From positions 72,416,001-72,480,000 of the forward strand of contig NC_059426.1 in assembly GCF_021028975.2 (NCBI RefSeq): a stretch of DNA of 64,000 nucleotides. The letters run 5' to 3'. Positions 1 through 64,000 of the stretch are shown in pieces. The position numbers and the translations under genes are program-made. Position 1 is the stretch's first letter; each line of letters starts with the position of its first letter. Below the pieces are notes generated by a model. The model was not told the DNA's origin, made no database searches, and saw only the letters and a program-made list of their open reading frames with translations. This DNA is from Sphaerodactylus townsendi (lineage: Eukaryota).

Positions 1-980
1 CTCAACCCTCAAGGACATAGGTAAAGACTTCAGTTGCACAGAGGGGGATGTGGTACTGTGGAATCAATTGTGGGAAAGGGGTGGGGCCAAGTCTGGGCAA
101 ATTCTATACTCCAGGCGTATGATACAGAGAACCAGAGCCCAAGATCCAACAAAAATAATGTTGGGGGAAATGAGATCTTTCTTACATAAATTCAAACAAA
201 TGAGAAGAAATACTGCCAGTTAGAAGAAATATACTCTACGTACACTTTGCTGGAATTCTTGTACACCAGATGTATTTCTTTTAACTTCTTGGACAGCCAA
301 GAAAAAAGGAGTTGTGCAAAAATAGTATTGACGTCAATTATTTCATAAAAGGTTTTGCTGTAGAACTGCTTAGAAGATTCAAACTGTAAGGATTACACCC
401 GGCATCACTGGGTCTAGGAAGAATGGAATGCTCTAAATTTCAGGATTTTGCTGTCTGACTAGAACGGTTTGGAGTTGTTCTCCTCGGAAGAAGAAAAAAG
501 AAGTTCTGCTTGAAGAAACTGAAAGTTGATTTGTTTGAGTGTTGTATTAGTGTGTCCAAATAGCCCAAGACAAGCAGAAGTTTCAGTAGGACATGTGAAC
601 AGCTGAGAGAAAAGACAGCAAAGCAGCAAAGCAGGTTGGTTGTGGATCAAGAGACGAAACAATAGGAGGGAGTCACCCCCGAAGCTGTTTGTGAAAGGGT
701 GGGATGGGAAAGGGATGTATGAGGTACTTCTTAGTAGGTACAGCTTGTCAGGCCACAGTGTTTCAGGGATTGCCTTAATTTCCTCACCTACATAATTTAA
801 TGGTAAGGATCTAGGTAGAAAGGGGAACATGTAAAAAACAGAAGGAGGAGCAGGCAGAAAATCCGTTCCATTGGAAAAAATTGCTTCTAATTCTTTGGAT
901 TTAAGTTAAAGAAATTGATTGAGTCTTTTAAAAATGGTCTCCATGTAGTACCTGTCTGGCTTCTCTTGTCTGTCTTTTCC
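1..980 (-). mobile_element. Degraded L1-like LINE ORF2 C-terminal fragments
   Basis: Minus-strand relic peptides HIWCTRIP, PTLFLLDLG and WRPFL resemble L1 ORF2 C-terminal motifs; many stops. Boundaries approximate. Confidence 0.4.
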
Positions 981-1181
981 ATAATATGAATTATTCCTTC
1001 AGCAGTCATAGCTCAATCTACCACACAAGAAGAGTATACAAAATGAGTGAAATCATCAGTAGTGCCCCCAGTGTTTATCACGTCTCCCAGTGTGCTCCTA
1101 TTGTATCCCCTCATCTTCCGTTCTCTTTATTTTACTGCAAATTTTATGGACTTTCCCAGGTGTCATCGAAGGCTGATTACC

Positions 1182-4100
1182 ATGGTCCAGCTCATGGTCA
1201 CTCCTGAAATATCACTTGCTGACTCACCAGTGTGGATTCGAGCCGTTGGCCTGACCCCCTCCCAGCCAGTGACCCTGCATTCATCACTGATAGATGAGAA
1301 GAATGTGAAGTTTGAAGCCAGGGCCTTCTACTGGGCAAATGAGGCCGGAGAAATAGATGTGAAAAAGGCATCTGCTGTGGGTGGTGACTACACAGGTGTA
1401 TGTCCCATGGGCCTGTTCTGGTCCCTGAAGCCAGAGAAGATGTTCCACAGATTGATTAAACGTGATGTAATAGGCAGCCCCTTCCATGTCCAGATCAATC
1501 TTTTTGGCTCTTTTGTTATGATGCCTTCGGAAAAAGATACACCACTGGCTACTTGCACTATTGAGAGGTGGTTTGTGACCCCTGGAGTGGAACAAATCAA
1601 GATCAAGGATGGTCAAGTTCGAGGATCCCTTTTCATGCCTCCAGGTAAAGAAACAGTATTTTGTTGTTGTTTTCCTTCTCTCCCCATCCCTGCCCTAGTC
1701 TTTTGGCTAAAATGGTGAATGGCCCAGGGATATATTTACAGAAAATGTTGCCTAGGACGAGCACTGAAATTGCCCCTCCCCCCAACATCTGACACCCATA
1801 TTTTAGACAACTGTACCAGAATATCAGCTCAAAAATGTAACTCAATCTCCTTAACCTTTTAATTGGGTTGAAAGAGTGAAATGCATTTTAGGCAAAGTTT
1901 TACTGTCTCCAAATGAATAGTATGAAAGTTTTTATACAAAAGTATTCAAATCATTAGAGAACATTAAATCTAGTGTAAATGCATATAAAATATTTTTCAA
2001 GGCTGTTTTTGTTTTGTTTAAATGTGACTTTGTCCAAGTTAATATGTGATAATGTATACAATATACTGGTGGATACACTAATGTTTTCAATGGTATGAAG
2101 TTTAACTCTATACTCAAATATGTTACTAGTTCTATTGTAACTATATGAGACCAAATCACATGCTTTCATTCAGATCCATTCTATGTGCTTTTGGCCCACA
2201 GACACATTGAGACAGGTGCAGAGCCGTAGCACCAATGGTGGGAGGGGGCCTAATGCCCTGGGCACACACCGGGGTGGGCAGGGCTGAAAAGTTCCAGGGC
2301 AGGGATGTGCACATGCCGCAGGTGCAGTTCCCCCTCGCTTCGCCCCTGGACAAGTTGGATGCAAAATGATTGTACAATATAAAGAAGGGTCTTCCTGTAC
2401 TGGGCCAGGTACTGTAAAGAAGATATTCCCTCTGGCTAGTAAATTGCCTCTGATCATGGAAGCTCCAGCAAGCTATGCCTGTCCTCCACACTTTGTCACA
2501 TTGCATACTGAACACAAATCAACTCAGCCCTTATTCCAAAAATGTATGAATTTGGTTGGGCTTACTGGCTCTTTTCTTGAACTGTAAAAGTAAATATCTG
2601 TGCAAATGGAAATGCTGGTACTACACTAGATCTAAATAGGGGCCCTGCATGCTTAGGAACCGAGTTCTCAGCAGGGAACATGCAACTCATGACTGATTCA
2701 AAGACACAGTTAATCACCTACCATAAGTCAGTGATGACGAACAATTGACGCGTGTCAAAGCTGACATACCATGATGTTTTGGGTGACACGCCAGCGTTCA
2801 CCAACACCCAACAACAACTATTCTCCCTGTTTGAATCATTTTTATAATTATTTGACATTTCTATATATAATACATAGCGCTACACATGATTTGACTATAC
2901 ATTTTAAAAAAATTAATGAATATGTCAAGAATTGTTTCTCTTTTGGGAGGTGACACATCAACAAAGTTAGGCATTTTCCAAATTTTTGATACACCGAACC
3001 CAAAAGATTTGCCATCACTGACCTAAGGATTTTGTAATGTACAATGAGGGTCTGAGAATCTGTTTTGAGTGAAATTGGAAATAAGTTTACTGACAGCAAT
3101 AATGCAGATGTCTGTGACAGAAAATTAGTAGACTCAAGTAGTCAGAATAATCCCTCCCACTCATTCAGTAACATCTCATCACTAGGAAGTCCGTTAAAAG
3201 GAGCCAAATTTTTCAAACGGCCACATGCCATGCAACCTACTGCACTCAAAAGGATAGGCCTGACAGGCAGAACAAGGGGATAAAGCCGTTCTAGTTATTT
3301 ATTCACGTAGCTCCAGAAGTAGAACTGGATCCTGAGATAGGGTCCAACTAGGGTTTCCAGTTTCTGGGTGCTGCCTGCAGTTCTCCTAGAATTGCAGTTG
3401 ATCTCCAGACTACAGAGGCCAGTTCCTGAGGAGGAAATGGCAACTTTGGAGGGGGAACTCTATGGCATCACATCCCCACTGAACTCTCTCCCCGTTGTGT
3501 TTGAGTAAACAAGCATTTCCCCCTTCAGCTAGTATAGCAGTTTTCTTCATGAAGTATATAATAAGAGTTGGTATGATTTTGTTTACTGCTGGATCTTCTG
3601 CCAAGGCAGGACAAACGGTAGCTAGTCTTGTGTCAGAAGGGTGGATGCGGTGGGGAGAGACAAACTGAAAGAGGCCTCACATATATCATCCGTTCTCTAT
3701 GGAAGTCTTTTTGTTAAGTTGCAGCTCTTCACCTATGCCTCTTCTCTACTGCTCTGCCTGCCTCCAGGGCCTGGCCCATTTCCAGGAGTGATTGATATGT
3801 TTGGTGGCGGTGGAGGGCTCATTAAGTTCCGGGCTAGTCTGTTAGCCAGCAAAGGCTTCGCTGTTCTGGCTCTGGCCTACATGGCATACGAGGATCTGCC
3901 CCAGACCTTGGCGGAAGTGAACCTGGAGTATTTTGAGGAAGCTGCCAAGTTGCTCTTAAAACACCCTAAGGTAGGGTTTAAGGAGGGTATGTCTTTTTGT
4001 GTGTATAACTACAAAGTACAACAAATTATTTTCCGGTTCTACAGCAATATAAATTTCCCTTGTTGGTTTCGTGACACCTTTTACAGGAGAAGTTGAAAAG

Positions 4101-7100
4101 AAGGCTGTGGGATTAGCAGCTGAACATACTGAGGTGGAAAGGGCAACACCCCCCCCCGCCCCCCCGCCCCCCCCCATGTAAGGTTCCAGTCCAATCAGCC
4201 CATATATACGCAAGAGTTAAGTTCCTAGCATGAAACTTGCAGTGCATGTCTGATCATAAGAAACCAGGGAGGATGTAGGGGAAATATCGCATGTAATTTT
4301 GACTGCTGACCAGAACAATGTAAGAAAGAGGACAGTCTTCATGTGGACACATCATTATGACTTTTAAAAAGTATTTTATTTGAAATTACCCAAAGGCTAG
4401 AGATCAACTATAATTTTTACAGAGTTGCAGGCTATACCTCATACCACTTGTGCCTCTGCTAAACAGGTGTCATTTCAAAAGTCTACAATACCTGTTTCGC
4501 TGGAATACCCGACTTTAAAAGTCTGCAATACCTGACAATGAGGACCCAACTACATATTATGCCCGCGTTTGGAGATCCATGCTGGGCCACAGGGGCCATT
4601 CAGATTGAGAACAGGGTGCACATGGTGCTTCGGCCCCTTCCCCATCTGGTTTCCCAGAAAAGCCTCAATTTGCCCACTGGAGAAACTTAAATGTATTGCT
4701 GGTGATGTGTCAGTTTCCCCAAGAGGACAAACACCAACCATTTCAATAGCAGTTTGGGACTATTTCAGGCTGGGAAAATGGGAGTGGAGGGAGTGAAACC
4801 CATTCTCCTTGTATTCTGTAGTCCCAATCCAAATTAGGTCTGTGCCTGAGAATTATTCCCAGTATAATGTGTGAACTGGCATATTTAATGCGGTTGTCAC
4901 CTCATGATTAGGAAATTCTTTGAGATTTGGGGACTCAACCTGACTCTGTCTGCAGATATTATATGCAAAAAAATCTAAAAACTTCCCCCCAAAAAATCTA
5001 AAAACGTCCCCAAAATTGATGCATGCTCTTTAATCCCCCACCCCGCCAAACTGAACATCTCTGCATATGCACTCACATGGCATCTCCCTGGTATCTCGGG
5101 GGGGGGGGGGGGCTGCGTCAATTGCAGTGGCTCCTGGGGACCCTGGAGTTGGTTACAGGATTTCCTGATGTAGCTGCCACAGCTCTTGACAAGCAGCAGT
5201 TTGCAGGGACTCTGTCACAGTGGCTGCTCCTCTCAAAGCAGGGAAAAAGAAGAGGGAGAATTCTCTGGAGGGAGAGAAAGAGAAAACTGGGGATTGTCTG
5301 CAGGAGACTGAAACTGAGAAAGCATGATGCTAAGATGTGGGGGGAAGATGGGAGACATTTTCTGAGCAGGTCTGGAGGGTACAAGCGGGGTGATTGACAT
5401 ACAAGGGGTGAGGAGAGAAGGGGGTAAGAAAAGATTGATAGAAAAGGGAGTGGAGGAAAGACTGACATAGGGGGATAGGGGGAGAAGGCTGATGAGCAGA
5501 GAGAGGGGGAAATTTGACAGAAAAGGGGGCAAGAGGGAAGGAAAAAAGAGTGGGGGAATGCCCCCCTCCACAAGTTTCTTATGGTTCCTACTTGTTTTAT
5601 ATTCTAACGCAAAGTTGGCCACATCTTTGGATGCTTAAACCTAGTGACTGGAGCTGTGAATTCTACAGATTCTACAAATCTGAAAACAGCCCCAACTTTG
5701 CAGAAAAAAGTGAAATCTGAAAAAAGAAGTTTTTAAATGAAAATGATACAAGAAGCACCTGTCGTTTCAAGCAACGGATTCTCTCAGTGGCTAGGTTTTA
5801 GTGAGTAAAGGGCAGAGGCCAAGAGGAGGGTTTTTTTCAGCCTAGTTTGGCTTTTGAAGGAGTATTCATTGGGCCCAGGCCTGTTGGGCTGCTAGCTCCA
5901 GGTTGGGAAATTCCTGGAGATTTTGTGATTGAGTCTGAGGAAGTCAGGGTTTGAGGAGAGGCCTAAGCCGAATATAATACGTAGAGTCCATCCTCCAAAA
6001 CGGTCATATTCTGTAGGGGGACAGATTAATGTTGTCTGGAGTTCACTTGTAATTCTGGGAGATCTCCAGGTCACACCTGGCTATAGGCCTGGCAGCAACT
6101 TCTGTGTGACTTGATACCACCCAATTTGCATGACTCAACTAGACCTGGCTGCTTGCTACTATTCAGCAGCAGCCACTCTATGAAAGCCAGTGTGGTGAAG
6201 TAATTAGAGCTTCAGAGCGGGATCTGGGTTAGATCAGAATCCCAGTCTTGCCAAGTCCAGTCCTTCCCATGATGTTGCCTCCTGGCTGTTGTATTAAGAG
6301 GTTGTCTGTCTCTGAACATGAAAGTTCCCTTTAACTGCCATGGCTAATAGCCACTGATACATCTATCCTCCAGGAATCTATCCAATCTCCTTTTAAAGCT
6401 CTCTATAACAGTGGCCATCACCACATCCTTTGACAAAGAATTCCACATTTTACTCACTTGCTATGTAAAGAAGTATTTCATTTTGTCAATCCTACATAGA
6501 CAGGAAGGGAGAAAATACCACTGAAATTGTTGCTGTGGCCACCCTTAGTAAAATAGAGTTGGAAGGTACACAAGACAGCAAGACTGACAATACTAAAAGG
6601 ATTAAAAAACACGCCTGATATTTAATTCCCTTACCATTTTCAAAGGTTTTTTTCCAAATTCAAGGAGAAAATGATACTGTAGGGAGAAAGACTCTTTAAC
6701 TACTTATTTCTCTGTGGTGTTCCTGAGAAAAACATCACTCCCTAAATACTGCTTACTACCCTGGGCTTGAATACAAGGATTTAATTTACATGAGAGCACA
6801 TTTTAAAAAATCACCCACCTACAGCCGGAAGTCACCAATTCTGTCACTTTCACATGACACACAGAATCTAAGACAGTGTTGGCGAACCTTTGGCACTCCA
6901 GATGTTATGGACTACAATTCCCACCAGCCCCTGCCAGCATGGCCAATTGGCCATGCTGGCAGGGGCTGATGGGAATTGTAGTCCATAACATCTGGAGTGC
7001 CAAAGGTTCGCCACCACGGACCTAAGATATCCATTTGTGTATTTGCTAGCAGTAAAGCCCATTGTATGAACAAATACAACAGGTTCTAGAAAACTGTTGG

Positions 7101-9520
7101 TGGGTTAACGGTGCCCACTGAGAGGGCCTGCCACTCCCATGTTTCTTCCTGCTTTGGTCCTCCGTCACCATCTCCCTTCTCGTCCTCCTCTTCCTGGATG
7201 CCTGCACTAGTTAATCTTTAAAATATCACAAAGCAATTTTGATTTGCCTCAGGCTAACCAGTTTTTCCCTAAAGTGAAGCTAGAACAAGAGTCCCTGGAA
7301 AAGATAATAATGCTGCATGTTAAGTGCTGTCAAGTTGCTTCCAGCTCATGGTGACTCTATGAATCAATGTCATCCAAAACATCCAATCATGAACAGATCT
7401 TGCAAATTAACACTACTGCTAAGAAAAGTTGAAAGCGGCAGGAAAAGAGGAAGGCCCAATATGAGATGTATTAACTCAGTCCAGGAAGCCACAAACCCTC
7501 AGCTGGCAAGAGCTGATCAATAGGGCGTTCTGGAGATTTTTAATTCATAGGGTTACTGTAAGTTGGAAGCAACCTCTCTTGACCACCCTTAACACACACA
7601 CACCTTGAGCAAAATAGACCTTGAGCAAAATAGATCCACTGGAGAAGGGTCTGCATAAATGACTGAATGACATTTTACTGGAGGAAAAGTAACTTAAGTT
7701 GGAGGAAAGTTCCTAAGGCTTAGAGAGAGGCTTCATGGAAGTCACGCCCCTTCCTCTGTGGAGCTCAGTGTTAGGCAACAGCTACTTCGGAGCTTGAATT
7801 TGGTCCCCTGTTCCTTATTCACATCTCCTATTTCCTTATTTGTGAGTCTATAGCCGTACTGAGGATAACTGCACAAACTGGAAATGAGCATTTGCCTCCT
7901 CAGCTCATTATTGTTGTTGTTGACTACCATCCTTTTCCCAGCCAGTCCCTTTGCCCTCAATTTTGCCCAGGCATTCTTTGGGGTCTTCCCACCGAACCTT
8001 ATCCTGGTTAGGCCTTTCAGGCCACCATTTCCCTGGCAATGGGAGAAGCCTGCAGGCCGTTCCCACAGCCGTTGCCTCCACAGTCACTGTGGCAGGAGGG
8101 AAAGTGGTTGCTGGGATTCCCAGACTCTTTCCTCATTGCAGTGAGCTGGGGAAAGAAGTGCCAAGAGGTCCTGGCAGGTAAGTCTCCCCTACCTTTCTTT
8201 CACTCACCATGAAAGAAAAGGTTCTGGAGTTCATGACTTTGTGGAAGTCACATCCAGTGCTCTGAAGTCTCAGCTGTGCAGAAGCTGATTGTGATTCTTC
8301 AGCAGCGAGAAACTGTTGAGAAACGTCCTTCATGTATGTTCAGAGGCACTCTTTCTCTTACCCCCAGTCTCCACTCTGGTAATTAACTTTTTAATGTATC
8401 TTACTGAGAAGAGATTTTAGGATTTAAATGTAGCCCAGTGGACCCCTTTTAGCCACAGTATTCTTTAAAAGCATTGTTGAAGGGCATTTTCTCACCTCCC
8501 TACTGCTCAAAATGCCCAAGGTACCTTGACCTGGATGATCCAAGCTAGCCCTCTCTCATTAGATCTCAGAAGTTAAGGAGTCTGCTGTGTATACAGCAAG
8601 TAACAGCAGAATTCCACTGTTTTGTTTGTTTTGGGGTTTACTGGTTCTGTGTAAGCCACACCCCCAAGCCATGTGTACGTGGTGATTGGCTGAAATGAGT
8701 CATGTGTGGAGATTGGCTGGAAGTGAAACGTCTCCACCTTCTACGTTTGTTCAATTATATATAGAGATTTTTATTTTACAAAATTTATATCCTATCTTTC
8801 TGACTTCACAGGATCCACCAGGATCAGGGTATAAGAATCTTTCTCATAATAATCTGTGTTCAAATGTAGCTCTTAAGTCACTGATGCAGTAATTGTATTA
8901 ACTTTATGAGTTTTTTTCCACAGGTTAGAGGCCCAGGACTTGGGGTAATTGGAGTCTCCAAAGGATCTGAGATTGCACTAGCCATGGCTTCCTTCTTAGT
9001 GCAAATAGTTGCAGCAGTCTGTATCAATGGTACCACAACTGTAAATGATGCGCCACTCCGCTTTAGGGATATTTATATCCCTGGTGTCTGCTACTACCCA
9101 GAAAAGTTTCTCATAAACAGCATGGGAGCACTGGACGGCCATGAAATCATTGGAGATCCTCGGGATGAGGCACACCAAGCGTCTGTCATCCCTTTGGAAA
9201 AGGCCCACGGGTCCGTACTCTTTGTGGTGGGAGAAGATGACCGTGGCTTCAACAGCAAGTTGTTTGCTGAGCTGGCCATAGCCAGAGCGAAGAAGTATGG
9301 GAAAAATAATTGTACTTTGCTGTCTTATCCAAAGGCTGGACATCTCATAGAACCTCCTTGTTCTCCACTGTGTACTTGCTCCTGGATCCCAGGTTATATG
9401 AAACCTACACAATGGGGAGGTGAAATGGAACCTCATGCCCAAGCCCAAGAGCACTCCTGGAAGGAGATCCAAAAATTCCTTGAGCTTCACCTTGGTCCAG
9501 CTGGAAGCAGCAATGTGTGA
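1182..9520 (+). CDS. BAAT/ACNAT-like acyl-CoA:amino acid N-acyltransferase (type-I acyl-CoA thioesterase superfamily), 420 aa; coding exons 1182-1644, 3768-3970, 8924-9520
   Basis: Three exons join in frame (phases 1,0) with GT-AG sites. MVQLMVTP...[20 protein letters not shown]...KRDV and [32 protein letters not shown] resemble BAAT/ACNAT more than ACOT1. Triad: Ser in GVSKG (TCC 8957-8959), Asp in GEDDR, His in AGH. An acceptor at 1158-1159 implies an upstream exon. AATAAA at 9576 and 9845. Confidence 0.93.
2729..3020. mobile_element. Non-autonomous hAT element (CAGTGATG TIR family)
   Basis: CAGTGATGACGAAC ... TTTGCCATCACTG termini, internal (G)TGACAC motifs, degenerate 8-bp TSD ccataagt/acctaagg. 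Confidence 0.75.
3349..3492. mobile_element. Copy of an abundant TAGGGTTGCCA-terminated non-autonomous element family
   Basis: Shares the CTCCAGG...GATCTCCAGAC...TTTGGAGGG core with copies near 5884-6098, 12890-13000, 19909-20040, 20231-20418, 23350-23548, 23634-23854, 32191-32368, 32417-32628, 38387-38589 and 38688-38899. Confidence 0.65.
6235..6490 (-). mobile_element. CR1-like LINE 3' fragment
   Basis: aatctatccaatctccttttaaag...gtggccatcaccacatcc...gaattccaca resembles a reversed CR1 3' end and the plus-strand piece at about 30960-31170. Confidence 0.55.
6874..7019. mobile_element. Palindromic hAT-type MITE (146 bp)
   Basis: Near-perfect inverted repeat centred on GGCCAATTGGCC; TSD atctaaga/acctaaga. 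Confidence 0.9.
7286..7602 (+). mobile_element. RTE-like LINE 3' end with a nested inverted copy of an RTE tail
   Basis: SLEKIIM...[16 protein letters not shown]-terminal motif and CA tail; about 7316-7410 is the reverse complement of a similar tail. Confidence 0.6.
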
Positions 9521-10786
9521 TGTTAGGAGGGAAGATGAGCTACGAGTGGCATTTTCTAGTTTCCAGACTGAATCAAATAAACATATGTTGATCAAGTGAG
9601 CATCGTCTGTTTACAGAGGTGCTTTCACATGGACATGATTCTCCACACAGCTCACATTGCTACTGTGAACGTAGAGGCATTTGGAATGGCAAGCATCCAC
9701 ACAAAAGTTTCCCCTATACTGTCTTACTCCTCTCTGGTTGCTACTTTCCTCTTATCACTGAAGGGCTTTGGGAGCAACACTAATAGCACTTTTATAATAT
9801 TATAGTTTCAGCAGCCCTGTTGCTTATTATGTGTACCTCAAAGGAATAAAAGTATTTCCCTCCTTTACCCTTGGTTCATCTTTATTCCTCATTGTTGCCT
9901 TCTTTATGTTGGATGGTGAATAGTAAACTTGGGTTCAAGGATTTGTTGTTAATCTGGTCATGAAAATCTCCAGGCTGATCTACATTAGGGTCTGAAAAAC
10001 GGGCATGTTTGGACTAATATGCACAGCTGCAAGGTTGGAAGTGTGTAAACAACACAGAGATGATAAGTCTGATTCTCACAGACATATGCCATACTTGCAA
10101 ACCAGGCCAACAGTATCTTCTAACAGTTCACACAAAAAAAATAGCTTTAAGGAAAAGAAAAATTAAACATAATTTTATGATAAAGGTGCATGAATTATTT
10201 GACTTCTAATTTTATTTGAAGTATATTTCATGAAACACGACAATACCACTAAATAGGACTAGACAACTTGGGCAAACAGTTCAAATTTTCTTGAGGAATG
10301 ATTTTTGGTTGAGAGCCAAATAGTTTTGAGGAAAGTGTCATCTGCTGGCATAAAACTTTGAGAATAAACTTTTTGAGATGTTTATTACTTTTTTACTACA
10401 TTTTTATTCGCCTTTCCCAACAAATGCCTGGATCAGGGCAGCTAACAGCATAAAATTACAAATAGAATCATAAATATCACATGAATAATTAGAATCTTAA
10501 ACAGGAAAAACAATAATGGTGCCCTGATCTTGGCTCTCAGGTGAGCCATGATTGTTCCCAGGATCAGAGAAACTGTGCATGCATAGCACAGAAAGCCACA
10601 AGATGTTGATATATGGACATAAGATTAATTCCATGAAATAGCTGTGACAAATTCAACAGGAGTGAGGGAGAAACATAGGCCCTTTGCCCCCTACCTCCCT
10701 GCATAAAAACTGTGGAGATTTGTGTAGGTATGCAAAAAAGTGATTGTTGGCTAAAGAACAAATTTTGGATGCTGCTTGTGCTAGCA

Positions 10787-10933
10787 CAGGGGTAGGGAAC
10801 CTGCGGCTCTCCAGATGTTCAGGAACTACAATTCCCATCAGCCCCTACCAGCATGGCCAAATGCCATGCTGGTAGGGGCTGATGGGAATTGTAGTTCCTG
10901 AACATCTGGAGAGCCGCAGGTTCCCTACCCCTG
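10787..10933. mobile_element. Palindromic hAT MITE, CAGGGGTAGGGAACC family
   Basis: Whole-element inverted repeat; perfect TSD tgctagca. Confidence 0.95.
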
Positions 10934-11141
10934 TGCTAGCAGAATGTTTAGACACTGGGTTTTCTACAGAAGAAGCCTCACATACTATCCAAGAGCTTAA
11001 TTTATTTCTGGGAATGATTACCAACTGAAGCTTGGCATGCAGGCAAATTCCAGCAAATGTATCACAGTATGAACTGGACAGATTTGCAATAAATGGTACC
11101 TGCAACCACACCTCACAGAAGCATGTCGTATATATTTAGAG

Positions 11142-11348
11142 CAGTGGCTCCCAAACTTATTTGGCCTACCGCCCCCTTTCCAGAAAAAAAATTACTTAGC
11201 GCCCCCTGGAAATTAATTTTTTTAAAATTTTAATAGCAATTAAACAGAAAGTTATATGTACTAATGTTTCTACCTGTGGCTATCACCGCCCCCCTGGATC
11301 GCTGCAGCACCCACCAGGGGGCGGTGGCGCCCACTTTGGGAATCACTG
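11142..11348. mobile_element. Non-autonomous hAT element (207 bp)
   Basis: TIRs CAGTGGCTCCCAAA / TTTGGGAATCACTG; perfect TSD atttagag. Confidence 0.92.
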
Positions 11349-11849
11349 ATTTAGAGGATCACTAAAACCGGATACTGATGCAACCCTGATGACAAGAGGT
11401 GCCCTTCTTAATATCCTTGCATGCTTACAAGTACTCAGGATCCCAAAATTTATTGGAAGGTGATGAGTAGGGTAAGACAACTGCAAGACCTAAATATGAG
11501 CTGATACAAGACGCATGACACAAGAAACAAGAAAGCTTGACATGGCACAGTCTCGAGGAATGGAGCAAAATGTTATGGAACATCCTAGTTGATATTTAGT
11601 ATTGAAGGACAATGAAGACATTATGGTAACACAGATTTTGTCCTGTTGGAAGATAAATGGATTGCAAAAATAAACTAGTAGTATGTGGGGTGTGGGGGCG
11701 GGGAGAGATTTCCATGACTCTGACTCCTCCACTGGGGAACAGGGTACCTGTCTAGGGCCACTGTTGATTATGAGAAGGGGGGGGGGGAGTTCAGGGCAAG
11801 AGCAGGCTCTGTTGATGGTAGATATGTGTGGTAACATTTAGGATTTAGC

Positions 11850-12246
11850 CAATGGTGGGATCCAAAAATTTTAGTAACAGGTTCCCATGGTGGTGGGATT
11901 CAAACTGTGGCATAGCGCCAATGGGGCTGGGCGGGGCATGATGGGGGCATGGCCGGGCATTCCGGGGGCTGGGCATTCCTGGGGGGGGACTGTGGCAAGG
12001 ACTGCCGGGCTACCGGCCTTGGGCGGAACGAATCGCATCGCGAGGCACAGGCTGCCATGCACGCCGGTGCACCTCCTGCTAGACTGCTTCAAGTTCTGCA
12101 CGCTACTGCTGAGGAGCGGAGGAGGGGCATATCTAAGGCAAAAATCACGTGGCAAAATCACCAATTAGTAACCCCCTCTTGGCACAGACAAATAATTAGT
12201 AACCTACTCTCGGGAATCTGTGAGAACCTGCTGGATCCCACCTCTG
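11850..12246. mobile_element. Non-autonomous hAT element (397 bp, GC-rich interior)
   Basis: TIRs CAATGGTGGGATCC / GGATCCCACCTCTG; perfect TSD gatttagc. Confidence 0.9.
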
Positions 12247-13056
12247 GATTTAGCCTAGTTTTAACTTAGAATGAGTAGCAGATTCCAGTCAGGTACTTTA
12301 CCATTGAACCCGTTGCTTTTCTTCATCTGATATTTTATTGTATCTTATTATTGGATTTTCAGTTAATTTATTTGCAATATTGAATTAATCTCTCCAATGT
12401 GTCAGTAATCTTGTAAACTTTCCTTTTAGTCTTTGCTCCTTTTTATCATTATGCTTTAATGAACAGTTTAATGTGTTTCAGTCAAGCGCCTGAGGCCTCT
12501 TTGCATGCAATACTTACCCTGAGACTTTGCTCTGAAGTGGGGTTTCCCAATGTTTCTCAGTTTACACATGTAGAAGTGCCCTGCTGATTCCTGCAAGCCT
12601 AGCCACCATTTTGCCTGCCTCATGCTTCCAGTTTGGGATGCTGTTTGCTGCTTTTTTTGGAGGGGGGGGGGAGCCATTTTAATAACCTATAATTCCTGTG
12701 ATAGACCCAAAGCAGGGCCATATCTACAGAAAATGGAGTCCAGGGCAAACTCGCAAATTGTGGCCCGCAACATCTGAAACCTATCTGTTATATAAGTGCA
12801 TCATAATATCAACTGCACCTTACTTGCACCTTACAACTGCACCTTACAAATTAAATGCATCATAGTAACATCTGGGGTCAAGCTCCGTAGGGATGTATTA
12901 CAGCAGCCATTTCCTCCAGGGGAATTAATCTCTGCAGAGTAGAAATACATTACAATTTTGGGAGATCTTGAAGCACCCCCTCCCCCAAGGCTGGCAACTT
13001 TACAGTCCACTTTCTTCCAGTGACAGGATCTCAGCAAATCCCTGACCACTCAGAAG

Positions 13057-13168
13057 AGGTAGGAACCTTATCAATGGGAAGGAAGGAAGGAAGGAAGGAA
13101 GGAAGGAAGGAAGGAAGGAAGGAAGGAAGGAAGGGGACTGGGGAGAAAGGTAGGAACCTTATCAATGG
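13057..13168 (+). repeat. (GGAA)n microsatellite between two 21-bp direct repeats
   Basis: aggtaggaaccttatcaatgg at 13057-13077 and 13148-13168, with a GGAA run of about 14 units between. Confidence 0.9.
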
Positions 13169-14755
13169 AAGAAAAGGAAGGGCAAGGGTAACACTTAAGC
13201 TTTGTTTCAGCTGTTTTTAGACTTCTGGTCGGTTATCCTACCCTAATCCTATTTCATTGTTTATTGATGCCCTATCTGTGGATTGTATTGATTCACTCTG
13301 TGTAATCTGCCTTGAGTTCAAGTGAGAAAGGTGGCAATAAATAGCATAAAGTTGTCCCTCCAGCTCCTCCCCTGCAATGACATTTAACAGAATTCTGTGT
13401 TTTCACTTTTTGGTCCACTAGATGCTGCTGAAGAGCTGATTTTCAAGTAGTCACACAGTTAGCATTAGCAATCTTCAAAAGACTGCTAGATCAAGAGCAC
13501 TGGCTGTGCCTGGACATAAGCTTTGAAATAACCAAAGGTTTCACGTTATATCAGTTATGTTTTTGCACAGCTGGTGATCTAAAATAAGGAACAATTCTTA
13601 ATATTAGCAGACTAATCAATACTACTGCCTTTATTGAGAATAAAAAGCAAGGAAAGATCTTATTGCTATTCTCAGTGCAGAGGTGCAAGCAGTGTTTCAA
13701 CATCAGCCTTCCAAGCATTTCATCATGTATTATGCACCTTTGCCCTTTTTCTCATTCCACTTTCCCTCCTCAGATTGTTACTCCAAGCCTTCTAATCTTC
13801 CCTCATTCCTTTGCAGCTGTGGTCCCAATCCTTAACAAGTCTGGGACCAGATTCTCATGTACCACTAAAAGCATTTTTCAGCTCCATTCCCACCATCTGT
13901 TTGCAAAAGGAGTTTCAAATGCAGGTGTAGGTTTTCTCATGCATGGAAAACAGGGTATTTTAATTGGGTATTTTTCAGTGATTGGCGATCAAATAGGAAG
14001 CTTGATTTGTAGTCACATTTCAGTCTTCCTGCACTTTACAGTGCATGTGTGATTGGAAGGGAAAGTATCTACAGGGAATGTGTGTGAGCAACTGTCGATT
14101 GTTGATGAGTCCCTGAACTTTAAATGGCATGAATTGGTATCTCTACATTCACACAATAGCTGGAGTTCAGGCTCCAGCCCTTGAAGGTATCTGATGATAT
14201 TGTGGGCTCACAGGTTTTCTCTCTCAGAAGTTCTTATTCCTAAATTGATGCTGCATTTATTTTCAGATGAGTTCAGGACAGCCTTTGTTTCAAATTTTAA
14301 GTTTCAAGTTTCAAATTGTTCCAGCTGTCTTCATTGGATCACAGAGATGGGGCTACAATGGCTGCCACGTACTGAAAACAGTGAGGGGCTTCTCTGCACC
14401 AGTAGGGCCACCAGAAGCCACTTACTTATCCTGAAATATGTTTTCCCCTTAATACAAATCCTATGAGCATGCTGTACCAAATAAAAGAGAAACCTTACTT
14501 TTACCTTCAGTCGTGTACCTGTTGGGTCACTTTTCCAGTATGCTATGGTTAAACCTGCAAGTGGGATTATAGTCAGGACATTTGAAGTTGTGAGGATAAC
14601 ATCCATCTAGAATAGTAAAGTTGATTCTAAAGATCAAAGCATAATGCAGAGTCCTGGAGAAAGGGAAGAAGCTCATGCTAAAAAAACTTGGTATCTTGGC
14701 GCACTAATAAAGAAACCAAGCATCTTTTATTGATTCCCAAGATATGCTTCTAGGC

Positions 14756-14918
14756 CAGGGGTAGGGAACCTGCGGCTCTCCAGATGTTCAGGAACTACAA
14801 TTCCCATCAGCCTCTGTCAGCATGGCCAATTGGTGAGACTTCAATTGGCCATGCTGGTAGGGGCTGATGGGAATTGTAGTTCCTGAACATCTGGAGAGCC
14901 GCAGGTTCCCTACCCCTG
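14756..14918. mobile_element. Palindromic hAT MITE, CAGGGGTAGGGAACC family, with 15 extra bp at its apex
   Basis: Perfect TSD ttctaggc; otherwise matches the copy at 25429-25576. Confidence 0.95.
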
Positions 14919-15359
14919 TTCTAGGCCAATCTTGCCCGTCTGGTGCCAACATTCTCACTGAGATGATAAGAACTGTATGTGTATATAGAGGACGGGGTAG
15001 TGATTGCTGTGGTCATTGCAGAGGACCTTTCTTCAGGTTGTACAGCTTCCTTAGGGGGGGAAAAACTGTAAATCTTGATCGGGTAGTTTCAGCATGAGTA
15101 ACAAATACATCAGAAGGCTGAAAGGGGCATTGTCATAATATTGTAATGTGATGTCTTTTCCGGGATAGCCATTACCCTTTGAAAGTCCGGGGAGAGAAAC
15201 TGACAAGAAATGGCCATGTTGCAGCTACTCATAATGCCAATGTGATATACCCTAAGTAAGAACACATTCCAACACCAGATGCATATTGTGTGCTGTGTGC
15301 AGTCTGGCCTGGTACACCCAGTGCCTCAGTTCTATCCTTCAATATAGGGCAGTTACATC

Positions 15360-15624
15360 AGGGTCCCCTCATATTGAGGGGTCCTGCCATCCCCCCTCAT
15401 GGGGGTAGATTTTAAATTGGGGTCGGACGCCTTTTATTATGTATTATGGTTTTTTGCTGTTTTATGAGTTTTAAGCTATTTTATGGATTACTATTAATGT
15501 TTGTTACCGCTGTTTTAAAGATTTTAGTGACTTGTTTTACCATGTTTTATGCTGTACACCGCCCAGAGCCCCTAGAGGATGGGGCGGTATAAAAGTTTAA
15601 TAAATAAATAAATAAATAAATAAA
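15360..15624 (+). mobile_element. LINE (L2-like) 3' end with (TAAA)n tail, at the end of ZP1 pseudo-exon 3
   Basis: T-rich UTR, ...ccgcccagagccc...ggggcggtataaa stem-loop and TAAA repeats. Confidence 0.65.
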
Positions 15625-17039
15625 CATGAGCATGTGAATTGTTAGTAGGTCTTCATCAGGTCTTTAATAAGATTGCCGAGCAGCAGCTGGCAACTGGCAA
15701 AGAGTTAGGCGGGGTATGAGCGGGGGCACCATCAGTGCATCACATTACATCATTTCTGGGGTTAGCCGTTAAGTGACATCATGCTCCCTAGGAATCATAG
15801 GAAACACTGTGAAGCATGACATCACTTCCATGGAAAACCCAGCAAAAACAGTGATTATGTTTTTTAGTTAACTCCCACTGGCAAATGGCAGTGGGCAGCA
15901 GTAGAGGTTACTGGTGAGACTTCAATAAATAATCAGTGCCAGCATTGTAAATGTTCAAGAAACATGAGGAATTAAGCAGAGCCTTGGATTCTGGGCTCTT
16001 ATGTGTCAGTAAGGTGATCGCACAGTGCAAAATGGAGCATGATTTGAATGATTCTAAGTGTTAGTCTCAAGTATTTGCTCTTCATGAAGTGAAGTAAACT
16101 GTATTTTGTTGTCACTTATTATTGAATACAATTTCTCAATGTAGCTGTTTTGTTGGGAGAACTGGGCTGCTTTTGTGGAGATTTGGACTGGTATGATGAA
16201 CAGAATTTAACAATGGTCTAAATTGTTAGCTTTTACAACTGAATAGCTGATCTTTCTCTTAAGGTTGAAGGTGTATTGTGAGAGTGTACCATTCTAACTT
16301 CCTGATACTCCTGTCTCTTCTTTTGCAATCTCAGCTTCCCCTTTAACACTGGAGCAATGCCAGGTTTCATCTGGGAAGGTCCCCTGTGCAGATGCTTGTT
16401 ACCAGGCAGGATGCTGTTATAATGAAGGGGACCAAACTGCTCCATGTTACTATGGCAACGCAGGTACTTTCAACTCCTTAGAGCTTTCCATTAATTTTCT
16501 CAGTTTCTGCCTGAAAATTTGGCTCTGATACAGGCCGTCACTGCTGTGATTCATTTTAGCAACAGATGAAGCTTCAGACTACATGTTTGGCTATTCTTTT
16601 GTTTGATACAAAGCTATGCAACCTATATTCACACTCTTAATATATTCTCAAAATACTTGAAAATCAGCTTTTGAAATGTGGCTAGTCAACCTGGGTCACC
16701 TTAATGTGATCAAACAGACTATTTCACCATTGCATTCCAAACTCCAGTAGTCCCTTCCTCTTCAAATCACAAAATCTATGGGCTAGAGCTAGATCTTAAA
16801 AGTATGCTTGTCTAGATTTAGCCTTACTAGCAGTTGGCTAGATGTTTGGCTGAAAACTCAAACAGTTGAGTATTTGCCACCCTTCACAATTCTGTCATTT
16901 TGTATTCTCAACTAAACTTTCAGCTGAATGTTTGTCCTTGGGTTAAGTTTGTGGGGTTAGTAATTAGCTAGGGCAGATTTTAGGAGGGGATGGGACCTTT
17001 AATTCAACTTAGAGAGCCCAGTATGGAGTCAGGGATCCC

Positions 17040-19340
17040 AGTGGTGATAGAGTGAGGGAGATATAGTGGTGGGACAATGCCATATGAGAGAAGGAGACTG
17101 AGATAAAGTCAGGGTCAGCTTCCTTCTGACCTTTGTCCCATCCCTAGGTGAGATGGTGGAGGGCCTAGGAAGGTATACACTTCTCCAACATTGGTGTTGT
17201 GTAATGCCAGGTCCATCAATAATAAGACTGCAAAATGAGGACCCTGCATGTGTGACCGAAACCTAGGTTAGGGAGGGTGAAACTGTCGCCCTGAAAGAAC
17301 TTGCCCCACCAGGATACTCGGTCCTTCATCATTCCCAGATAAAGGGCTGGGAGCAGGGGGAGTGGCAATGCCTATTGGGAAGCTTTCTCTTTCATGGCTA
17401 TCCCTGCACCAATTATCTCCAGCACTGATTGTGTGGGTTTGGTGCGGGAGACCATGGAGAGTTTGGCTATCATTCTGATGTACCAGCTGCCTACAAATCC
17501 GCAGATATGCTGCTGAGACAGCTAGAAATAATATCAGATTGGGCCTTGAACTACCCCAGGTTCATTGTTCTGGGGAACTTCCATGTCCATGTTGATTCAG
17601 CCTCATCCTTACAAGCAGTGGACCTGGTGTCATCCATGGTAGCCCTGGGACTCTCCTTGATTAATACGGATCCCATACATCAAGCAGAACACACACTGGA
17701 TTTGATCTTTGGCATGGGGGTGAATGTAGATCTGACCTTGATTGATAGAGTTCCATAGTCAGACCACTTTGCCCTGAAAGCCCAAGTTGGCATCGATACC
17801 ACTCCCTGTGTAGGCCCGCCCATGGAGACTCATGGATCCATTTGGTTTCTGGAATGCTTTTCAGGATCCAAAGCCTACTAGAAGTTCTCTCAATTAGCTG
17901 GTAGAGGACTGGAATGCCAGACTCCCTGATGTGAGTTTTATCCTCACAACAACCTTGTAAGGTAGGTCAGGCCAAGGTCATCCAACAAACTTCCATGGTA
18001 CTGAAGAGCAGTAAATGAAGTAGCGGCAAATAATAAAGATCACTCCCTGATGCCTTCTTCAGCCCCGAGTCAGTCCAGCTCCCTAGTATACTGGGGAGCT
18101 ATGACTGATGAAGCAGGAACTAAGATGACTAGAGCAAGGTTGGTAGTGTACTCATGACCAAGCTACTGGATCATTTTATAAGATGTTTATGAAACCTATG
18201 AGGTGACAGCAAAGGCTTCACAGAAGGAATTCTATGTGACCTCTACTGTGTCCACTAGCTCACACCTGCACAATTGTTTAAAGTAATCTGGTCTCTGACA
18301 TTCCTTCCTATGGGATCCACAAGTATTAATGATTCGACTACTGGCTGTGAGGCTTTTGCAAGCTTTCTTGTGGATAAAATTTTGTTGCTCCATCATGACC
18401 TTCCAGTAACAGTTGATACAGTAAGTGAACTGGAGGCTGCTTGGCTATCTTCTGGTCCAATATTGGACCATTTCAGTCTGTTCTCCCAGGCCAATGTTAA
18501 CATGTTGACCCATGCCATTTTGGTTGGTGAAAGCCAACAGCTATGAAGTGAGGCATCTCCTACAGGAAATTGTCAACCTCTTTCTAGAGCGGGAGGTTTT
18601 CCCAGGGGGACTAAAAGAGGCAATGGTACAACAACTCATAAAGAAGCCATCTTTGGATCCTTTAGATCTTCTAGCTACTGCCCAGTCTCAAACTTGCCAT
18701 TCCTGGATAAGGGAGTTGAAAGCGTGATGGCAGAGCAACTGCAGGTATTTTGGGATGGCACATGAGTTCCAGTCCAACTTCTGTTCTGGCCACAGGATGA
18801 AGACTGTGCTGGTCACCATCACAGACAGGCTTTGTCTCCAGCTGGATCAAGGTGGGTCAGTCCCTCGGGTACTTCTAAATCTCTCTGCAGCATTTGACAT
18901 GGTCATTTAATACCTTTTGACCCACTGCCTCACCGTCACTGGGATTCAGGGTATGGCCTTACAATGGCTGACCTCGTTTCTCCAGGATTGGGGACAGAGA
19001 GTGACACTTGGAGAGGTGATGTCTCAGCAGTGTCCTCTAGTGTGTAGGATACCACAAGGAGTGATCCTCTCCCCAGTTATTTAACAATATTCATGCCCTG
19101 GCACAGCTGGTTCAGAGTGTTAGGCTGCTTTTTCTGCTGATGGAGGGCCAGCTGGCCGCCATCCCTGATGTTTTAGCACAGCATCTGAAGGCCATGGCAG
19201 GATAGCTGAGAAAGAGCAGGCTGAGGTTAAATCCTTCAAAAATGGATGTCCTGTGTCTGGACCGAGAAGTACCGGAGGAGGGTTTCCAGCTGCCAAAATT
19301 GGGTGGAGCGGCTTTAACACCTGCTTCTGCCAAAAGCCTG
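17040..19340 (+). mobile_element. Degraded L2-type LINE (endonuclease and RT relics)
   Basis: Relic motifs LVLCNARSINNKT, PPGYSVLH, IVLGNFHVHVD, HTLDLIF, SDHF; LLNLSAAFD, PQGVILSP, RLRLNPSKMDVL. Many stops and frameshifts. Short SINE-like insert near 17930-18000. Confidence 0.85.
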
Positions 19341-19512
19341 GACTCCATCTTACTGGAGTCTGTTTCTTCTTACTGGCATCCCAATTGTCCCCCTTCCTCC
19401 CCTGTCCCAATAGTTAAGAACTGGATGTGCAAACAGGATGGGAATTATAAATGTCTTCAGGCTATGTAGGGGTCCTATGCATACCCATTTATTCACCATC
19501 AATATTGTCATA

Positions 19513-19728
19513 ATGTATTGTCGAAGGCTTTCATGGCCGGAATTACTGGGGTGCTGTGTGGTTTTCGGGCTGTATGGCCGTGTTCTAGCAGCATTCTCTC
19601 CTGACGTTTCGCCTGCATCTGTGGCTGGCATCAGATCCTCTGAAGATGCCAGCCACTGATGCAGGCGAAACATCAGGAGAGAATGCTGCTAGAACACGGC
19701 CATACAGCCCGGAAACCACACAGCATGC
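19513..19728. mobile_element. Penelope-like element terminal-repeat remnant, inverted-repeat form
   Basis: About 80-bp inverted arms (19552-19632 / 19645-19725); 13-bp TSD caatattgtcata; hammerhead-like core. Confidence 0.8.
19636..19678 (+). ncRNA. Minimal type-I hammerhead ribozyme motif (probably degenerate)
   Basis: TCCT-CTGAAGA-T-GCC...GGC-GAAA-C-ATC-AGGA: stem I TCCT/AGGA, core CUGANGA and GAAA, stem II GCC/GGC; the stem III ACGT palindrome is mutated to ACAT. Confidence 0.6.
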
Positions 19729-21539
19729 CAATATTGTCATAGTGTTTTAAAGTCTAATTTTTATTATTGTATTAATTGTTTTTTGATAGAAGTTATTAAA
19801 TTATGTGTGTAAGCCACCCTAAGCACGACGTTGGCTGGGATAGAGCAGGGTATTTAATAAAATTTCAAAAATACAACCTCTTGTGCTTACTTAGCAAGCT
19901 TCAAATAATAGGGTTGCCAACTCCTGGTTGGGAAATTCCTGGAGATACTAGGGGTAGGGCAAAATCTGGTGATGGGAGGGATGTCCGCAGGGTACTATAA
20001 TGCCATACAGTCCACCCTCCAAAGTGGCCATTTTCTCCACATGAACTCCACCTGGATGTTAACAACCTTATTTGAATCTCAAACTGTCAACTAGTATTTT
20101 TCCCAGAGAACCCTAAGAGTTACTAGGGTGGTAGACAACCTGTCCTGCAAGTTGGTTTGCTGGCCTTTCTATGCCATGAACAGCTATAGGGACACACACC
20201 AGCCATATTCTAGACCACTTGCCCAGTTCATAAGGCTGTCAGCTCCAGGTGGAACCTGGAGATTTTCTGCTGCTATAATTCTCCAGGCCATACAGTGGGG
20301 AAAAAAGGGGCTGCTATGGAAGGTGGATTATATGGCATTATACCCTGCTTAGATCCCTCTCTACCAGCATTTACCCTCAAATCTCCACAAATTTCCCAAC
20401 TCAGAGTTTACAACCCTAGTTGATAATAGGCTATCATGTATGGTGCCTCCACATAAACTATGTACCCTACACCAGCGGATACTAAAAGTGTTTCCTAAAA
20501 CTAGCTTCCAGGTTTCCTACTAATAGAATGAACCATGTGAACTCCATTTGGATGTTGACAACCTTATTTGAATCTCAGACTGTCAACTAGCAAACAGACA
20601 CATCTGTACCTGTTCTTTATCAAATGAGAAATATCAGTTGTACAGGGATGATAATAATGAATGATAGCGGCTTTTCATTTGGTAGTATTTTTCCCCCCAG
20701 AGAACCCTAAGAGATACTAGGCACTCCTATGCAAAAATCAGAGGTAGACAACCTGTCCTGCAAGTTGGTTTGCTGGCCTTTGTAAATGCATTCTGCAAAT
20801 ACAGTCTGACACTGGTTTCAGTTGTGCTACAGCTGATTTATGGCCTCCAAATTTTGTTTCCCTGGTCCAGCTGAATCTTTTGATGCCATGGAGGTAAATA
20901 GCATCACCTGAAATAACAGCCAATTGAGCCTCTGTTAAAGTGACAGGACATTTTTCTCCAGGTGGGTTTACAATCCATTTCCATGACTCATCCGACTATC
21001 TGTTTTGCAGCACAAGTTGCAGCAGTCAGTTACCTGAAATTCACAATTCAAAACACAAATGTGTATTAAAGGTTATAATGAACTAGAAATCAATCAGCTA
21101 ATGAGCAGTAGTAACACCAAAGCAGCTGCAAATAAAAAACACAGATACTTGGGTTGTCCTTTTTCCCTCTAAAAAAGCATTTTTTAATTTTTAGCAGGCA
21201 GAAATTCAACAAGTGATGCTTTCCCCCAACATTCCCAGAAAAGATGAAATTGCTGGATTTCTGCCCAATACACAACTGTACTTTTTAAAAGTCAGAGATT
21301 GAAAACTACAGCATAATGTGCCAGATTACACTTCTGTGATCTGAGATAAGGCATACATGACACCTACCAACTCAAGTTCTGTGTCTCTTTCAACAGAACT
21401 TTCATTTTACTTGTCCACAACCCAAGGGATAGAGTAAGAAATTTCAGTTCTCAGAACTTCTAGAAGAGACAGAAAGATGGAGTGAGACAGAAAGAGAAAG
21501 AGAGTATGAAAGAAAAAATAAAGGGAAGAGAGACAGATG

Positions 21540-21778
21540 AAAGGAGAAGGTCACAAATAAAGGTATAGTAGAACAATTTGATGGAACATGGGTGTTAAAG
21601 ATTTCCTCTCTGTTCAGAACTTTGCACTTTTGACATGACCCCTCAGATGTTCCCCCATAACTCTTCCAGGTGCAAATCTGCCCAACAGTTTCACAACCCC
21701 TCCCCTCCCTATAAATGCCCATCCATGCACACTTCTTGCTAATGCTAAGAGTATTGTGAATACTTTTGTAGTACAACA
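21540..21778 (+). promoter_or_regulatory. ZP1: ZP1 proximal promoter
   Basis: TATAAAT at 21710-21716, 69 nt upstream of the ATG. DR1/HNF4-like AGTGCAAAGTTCT (minus strand, 21616-21628). Nuclear-receptor half sites AGGTCA (21548) and TGACC (21636). Confidence 0.6.
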
Positions 21779-24700
21779 ATGGTGTCAAGCTGCAGTTATT
21801 ATGTAGCCTTAACACTACTGTTTCTAGGTAGCTTGTCCTATGGACAATATGGTATCCAGAGTGTTAGTTTTTTAGTTTTACCTCATAGATATGACTGTGG
21901 AGAACACAATATGCAATTATTAGTTCATCCTAAGCCAAGCCATTCTGTCCGCTTTAAAGTTGTGGGTAAGTGTCTCTTATTTACTTCTCTCTTATTTAAT
22001 AAAACAGAGTTAAAAGAAGAGTATCTTTTTATCTCAATATAGAAAACCTTCACCTTCTGAACCACTGGGGTTTGCTCTGTTCAACAGCTTATAGACATAA
22101 GCATTTATGAATAGACTGCCAACTATATTCTACTTGGTGCTGGCAAATATTCTAGGATTTATGAGTAACTAGCGTGGCCCGGCCATGCATTGCTGTGGCT
22201 TATTGGGGTGAAATGGGAAAGGAACAAAAGCAGCAAATCAATTGCAGAGGCCAGCAGTACGTGCTCATGCAAACACGCAGCCTGATACTGTGCGATGTCA
22301 GTGATGTGTGTGCCTGCATTCCTTGGGGGGGTGGGGATGGAAAGGCACCCCTCCCACACGTCTAGGCTGGCTGGTCATGATCCTTTACCTGGGAGTAAGT
22401 TTGGTTGGTGGCAATGGATGTTGCTTCCGAGGAAACCCTTTGAGGGGCGTGACGCAGCCATTCAAAGTATGTCACAGTTGCTGTACCAAGCTTACTCCTG
22501 AGTAATGCTAGTTTTCTTAACTGTAACTGCAGTATTCAGGGAATCTAGGGTGCCTGGGCCCTCCCTCCTGTCCCTTGCATGTCGCCCCTCACTCTCTTCC
22601 CTCCCGCACTTCTCTTCCCTGGCATGCCACCCCTCTCCCTCCTTCCCTTCCCTTTTCCTACGCTAGGGTGGTTGGGTCATATCAAGATGCTGGGCCCCCT
22701 CCCTTGCATGCCACCCCTCACTGTCTCCCCTCTCTCACTTCTCTTCCCTTGCCTGCCTCCTCCTCTGTCCCTTCCCTCTCCCTCCCTCCCTTCCCTCTCC
22801 CTTGTGTGTATGTGTGTGTGTTTCACTTCCAATTGAGTTACTGCCTATGTACTGTTTCCACTGCTCATATTTGGCCACCTCAGCGAACATTCTAAACTGC
22901 ACGAACATTCTAAGGGTGACAGTTACACACAGGCAGCTGCATGTCCTTCACCATGGAGCGCCAGGAAAAAGGCGTTTTACCTGGGCCAGGTGTGAAATTT
23001 CAGGTATGTGAACATCTAAAAACACTCTCACCTGGCTGACTACAGTGGCTGGGAATTTTCAGAGAAGTTGGCCCAGCAGTTACTGAGTTATACTACCACT
23101 AACAAAAACACTGTTAGCTTTTTATATATATAGATAGATTGATGCTATACTAAAGAAAGACCGGTTCCTTCATAAAATAAATAAATAAAACACAAATGCT
23201 CAATTTGAAGTCATTAGCTATAGTAAGGTATCTGAGTAGTTTAGCAACAAACTGAAAGCAAAGGGAAGAGGCTGTGCACAAAAACAGAACTTTCCTTATA
23301 GCAAAAATAGTTCTCCCTGAAAACCAATGTTTCCCTGGGAGTGAAAGTGGAGATGCCAGTCTCCAGGTGGGACCTGGGTATCTCCTAAAATTACAGCTCC
23401 TTCGCAGAATACAGAGATCAGTGTCGCAGAAGAAAATCAGTGTTTTGGAGGGTGGACTTTCTGGTTTTGTACCTCACTGAGGTCCCTGTTTTCTCCTGGC
23501 TTAATCCTCACATCTCAAAGAGTGTCCCAACCTGGATCTGGCAACTCTGCTCCCCTATTACTTGCCAGTGACTATGGGGGATCTGACAATCCTAAGTGGA
23601 AAAGTTGTTTGTCTCACTTACCTCAGCTGGGTATACGGTTGCCAACCTCCTGGAAGCACTGGAGATTTCCCACTATTAGAGCTGATCTCCAGACAATCAA
23701 AATCAGTACTCCTGGGGGGAAAGGCTGCTTTGGAGGGTGGGCTTTGTGTGGCCTTTACACCCTGCTGAGGTCCCTCCCCTTCCCAAACCTTGCCCTCCCC
23801 AGGCTCCACTGCCAAAATCTCCAGTTATTTCCTGATCCAGAGCCGGGAACCCTAGAGCCTGGGTCTACTTCACTGTCTTCCCACTTAAACATTATCTCTG
23901 CAGTGGTATGGTAAAGTCTTTTTCTTGCTGTTGGTGTGAGCCAGGTCTATTGTTATTTTTATCAGAGCTTTAGAGGCCTATTTTGGAGAACCAGTTTTTT
24001 ATACTTTGATCATGATGAGACTGTAACAAACTTTAAAAAAATTATAGAAGTCTCTGTGTGTGTGTGTGTGAGAGAGAGCATGTGACACTGTCTACTCTGG
24101 AAACTTGTTCTCAAATCCATATAAGGGAGGTTTCTTCAGTTTGCATCTAAAATTCTAAAGTTTCAATCAATGTGAATTAATGACAAATGTAAATGATCTA
24201 AACTTAAACTTAGTATAATACAAAGGGAGGTAACAGGTTTCTGTGTCTATTCTGTTTTAATTGAATGATCAGTGACTGCTTGTAAATTGGAATTGCCTGA
24301 GAAAATTAGCAATTTCTGCAAGACATAAATTTTTACTGAAGTTTTTTTTTTAAATTCTAGGAATGACCTTTTAGCTTATGGATAAACCTGATTATTGGTT
24401 GAGGTGTCCGTACTGTAAACTCATCTGTGTTGCTTCCAAAAGTGAGAACACCCATAGATGGGGCATCTGTTGATTGCCTGCTTTACTTATGGGCTGCATT
24501 TCTTTGCTGAGACTCAAGGCAGATTACAGAATGAGAAAACAGTGCAAGAATTTTTAAAGAACTGCCTTCAATTTTCAGACGTTTGAGTCATGCCAATGTT
24601 ATAAAATGTTCTCCAGAACAATTCTGTGTACAAAATTTATTTCCTTTATGCAAAATGTGGGAACCTTCCTGACCTCACGAGGCAGCTCATTCCACCAGGT

Positions 24701-27700
24701 GGGAACCACAACAGAGAATGCATGCGTGTGGGCAATTGTTCATTGTATCCCTTTGCAGGGTGACTCTTTCAGGAGAGGCAGTTCTGCAAATACAGGGCTC
24801 CAAAGCCATGAAAGATTGTATAAGTAATAACCAATAACTTGAACTGAACCTGGGAACAAATTAGTAACCAATGGAGAGACTGTAGAATAGGTGTAATATG
24901 CATACTCTACCTAATTCCATACAGCAATTAAACTGCGGCATTCTTTACCAGCTGGAGTTTCTGAATTGTTTATTTTTTCATTCAAATTCTAAACCACACC
25001 TCTGCTTTCGGGCTCAGGGCTGTTAAAGGTCACACTCTTGTCTTAAAGGGCATAGTCATGTTGACTGTATTACAATGGTCTAGCCTTGAGATTACCATGG
25101 CATGAGCTCACATGGCCAAGTCAAGTTAGGCAGCCACCTTCCAGTTTATATGAAGATGAAAGTATTCTTTTAGCTGCATTAACTTGCTTGTCCACCAGTA
25201 AGCCTGGGTTCTTAACTGTATAAGTGAGACTCAGCTGAACTCCATCTAATATAGAAAGCATGATACCCTCACCACAACAATGTTGGGAAGTCTGAATAAA
25301 GAAATATAGTTGAGTGTAACCAGTGATCTTCAAAGCAGGGTAAGTTCACATAGAATAAGCAAACTAGTTGGCAGGCAAACTAATAAAGAGGGAAAGTCAA
25401 GGGCAAGTTACTTCTGGATTTGCTAGAGCAGGGGTAGGGAACCTGCGGCTCTCCAGATGTTCAGGAACTACAATTCCCATCAGCCTCTGTCAGCATGGCC
25501 AATTGGCCATGCTGGTAGGGGCTGATGGGAATTGTAGTTCCTGAACATCTGGAGAGCCGCAGGTTCCCTACCCCTGTGCTAGAGAGACTTGATTTCTTTC
25601 TGTAAACTTCAGAGCTGGCTCTAGCTATGGAAATGGTAAGTGAATCTTAATGACTGCTTCGGGATGAGTACCATAACATCTAATGGGCTGATCCACATTG
25701 TTGTATTCTACTTAAATTATTAAACACTGTTCACGAACAGTAAAATATCTGATTGTAATTATCTGCAGATGAATTTGGAAAAATCTTTGAAGTTACAAAT
25801 TGTTCAAGCTGCCTTCATTGGGTAACAGTCAGTGAAGATGGAGCAGTATTTTCTGCTGGGTACCAGGGTTGCCATGTGTATCACAAGGTAAGGTCCAACT
25901 GCTCTGAGCCTTGCTGGCCAGGAATAGAAAGGTAACGGGCAGTACAGAGAAAACACAGGCGAGTGTAAGTTCATAGACTTTGAGGCAGGGGGTTGCTAAT
26001 TGAAATGTAGGGACTTTCAATCTAGTTTCATAGATAATTATTGTTGAACAAATAATCACAAACTCCAGACATTAAATCTGCCACTTGTACCAAAGTGTCC
26101 CCATAAGAGAAATGTGTAGCTGTATTTTTTATCTTTTTTTGCTAAAAAAATCTGTGTCCAATTTGAGTCAGTTGCAACTTCCTATGTTGAAATGTCACTG
26201 CAATAAAGTTTTCTGTCAACGAACCCTGTAGGCACTGCAGCTATATCCTAAATTGGAACTGACTAGCCTGCATATTTTGATCAGTGCCCCATGTATAGTA
26301 ACAACTACTTCAGAGGTTTCAAGTGGTATTATCATAACATTCTGATTTGATGAATTTTCCAGGATGGGCACAACTACCTGAAGGTTCGAGTAGAAGAACT
26401 GACAATAAATGGAAATGTTGCTGCTTTTCATGATATCAACATGGTCTGCCCTAAACCTGAAGAACAAATCTTGACACCAGAGGATGGCATGCGGCTTGGG
26501 CCCCAGCCGGTGTACCCAGGCCTGGTGCGCCCTGTACCTGCTCAGCCCCATCCTGCCCTGGTGCGGCCAGTATCTGCTCAGCCCCAACCAGGCCTGGTGC
26601 GCCCTGGGCCTGGTCAGCCCCAGCCTGGCCTAGTGAGGCCAGTGCCTGCTCAGCCCCAACCTGGTCTGGTGCACCCAGTGCCTGCTCAGCTCCAGCCTGG
26701 TCTGGTGCGCCCAGTGCCTGCTCAGCCCCAACCTGGTCTGGTGCGCCCAGTTCCTGCTCAGCCCCAGCCTGGCCTGGTGCGACCAGTTCCTGCTCAGCCC
26801 CAACCGGGCCTGGTGCGACCAGTGCCTGCTCAGCCCCAGCCTGGTCTGGTGCGCCCTGTGCCTGTTCAGCCCCAGCCTAGCCTGGTGCGACCAGTGCCTG
26901 CTCAGCCCCAACCGGGCTTGGTGCGTCCCGTGCCTGGTCAGCCCCAGCCTGATCTGGTGGGGCCAGTGCCTGCTCAGCCCCAACCAGGCCTGGTGCGCCC
27001 TGTGCCTGCTCAGCCCCAACCCGGTCTGGTGCGCCCAGTGCCTGCTCAGCCCCAGCCTGGCCTGGTGCACCCTGTGCCTGCTCAGCCCCAACCCGGTCTG
27101 GTGCGCCCAGTGCCTGCTCAGCCCCGGCCTGGCCTGGTGAGGCCAGTGCCTGCTCAGCCCCAGCCTGATCTGGTGCGACCAGTGCCTGCTCAGCCCCAAC
27201 CGGGCCTGGTGCGCCCAGTACCTGCTCAGTCCCAGCCTGGCCTGGTGCGACCAGTGCCTGCTGAGCCCCAACCGGGCCTGGTGCGCCCCATGCCTGGTCA
27301 GCTCCAGCCTGATCTGGTGAGGCCAGTGCCTGCTGAGCCCCAACCAGGCCTGGTGCGCCCTGTGCCTGCTCAGCCCCAACCCGGTCTGGTGCGCCCAGAG
27401 CCTGCTCAGCCCCAGCCTGGCCTGGCGAGGCCAGTGCCTGCTCAGCCCCAGCCTGGTCTGGTGCGCCCAGTACCTGCTCAGCCCCACCCTGGTCTGGTGC
27501 ACCCAGTACCTGCTCAGCCCCAGCCTGGTCTGGTGCGACCAGTGCCTGGTCAGCCCCAACCGGGCTTGGTGCATCCCGTGCCTGGTCAGCCCCAACCTGA
27601 TCTGGTGCGCCCTGTGCCTGCTCAGCCCCAACCTGGTCTGGTGCGCCCTGTGCCTGCTCAGCCCCAACCGGCCGTGGTGCGCCCTGTGCCTGGTCAGCCC

Positions 27701-30700
27701 CAACCTGGTCTGGTGCGGCCAGTGCCTGCTCAGCCCCAACCGGACCTGGTGCGCCCTGTGCCTGGTCAGCCCCAACCTGGTCTGGTGCGACCAGTGCCTG
27801 CTCAGCCCCAACCAGGCTTGGTGCGTCCTGTGCCTGCTCAGCCCCAACCTGGTCTGGTGCACCCAGTACCTGCTCACTCCCAACCAGGCCTGGTGCACCC
27901 TGTGCCTGGTCAGCCCCAGCCTGCCCTGGTGCGCCCTCTGCCTGCTCAGCCTCAACCAGGCCTGGTGCGCCCTCTGCCTGCTCAGCCTCAGCCGCCGCAG
28001 CCGGGGCTGGTTCACCCAGTGCCTGGTCAGCCCCAACCTGGTCTGGTTCGCCCAGTGCCTGGTCAGCCCCAGCCTGGCCTGGTGCGCCCTGTGCCTGCTC
28101 AGCCCCAACCTGCCCTGGTGCACCCAGTACCTGCTCACTCCCAACCAGGCCTGGTGCACCCTGTGCCTGGTCAGCCCCAGCCTGCCCTGGTTCGCCCTCT
28201 GCCTGCTCAGCCTCAACCAGGCCTGGTGCGCCCTCCGCCTGTTCAGCCTCAGCCGCCGCAGCCGGGCCTGGTTCACCCAGTGCCTGGTCAGCCCCAACCT
28301 GGTCTGGTTCGCCCAGTGCCTGGTCAGCCCCAGCCTGGCCTGGTGCGCCCTGTGCCTGCTCAGCCCCAACCCGGTCTGGTGCGCCCTGTGACTGCTCAGC
28401 CCCAGCTGCCCCAGTCTGGCCTGGTGCACCCAGTGGCTCCTCCACCCCAGCCTGGATTTGTGCGCCCAGTGCCTGCTCAGCCCCAGCCACCGCAGCCTGA
28501 CCTGGTGCGCCCATGGTCTCAGCTCTATCCTCTAATATACAACATAGGTAAGTGCAATATACAACATAGGTATGTGAACTTCCAGTATATGATAATTATT
28601 GCTAGCCTTTCAAATGCTCTACTTGCATAAGTTAGTTACCTCATTTAGCACAGCTTTGAATTCAGCATGCACTGGTTGTATTGCTGTCAACTGCAGATTC
28701 GTTTTCTTGAAATGTGCCTCTAATTTTTTTCACATATTTTAACAGCTCTACATAAATTTTGAGCCAGAATGCTGTATTGGTTAAGATGTCAGACTGGGGC
28801 CTTGGAAACCCAGGTTCAGTTCCCCATTCCGCCATGGAAACTGGCTCTTAGCCTTGGCCTGGCTAGTATTTGGATGGGAGACCTCCAAGGAAAACCAGGG
28901 TTGTGACACAGAGGCAGGCAATGGCAAATCACCTCTGAAAATCTCTTCCTTAAAAACCTTTTGGGGCCACCATAAGTCAGCTGTGACTTGAAAGCAATGC
29001 AAAACTCCACATTTATACCACAGCGACATATTAGTATGTTTTTATAACTATATCAGTGGCTACTACCAATGTTGACATTTTGAATTACCCTTGAAATATT
29101 TTGTAACATAGTGACATAAGTATTCCAGCAAGTAGTCAGAAATGGATTAAAGCTAATAAATATTAACTTATTCTTAGATGGATCTTTTTCATCTCTGCCA
29201 CAATCTTTTCAAATGTCTTCGTTGTCCTGGAGCAGAGGTTGTTCTCCATTGTCCATCTTGCTGCTCTGCGTCATTATAAAATGTGATGTTCTGCCATAAC
29301 TGTTCAGCAGCTGATGTCTGATGGCTGCATACCTCTGTCAGTCAATATTTGATGCCTATCAAAAATAATGAAGAGGGTGCCATACATACTTTTCTTAAAT
29401 TGTTTTTGGCTGCTAATAGAGGATTCAATAGGAAGCTGGCCATTGCATTAGCACAGTGTTCTGTGTGCTGTATAATGTATGCCCAAACAATGCAGGTGAA
29501 GGTACCATACACAAATTCAGCACCAAGGTGCTTATGCTTGCTCCCTCAAATGAATGAAGTGATGGTATGCTTTTCTTTTGGGTTCTTGCAGGCACACATT
29601 TAACAATGGAACAATGTCGAGTTCTGAGCAGGAAAATCCCCTGTGCAGATACCTATGATCAAGCAACTTGCCATCAAGCTAGGTGCTGCTATGATGACAG
29701 TGACTTTAGTACCCCTTGTTACTATGGAAACACAGGTAAAATCTGACATTTGATTGGTGAACAGAATTCCTTATACTGTTGTGATAGTTCTTGAACAATC
29801 TGGTGCTGCATTTGTGAATGTGTCGAATATGTTAACTTTGGGGAGCAGGATGATGCAACTGTACTACAGAATGTTACACGTTTTGCTGAAATGGCTGGGC
29901 CATCTCCCAGAGGGTGAATGGATAATGCAGACACTGTAGTTGTTATCACTCTGTCACTGAGAGCTGTTCTATGATCCTTTTGCTCCTTACAGTCACTGTT
30001 CAGTGCCTTACGGATGGCCACTTCATCCTGGTTGTCTCTAGGGACATGTTGGACTACCCAGTTGACCTTGACACTGTTAAGTTATCTTATGCCCAAGCAG
30101 GGTGTGACCCTGTCAGGAGAACAGAGGCTTTCCTTGTCTTCCGCTTCCCCCTGACTCAGTGTGGCACAACAGTACAGGTGAGAATGCCTCCACTTTTAAG
30201 CAAGGGAAAATGCTCAGAGTTGAAATTGTTGTGTAGTTGAATATACATTTTATCTTTTCTGTCTTTCCTAGCTGATTGCTGACAAACTAATTTATGAAAA
30301 TCAACTGATCTCTGGCATTGATATCCAAGATGGGCCAGATGGATCCATCACCCGAGACAGCACATTCATGTAAGTTTCTAATATGATACATTTGAAGCTG
30401 CCAACAGACTTGAGTGTGGGGAAAATGGCCTGGCCTCTTTCTCTCCCTCTAATGGCTGATAGGAATGGTAGATGGTAGATAGGAATCACTTCATCATGGT
30501 CTGGAGATCACCACTGGATTGGATCTAAAGATTCACATGTAAAGTTTCACTTGGTAGAATATGTCAGTCTATGTTCTGCAGCCCCCATTCCAGCCAGCTG
30601 CCCCTGAATTCTGGGGACCCCTGGAAGCAGTGGTAGGAAAGCTGTAGCAGTGGTATGGCCTTTGGACTTAATAGCCTTATAGTGCCCCACCACCTCCCAA

Positions 30701-33700
30701 TGCAAGATCCAGTCACTAACTGACTACATCACTACAGGCTTCAAGCCTGTTCTCACTTATTTAGTAGTGAACAACTCATGGAGTAGTGTTGACTTCATCT
30801 AGAAACAGTGACCATTAGACTCAAGAGGGGAATTTTAGTTACACAGTAAGAAATGTGAGTATTTGCTGTATAAAGATAAAAACCTGAATTCCATTTCTTA
30901 GTATTTCCTTTGCTGCTATGCCCGGGCATAGGGAGAAGGGCCCCAAACCATGACACTGTGGCTTAGGTACAGAAGAAGTTTTTATACAACACAAAATTAA
31001 TTTATAGAATTTGCTGCCACAAGATGGAGAGATGGCCAATACAGTAGATTGTTTTAAAGAAAAGATTAGGCAAATTGACAAGAGGATGGTTATTAGCCAC
31101 AGTAGCTAAATGGATCTTCCGTATTCACTGGAAATATACTTTCAATGCTAGATGCTCAGGAGAAACAAGGGAGATGAGATAAATAAGCCATAGCAGCAAT
31201 GAGGGGAAGGCCAGCACACCACAGGACATTGTTTCCAATAATGGAGAACGAGGTTGATTAAGACTTACATCAGACATGTGTAATGCTCACACTGAAATGT
31301 TAGTACTTTTAATATGGGTGAACCAGCACAGCTTCGCAGCGGGGTGTAGGGAGAAAAGCAGCATTTCTGTCCAATATCAAAGTCTAAATTCTTGCAGTTA
31401 CCTTTCTAATAAGATACAAATACAGCTGAAGGCATTCCTCACCCCAAAATACTAACTTTATCTATGAATGTCTTTGAAGATTCCCACAGGTAATAAATTT
31501 GAAAGACACAGAAAAATTATGTGTGAAGGTCCTTAAGTTAAAGTTTGATTACTGTCATTCCTGCTTACTTCAAAACAATTCATTCTGGAAAATAAATAAC
31601 AGCATCCTGTAAAACCAAGTTCTGCAGCCAAAAAAAAAAAGTATGGGGGGATGCTTTTGTTTTTTGCATAGAATTGTATAAACGTTTGACCGAATGATTT
31701 AGAAGTGAATAGATGTTTTTGAGAGTATCTCCAGGGATCTTGTTAGTAGAACATCACATATAACCTCCAAAATTCTTTCTTGGCAAGTGTAATGGCTAGT
31801 AGCTCATTTGGGCATTTTGTGTGTCTGCTTCTCTCCTCTTTGGAAACTGAATTCTGTGAGACTTCTGGAATGCTTGCTGTTCTGAGTGTCCCACTGCACT
31901 GCAGCTTCTTTTCTCTGATGGAAACTGGGGCCTTCTGTATGCCAAGCAGATTCTCAACCATTCAGCCCCAGCCCCTCCTTGATTTAACCTTCTGTCCCAT
32001 TGCACAGTTCTTGAGAATACAAATGTCTTACTAATAACATTTGGTGTCAGTCTCCTCATAGCCATTACTGCACCGTAAGCTGAAGCTTTCCGTTAGTGCT
32101 GAAGATTCCATACTAGAATACATTTTTGCTTGTGTCTGCAGTAGGGTTAGCCAGAATGCCAGGTCCTCTTTGACCACTGGCAGGGAGTGGCAGGTTGCCA
32201 GATCCAGGTTGGGAAACCCCTGGAGATTCTGGAGCTGGAGCCTGAGGAGGACAGGGACCTCAGTGGCGTACAATGCAAACTAGCCCACCCTCCAAAGCAC
32301 ATCCGTTTTCTGTAGATGAGCTGTGATTTCAGAGGTGCCCCAGGGCCCACCTGGAGGCTGGCATCTCTGGGCTGCAACAGAATGTGAAGCACAACATCTA
32401 AAGCACATTGCTTAACTAGGGTTGCTAGCTCTGATTTGAAAATACCTGGAGATTTGGGGAGTGGAGGGTAGGGAAAGTGGGGTTTGAAGAGGAAAAGGAC
32501 CTCTACAGGGTTCAATGCCGTGGTATCCACCCTCCAAAGCAGCCATTTCTTTCCCCAGGGGAAAGCAGCCACCTGGAGATCAATTGTAATATCAATCTCC
32601 AGGACCTACCTGGAGACTGGCAACTCTAAACATAGGTCATATTAAGACCCTCTTGAATTTGACTTGATTTCCAAGTTCGCATTTAGGACTTCAGTACCTA
32701 AAGGACTGTCTTTCTATAACATTAGCCTATATGGATGCTGAGATCAATCAGGGAGGCCCTGGGTTGTATAGCCTCCACCATCCAAATTTGGCAAGTATGC
32801 TGCTAGCAAGATTCCTCATCAAATGTGACCAGACTGTGGCATTCTCTTTGCCATGAAGCAAGTCTACCAACATCATCCTAGATTTTTAGAAATACTTCTG
32901 GTTTATGTAACTAAAGTAGATAGATTTTGTTATGGACTGCTGTGGCCTGCTGGCTGGCTTTTGCAGGTTGGCTACTGGTTCAGAATGGCTTATTTTGCTG
33001 AGCAGTTGGTGGTCCTACATGTCTCATTGTAAAACAACAACCTAAAATGTTATGCATGCTGCTTTAGAAAGCAGGTCAAAAAAAAGTAGGATAGAGATAT
33101 CTCAACAGTAAATGGAACTTTGTCATCTTCTGTATGCAGTCTCCATGCCCGCTGCGTCTACAATGCCACTGACTTCCTGCCAGTCCAGGCTGAAGTCCTC
33201 TTGCCTCCCATTCCAGTTCCGATTTCCCAGATGGGACCTCTCCGGCTTGAACTGCGCATTGCTACAGGTCAATATAATCCTAAACTTAGTGCCAAAACCA
33301 CTATCTTCAGTTGAAGATCCACACTGTTAACACTTCTGCTTTGCCTCACATCCCCAGATGCCAGTTACACATCCTATTACTCAGACAGCGATTATCCTGT
33401 GGTGAAAGTACTCAGGGACCCTGTGTATGTGGAAGTTCACATCCTGCAGAGGACGGACCCATCCTTGGTTCTGGTTCTGCATGACTGTTGGGCTACTCCC
33501 AGTGCTAATCCCCTTGAGCAGCAGCAGTGGCCGATCCTGGTGGATGGGTGAGTGAAAAAAAAGTTGCTCATTCTTGATTGCGGAGGATTATCTTCCATGG
33601 TCTGTTTGAATGGCAGTACTTCTCGTTCTCAGGTGCCCATTTGAAGGAGACAACTACAGAACCCAGCGGCTGCCCCTGGAGCCTACCTCATCTGAGATGT

Positions 33701-36700
33701 CTTTTCCAACTCACTACCAGCGTTTCATCATTTCTACTTTCACATTTGTGGATTCTGGCTCTCAAGCGGTGCTCAGTCAGTTGGTATGGAAATATATTTA
33801 CAGTTGCTTGCCAAGAAACACTATATTGACAGAAACCACTATTCTTCCATGGATGTAGTAGATAGCAAAGAGTGACAAACTTGCTAGCCAACTGTCATTC
33901 TGTTCTGCCATGCCTTCTTCACAAATGTGTACATTGTCCTTAGGTTAGAAAGCTTCAATGGGGAGCTAGGGTACGGCTGTAATAAATGCTTTCGTATTCT
34001 CTACTGATGGTAATCCTTGTGCTGCTTATAGCACAGCAAACTCAGGATCCAAAGAACTCCATGATGGTACCCATATGTTCTTGTTGGTAAACCAAGCTGC
34101 TCTTTAACAAATATGCTGGTAATAAAATAAGAATCCTTAGTCAGTGACGTTCACATCTTGTTTATGAACTGTAGTAATACTTATAAGTGAGACTTTGTTG
34201 TTGCAGGTATACCTCTTCTGTAGTGCATCAGCCTGCTACCCTTCCCAGTTTGAGCCTTGCAGATCAACATGCAGCACTAGATCTTCTCCAAGTGAGTGAT
34301 CTCTCTGCCTGATGCTGATTGGTTCCTAATGTGAAAACCCAACATCCCTCCAGAGACAGGGGTACATGTATACAAGGCCTGTTATTACACACTCTTATTT
34401 GTGATTGATTCTGGATGGTTCATACACCATATTTCCCACTATATCCTACTGAAAAGATACTGCTTGAACATTTTAGGGAGAAAGGCTGATATCTTGTTGC
34501 AAGTGTAGGTATTTCTCTCTGGTAAGAGATACCTCTTTGTTACAGCAGAGTGCACAGAGGCAAAACACAGTGGAGTTTACTCAAGCATGCATGTGTGCTG
34601 AGAACAAAAGATACTCGGAGCCAGTTTGTAATTTCAAACTAGTATGAATCGTTACTAGAAATTCCATTCTAGATAGGAAAGTGAAGAGAGAGATTCTCTG
34701 TTCTAATCTAAATAGCTGGATGGAAAGAGATTCTATCCACATCTCTGAACAAATGGTGCAGGATGGAAAAAATATGCATATAAAAATGATGATATGTAGA
34801 CAAGAAGCAGGAGGAAAGGAAGTTCTGTGAGAGTAGCAATGTACACATCAAATGGATAGTGTCAGAGCAGTAGAAAAAAGGTCCCTCTAGCTATCTGATT
34901 CACTAATCACTCCCCCTCTGTCACTGAGGCAGGAGATAGCACAAAGTCTTTCACTTCCAACAGCAAGAGTGGTTGGGAAGTTGAAAATGGAATCCAAGAA
35001 GAAAAACTGTACATTATAGTATGTTAAATGCATGGAGCAATGCTCAAATATCTTTTTGTAGAGAAGCACATGGAGTAGGTTGCCTAGACCTTTCTCTCCC
35101 CAAGATCTTCCTGTTCCAAACTGCCCCTCCTCCAGAATTCTAGGTAAATACATAGGACATATATACTTCCAGTGGGCAAGTAGCAATTTACCCTTATGAA
35201 CAAGCACCTGGAATGTTTCACTGTTAAAATGAGTTGTTGAATTGAATATTCTCATAAATGATCACACAAAAGCAATCCTTGTCATTACTATAGCAATGGC
35301 TAAAGTTCCTTCTTGCTGCATCTCCTAGGAGGCCGCAGGTTTGTGAACCCGGTGAATAGGACGACAGAGCCCTTGGATTTGGCAAGCTCTCATGGGCCTG
35401 TGATCTTTGCTGAGGAGACCAAGGAGCCATTGTCTAATAGTAAGTGTCTGATCATCTCCCTGACCCTGTTTTGTTTTCACTGCTAACAAGGGACTCAAAC
35501 CACATAGCTACTTGTCTGTTCATGAATCCCTTCGGAAGGATTCCAGGCAGGTAATTGCTGAAGAACATAAGTCTCTACTGAAGCAGCCTAGGATGTGCAA
35601 TGGAATACAGTAGAGGTAACTTTGAAGGCATGAAGAGTAGTAAACATGTTATGATCTCCCCTGATTTGAGAGACAGTGGACTGAAGCAGCTCATAAAGCC
35701 AAATAGTTCCTTTTCAAGCATCTGGTCTACTATGCAGTAACTTCAATTCTTTGAACAAGTTCTCTGTTGTTTCAGAGAAGTTTCAGGCTCAGCTCCCTCC
35801 CTGCTAAGTGTTTCTTGATAACTTGAAAGGTCTGCAAGAGGAGACTTCTTAATTGGTCAGACTGCCTTGTGCAACAGGGTACCACAGTCTTTCAGAATCC
35901 AACTTAACTGCTCAGCACATGTGAGCAGTTTCAGTTTCTCCTCCTTTGCATGTAGAACAGGGAACTCTTATCTTCTGAATAGTCCTATCTGATGAGGTTG
36001 AGCCATTCCTTCAGTTTGATAAAAGTCCACATTTAGAGCCTGGAAAATCCAAAGCATTTTTCAGTTGGATCTCCTGTACTGAATGACCACACCATTTTTA
36101 TCCTGGAACTGTGAGGCAATTGGGAGCAACAGCTACCTGTTTTCCCACCCACCCCTGGAAGCTGATTTTGGGCAACAGACATTTTTCTTTTCTTTTTTTG
36201 ATCGTCAAGTCGCAGCCAACGTAGGCAACCCTGTAGGTTTTCAAAGCAAGAGACATTCAGAGGTGGTTTGCCATTATCTGCACCTGCGCAGTGACACTGG
36301 TGTTCCTTGGTGACAAGGAATACTGACAAGAGCCAGCCTTATTTAATTTCTGAGATCAGACGAGATTCTAGCATCCTAAAACTAAAGAAGCAGGCAGCTT
36401 TTTTTGCCAGCCATAAGCTTTTGCCTAAGCTGCTAAAAGACAAATCTTTTGGATTATTTTAGGAGTTTATTTTATAGTACTCTCTCCCCCCCACCCCCAT
36501 GTCTGCTTTTGAGGGCAACGTGAAAACGTAGCAGTAACATGAAAATCTGAGTTTTATAATTGAAATGAATTGGTCTATAAACATTTGTGGCAGAGGCCAA
36601 TGAGAACTAACCCTTTCCTTACTTTTGGGGTGTGGGCCAAGGTTGCACAGAGACTGGCTGCAGTTAAAGGTGAGAAGGCAGGTTAGCAGGAAGATCTGCT

Positions 36701-37094
36701 GCTTGTCCCCACACTTCTGCAACAAGTGTACATCTGGTCAGTGATGTCTGCCACTATCTAATGCAGAAAATGGGGTTGGCCATAGCTCTTTATTACACGA
36801 ATGGGGAAACTTGTATAGCCATTATATATGTGGTGAAGGAAATAGATGCTTGCTGCTAGAATAGCTATAAATCTTGAAGCTGGAACAGATTTGGTCATTC
36901 ACTGATGCCATCTGAATAAGGAACTGTGGCTGAACATGTTGGTGCTGTTCTAATATTACTATTTATCTATTCCAGGGTCAGAACTCCAAACAGATTTTAA
37001 CTCCGTTATCTTGGGGTTTCTTTCTGTGGCAGCTGTGTCTTCTGTGGTTGTATTGCTGATCATGGTCTGGAGATGGAACCATAAAAGATCATGA
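21779..37094 (+). CDS. ZP1: Zona pellucida sperm-binding protein 1, 1233 aa; exons 21779-21965, 25769-25887, 26363-28547, 29592-29735, 29993-30177, 30272-30369, 33140-33267, 33358-33547, 33633-33783, 34207-34291, 35329-35439, 36976-37094
   Basis: Signal peptide; ZP-N1 (YDCG...RFKVVDEFG...NCSSCLHWV...YQGCHV); P/Q array; trefoil (6 Cys, PCYYGNT); ZP module ([10 protein letters not shown]...[63 protein letters not shown]); furin site RGRR; EHP-like ASSHGPVIF; TM helix. Exon phases are compatible (3702 nt). AATAAA 37125-37130. Adjacent to PRPF19 as in mammals. Confidence 0.96.
22169..23138 (-). mobile_element. Non-autonomous Helitron-like element in ZP1 intron 1
   Basis: On the minus strand: A|TCTATCTATATATATAAAAAGC ... 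GCCAcagcaatgcaTGGC hairpin ... CTAG|T; no TSD. Confidence 0.7.
24640..25330 (-). mobile_element. L2-like LINE fragment
   Basis: Degenerate reverse-strand L2 3' ORF-like sequence (tccaccaggtgggaaccacaacagagaa...accaatggagagactg...gctggagtttctgaat...tctagccttgagattacc). Boundaries approximate. Confidence 0.5.
25429..25576. mobile_element. Palindromic hAT MITE, CAGGGGTAGGGAACC family (148 bp)
   Basis: Whole-element inverted repeat; perfect TSD tgctagag. Confidence 0.95.
26504..28519 (+). repeat. Coding tandem repeat in ZP1 exon 3: 55 units, mostly 36 bp, consensus [12 protein letters not shown]
   Basis: Counted from the translation: 50 units of 12 aa, one of 13, three of 15 and one of 14 aa = 672 aa. 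Confidence 0.97.
30960..31170 (+). mobile_element. CR1-like LINE 3' fragment
   Basis: ttaatttatagaatttgctgccacaagatgg...ttttaaagaaaagattagg resembles a CR1 ORF2 end. Confidence 0.5.
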
Positions 37095-37150
37095 CTGTTC
37101 TCTGTAGCAGAGATGTAAGACAAAAATAAAAGCCAATGATAATCCACAGG

Positions 37151-37367
37151 AAAGCCAGTGTGGTGTAGTGGTTGGGAGTGTCTGACTAGCCTCTGGGAAA
37201 CCCATTTGGGCCACGAAGCTTTTTGGTAGCCGTGGGCCAGTCACACATTTTCTCAGCCTAACCTGTCTCACAGGGTTGTTGCGAGGGTAAAGGAGAAGAG
37301 AATGATGTAAGACACCTTGGGTCCCCATTGGGGAGAAAGGTGGGGTAAAAATGAAATACATAAATAC
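37151..37367 (+). mobile_element. tRNA-derived SINE (Squam3-like) just after the ZP1 polyA signal
   Basis: gaaagccagtgtggtgtagtggtt A-box-like head, ctcagcctaacct..cacagggttgtt core, TAAA-like tail. Confidence 0.7.
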
Positions 37368-39319
37368 TTCTGGTCTTGACTATCAATACTGTAGCAAGTA
37401 GAATTGGACCAATAACTACTGCACCATTAAATATGTAGTCTTCAGGCAAAAGACATCAACCCAGTGATTCACCTTGGCAGTGTATTCACAAAATGCCCAC
37501 TCCTACATTTTCATTCTTCATACCTGAAAAACTTCAGATGTAAAACTATAATGTCTCACCTTGGGAAATAAGAAGCACTTGTAGGTCACTCTTAAAGCCT
37601 GCTGTCATCATGCATTTCCTCCACTGCTGCCAACTATTGATAGAGGCCCTATTGCTGGTGTTTGACTTGAGTAGTGTTTTCAAACCTGTCAGCTCTGAAA
37701 AATGCCCGTCTGTGTGAAGTGCTGCCTCAGGCGGCAGTAATGTTCTCACAGCCCCTCCCACTGCCAGCACTCTTTGCTGCTTCCTCATGTTGGTTGCAGA
37801 CATCCGGTTTCATCTTATATTCTCATAGTGAAGACAGCCAAATTAAGGGATACTATTGGTGCTGTAGCAAATAGAATTGCGACAATACTACTGCACCGTT
37901 AAATATGTAGTCTTCAGGCAGAAGACAGTAACTTTCTCACAAGAAAATCCACTTTGTACTCATCAGCCCAAACATTTGGGTGACTTGATACCAGACTTAA
38001 CATGACTCGACTAGTCCAGGGGGTCTGTTACTGTTCAACAGCAGCCACCCTATGTAGTGGCTAGAGCTTCTGACCTAGGTCCTAATATTTAAACTGGTGT
38101 GAAAGTTCACTGAGTGGTTTGGGGCCAGTCACATACCTTCGGCCTAACCTCACAGGGTTGTTGAGGAGAATAAAAGAGAATAAAAATGTAAGCTACTTTG
38201 GTCCCCACAATGGAGAAAGATGGGGTATAAATGATGTAAATTACACAGCTGAAGATGGGAGGCAGATAAAAAGGACATGAATGGGTGACAAGAGAATGAG
38301 GTAGGGAAAAGGGAGAGGTTATGTGGATTGCCAAGAGGAGGGACAGAGGAAATAGTGTGGGGAAGGGATACAAGGCCAAGCCTGGCTGGGGTTGCAATCT
38401 CAAAGTTGGAAATCCCTGGAGATTTTGGGGTAGAGTGTAGTGAGAACAGGATTTGGGAAGGGCCTCAGCTAGCTATAATGCTAGAGTCCACCCTCCAAAG
38501 CAGCCATTTTATCCAGGAGGGCCAGATCTGTTATCCAGAGATCAGTTGTAATTCTGGGAGATCACCAGATCCTTGAGGGTCCCAACACTATGCCTCAAAG
38601 CAACTACTGACTTACATGACTCAGTCAGGCCTAGCTACATGCAACTGTTCAACAGCAGGCACCCTACAAAAGTCAGTGTGATACAGCTAAGGTTGCCAAC
38701 ATCCAGCCTGGAGATCTCTTGGAATCACAACTGATCTCTAGACCACAGAGATCAGTGTTCTTGGAGAAAATGGCTGCTTGAAGGGTGGACTCTACAGCAT
38801 TATACGCTGCTGAGATAAATACCCTGCCAAAACCTTTTCCTTCCAAGCCTCCACCCATGAATCTCCAGGAATTTCTCAACTTAAGAGTTAGCAGTTCTAG
38901 GTGTAGCAGTTAGGACTTCAGCAGTTAGTACTGTCCAGCAGACCCAAATTCTAGTCTCCATCTGATTGTGGAACCCACTGGTTAATTTTGGACCAGTAAC
39001 TGACTTTCAGCCTGATCTACCTTAGAGGATGAAGATGGTGTATAGATGAAGTAAATAAGATGGGAAGTAGACTGGTGAATCATTGAGAAGGAGAGAATCA
39101 GACAGTGAGGGTATATGGGTGTTGCCAGGAGGGGGGAAAGTGAGATGCTCTCCCAGTCCTAAGGGTTTACTACCAAGCATGGGCCTTGCCCAGTGGCTGA
39201 TACCACAGCTGTAAGGGAGAGGGAAAGCTGAAGACAGAGGCAAATAAATGTAGGTTGGCTGTTGGGGAGGAAGCAGAAAAAGGGGAGAGGCTATGTGGGT
39301 TTTGGGGAAAGAGGAAATA

Positions 39320-39452
39320 CTGGGGTGCTGTGTGGTTTCCGGGCCGTATGGCCGTGTTCTAGCACCATTCTCTCCTGACGTTTCACCTGCATCTGTGGCT
39401 GGCATCTTCAGAGCACCCCAGTGATTCCGGCCGTGAAAGCCTTTGACAACAC
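39320..39452. mobile_element. Penelope-like terminal-repeat remnant with a hammerhead core on the minus strand
   Basis: Same family as 19513-19728; 12-bp TSD aaagaggaaata; minus strand CTGAAGATGCC...GGTGAAACGTCAGG at about 39374-39413. Confidence 0.8.
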
Positions 39453-39493
39453 AAAGAGGAAATAGTTTGGGAAATGGGAGATGGGATGTCTTC

Positions 39494-40489
39494 TGTGACA
39501 AATGCCCATATTTGGGAAGTGGTTTCCAGTGAGAGACTGCCCTGAAAGAGTTAAGTCCTGCCCAGTCCTGATTGGCTGGAGGAAATTGCCAGAGGGAAGA
39601 AAAGGAGGTAGCGGGAGTGCTGAGGGTTCTTTTTCCTTGGTTCGTGCTTGGACCAGGATTCAAAGCAGAGAGAGCAGATCAGGAAGGGAGATCTGTCGCT
39701 GCGTGTGTGTTCTGACAAGAAGTCAGATTGCTCTAGTCAGGCTGAGGCGGCTTGATAGAGTGTGAGGGAAAGCCCGGGGCTTGGTGGAAGGTGAATCTGC
39801 CACTCAGGTGCTTGGCAGCTTGGCTGTCCAGAATAGTGTCTGTCCAACCCCAGTTCAAAGCCCAGTCAGGAGAAGACCAGTCCATAAAGGGGTCAGTTAG
39901 GCCTTACCAGGGGACTGCAAGGGAAGGTGGTGAATGTCGAGCCAGAGTCCTTCCAGTCTTAAGACTTGGGTGGTTGTGTGAACTAGAAAGGGTGTGGATC
40001 AGAGAGAATCTAGTGTCTCTGTGTGTAACAACTAAAAGCTGAAACATCTGTGAAAGAAAGCTGAAGTAAAATAGAACCTGTGTGGTTGAGAAAGCTTAAG
40101 AACCAGAACCTCTTTAAGAGTAGTAGTATATTGGCCACCTACGTGTGACCAAACAGAAAACTTTATTGTAACTGACTGATTAACCTCGCAAGTAGAAGCT
40201 CTTTACTTTCTGTAATCAACAAGTGTTTAAAACCTCTCAAGTCAACTGAGAAGCCTTCATTTCTAGCAGAATAAACTTTACAAATTCTGTTTCATGTTAC
40301 CCGAAGTTCCAGTCTATTTTTTTTTCAGTGTGCCTACAAAGGGAGGTGTCTGTCAGCATATGGGCCAACACTCTCTCTTGCAGAGTTTCCCCTCCATTTT
40401 GGTCAGAGGTTCCTCCTTTTATTTCTCTGGGGAGAGTGGGAGTGAGGCAGACTCCAAAAAGGGAGTCTGAGCTTCAAAACCCTGTTACA
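39494..40489 (+). mobile_element. Probable solo LTR (996 bp)
   Basis: TGTGACA ... TGTTACA termini, 5-bp TSD tcttc/ccttc, AATAAA at 40270, no coding capacity. Confidence 0.6.
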
Positions 40490-41714
40490 CCTTCCACAAG
40501 TCCTTATGCTGATAAGGACTGATAGAAAGCAGACAATAGCTTACAAATTGAGAAACTAGTAGATAAACTGACCAGCATGTGTAAGAGAAGCTTCCTGTAA
40601 TACAGAACATCAGAAAATGTAATTTACTTAATTTATTCGCTGCCTTTTTCTTCTATGAGGACCCAAAGGAGTTTATATCATTCCCCTCATCTCTTATTTT
40701 ATCCTCACATGTATGTGGAATGAATACTGTTTACATAGCATTGAAACCAATTTACCATATATGATTTTTGGCCTAACTCCTGTTTAATGGTTTCTGAAAG
40801 AAGATTACAGACGGAAGCACATCACTCATGTAATTCCAGACCATCAGACCCCTACTTCAAGTGAAATTAGTTAATTCTTTACTGTCACTATAAGTTCACA
40901 TTAGTAGGGGAAGTTCATTCAACCTTCACCCTGTTTTAGTAATATATTACCAAGAATGACAGCCCACTAGAAGGAGAGGATGGCAGTATCCCTTGGACAG
41001 GACCAAACCAGTTCTCAGAGCAGCAAGAGGCAACAGTCCCATTATAACAGATTTGTAAAGAAAGGAATAGGGGCAGTTCTTATCCCAGGTAGCTTGTGCC
41101 ATATTTCCAGTTGGATGCATTATAGTCACTGAGGGCTACATTCAGTTCCATCTCAAGGGAGATCTAGTAATAGCCTACTTTCAGCATTTGCTAATAATCA
41201 TAATATTTTAACCTACATATTTAGCAAATGGCAGTTTTCTATTGTTATGGGCAAATCAATCTGATACTTACTTCCAGAAGGGAGGGTCACATATTTTTTA
41301 ACTTCAATGCACAATCTAGTAATCCTACTCAAAGCCACACAAGTTGTTATAGTTTTTTAATGAAACTAGAGAGCTGCTTACAAAAAAACCCCTACACATC
41401 TCCCCCATCCCCTCCATCCTCGTCCCTGCCACCACCCTTCACTGGATGGGTCTGACTCAATATTGGTACAATCACAGCACAAACAAAGCTGGAGGAAGAA
41501 CAAATATGGAAGAGGAAAACAAATCCATTTCAAAGAGAGCTCATCATTTCATTCTATGGGCAGCCTGAGCCAACAGAAAAGCTATGAAGGTACCCTAAAT
41601 TCCATCCAGCCTCCCCACCTCCCACCCCACCCCTTGTGCCCTATGGTTCCCCAAATATTTTTAACTCTACAGTGAAGAACAGGCTCCACTTCTTTCACAT
41701 ACAGGAAGCAGAGG

Positions 41715-44700
41715 CTACAGGCTGTAAAATTTCAGGCTTCTGTCCATGCCTGTTGAAGCAATAAACTTAGCATGGTGCCCAAAGGCCACTCCTGTCGTCA
41801 GGCCGCTATGCTCTGTAAAAAAATAAAGGATTTGATAGAAAATTACTCCCTTGCATGTTTCTCCAAATAAAACAACCCTCCCCACACTTGTCTCTTTGAA
41901 CCATCTGCCAACACTTGTCTTTTCACAATGCAATATGGGGTCCCAGCTTCTCACCTGTGAAGTGAAGAACCTCTGTCCACTGCTTACAGATGTACACCTG
42001 GACATCAGTGCCACCCAGGGCCAGATAGGTGCCACTCTGGTCAAATATAAGAGATTTCACCTGAAAAGAAGGAATAAGGATTTGAGATGCACATATTGTC
42101 ATTAAGCCACACTCTCAGCCAAGTGTAGAACCTCATGCACCAGCCAAGAGGGAACAAAAAGCGAAGCGATATGTAGTGCTAGCTACTACCAGAGGGGTGT
42201 ATAACAACCACAGCATGCTTTGAAAGCAGACAGAAGAACTCCAAGTACAAGGAGGAATTCCAGCTACCTTTAGCCTGCAAATTAGAGGAACTAAAAATAC
42301 TTGGGGGGCAAAGGTAGATAAAAATCAATGATTCTGAAGGTTACAGAACATTCAGAAATGGTGAAGTTGGCAGGACTATTAAGAGACAATAGTTGGAACA
42401 ATTTTTTTAGGAAACTGGAAACCTTTTATGCACTATCTTTTGAAAATATATTCAAATAGAGAAGTAGTGGCAGGGTTTTAAATCTAAAGAAAACAGCAGA
42501 TTGTAACCATTAGAATATAATGTAAATATGTTAATAGTTAAGGTTGTAAGCATGTTAAATTGATACATATCAGCGGGTATTAATGAAATAATCTAAGAAT
42601 AAAATGCTAGATGAGATTAAAGAAGATAGAAGACTCTCTCTCAAAGTGGTATTATGTTTATATGTTAATTTATTAGAATTTGTTAGAATATTAAGTTCCA
42701 TTCAGTTGTTGTGTTTCAGTTTTCTGTTTATTATCCTTGTAATTTTTCTTGTTTTTCTGTCATCTAACTTCTTCTGTATAATTAAAAATTATAAAGACAA
42801 TATAAGGTGTGTAGTAGGTTGTGAGTTTTTGTTTATATATTTTGTTTGTCTTTTGTTAGAAAATAAAATTATTTTTTTTAAAATTTGGTAAATGAATTCT
42901 ATTAATCTATTCACAATTTCATGCTCTTCCAGATATTTTTGTAATATTTTGGTTAGAATTTTCACCTAGAAGATATTATCACACACACTTGGTTGTACAG
43001 TGCTCAAAACTGTGAATTTGTGTCTGCAGAGATAACACGCCTCTTTTTCACAAGAGTTGTGAAAAAGCCCTTATTCCTTCCAGAGAATCGCAGAATCAAT
43101 CCTTTACCTCTTAAGTGTTACGTCTCAAGAAGTTCAATGAATAAAAGATTGTATGGAGTAAAACAGATCAATACAAGGAATGAAGTGTGAGGAACAAGCA
43201 ATAAAAATGAAAGTGAAACATTTTGAGCAGATTATTCCACAAGTCTTGGGATTGTTACGTGTATATTTTGAGGTTTTTCACGTTATTCTCTCCCTGAAGG
43301 TGAAAATCTGTAATGGCAGCAGGCCATAAAAGAGATCCAGTTTGGGAATATTATAATGAAGTTCCTCTACTTATGGGTAAGGCAGGCATTATTCTAAAAA
43401 TGAAACCTTCATCTGGTTGTAAATACTAAGATTATGTCACCAAGAATGAATCTTTATGTAGAAAACCATGATTTGAATCTGCTGATTAGCTATTTAATTG
43501 ATTCGATTTAAATCAAATCAGCTCTATTTAGGGGACAAAAAGATCACACAAACCTCAAAATTATTGTCTAGTTGCAGTGTCTTGAAGTTCTTCAGCTTGC
43601 GCAGATCCCACAGTTTGACAGAAGAATCATCCGCAGCTGTGGCCAGGTAGTAACCATTCTCAGAGAAGGCAATACTGGTAATAGGGCCTGAATGCCCTGG
43701 GAAGTTTGCCACATTTGTCCGCTCCTGAGAGAGGAAGACAGCCAGAGTGATTAGGGACATGTTAAGACATACTATGGTAGAAAGCAGCAACCTGGTACTA
43801 CTCTGCCCCATGCCTGCCTGTCCTGCGAATAATTTCCCCTGACATTTTCTACTTGGCATGTGGAACTAAGTTCATCTTAGCAGTGGCACCAGCATTCAAC
43901 TTTTAAGTGTCCCCAAATAACTTAAAAGTTGATGAAGAAGTTCAGAGATGGAGGGACAAATTTTAAGTATCCGAGCAAGGGACTCCCCTAAAGAATGTTA
44001 ATTAAAATAGCCCGATCAACTAAAATTAAAAATTAACTGGAAGTGCCTTTTAAACCAGGTGATGTTGCAGTTTTCATACACAGTATTTTCACACACAGTA
44101 GGTAAGTTTGAATATGCACGAATATATTTTACCTTCAAGTCCCAAATCTTAATCTGAGAGTCCATAGTCCCTGTTCCAAAAATAAGTCCATCAGGATGGA
44201 ATTGAGCACAGGTGAGAGCTGCCAAGAAAAAAGAAGACTGTATCACCAGAGAAGTCACCAGGAGTCCAGCATTCAACAAGATGGAAAAGCCTCCATCTAG
44301 CATTCTTGCTCCCATAAATCACATCAAATTTGGAAGCTCTACACTCCCCCAGCAATGTCACACAGAAGCTGCAAGGCTAAAGGCAAAATGCAGAGTCCTT
44401 ACCACAGCCAGAAGTTTCATCTGTGACCTTGGTGAGGACACGGCCAGTCTGGATGTCTGAGAAGGCCCAATACTGAGAAAGAGAAAAAAGGCTGAGTTGG
44501 TATAGGATAAAGAACTGTCTATTCATTTTGCAGGTACCTGATCATGACTGTCTAAACCAATCTAGGCATGAACTTATTTGGTCCTCATCTCACCTGGTCA
44601 TCAGAGGAGCTCAGCAGATAGTCACCTGTGGCATGGAGACTCAAACCCGTCACAGCACTCTCATGGGCACGCACAACCTGCACGCATGAAGTACTGGGGA

Positions 44701-47700
44701 CTGACCAGATCCGGATAGTGGCATCTGGAGAAGCTGAGAACACAAGCTCCTGGAAGAAGAAAAAAGAAAGCACTTTGATAATTACACATAATCAATTGGG
44801 CTTAATTAGAAACAGAAAGAAAAGCTTAAAAGTCAGCCCAGCTTGTTGAAGGCTTGAGAAAGATCAAAGAATAGCTCCAGGAGGCATGAAAGTTGGTGAG
44901 ATAATTTCAAAGAAAAAGCTGTGATTGCAGTCTATAGTCCTTACCTGGGATGGGTGGAACACCACACTAGTGACTTTCTTGGTGTGGCCTTTGAGGGTTG
45001 CCAGGATCTGCTCTGAGCTCTTGTCAAATACAACAACATTTTTATCTGCTCCACCTGGAACATAAAAGAGGATGCTGAGAAATCACTGGCTCAGCACTCA
45101 GTCAGGAGGGCAAGGGAGAAAAAAAAAGATGGCCATCCATTCCTTCAACACTGGCTGTCCCAGAACATACGCTGGCTGAGAATGGCCCACAGCCATATAA
45201 TAAAGTATAACCTCATGGAATCAGGACTTTTTAAAGACAGCAGCAATATCTCAAACTATCACACTTTTCAGTCAAAGCGAAAAACAGAGATGCCTCCATG
45301 GCTCCCACTATCCTGACACAGAAAAACTCAAGAGAAAGACTGACACATAAAAGCCTTAACATACCTGTAAGGATCTTGTTAGTGTCGGAAGGACACAGGT
45401 CAAGAGCAAGGATGCCTGGGATGCTGGCACTGTGCAGTCCCTATTCAAAAGCAACAGTGATGAGATTAACATTCCAGGCCAAAAGCGGGGAAAGTCCCAA
45501 TGGCTTCATCTCATCAACTGCCAAGCAACATAAGAAGCCCTTACAAAGCAAATGAATAACCATTCCCAGGTATTTGGCTTTGTGCCAGAGTTTCTGCAAC
45601 CTGCTGTTCCCCTTGATAGGACAGGTACACCTTTTGATTTGATATCAGTGACAGACTTCCTACCACAGACTCAAGTCCATGCTTGCACCATCAGTAACAA
45701 AAGCAACAAGGGCATCCTAGTATGCTTAGTGAGGAGAACAAACTGATTTCCTTGAATAAGATTAAAACATAAGTAAGCTTGAAATTACTTCCAGAACAGT
45801 AGAATCAATCAGGCAGACAACAGTAATTCCCAGTTATGAGACATTATGCTGAACTGGCTTTGGTAAAAAGCACAGAACACCACTGGTTTACAGGGGCTTG
45901 GAGATGAGCATCCTACTCCAACAGAAACATGGAATTCATACACCATAGACTTAGCCAGGCTACACTGCTCCCAGGATCAGTAGAGGTTAGAGCAGGAGTG
46001 TCAAACTCGTTTGTTATAAAGGCCAATGGGGTGCCTGCCTTGGTTGTCGAGCCTGCAATAGGCTTGCCAGATCAGACCAGGACTGGGGGAGGTGGTCAGC
46101 ACTGGGTGAGAAGTGGCTGCCTCCACTGGTGAGATTTCAGCAGACTCACCAGCCCAGAATGGCACTGGGAGAGGGGGTCGGCACTGGGGAGGAATGGCTG
46201 TCTCAGCTGGTGAGCCCACAACCCAGATCAGCACTTTGAGCTTGTCAGTCCAGAACAGCGGGGGGTGGGGTGGGGGCTGGAAATCCTGCAGTAGGCTCAC
46301 GAGTGCAGAACGGCATGGGCGGGGTGTGTGCCTCAGCCGATAAGCTTGCAGTGGGCTCACCAGCAATGATAGTAAAAAGTGGGTTAATTGGACTGCAGAC
46401 CAGGAGCTCAATTACATGTCTGCAATAGGCATTCAGTAAAATTTAGAAAGCTTGTGTCTTAGAGCACCTGATTCCTCAAGGCAACTTCCACTATGAATCA
46501 AGAGCGCTGTACTCACCACATGAGAAGCCACTTGACGGTATTTGCTTAGTTCTTCAGGCTTCACCAATTCCTCCGGCACAGTCTTTCCTCTCTGGCATAA
46601 CAAATACAAAAGTCATTATGCTGGAACAGGAATATTCTGTCAGTCTAGACTAGGAGCAGCAACTCCTTTCAATACACACTACAGAACTACTTGCTGCTTC
46701 TCCTTCCTGTAAAACTTTCAGAAACAGACACTTACCTTTTTACGCTCTGTGGTCAGCACTGTGGCTTTATCTTGAAGCTGCAAGATAAAACATTATTAGG
46801 ACAAACTGTACTCAAATTTGGCATATTACAGCATCAAATGACATGGGACAACCTGACACTGCTACTGTAATCTAGAAAGGAAAACACAGCGATCTGGAAC
46901 ACAGTCAGCTCTGAAGCTTGCAGACAGCATAACAAGAGCTAGAGCAGGGGTAGGGAACCTGCGGCTCAAGAGCCGCATGCGGCTCTTCTGCCCTTGCACT
47001 GCGGCTCCACGAGCCAAGGCAGGCGCACCAACTGCCCGCAGCCGGCTGGGTGCCGCCACAGGCTTCCCCTCTCGCCTGCCCCATTGGAGCGGGGTGGGCG
47101 CTTTCCTGGCGGCCGGCGAGGCCAAGCCGCTGGCCCCATTCTTGCCTGCCCTGCAGGCAGCAGGGCAGACGCATCCATGCGCTTCTCAGAATGAGCAGAG
47201 TAAAAGGTAAAAAAAAAACCCAATATATACAGTGTTATCTTTATTTTAAATATCAAAAATTATTTGCGGCTCCAAGTGTTTTCTTTTCCCATGTAAAACG
47301 GGTCCAAATGGCTCTTTGAGTGTTAAAGGTTCCCTACCCCTGAGCTAGAGCAAAGATGTCTGGAGAATTTTGAGCCAAATTTGACTTTTACCTTCTGGAT
47401 AATCTCTGGGGTCATTCCTGCCAGTTCTCCTAAGTCCATTGGCTCACCAGCACCCTGCAAGGAGAAAAGAAAGAGCTTGTGAGTGCAGAGAAAGAAAACA
47501 GAGCATGAATATAAGATTCAGAGACAGACAGATATGTGGACCTTACCACAGCATTTGGCTGTGCAGAAGGTACAGCCTGGGGGACAATGAGACCAGCCTG
47601 TGGTTTCAGAGTTGCTAGAGCTGTGTGGGACCAAAAACAAAGAGAAAAAAGTAGTTTTGTAGGTTAAAATAGAAGTGAAATGAAGGACGAATACAGGAAC

Positions 47701-50700
47701 CCTCAGATACCACTGAGGGCTGGATTACCATCTCAATGCCTCACCTTCTCTTGCAGCAGTCACCTCTTTGGTGAGACGGGCAATGACACGACAGGCAGCA
47801 TCATGCTGGTACAGAGCATGAGAGAGTTCCTGACGTGTGGTCTGCAGCTGCTGCCGAAGTGTGAAACTATGCAGCATGACAGCATCCTGAAGAAGGGTAG
47901 ATGGGTTATTGGGAGAGGGGGGTTATGGTGCAGTGACAGAGCCGTTTATCTGATGTCTTGCCCTAGCTCTGCATTAACTAATTTTTGCCAACGATTAAAC
48001 CATTCATGGCTCAGAAATCTCCTTCGTCATTGCCCAAACATTCCAATATAGCAGTGTCTTGCTTTCTTTCATTCTAAATAGGACAGAAACCTCAGCATAA
48101 TTGAACAAATTGCACATGAAGGTCTCTGCTTCTGCTGAAAAGCAGAAAGTAAACTTGCGGTTCTATCAGTGAACAGATGAAGAATTTCTACTCAATACAA
48201 TAGTTAGAGAGATACTCACCCATTCATCTTGAAGTGCCTTCAGAATTGCTGGGATGCTAGTAGCAGAGGGTGGCTTTGGCCGAATTGGGTGGGCGACTGC
48301 AAATAACATACTCAAGTAAGCATTAACTTTCGTCTGTTGTCTTACCAACCTGCCACCTTTACAACCAAAGATGGATAAACCAGCTGTTCATAAATAGCAT
48401 AAGCCTGGCAAGCAGTCCAGCTGCAGCCCCCAGTGCCATTCCAAAATGACATTCTTGTCCTTAGGCTCCTTCCGCATCCCAGACATACACTGAGATAACA
48501 AGCAGGAATGCGGAAGGGTAAGTTGCAGGACATGCAGGCACATACGGTCTAAGAAAGACGACACGAAGTGGAAGCATTTATCACCTCATGATGAGCAGTT
48601 CATAACCTTTAGCACAGCAGAGGCTTGACTTCTAGGGAACTGTTCCTACTGTTCATGCATAGTACCCTTCTATCAGCCAACAATCAGTTTTCAAGAATTC
48701 TGAGACAGAGACGACAAACATTCTCCCCAAAGCATCACAAAAAAGGACACTTAAGAAACTTGACTGTAAGCCTCCTCACCTTTAATGTCTATGAGCTGCT
48801 CTTCAGACAATGGCTGATTATTCACTGGGTCAGTTCCATTCTCTGCAATATACTTTTCAATCAGTCTTCGCTCATAGATGTGGTTCGAGACTGGGGATAC
48901 ACAGGGATGCTCTGGCACCTCATTAGAAACTACAAGGAGAGAGTTGGAAAAAATGGCATAAACATTAAACTCCCACATAGCACCTCACCCAACATTTTCC
49001 AATGGAAAATTAAACTGTTGAGGGAAATGAAAGGGAGTCTCCTCTCTTGAAATATGGTCTCTTTTAATACTAGAAGTAAAATTCTTTTCAAGACAATTTT
49101 TTTAAAAAAATACCATTTACATACTAAGAAGACTCTCCAGAATTTGCCAAACGTGGATTTTATGGTTTTTACTCTCTCAAAATGTTTTCCAATAATCATT
49201 TAGACAATCTCCAGCCTTAGGAAATTACAATTCTTATATTCTACAAGGATAAACAATTTGTAATACCCTTTGCCTGTGGCGTAGGAGGTTAAGAGCTCGT
49301 GTATCTGGAGGTACTGGGTTTGATTCCCAGCTCTGCTGCCTGAATTGTGGAGGTTTATCTGGGGAATTCAGATTAGCCTGTACACTCCCACAGCTGGGTG
49401 ACCTTGGGCTAGTCACAGCTTCTCGGAGCTCTCTCAGCCCCACCTACCTAGGGTGTTTGTTGTGAGGGGGAAGGGCAAGGAGATTGTAAGCCCCTTTGAG
49501 TCTCCTGCAGGAGAGAAAGGGGGAATATAAATCCAAACTCTTCTTCTTCTTCTTAGATGCCTCCATCTTCTGATGTATATAAAAAAGTAGTCTGCGTTTG
49601 GAAATGCATACACCAATTTAAGAACCATGCTGACTGATGGGAGAACAGAGAAGCTTGCTGTATCCATGCAAATCTTCAATTTTAGGGTTAGAATCAAAAG
49701 AGATGTTCCACCAGCAAAATGGCAACTGAACTTGTGGACAGGGAGGAGACTTTTCACCATTTCTCCCAACTCACTAAGGACCTTCCTTCACCCTCTATGA
49801 AGTTCATGAGGGTCCCAGAATCCCCAAAAGCAGAATTTCAAAGGACTCCATGGGCACTAGCAGGAAGTGGAAGTGGGAATGTTCGACTCCACTAATGGTT
49901 CTTTGGATCCAATGCTAAAAACGAAAGTGTCGAATGGGAAACACTGATCGTTCAGAATTGGATTTTGATTAGAAAAAGTCATAACAGTAACTGCCAAGGA
50001 TGTACATTTTTTTGTTTATATAATAGTATGCACTGCATGTGATTAATTTTGTTCACAATTACCATGACGCCTCATGTGCAATAACAATATACTGTTGAAG
50101 AGTACAAGGTTATATGGAATAATTCAATATCCCTATTTATTGATATGGCTTACTATTGTGATCTCAGTTGAATTACAGACACTATTTTTTCTAAATTAAC
50201 ATTGTAGTTGTTGTAGTTGCCCAAGAGAATTAAGAGACTGTGCATGTGATAAGTTTTTTTAAGCCTGAAGTGTTGGAAGAGGCATATCATGCATACAAGT
50301 CACACCCACAGGTAATTTTTAATGCCTTAAGGTACAGGCTTGTAGACAACCATCAATTTAAACAGCATAGGGTTAAGATACCAGAAGGCTTAAGTCCTCT
50401 CTAGCAGGTTGTGTTATGAAATTGAGCACATAAGGTCATTTTGGTGATCTTTGGTTGATCTTTTAGTAAAAATACACAATTGTACACAGAACAGAGTTTT
50501 GGTATCCAGATTCACTAAAAAATAAATGCCGCAGTGCCAACAATATTTATGAAATATTGTATTTCAAGATGCAGGCATGCATTAAAAGGTTTTTGCTGTT
50601 ATAGATTACCCTAACATGTTTCTTTCCTAGTTATGATGCAATAGTAAACTAGAATTAAAATGATAATTTGATTTAAATGGCTGATCAGAGATTGATGTAT

Positions 50701-52610
50701 AACAGAGAAAAAAACCTATGTAAAATTCTAAGCTCATGAAATAATCTCAGTTACAAAGTAACTGACAGTGTCACTTGCACTATGACTGCCTCAAATAATA
50801 TAACTGAATCTGGTTTTACAACATAAGATAGCTCTACTTTCCCATTCAAAAACAGAAACAGCTGCAGAGCTATTCTGAAGATTTCATCAAATTCTGTAAC
50901 AAATTCCAGGAATGGCAGCAGCAGCATTGTGCCCCCTTTTTATTTACTATACTTGTATTCCATTTTTCTACAAGACACTTACAGCCCAATCCAGATGGAG
51001 GGGAACTCTGCCAGGGATGACTCAGGGGAGGTGGCACTGAGCTGTCTCCAATGGACCCCTGGGTGGTGCAGCAAGCATTAGGAAGGGAAAAAACCACTGC
51101 TGACCTGACCTGAAAAGCTCCACTGGAACTAATGATTTACACCACCTGCTTCCATGGAATAAGTCAGAGGGCTGCATGGGGCATTCTCAGGCTGAAAGCC
51201 AAGTAGAAGCTACACACGGTTGTCTCTAGACCCAGGAATGCCCCCAGCTTCCCCCTGCCCCAGCATGCTCCCAGACACCAACGTAGCCTCCAAGCGGTGA
51301 GCCCTTCTGGGTTTAGGTGTCACACAGGTCTGTGGCACCCAACTGCTGGCACATTTGCTCTCCCTGCCCATCATGCCAGCAGAGTGGACAAATGTGTTGG
51401 TGTCCCCACACTGCTCACACATCCTATTCTGCTCCCCTCATCTGGATTGGGCCATTAGGGTGTTGTACAAATTTAGAAGACAACAAAACCTTAAAAGGCT
51501 AACAGACTGGCTGTGGGTTAGCCAAGGCAAATGTATACCTTAACACAGTAGTGGGATTCAAATAATTCAACAACTGGTTCTGGTGGTGGAATTCAAATAA
51601 TTTAACAATTGGTTGTTTACAAGCTCCATTTTAACAACCAGTTCTGCTGAAGTGGTGTGAAGCTGCTGAATCCCACCACTGCCTTAACAGTCTTTAAAGT
51701 GCCACAAGATTGCATTTTGTTTTTGCAAAACAGTATGTGCTGTTTCCAAATGCTACTAAAGTAAATAATTAAATTAGTTTATTTTTTAAAAATCAACTAT
51801 AAGAGATATAAATACTGAAATTAACTATAAGAATTACAAATACCTAAGACAATTTAGCAACTGATCAATTTCACAATGGGGTCAACCACTGAATCTCTGT
51901 TCATGGTAAAGACTCAAAACAAAAAATGTGTAAAGAACTCTATCCATCTGCTATCCTATCAAGCAAAGGCCTAAGTGGCTTGAGTACTCCCATCTTAGAT
52001 CAGGTTCACTTGCTGCTTTGTTGCCAGAAATGAAACACAAATCGGTCTAGAATGGCAATCCAGCAAACTGTTTAAGCTCCAGCCTAGTAACAGACTGCCC
52101 TCAAAAGAAGACTGTTAAGTATTTTTATTACTACTACTATATTTGTATTCCATTTTTCTCCCATCGTGAACTCAAACAAGTAAATTTAAGATTCCCAGGG
52201 GACATCCCATCCAGCTACTGAACATAAATACTTAAGTTTTACCAAGGTGGATGCATCATGTGCCCTTAAACCGTAACCCTAGTTCCCAATAAGAGCAAGT
52301 TCTTCACCCCAACCTGACTAGGCGTTCAGGGTGTGCTACTGCATCCATGCACACACCCACATTTGTTACACACGCGCCCGTATATCTGTGCATGAATGCA
52401 CGGAATCAGAAAGCCGGAGCCCGAGGAGGATTTCTCCCACCACGCAGAGGACCTCTAAGTGAATAAAACAGCAGTAGCGTCCACTTTCCCCTCCCAACTA
52501 TTGCCGCGGCCCGAAGCCGCCAGCTTTCCTCTCTCCTCCTTTCCGCCTGCTCGCGTCTACGAGCAGGAAAAAACGGGAGAAGGCCACTCACTGGAGCAGA
52601 TGAGAGACAT
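41715..52610 (-). CDS. PRPF19: Pre-mRNA-processing factor 19 (U-box/coiled-coil/WD40 E3 ligase), 504 aa; exons 52592-52610, 48780-48929, 48220-48296, 47745-47886, 47547-47620, 47392-47454, 46736-46777, 46517-46591, 45365-45440, 44945-45054, 44594-44749, 44403-44472, 44133-44218, 43554-43724, 41955-42060, 41715-41812
   Basis: [35 protein letters not shown]-box, ...[25 protein letters not shown]... WD40, ending [14 protein letters not shown]. 16 GT-AG exons sum to 1515 nt with no stops. Confidence 0.98.
42230..42890 (+). mobile_element. L1-like 3' fragment in PRPF19 intron 14
   Basis: Relic [11 protein letters not shown]...WKPFMHYL followed by a T-rich UTR and AATAAA. Confidence 0.5.
46945..47342. 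mobile_element. Non-autonomous hAT element (398 bp) with CAGGGGTAGGGAACCT TIRs
   Basis: Same termini as the palindromic MITEs; perfect TSD agctagag. Confidence 0.93.
49276..49555 (+). mobile_element. tRNA-derived SINE (Squam3-like) with (CTT)n tail
   Basis: A box tggcgtaggaggt, B box ggtttgattccc, ctctcagccccacctacc core, CTT tail. Confidence 0.8.
51546..51681. mobile_element. Non-autonomous hAT element (136 bp)
   Basis: TIRs CAGTAGTGGGATTCA / TGAATCCCACCACTG; perfect TSD ccttaaca. Confidence 0.9.
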
Positions 52611-53130
52611 GGCGAGCGCCTCCTCAGTATAAGCTCCACGGCTGCTTCCGGGCCACGCAATTGAGGGGGGGAGATTCTACTTCCGGGAGCCCCACACGGC
52701 TCCTTCGAACTCTACCACGCGCTAGACCCCAGCGCGCGCGGGAGACTCCGCCACCGAACGGAAACTCCTCCCAGCATACACTGCACGCAGTGCCGAGACT
52801 CCCATTAGCAACTTCCGGATCCGGAGACGCTATTGTGAGGATCCTAAACTACAGTTCCCGACCTGAGAGCAGACGAGTGAGGGCAGCTGTAGTCGACTGA
52901 ATAGAAATCTCTGCTTCTGGGTAATTGCCTCTATGCACACCTTAATTTGGACTACCCTTGTCGATATGCAATCGTAAGCACATTGGGAGTGCACGTAACT
53001 AAACCGAGGAAAGAGGGATGCGCTCAGAACTACAACTCCCAGCGTGCTCCAGTTTGAGTTGCAAGAACTTCGTTTCCCAGCATGCATGTGGACTTGGATC
53101 GGGATTTGAATCTCTCCGCAGAGACATAAA
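52400..53130. promoter_or_regulatory. CpG-rich bidirectional promoter of PRPF19 and TMEM109
   Basis: Local CpG enrichment. ACTACA(G/A)(T/C)TCCC ZNF143/THAP11-type motifs at 52848-52859 and 53029-53040, TTCCCAGCATGC near 53074, ETS-type CTTCCGG near 52645, 52680 and 52812. Genes diverge head-to-head. Possible TMEM109 non-coding exon donor GG|GTAATT at 52921. Confidence 0.8.
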
Positions 53131-54325
53131 GGTTTTCACTTCTGGTCTGGATAGTTTATTTCTTTGCTTCAGGCGAGGAAGAAAGAACGGGCTGGGTCCC
53201 ACTTCTTGAGTTGTCATTGTTTTCCCTTGAGGTCTGCGAATCTTTTTTTTTTCCCCTCCTGTTCAGAGCGAAGCATGTCAAGTGCCGCTGAATTCCTCGG
53301 GGAGTGGAATCGGGGGAAGTGGTGGGGCGAGATGGGGCAGAACCTATTTGCTGTGGAATTACAACTGTGTCTTAAGAGGTTGCAGAAGTTGGGATTTTTA
53401 TCCTGTAATAGGTTATCGTTTCAAAGGTTTGGAGAAGGCGGGTCTCTATTTTAGCTTGTTGTGTTGCTGTTCCCAAGACTGTAAAAAAGGAGGATTGGGA
53501 ATGGTGAACTGTGCTATAGCCCTTGTGGATTAGTCATGTAAATAACGAGTGGTATTACGGAGGGTCTCCTGGCTGGCAAAACACGTTATTAGACTCGCTT
53601 ACTATTTACTTTCAAAGTGTGCTATTTGCAATTGGGGGGGGGGGGGGCTGTTAATTGTGGAGTATCTTGCAGTATTAAAAATATGCATCTTTCTTTCTGA
53701 GTCTCAGGAAAACTGCAGTAGAAAGAAGCTGCTTTAATAATAAAGCTGCTTTTAAAATAAACTATAACAATGGTATATATGTCAATGGGCTCTCCTGAAT
53801 GTGTTTGTAGGTATATGATTGCTTCCTTAATTTAAAGGCTCTCTATGGGGTCACCCTAAGTTAGCTATGACTTCATGGCACTTTACACAGAGAGAGAGAG
53901 ATGTCTAAAAAAAAATTCCACTGATTTTGTTTCTTCCTATTAGTGAACTCCCTCTGCATTGTGATCTAGATATTGCCAGGACAATATATTTCCATTTCTG
54001 TCTCCACAATAACCACTCTTGTTTCACACAGTTGTTCACATCTCATTGCTTAGTACAGGTCACTTTGAACATTTTTTTTTCATTTCTGTGTGCATATTCA
54101 ATCCATTTTTCTTGTAGATGGAGGGTCGAGAATGGTATGATAGAGTTAATAATTCGTCCTGGATTAGGAGTCTGCATTTCTCTCTTTTGCATTTATTGTT
54201 TTGAATCATCATTCCTTGTGGTTTCTCTTTATAACTGCTGGGGTGGTGGTTTTGTAACCTAAGAATGTACATTTGTATGTCTATGATGTCATAAACATGT
54301 TTGTCATTCTTTGTAGTGTTTAGAG

Positions 54326-55035
54326 CAGGGGTCCCCAAACTTTTTAAACAGGGGGCCAGTTCACTGTCCCTCAGACTGTTGGAGGGCCGGACTAAAAAAA
54401 ACTATGAACAAATTCCTATGCACAAATGATTGTAAAATGTTTGATTTCAATTCCTTTCCAATGTTCTCTTTCTGTCATGGTCCTATTTTTTAGAGACAGT
54501 AACCAAAGTATGTCAAAATTACACCAGGGTGGGCTCCAAATGTATTGTTGGGGAGGCTGTGGAATACCTTCCCACCTGTAAAAAAAAAAAGCAGAACTTT
54601 CCCAATGAAGCATTCCATCTAACCCAGGATCAGGTATCTTCCTGGGTTCTTTCCTCCCTAGCAGCCAAAGCGAGTGATTCACCAGCCCTGGCTGGGAGTG
54701 CCAATGGGAGTGAGGTGTGGAACAGAAAGCCTGAGAGCAATACTACATGGAGTAGCCGAGGAGGGAAGGGCTGGAACAGGCGATTGCCACATGTAACAAA
54801 GTGTTTCCAACTCTGGGTCAGAAAAAATTCATGGAGATTTGGGAGTGCACCATCATGCCAATTTGCAATCAACTTAGCCAGATTTGGGGCCAGTTCCCTC
54901 CTCTTCCCCTCGAGTTCACACTGCACATGAATGGGAGCTTCATACGCCGCCATGCCTGCCTGGCAGGGTCGGGATGAAATGCACCTCTCAGGGGGGGCCA
55001 CATTTGGCCCCCGGGCCGTAGTTTGGGGACCCCTG
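54326..55035. mobile_element. Non-autonomous hAT element (OposCharlie1-like ends) with about 500 bp of internal cargo
   Basis: TIRs CAGGGGTCCCCAAACT / AGTTTGGGGACCCCTG; perfect TSD gtttagag. Confidence 0.9.
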
Positions 55036-55307
55036 GTTTAGAGTATTAGACTAGTCTTGGGGAAAGGCAGTATAAATGCCCAATAAAATAAAATCCTGTG
55101 TTCAAATAGCCACTCACCATGAAACTCATGGGTGTTCTTGGACTAGTCATTCTCTCAGTCTGTTGGACCTGTTGTGATAAAATGGAAGACTCAAGTATGT
55201 CATCCTGAATATTTTAGACAAAGTGGATGTGAACATGAGCTAAATAAATGTTCTGGAGTCTCAGATAAATGCACTGTCTTAAAACTATATTTGCAGGAAT
55301 TGACGAG

Positions 55308-58300
55308 ATGAGCAGGAGGGGTCCCTCGTTATGGTGTAGCCACCAGCTCCTGCTACGACCAACCTTTGCCATCCTGGTGTCTCTTGCTGTCTTTCATGTG
55401 GGTATGGCGAATGGCCAGCATCACCGGAGGGAACCTTGGCGAGAGAAGAATATGCAGCCTGACTTCCTGTCCAAAATTACTCGAGCAGCGAGGGAAACCT
55501 TGGAAGATATTCTTGGGCCAGATAATTTTCTCATATTGAATGAAGTAAGAAAGAAATTCCATGTTTAGTTGTTGCACAAATATGGGCTGAGCCGCATGCT
55601 TGGGAAAGAATAATCAAATGGTTCTGCCTTCCTTGGACTGAACCACTTCAGAATACAGGGAATCAATGCAATCTCTTTCCATATCAAAAAACTACCCCTG
55701 CCTATGGAAAGCTAGGATTGTAGCCAATTTGTCTTTTGCATCTGCTAGTTTTCTATAATCAGGGATTGTTAATATGAGGCTTGGATCACTTGCTTCTTCG
55801 GTGTATGAACATCTGCTAAAAGGCAGACTGACTAATATTTGCAGGTTGATGTAGGTGGTTGCATGCTCCATTTTCCTGGTTCTTTGAATTATTTATTGTT
55901 TATATCTACAGTATTCTACTGTATAGAAACTCATGTTCTGATCATGTTTATTTGAAACAAAATCTTAGTCTAATGTAAAGAAAAACCTTTTTTGGTTCCA
56001 ACATTGATAATCTATGGAAATCATCTCTGCCATTCATTCCAGACATGTGAACAGGATTACCTCTCTGCAACCAAAATAACAGAATTTTGAAGCAGCCTTT
56101 AAAGTGTTGCAGCATAAGCTTTTGTGAGCCAGAGCCTAGGTTATCACATTGTCTTTGACTAACCTTTTTTGCTCTGTCATCCATGATACATTGCTTCAGG
56201 CCTAGTTGTCTGTACTGTTATAAACCATGTTAATAACCATGGGTTATAAAGCATGCTAGAATTTCTGTTCTATCTAATTACCTTTTATTATTTACGGAGG
56301 CTGATATTTGGGACAGCAGTATAGCCAGTGGTGGGGTTCGGCCTGGTTCGGGCGAACCAGTTGTTAAGCCCCTTGATACTCCACCCTGAGAGAGGGAGAG
56401 ACAGGACAGCACTGCCAGCCCAGAAGCGCACGATCTGATCGGCAGGCTTGGCTGGCTGCAGATCGAGCTGCACACCTGCCGGGCTGCACAGCCTTCAGGA
56501 GAGGCCTACTGGTTCCTGGCTGCAGCTGGGCGCCAGCAGGCCTCCTCCCCCAAAGGCCGCGCAGCTGGCTCAGAGGCACACGGCCCAATTGGTGGCTGGC
56601 TGCCCCCCTTCCCCGTCTAGAAGGCGCAGTCAGGTAAGTGGGCAGTGGCAGGGAGCATGCGTGACAACTGGGGGTGGGGTGCGGGGAAACCGGTGGTTGA
56701 GGGATTAGAATCTCACCACCGAGTATAGCCCTGGCATGGTGTCTGTTAGAAAAACTCCTAGTTCACTGTAAGCTGTCATATAAAGTAGAGGGAAGGTAGT
56801 TTAAGAGTTAAATTCAGTCTACAGAACTACATCCTGTTTCATTGTTGCTAGCCTTTAATTGGTACATAGTTATTTTTTTACTCCATAGCTCCTGTTGTTT
56901 GTGTCCCCCTTATTTCAGCAATATTATTACAACTGAAGGAATTGCATTGTGTCACTGAGTTACTGAGACTTTAACGCTGGCAGTGATGCAATCAGGGACA
57001 TGTGGACAATCCCTATGTCTGTCCTTCCTCTCCCTACAGAATATCTCTTCCGCATTCTGGGTATTATCCTCTGGGATCTCCTCAGGTTTATTTGCCGTGG
57101 CTCGAATTGCAGGACAGTTCCTGACTTCCTTTGGCATTGATGGTAAGAGACCTTTTTGGATGGAAACAGAAGGTGTTAAACGTTGTACTTCTCCCCGCCT
57201 ATAGTCATTCCTGCTTTCTATGTGAATGATATAGGCTGCACTGTTATGCCTGCTTATTTGCAATTATCCTATCGAACTCAGTAGGAAATACTTTTAAGTA
57301 AACATGGACACAACTGCACTGTTTACCATTTCACTGTACTGGAAGCTGAGTAAAGATGTCAGAGCTGACGTATGGTGACCCCTAGGGTTTTCAAGGCAAG
57401 ATAATATTGGGAGGTGGTTTGCCATTGCCTGCCTCTCCATGGGCTGTGAGAGAGTTCTAGCTTACAAAAATCACCCTGAACCCATTTTGATGCCTAATTT
57501 TTTTTTCTCCAGCTAAACTGTCCTTTAGAATCACAGCATAACTATGTCTGCGATCCTTAAGGTATAGTCATTATGGTTTTTTCCACTGGCCATAAGACAA
57601 AGAATCACTAGGCCTATATTTCTCACACAGGAGTCCCCTGTTGCACAGCAAACTGCTCTTGGAACCTTTTGGAATGCTGTTCATTATGATAGGATGGTTG
57701 GGGTAGGGGGGCGTCGGCAGGGAGAGGTGCTGTTCATACTTCAGAAAGTCAAAAATACGATTCGATATGTCCAGCATTTTAGATATGCCTAAAATAACTT
57801 GTTAAATGCTTGCTATTGTATTTGATGAGCCTGCTTATTATTTTATCAATACCTTTCAGCAGCCTTAGGTTAACACTTTTAAATATGTCAGAGTCTGTGT
57901 TTGAAGAAAAAAGTTATAATATTGGGAAGCAAGTCCTGTGTAAGTGTATTTTAGTTGAAATCACAGGGTATTGGTTATACTTCCTTTTTTTAAAAAAGAA
58001 TATTCTGAAAATGTAAATTGTAACAATGTTTGAAAATAATTGCATCATTCAGTTCAGTTGTCAGTGTGCTGGGACTGGTGGTAGGTCTTCTTGTAACATT
58101 TGCAAGTATCTCTCAGTCTCTCGTGTGCTATGCCATAGACCTCTAGTGTCCAGTTCCTGGACAAAAGTACTTCACATTGTTAAAATAAAATGGGCATACA
58201 GTGTCCCATCTCCCCCCCCCCCCCCCCCCCCCCCGGGGCAAAAAATCCAGTTTGGGACTTGCATTGTATTCCTGATAGTAGCAACAGTCTGACTAAACTG

Positions 58301-58832
58301 TTCGATGGAGGAATGTTTCCTTTCAGCACCTTCTGATGTTTCTTCACTCTCTGCCATAATAATGAAAGCAGCACCTTATTAGATGGTGTACTTGTAATGG
58401 TTTGTAACGTAATTATTTGCTTTTCTTAACTCTATTCAGGGGATCATGCAACTCAGTTCCTGAAGCTGAGCCCTGACCAAGTGCAAACACTGCTTCTCTG
58501 GGGCCTGGCTGCTCTGATAGGCTACTGGCTGCTGTCACTGTTGCTGAATCTGGTGCTCGGCATCTTGAGCCGCATCTTGTGGGGCCTCAAGCTGGTCATC
58601 TTCATGTCCTGCTTCATGTTCATTGTCTCTATGGTGCATGATCGTTCTGTTCAACTTTCCCTTCTATTATTACTCGTACTCATGCTATATGCTCTATTGG
58701 AGGGGCCTAGGTGGAGTCACACCGCTAGAGGTACGAAACTGGAATAATAGTGCGCAGCTTGCAACAGGTAAATTAGATGAACTACAACGCAGGCAAAGGC
58801 GGTCATCTCCTAAACATTTGGATGAAGAATAA
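55308..58832 (+). CDS. TMEM109: Transmembrane protein 109 (mitsugumin-23); exons 55308-55544, 57040-57142, 58440-58832; as written it stops at 58747 (215 aa) and the native tail is frameshifted
   Basis: ...RETLEDILGPDN...; ISSAFWVLSSGISSGLFAVARIAGQFLTSFGIDGDHATQFLKLSPDQVQTLLLWGLAALIGYWLLSLLL...GLKLVIF; tail LDELQRRQRR...DEE* lies in another frame. Head-to-head with PRPF19. AATAAA 59823. Confidence 0.9.
56326..56721. mobile_element. Non-autonomous hAT element (396 bp, GC-rich interior)
   Basis: TIRs CAGTGGTGGGGTTC / GAATCTCACCACCG; perfect TSD agtatagc. Confidence 0.88.
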
Positions 58833-60479
58833 AACTTACAGGAAGCTATAATGTTCACATACCTTCTTTAAGAGGTGACTACTTTTTTCTTTGTGTATTC
58901 AATAACTGCTTCCTAGAAATAGATGTTTTCTTGTATCCTGTCTCCCACAACTATACAGGAACATGTGACCCCAGAAGGAAATTTCTGTACAGGAAAATGA
59001 ATGCACTTGACATGGTAACAGCTTCCTACTTGTCACTCTATAGACTTGTTCTTCAGGAGGGGCTCTCTCCTTCTCCATCCTAGTCCTCTCTGTTTCAGTC
59101 ACGCCTCTTTCTAAACTCACCATGCCAACCTACCTGAGTTATTTTCTGGCTGATTCTAAAAATACCATTTTGCTTCTTAAAGAATGAAAGGCCTGATGTT
59201 TGAGTGACAGTGCTACTCACTATGAAAATAGTGCACTTTTAAGTGTTTTTCCATAACCATGCCTGCCTAAGACAAGAATGGGGCATTTTGTGGTATACTT
59301 TGAGGGTCTAAATGTGTCTCAGTTGGTTTATCTAACAGCAAACCCCCTGTTCCAAGTGCCTTCCCAAAGCAAAAGGTGGCTGCTCTGTTTACAGCAGCAC
59401 CAGAGGAAATCAGAATGTTACATAAAGGTGTTGTATGTGTTTACAGAACTTTTTATCATTCAGTTCACTACAAGCCAAAGATGTCTGATGAATCTAAGAC
59501 CAGATTAAGTTTCCTTATGGACTCTAGTTCTGCAAGAGGAAATTTGATGATCCACAGCAAATAATGTTCATGTGCCTTTCCTGGTTGGAAATAAGCCATA
59601 AACCAGAGACAAAGTGAATTGAATGTACAAAGCACATCCCTCCAGATAGAGTTTATTGAGCACTACTATCAAACCCATGGTCTGAAGACTTGTGCCCTTG
59701 ATGACTGTTTTGAGGAGGCATAATGTACTACTCTGGTGTTAAACATATTAGTTGCCACTATGTATATTTTTAAAATTTTGCCAATTTTAAACCAATGGAG
59801 TATTTTGTTATATGCTTTTCCAAATAAAGGCTATTTAATGATCACCTGTTTGCTTTGGTGGTATCTTTTTTCAATTCATCCTTGTTCAGTGTGAGAGATG
59901 ATTCACAGAATAAGGTAAACTGTATGTGGAGAATTCATGATAGTTCAACTTCTAAACGGTTAGGAGTAAGATGCAATTTATGATTGGCTTGGTGACTATG
60001 AAATATTTTGAAGTTGGCAACATAAATGCTTTGGCCCTTTCATGAAATATTATCCTATGGATTTGTGTACAATTCATTGATGAATATTGACAAATTCTCC
60101 ATGGCTGCATCTACAAACAGCCTTTATCTGTACCACCATACCTTTATGCCTAGCCAGATTTTATGAAATGGTTCTGCCTCCACACACTTGTCTCTCTGGA
60201 TCGGAGCTTCTTCCTATTGTTTGCCCAGAGAGACTGAATCTGGCTCTTGTGTTGTAGCCATTTGCCAGCTCATACTGGGGAACAAATTCAGTAATGTGGG
60301 AGGGGAGAATGTAATTGAAAGTTAAGAGGAAAGAAGGAAGGGCAAGATTCAAAGAAACATTCAAGGGATCATATTCAGGCATATTTGAGATTTTATATTA
60401 CAGAGCAGTGTACATCTAAAAGGTGTTTGATGTGTTTTTTTAATCCCTCCCAACAACTAGAGCACAGACATCTACACAT

Positions 60480-60949
60480 GGGCCGTTTCCGCACGGTCAC
60501 ACTGCAGGGGTGCTTCGGCATAAATGATGCCGACGCACCCCCCTGGGACCGTTCGCATGGACAGTCCCGGTAGGAGTGGGGAAGAGCCTGTGCCGTGCCT
60601 GTGCCGTCCCCTGAATGCTGTACCATCCCTCCGGCCTTCCGGCGCGTCGGACAGGTCAGAGGACACGCCCCCTGCCCTGCATGACAGCTCTGGACCGCAG
60701 GTGTAGGTAGGCGTATCCCTATGGCCTGTGCTACATCACCTGAAGGCCGTAGAAATCGCAATGGCCTTCGAGGAAGGGGGGGGATGGCGCCTTCCAGCCG
60801 CTGCCATTTGCGTGGCAGCGGTTGGAAGCCACTGTTTCTGAAAAACCTCGCTCAGGGAGCGAGGTTCGGAAACAGCGGCTTCACGCTGCTTGGGTGTTGC
60901 GAGGCCGGTGCTGCTGCAATGCAGCAGCACCGGACATGCGAATGGTCTC
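60480..60949. mobile_element. GC/CpG-rich non-autonomous DNA transposon (possibly PIF/Harbinger-type)
   Basis: Imperfect TIRs GGGCCGTTTCCGCACG / CATGCGAATGGTCTC; internal hairpin at 60905-60933. Confidence 0.5.
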
Positions 60950-63900
60950 CCACAGATGCTGTTTTTAGCGTCCCTGGGATGCTGAATTCAGCCCATACGG
61001 AGAGGGCCATGGACTTGCTGCCTTTGGTGGACATACCTAATGCAAAGATTCATCAAGTTGCTTTATTGCAAGAGTCAGTCAGTGAGCTAGTCAGATGTTC
61101 GCTTGTCTGCGCATGTGATAAAATAATTGCATGGAATTTAAAAAGCAGGTTTGGGAAGAGAATGCTGCCCTCCTTGAATAGTACTGAATCTACGCTGTTT
61201 GTATTAGCAAGCAGTGGCTCTTCAGTGTACCATCAAATTACCACACAAACAGCATTGATTCAGGATGATACATTGGTTGTACTGTGAACGTGTCTTCAGT
61301 GGGACTCCAGTAATCCAGGCTGGTTAGTTCACACACCCAGTAGTGCAGGAAGGGCTATGCAAAGTTGTATAGTGTCTCCTGGACTGTAGGGGACTGGCTT
61401 CTGCAGTCAACACAGAGTCCTCGGCCTCTTGTACTTTCCTGCAGCTCAAGCTTTATTATTTCCAACACCCCTTCAGGCAGGAGCTGGATGACTTCACCCC
61501 ACTGAAGAGAAGACTGTGTTCTGAATCTCCACTGTTTATGATGACGTGCTAAAGAGCCACTGCTTGCTAACCCTTCTTGCTTCAAATAAATATTTGTAAA
61601 AGAGCTACTGCTATGCTGGTGGTCGTGTGAGATGGGAGTCAGGTCCTGGCTGTGGAAGGAAAGTACTGTTTATGCCCCTACATTGCTGCTGGAGCTCTCT
61701 AGCCTGATCTTAGTGTTGTTTTCTAAATAACCCTGGGGGTCATTTGCCAGATTGAAGCTGATCTTCACTTGGCAGTCTTGGGTGGATTTGCAGTGGCAGC
61801 CTCTTCTTATTTGTAGGTGGATTGTTGAAGAGCTGTTGGAATTCATTCAAATTTTAACTGTATGATAACCTATCTTGCATGTGCCCCAAACCTATGGTAA
61901 GTTTGATTTTTGAACAATAAATTAAACCTAATAATTTTGATTAGTTAGATATTTAAGTTCTAATTGTTAGTCTCAGGCTGCATCATACTCGTCTCATCCG
62001 TCAAAATGAAAGTATCATGTGACAGCAAGCAGCCAATCCCATAATATGAAAATAGCCCATTTGTTACCGTAATCTTAAACAATTGATTGTTGTGAAAGAA
62101 AGAATAATTTGACGCCCCCTAACTTTCATTTTCAGAAGTGTTGTGCTGAAATGAAAGCTTTAAAAATGTGCAAAATATACAAATGAGTTCAAATATTGAT
62201 TTTAAAGTAATAACGGAGAAAAAAGCTTGATATCCTGTGTATCCTGCTGTCACTCATATGAACTATCCAATCCTCTGGAGACAAACTGTGGTAATACACT
62301 TGTTGGGATGCTCTGATCTTCAAATACGCTTATGCTCTAATCCTCTTTCAGCTGTGCTCTTTGTTGCTCTTTTCACTTCCCTATTTCACTGTGTAACCAC
62401 CGCCCTCTTGTGTTCAATCTGCAATGCGAGTTCCAATCTGCATAACTCCTCCTTGTCCACTCACCACCCATTCCTCTTTTATCAAAACGTACTGTGCACA
62501 TCTGATGCAAAACTCAATATACTCTGTCACTAACCCCCTGCCCTGTGTGACATCTAGGCAGGTTTTGTTCTGAAATCACGGATAGGAAGGCTGCACAGTG
62601 CAACCCTGGCAGCAAAAGCGAAAGGCTTTTCCGTCCCATTCCCTTCCCAGCAATAACCAGGCTGCAGCTACAGAACAGAGATTTGCAGTCCAAGCAGGGT
62701 CAACCCAAGTTTTTTTTGTCACCCTAGGCAAACTATGACTTTGTCCTCACCATTCAATAGAAGGGAAATTAACCTTTTGTTTACTGATCATTCAGAACAA
62801 ACAATGTAAAAATAAAAATGGGTAAGCTCTTCCAAGTGCTTTTCATTCTCCTTTATGGCAGCTACAGAAGGACCAGAGTCAATGCCAGGCTTCCTTTCAA
62901 GCCACCACTGCAGTACACAGTCTGCAGGGCCGATCTGCCTTGGGGGGGGGGGGGGGGCATGGTCTTAGCAGCAGCGGCCCAGGCAGCAGCAGCTCTACTT
63001 ACTGGGCTATTGGGTGGTGATGGCAACTGTTGCTTGATCAAGGCATGGAGGAGCAAGTGAAAGTAAGATGGCAGATGGGCAGTGGCTTCCCTTCAAGAGA
63101 AAGTCAGGAAAGAGGAGATTCCACTCTTCTTTCTTTTTTTCCTTTTTGCAGAAGAAAAGTTCCTCTAGCTATGCTACTGGAACTATTGGAATGTCCAGCT
63201 GGAAAAGAAACTCCATGAATCCCATTAATTTTAGACCATAGAACAGCAAATAGATTCCTCTCTCAAATGTCCATTTGCCTTTTATGTTCCCTGTTTACTG
63301 CTGTGTTGGAAAAGATTTTCTGCCTCTGGGTTTTTATCGTCACCATTTTGTGTTAGTGGATCTGGTAATTTCTGATTGAATTTATTTTTGATGAAGATTC
63401 TCAAAAGCGCTGTATTGGCAGTCTTTAGTTAGTATTTGTTGTTGTTTTACTGTGGCTGTAACTCAACAACCAGCCAAGAATACTTGGGCCAGCTGAAACC
63501 ACAGGCTTCAGCTTGCTTAAATCTCTTAAAATAATTTGAACAGAAGTCTGTGTCAGATGGCCTTTTCTCGTTGTTCTAACTGTGGGAATAGGGATGGAAT
63601 CTGCCTGCCTTAAACAGATGTAGAAGGAATAAAAGTAGAAGCAAAGGAGACAACTGTGAGGTACAGTGCTATGCTCTTGGAAGGATAAGGAACCAAAATC
63701 TTCCTTCAACCTTGACACTGAAAAATGGCCAGACAATTGCTTCCACTGCCTGTTTTTCCACTCTCTCCTCCTTGTACGAGGTTGGCACTGAGAAAGAAAG
63801 CATCTGCTGAAAACAACACAGATGAATGATGCTAATTTAGCATTTGCACTGTGAGCAACCATACAGTTAATATTCATACATAAATCATATTGTATGTAAA

Positions 63901-64000
63901 TTATGCTGCCTGGGTTTGTAAGGCTTTGATATGGCAACTCTATTGATTAAACAAGTAGATTAGTTTGCTGTGCCATAGCAGGTGAACCAGCCAGTAGATT

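What the first reader, a model, noticed from the sequence alone, without database searches (positions are those of the whole stretch)
14267..16463. Fossil of an ancient second ZP1 gene that almost lacks the P/Q array
Seen: three relic exons upstream of ZP1, in the same orientation and order, matching ZP1 exons 2-4. Over the first 31 codons of exon 3 I count 29/93 nt differences (69% identity), 10 of them synonymous, and I could not align the introns. Inference: this was an old paralogue under purifying selection before it died, not a recent dead-on-arrival copy. Its exon 3 runs from the ZP-N1 end to the exon-terminal motif (QFYPSI vs QLYPLI) in about 185 nt with a single QSGLVHPVP unit, against 2185 nt and 55 units in the live gene. 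This hints at a former two-gene egg-coat system: a short repeat-poor ZP1 beside a repeat-rich one. Lesions: exon 2 frameshift, exon 3 acceptor AG>GG, Cys>Tyr, TAA at 15257. I found no clear ZP-module exons.
Basis: partly seen in the sequence, partly recalled or inferred. Interest (0 to 1): 0.8.

Follow-up and report, generated by a model that had tools for sequence, protein, structure and literature searches.

The report
Dead copy of the standard squamate ZP1
Upstream of a gecko's working egg-coat gene ZP1 lie three decayed exons of a second, very old ZP1 gene that was once functional; it turns out to be the gecko counterpart of the ZP1 that other lizards and snakes still use, while the working gecko gene is a more divergent sister copy.

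Summary

The core interpretation is supported and can be sharpened. The relic ("type A") lies at the same place in Gekko japonicus, Paroedura picta and Eublepharis macularius, each decayed differently. Euleptes europaea has an annotated, uninterrupted 580-aa "ZP1-like" protein of this type with about five P/Q units.

Relic versus live gene gives dS about 1.3 and dN/dS 0.19. Between species, type A copies give 0.31-0.42, all below 1. So this was a long-lived, constrained gene that died separately in several geckos.

In the trees, type A groups with the single ZP1 of non-gecko squamates (99/99). The live gecko gene ("type B") is their sister. A gecko-only duplication is rejected (AU p 0.015).

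The "repeat-poor versus repeat-rich" idea is only partly right. Gecko type A arrays are short, but array length varies widely in both lineages.

No RNA evidence could be obtained.

The parts
14267..14380 (+). Relic exon 2 of type A ZP1 (middle of the ZP-N1 domain). The CAG acceptor and GT donor are kept. It carries an 18-nt tandem insertion and a net 26-nt deletion (frameshift).
   Evidence: Alignment A2; tblastn to P0064 residues 57-96; tblastx to live exon 2.
14749..14931 (.). Palindromic MITE-like repeat inserted in relic intron 2. It is not part of the gene.
   Evidence: Matches 25417-25583 on both strands at 86-90%. Further copies lie at 10770-10960 and 6877-7033.
15164..15352 (+). Relic exon 3 (end of ZP-N1, one P/Q unit, exon-terminal motif). 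Lesions: acceptor AG>GG at 15162-15163, Cys>Tyr, TAA at 15257-15259, a frame offset before the unit at 15300-15326, TAG at 15345-15347, and an unclear donor.
   Evidence: Alignment A3; tblastn; translation; sequence read.
15300..15326 (+). The single surviving P/Q unit. It matches the 36-nt unit of the live array at up to 93%.
   Evidence: blastn hits to many array units; tblastx.
16335..16463 (+). Relic exon 4 (trefoil domain). The frame is open, AG and GT are kept and all six cysteines are kept, but 5-6 residues are deleted between Cys2 and Cys3.
   Evidence: Alignment A1; 74% identity to P0064 residues 212-265, E 1.5e-19; protein alignment.
21779..37094 (+). Live ZP1 (type B), given as context. 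Exon 1 at about 21779-21964, exon 2 at 25768-25887, exon 3 at about 26354-28550 with about 54 P/Q units, exon 4 at 29591-29734, ZP module and tail to 37091.
   Evidence: ORFs and TRF; tblastn with P0001 and P0002; exon translations all open.
1047..9520 (+). Upstream neighbour: a BAAT/acyl-CoA thioesterase-like gene. The same neighbour lies upstream of ZP1 in python and horned lizard.
   Evidence: tblastx to L005 and L006; gene tables.

Best explanation
The stretch is an unprocessed (intron-bearing) pseudogene: what remains of the upstream member of an old tandem pair of ZP1 genes. I call the upstream gene type A and the live downstream gene type B.

**Shown**
- The pair lies between a BAAT-like gene and PRPF19.
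- Type A occurs at the same place in five gecko genomes or annotations.
- Type A was a complete gene: ZP-N1, a short P/Q linker, trefoil, ZP module and a membrane anchor.
- Type A evolved under purifying selection.
- In protein trees type A groups with the only ZP1 of iguanians, monitors and snakes. Type B branches off before that group but after tuatara.

**Inferred**
- The duplication happened in the squamate stem.
- Non-gecko squamates kept A and lost B.
- Geckos kept both for a long time. Then A decayed separately in several gecko lineages, including this one, leaving B as the sole ZP1.
- In this window the relic has no coding function. It lacks exon 1 and the whole ZP module, and it carries stops, frameshifts and a lost splice acceptor.
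For: **The relic and its lesions:**

**Position.** The window is colinear, introns and intergenic DNA included, with Gekko L001, Paroedura L002 and Eublepharis L003.

**State of type A in each species.**
- Gekko: exons 1-4 plus a fused ZP-module remnant at L001 23136-23247.
- Paroedura: exon 1 and exon 4 only.
- Eublepharis: exons 2-4, with a stop in the trefoil exon, plus four ZP-module exons.
- Euleptes: P0064 has all four Pfam domains of ZP1.

**Selection.**
- A vs B: dN/dS 0.17-0.23, dS 1.1-1.6.
- A vs A between species: 0.31 (CI 0.17-0.60), 0.42 (0.21-0.95), 0.31 (0.17-0.57).
- B vs B between species: 0.18-0.23.

**Trees.**
- Squamates 100/98.
- Type A, including the window relic, 98/98.
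- A plus non-gecko squamates 99/99.
- Type B, including the live gene, 100/100.
- The AU test rejects an A+B clade: delta lnL 22.4, p 0.015.

**Shared derived motifs of A and non-gecko ZP1**, where B and the outgroups keep the older state:
- VSSG..QGPAAC in the trefoil.
- VSGIDIL in ZP-N.
- CSVSVC, and the tail ending WKK..SRTTKL.

**Other squamates.** Monitor (L004) and python (L005) have one ZP1 and no relic in the whole interval to PRPF19.
Against: - The A-plus-non-gecko grouping rests largely on the C-terminal quarter of the protein. Without it the squamate node is a polytomy.
- Type B has a long stem branch (0.22-0.23), so long-branch effects cannot be fully excluded.
- Gene conversion between A and B does occur (Eublepharis, 97% over 430 nt) and could distort trees.
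- The relic contributes only about 110 codons.
- The Euleptes protein is a computer model. It lacks the exon with the furin site and external hydrophobic patch, and its DNA could not be fetched.
- No type B fossil is securely identified outside geckos.
- No RNA data could be laid.
Confidence: 0.8

Rival explanations
1. The duplication is gecko-specific. A and B are sister copies made after geckos split from other squamates. B then evolved fast, and A merely looks like other squamates' ZP1 because it changed little.
For: Without the C-terminal region the tree leaves A, B and non-gecko ZP1 unresolved. B has a long stem branch. No secure B fossil was found outside geckos.
Against: The AU test rejects A+B monophyly (p 0.015). 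Several independent derived motifs are shared by A and non-gecko ZP1, while B keeps the states seen in turtles and tuatara; this needs reversals or convergence under the rival. dS between A and B is about three times the between-family gecko dS.
Confidence: 0.13
2. It is a partial segmental duplication of ZP1 exons 2-4 that never made a protein (dead on arrival). The exons are recognisable only because the live partner is conserved.
For: Only exons 2-4 are present in this window, and the introns do not align to the live gene.
Against: Orthologous copies in other geckos hold exon 1, ZP-module exons and a C-terminal exon. Euleptes has an uninterrupted full-length model. dN/dS against the live gene is 0.19, and 0.3-0.4 among type A copies, all with bootstrap intervals below 1.
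Confidence: 0.02
3. The relic exons are still used, for example as extra 5' exons of the live ZP1 transcript (as in the NCBI Gekko model P0001) or as a non-coding or regulatory element. The well-kept exon 4 is the most likely candidate.
For: Exon 4 keeps its AG, its GT and an open frame. It and its flanks are about 80% identical among four geckos. The Gekko model splices type A exons 1-3 onto type B.
Against: In the window, exons 2 and 3 have stops, frameshifts and a lost acceptor. The flanks of exon 4 are as conserved as the exon, and that level equals the local synonymous divergence (dS 0.16-0.35), so nothing beyond a locally slow neutral rate is needed. The Gekko model is an automatic prediction, and no transcript evidence was obtained.
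Confidence: 0.04
4. The relic is a remnant of ZP4 or another ZPB-type gene rather than of ZP1.
For: ZP4 has the same domain order and a short linker without a P/Q array.
Against: The relic and its full-length orthologue fall inside the squamate ZP1 clade, with amphibian ZP4-like proteins as outgroup. The relic carries a P/Q unit of the ZP1 array type. It lies at the ZP1 locus next to PRPF19.
Confidence: 0.01

Closest known systems
ZP1 of non-gecko squamates (Anolis H9GPQ6, Phrynosoma, Pogona, Varanus, Liasis, Pseudonaja)
   Same: The relic's lineage is their orthologue by tree (99/99), by shared derived motifs and by position between a BAAT-like gene and PRPF19.
   Different: Here it is dead and reduced to three exons. 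Gecko copies have 1 to about 6 P/Q units, against ZP-N1-to-trefoil spacers of about 120-690 residues in those species. Gecko type A also shares a one-codon deletion after the last ZP-N1 cysteine.
Euleptes europaea 'ZP1-like' XP_056707976.1 (P0064)
   Same: It is the closest full-length relative: 74% identity in the trefoil exon and 56-69% in the ZP-N1 pieces. It is in the same clade (98/98) and has a short array.
   Different: It is annotated as uninterrupted, with ZP-N1, trefoil, ZP-N and ZP-C. The model lacks the furin-site/EHP exon.
Chicken ZP1 and its solved ZP-N1 cross-link domain (PDB 6GF6, 6GF7, 6GF8)
   Same: Same family and domain order. The type A ZP-N1 matches 6GF6 at E 1e-40. Chicken ZP1 also has a repeat region between ZP-N1 and the trefoil (PMC4475693).
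   Different: It is a different sauropsid lineage, a live gene, and its repeat units are unrelated.
Tandem ZP1/4 duplicates in alligators (Feng et al. 2018, PMC6262864), and the ZP1-like copies annotated in turtles and tuatara
   Same: Tandem ZP1 copies at the same locus, some fused by gene predictors.
   Different: In the trees these duplications are separate from the squamate A/B split. Those copies are annotated as intact.
Lineage-specific loss of ZP1 or ZP4 in mammals (for example the mouse Zp4 pseudogene; reviewed in PMC7848090 and PMC8005149)
   Same: One of two related ZPB-type egg-coat genes decays while the other carries on. Which one is lost differs between lineages.
   Different: There the pair is ZP1/ZP4 on different chromosomes and dates from the tetrapod stem. 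Here it is a younger tandem ZP1/ZP1 pair.

Membership tests
ZP1 (ZP1/ZP4 or ZPB subfamily of egg-coat proteins) | N-terminal ZP-N1 Ig-like domain (Pfam PF22821) | tested here: met
   Relic exons 2 and 3 align to residues 57-136 of P0064, whose residues 34-127 hit PF22821 at E 6e-35. The fragments alone are too short and damaged to hit Pfam. The first third of the domain (exon 1) is missing.
ZP1 (ZP1/ZP4 or ZPB subfamily of egg-coat proteins) | Trefoil (P-type) domain before the ZP module | tested here: met
   Exon 4 is 74% identical to the P0064 trefoil (E 1.5e-19). All six cysteines are kept, but the Cys2-Cys3 loop is shortened by 5-6 residues. It gives no Pfam hit on its own.
ZP1 (ZP1/ZP4 or ZPB subfamily of egg-coat proteins) | ZP module (ZP-N plus ZP-C), furin site and membrane anchor | tested here: not met
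   No such exons lie between 16470 and 21700 or elsewhere upstream. They are present in the orthologues of Eublepharis, Gekko (remnant) and Euleptes.
ZP1 (ZP1/ZP4 or ZPB subfamily of egg-coat proteins) | Signal peptide, exon 1 and an open reading frame | tested here: not met
   Exon 1 was not found. There are two stops, two frame breaks and a lost acceptor.
ZP1 clade rather than ZP4 | Groups with ZP1 in a tree and lies at the ZP1 locus next to PRPF19 | tested here: met
   Trees. Synteny. No amniote ZP4 was in the panel; amphibian ZP4-like proteins and platypus ZP1 served as outgroups.
Unprocessed (duplicated-gene) pseudogene | Keeps introns and the exon order of the parent gene, has disabling lesions, and has orthologous copies elsewhere | tested here: met
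   Exons 2-4 are separated by introns of 0.8 and 1.0 kb that align to the Gekko, Paroedura and Eublepharis relics. Lesions as listed above.
Expressed or exonised pseudogene | Transcripts covering the relic exons | not testable with these tools

The most novel reading that the evidence does not exclude
Squamates began with two tandem ZP1 genes and then sorted them reciprocally: geckos build their egg coat with paralogue B, and all other lizards and snakes with paralogue A. Geckos are caught in the act, with A still annotated as intact in Euleptes but lost separately in at least three or four other lineages. A bolder version is that the tandem ZP1 pairs of tuatara, turtles, crocodilians and squamates all descend from a single sauropsid pair that is repeatedly homogenised by gene conversion, as seen directly in Eublepharis. 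That bolder version I put at about 0.15 on its own.
Probability: 0.6. Interest if true: 0.55.

Novelty: new member of a known kind. Interest (0 to 1): 0.45.

Why it matters
ZP1 cross-links egg-coat filaments, and egg-coat genes are a classic case of birth, death and rapid change linked to fertilisation.

If the reading holds, "ZP1" in geckos and "ZP1" in other squamates are not the same gene. That matters for three things:
- any comparative or selection study of squamate egg coats;
- genome annotation, since the NCBI models for Gekko and Eublepharis are A/B chimeras;

The several independent, differently broken type A copies also give a natural series for dating loss of constraint.

It is not a new kind of biology. 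Loss of one of two related ZP genes is well known in mammals.

Tried and rejected
- **RNA evidence.** The look-up of sequencing runs found no holder on record as RNA; it listed three RNA runs of a close relative, added by species label.
- **DNA of orthologues.** The look-up of encoding contigs had no record for Euleptes P0064 or Pogona P0058.
- **Relic exon 1.** It was looked for with Gekko and Paroedura exon 1 DNA and by three-frame translation. Nothing was found.
- **Further type A exons.** I searched for ZP module, furin site and anchor exons in the window, Gekko and Paroedura. Only the Gekko remnant turned up.
- **Pfam on the relic pieces alone.** No hit.
- **Earlier findings of the scan.** Nothing was on record for this place or these words.
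- **Horned lizard fossil.** Its placement in the tree was rejected as unreliable (terminal branch 1.47) and the row was dropped from the final tree.
- **Extra conservation around exon 4.** I considered reading it as function. It equals the local synonymous divergence, so I rejected that.
- **Not attempted.** Complex prediction, structure prediction and Rfam were not used, because they do not bear on the question.
Full report
**What is there**

The window is from a gecko. Its gene order is:
- a BAAT/acyl-CoA-thioesterase-like gene on the + strand at 1047-9520;
- the relic at 14267-16463;
- a live ZP1 at about 21779-37094, with a 36-nt P/Q array of about 54 units;
- PRPF19 on the minus strand from about 41100.

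| Relic | Live ZP1 | Identity | E-value |
|---|---|---|---|
| 14302-14344 | 25786-25828 | 86% | 1e-6 |
| 15097-15326 | 26297-26523 | 68% | 1e-25 |
| 16315-16466 | 29570-29738 | 65% | 2e-11 |

**Lesions**

- a frameshifting net 26-nt deletion in exon 2;
- the exon 3 acceptor CAG>CGG;
- TGC>TAC at a cysteine kept in all other copies;
- TAA at 15257.

They also show more:
- an 18-nt tandem insertion in exon 2;
- a frame offset between the ZP-N1 part of exon 3 and its single P/Q unit;
- TAG at 15345-15347;
- a 5-6 residue deletion between the second and third trefoil cysteines in exon 4.

Exon 1 is gone, and so is everything from the ZP module to the 3' end. A palindromic MITE-like repeat sits in relic intron 2 at 14749-14931.

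**The relic has orthologues**

A word search with the start of live exon 3 returned two gecko ZP1 models. The Gekko japonicus model P0001 contains two tandem copies of the exon 2-3 peptide, and its first copy matches the relic better than it matches the live gene.

I then read the loci themselves: L001 for Gekko, L002 for Paroedura and L003 for Eublepharis. The same upstream copy, which I call type A, is present in all three:

| Species | Type A content |
|---|---|
| Gekko | Exons 1-4, plus the start of the first ZP-module exon fused to a late ZP-C exon (L001 23136-23247) |
| Paroedura | Exon 1 and the trefoil exon only |
| Eublepharis | Exons 2-4 (with a stop in the trefoil) plus four ZP-module exons |

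The window is colinear with these loci through the relic's introns and flanks at 67-85% identity, so the copies are positional orthologues.

The protein P0064 (Euleptes europaea "ZP1-like", XP_056707976.1, 580 aa) is the same type:
- It is 74% identical to the relic trefoil, against 54% to the live one.
- It is an uninterrupted model with ZP-N1, trefoil, ZP-N and ZP-C.
- It has about five P/Q units.
- The model lacks the exon carrying the furin site and external hydrophobic patch. Its DNA was not on record, so "intact" is provisional.

**Was type A ever functional?**

I built codon alignments of exons 2, 3 (the ZP-N1 part) and 4, dropping broken codons, and obtained these values:

| Comparison | dN | dS | dN/dS (bootstrap 95%) |
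|---|---|---|---|
| Relic vs live gene | 0.25 | 1.30 | 0.19 (0.08-0.36) |
| Window A vs Gekko A | 0.13 | 0.42 | 0.31 (0.17-0.60) |
| Window A vs Eublepharis A | 0.12 | 0.28 | 0.42 (0.21-0.95) |
| Gekko A vs Eublepharis A | 0.10 | 0.31 | 0.31 (0.17-0.57) |
| Live type B between species | 0.08-0.11 | 0.42-0.55 | 0.18-0.23 |

A copy that had been neutral since its birth would push dN towards dS, and that is not seen. Type A was therefore constrained for most of its history, including well after these gecko lineages separated.

With the different lesions in each species, this points to separate and fairly late losses. A rough parsimony count on the window's own branch gives 13 non-synonymous and 7 synonymous changes over 257 and 70 sites. 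This last figure rests on few changes.

**Which gene is it?**

The first tree used ZP-N1, trefoil and ZP module only. It put all squamate sequences together (99/99) but left type A, type B and non-gecko ZP1 unresolved.

Adding the C-terminal region changed this. Type A then groups with the single ZP1 of Anolis, Phrynosoma, Pogona, Varanus, Liasis and Pseudonaja (99/99), with type B as their sister inside squamates (98/98). Forcing A and B together costs 22.4 log-likelihood units (AU p 0.015).

I then added the window's relic and live exons and the other relics as rows. The result:
- type A, including the window relic, 98/98;
- A plus non-geckos 99/99;
- type B, including the live gene, 100/100;
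- squamates 100/98.

Simple motifs agree with the trees. A and non-gecko ZP1 share derived states in the trefoil, in ZP-N, before the furin site and in the cytoplasmic tail. B keeps the states found in turtles and tuatara.

dS between A and B is about three times that between gecko families.

So the duplication most likely predates the split between geckos and other squamates. The relic is the gecko orthologue of the "standard" squamate ZP1, and the live gene is the other paralogue.

Monitor and python show one ZP1 and nothing else across the whole interval to PRPF19. Horned lizard has degenerate ZP-module exons downstream of its ZP1, where a type B fossil would lie. They carry an ancestral/B-like motif, but I could not place them reliably.

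Caveats:
- The signal is concentrated in the C-terminal quarter of the protein.
- B has a long stem branch.
- Gene conversion between A and B is real: in Eublepharis the two copies are 97% identical over 430 nt, next to stretches at 76%.

**The P/Q array**

Gecko type A arrays are short: 1 unit here, 2 in Gekko, about 5 in Euleptes and about 6 in Eublepharis. The relic's short exon 3 is therefore mostly inherited rather than a post-mortem deletion, though a few units were probably lost.

Its non-gecko orthologues, however, have spacers of about 120-690 residues between ZP-N1 and the trefoil. Type B ranges from about 3 units in Gekko, through 24 in Paroedura, to about 54 here.

Array length is thus labile in both lineages and is not a fixed difference between the paralogues.

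**Conservation around exon 4**

Relic exon 4 and about 400 nt of its flanks are roughly 80% identical among four geckos. The flanks are as conserved as the exon, and the level matches the local dS of 0.16-0.35. I read this as a locally slow neutral rate, not as function.

**Known or new**

Full-text searches found nothing on gecko or squamate ZP1 paralogues. Feng et al. 2018 (PMC6262864) note tandem ZP1/4 duplicates in alligators. The protein searches also show multiple ZP1-like copies in turtles and tuatara. In the trees these are separate from the squamate split.

Loss of one of two related ZP genes is a known pattern, so this is a new member of a known kind. The twist is relevant to annotation: the NCBI Gekko and Eublepharis models are A/B chimeras.

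- All searches with window sequence were made exon by exon, by reference.
- Joined exon translations, with X at stops, were built only inside scripts for the codon statistics and the tree rows.
- One short exon 1 peptide was typed into a script by mistake and never used.

Noticed in passing
window 14749-14931; also 25417-25583, 10770-10960, 6877-7033; L002 12115-12282: A palindromic MITE-like element of about 180 nt occurs in several copies, in the relic intron, in the live ZP1 intron and upstream. The same family is present in Paroedura.
   Followed up: partly
L003 (Eublepharis) 18534-18959 vs 26610-27039: The type A and type B ZP-C exons, together with the intron between them, are 97% identical, while the neighbouring ZP-N exons are 76% identical. 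This is gene conversion between the tandem paralogues. The NCBI model P0006 joins A and B exons.
   Followed up: partly
L003 (Eublepharis) 19698-22677: The 5' part of type B looks rearranged. Exon 1 lies on the opposite strand (21228-21124), exon 3 has stops and the trefoil exon is frameshifted. This is either real decay of both copies or an assembly problem.
   Followed up: no
L001 (Gekko japonicus) 10001-53657: The NCBI model P0001 is a chimera of type A exons 1-3 and type B exons 2 to the end, and spans 43.6 kb. Gekko type A exon 3 also has a frame offset before its two P/Q units, caused by an indel different from the window's.
   Followed up: partly
L006 (Phrynosoma) 23880-24152 and 26632-26756: Degenerate ZP-module exons with stops lie 4-7 kb downstream of ZP1. 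They keep an ancestral/type-B-like motif rather than that of the lizard's own ZP1, so they are a candidate type B fossil in an iguanian. Their tree placement is unreliable.
   Followed up: partly
P0003, P0005, P0011-P0014, P0052, P0063-P0077: Tandem ZP1 or ZP1-like paralogues occur in turtles (several old clades), alligator (two units fused in one model, one of them sister to bird ZP1) and tuatara (two).
   Followed up: partly
window 16940-20549: About 3.6 kb between the relic and the live gene has no counterpart in the Gekko locus. The Gekko ZP-module remnant would map into a gap of about 110 nt at window 20760-20872, so that part is deleted here.
   Followed up: no
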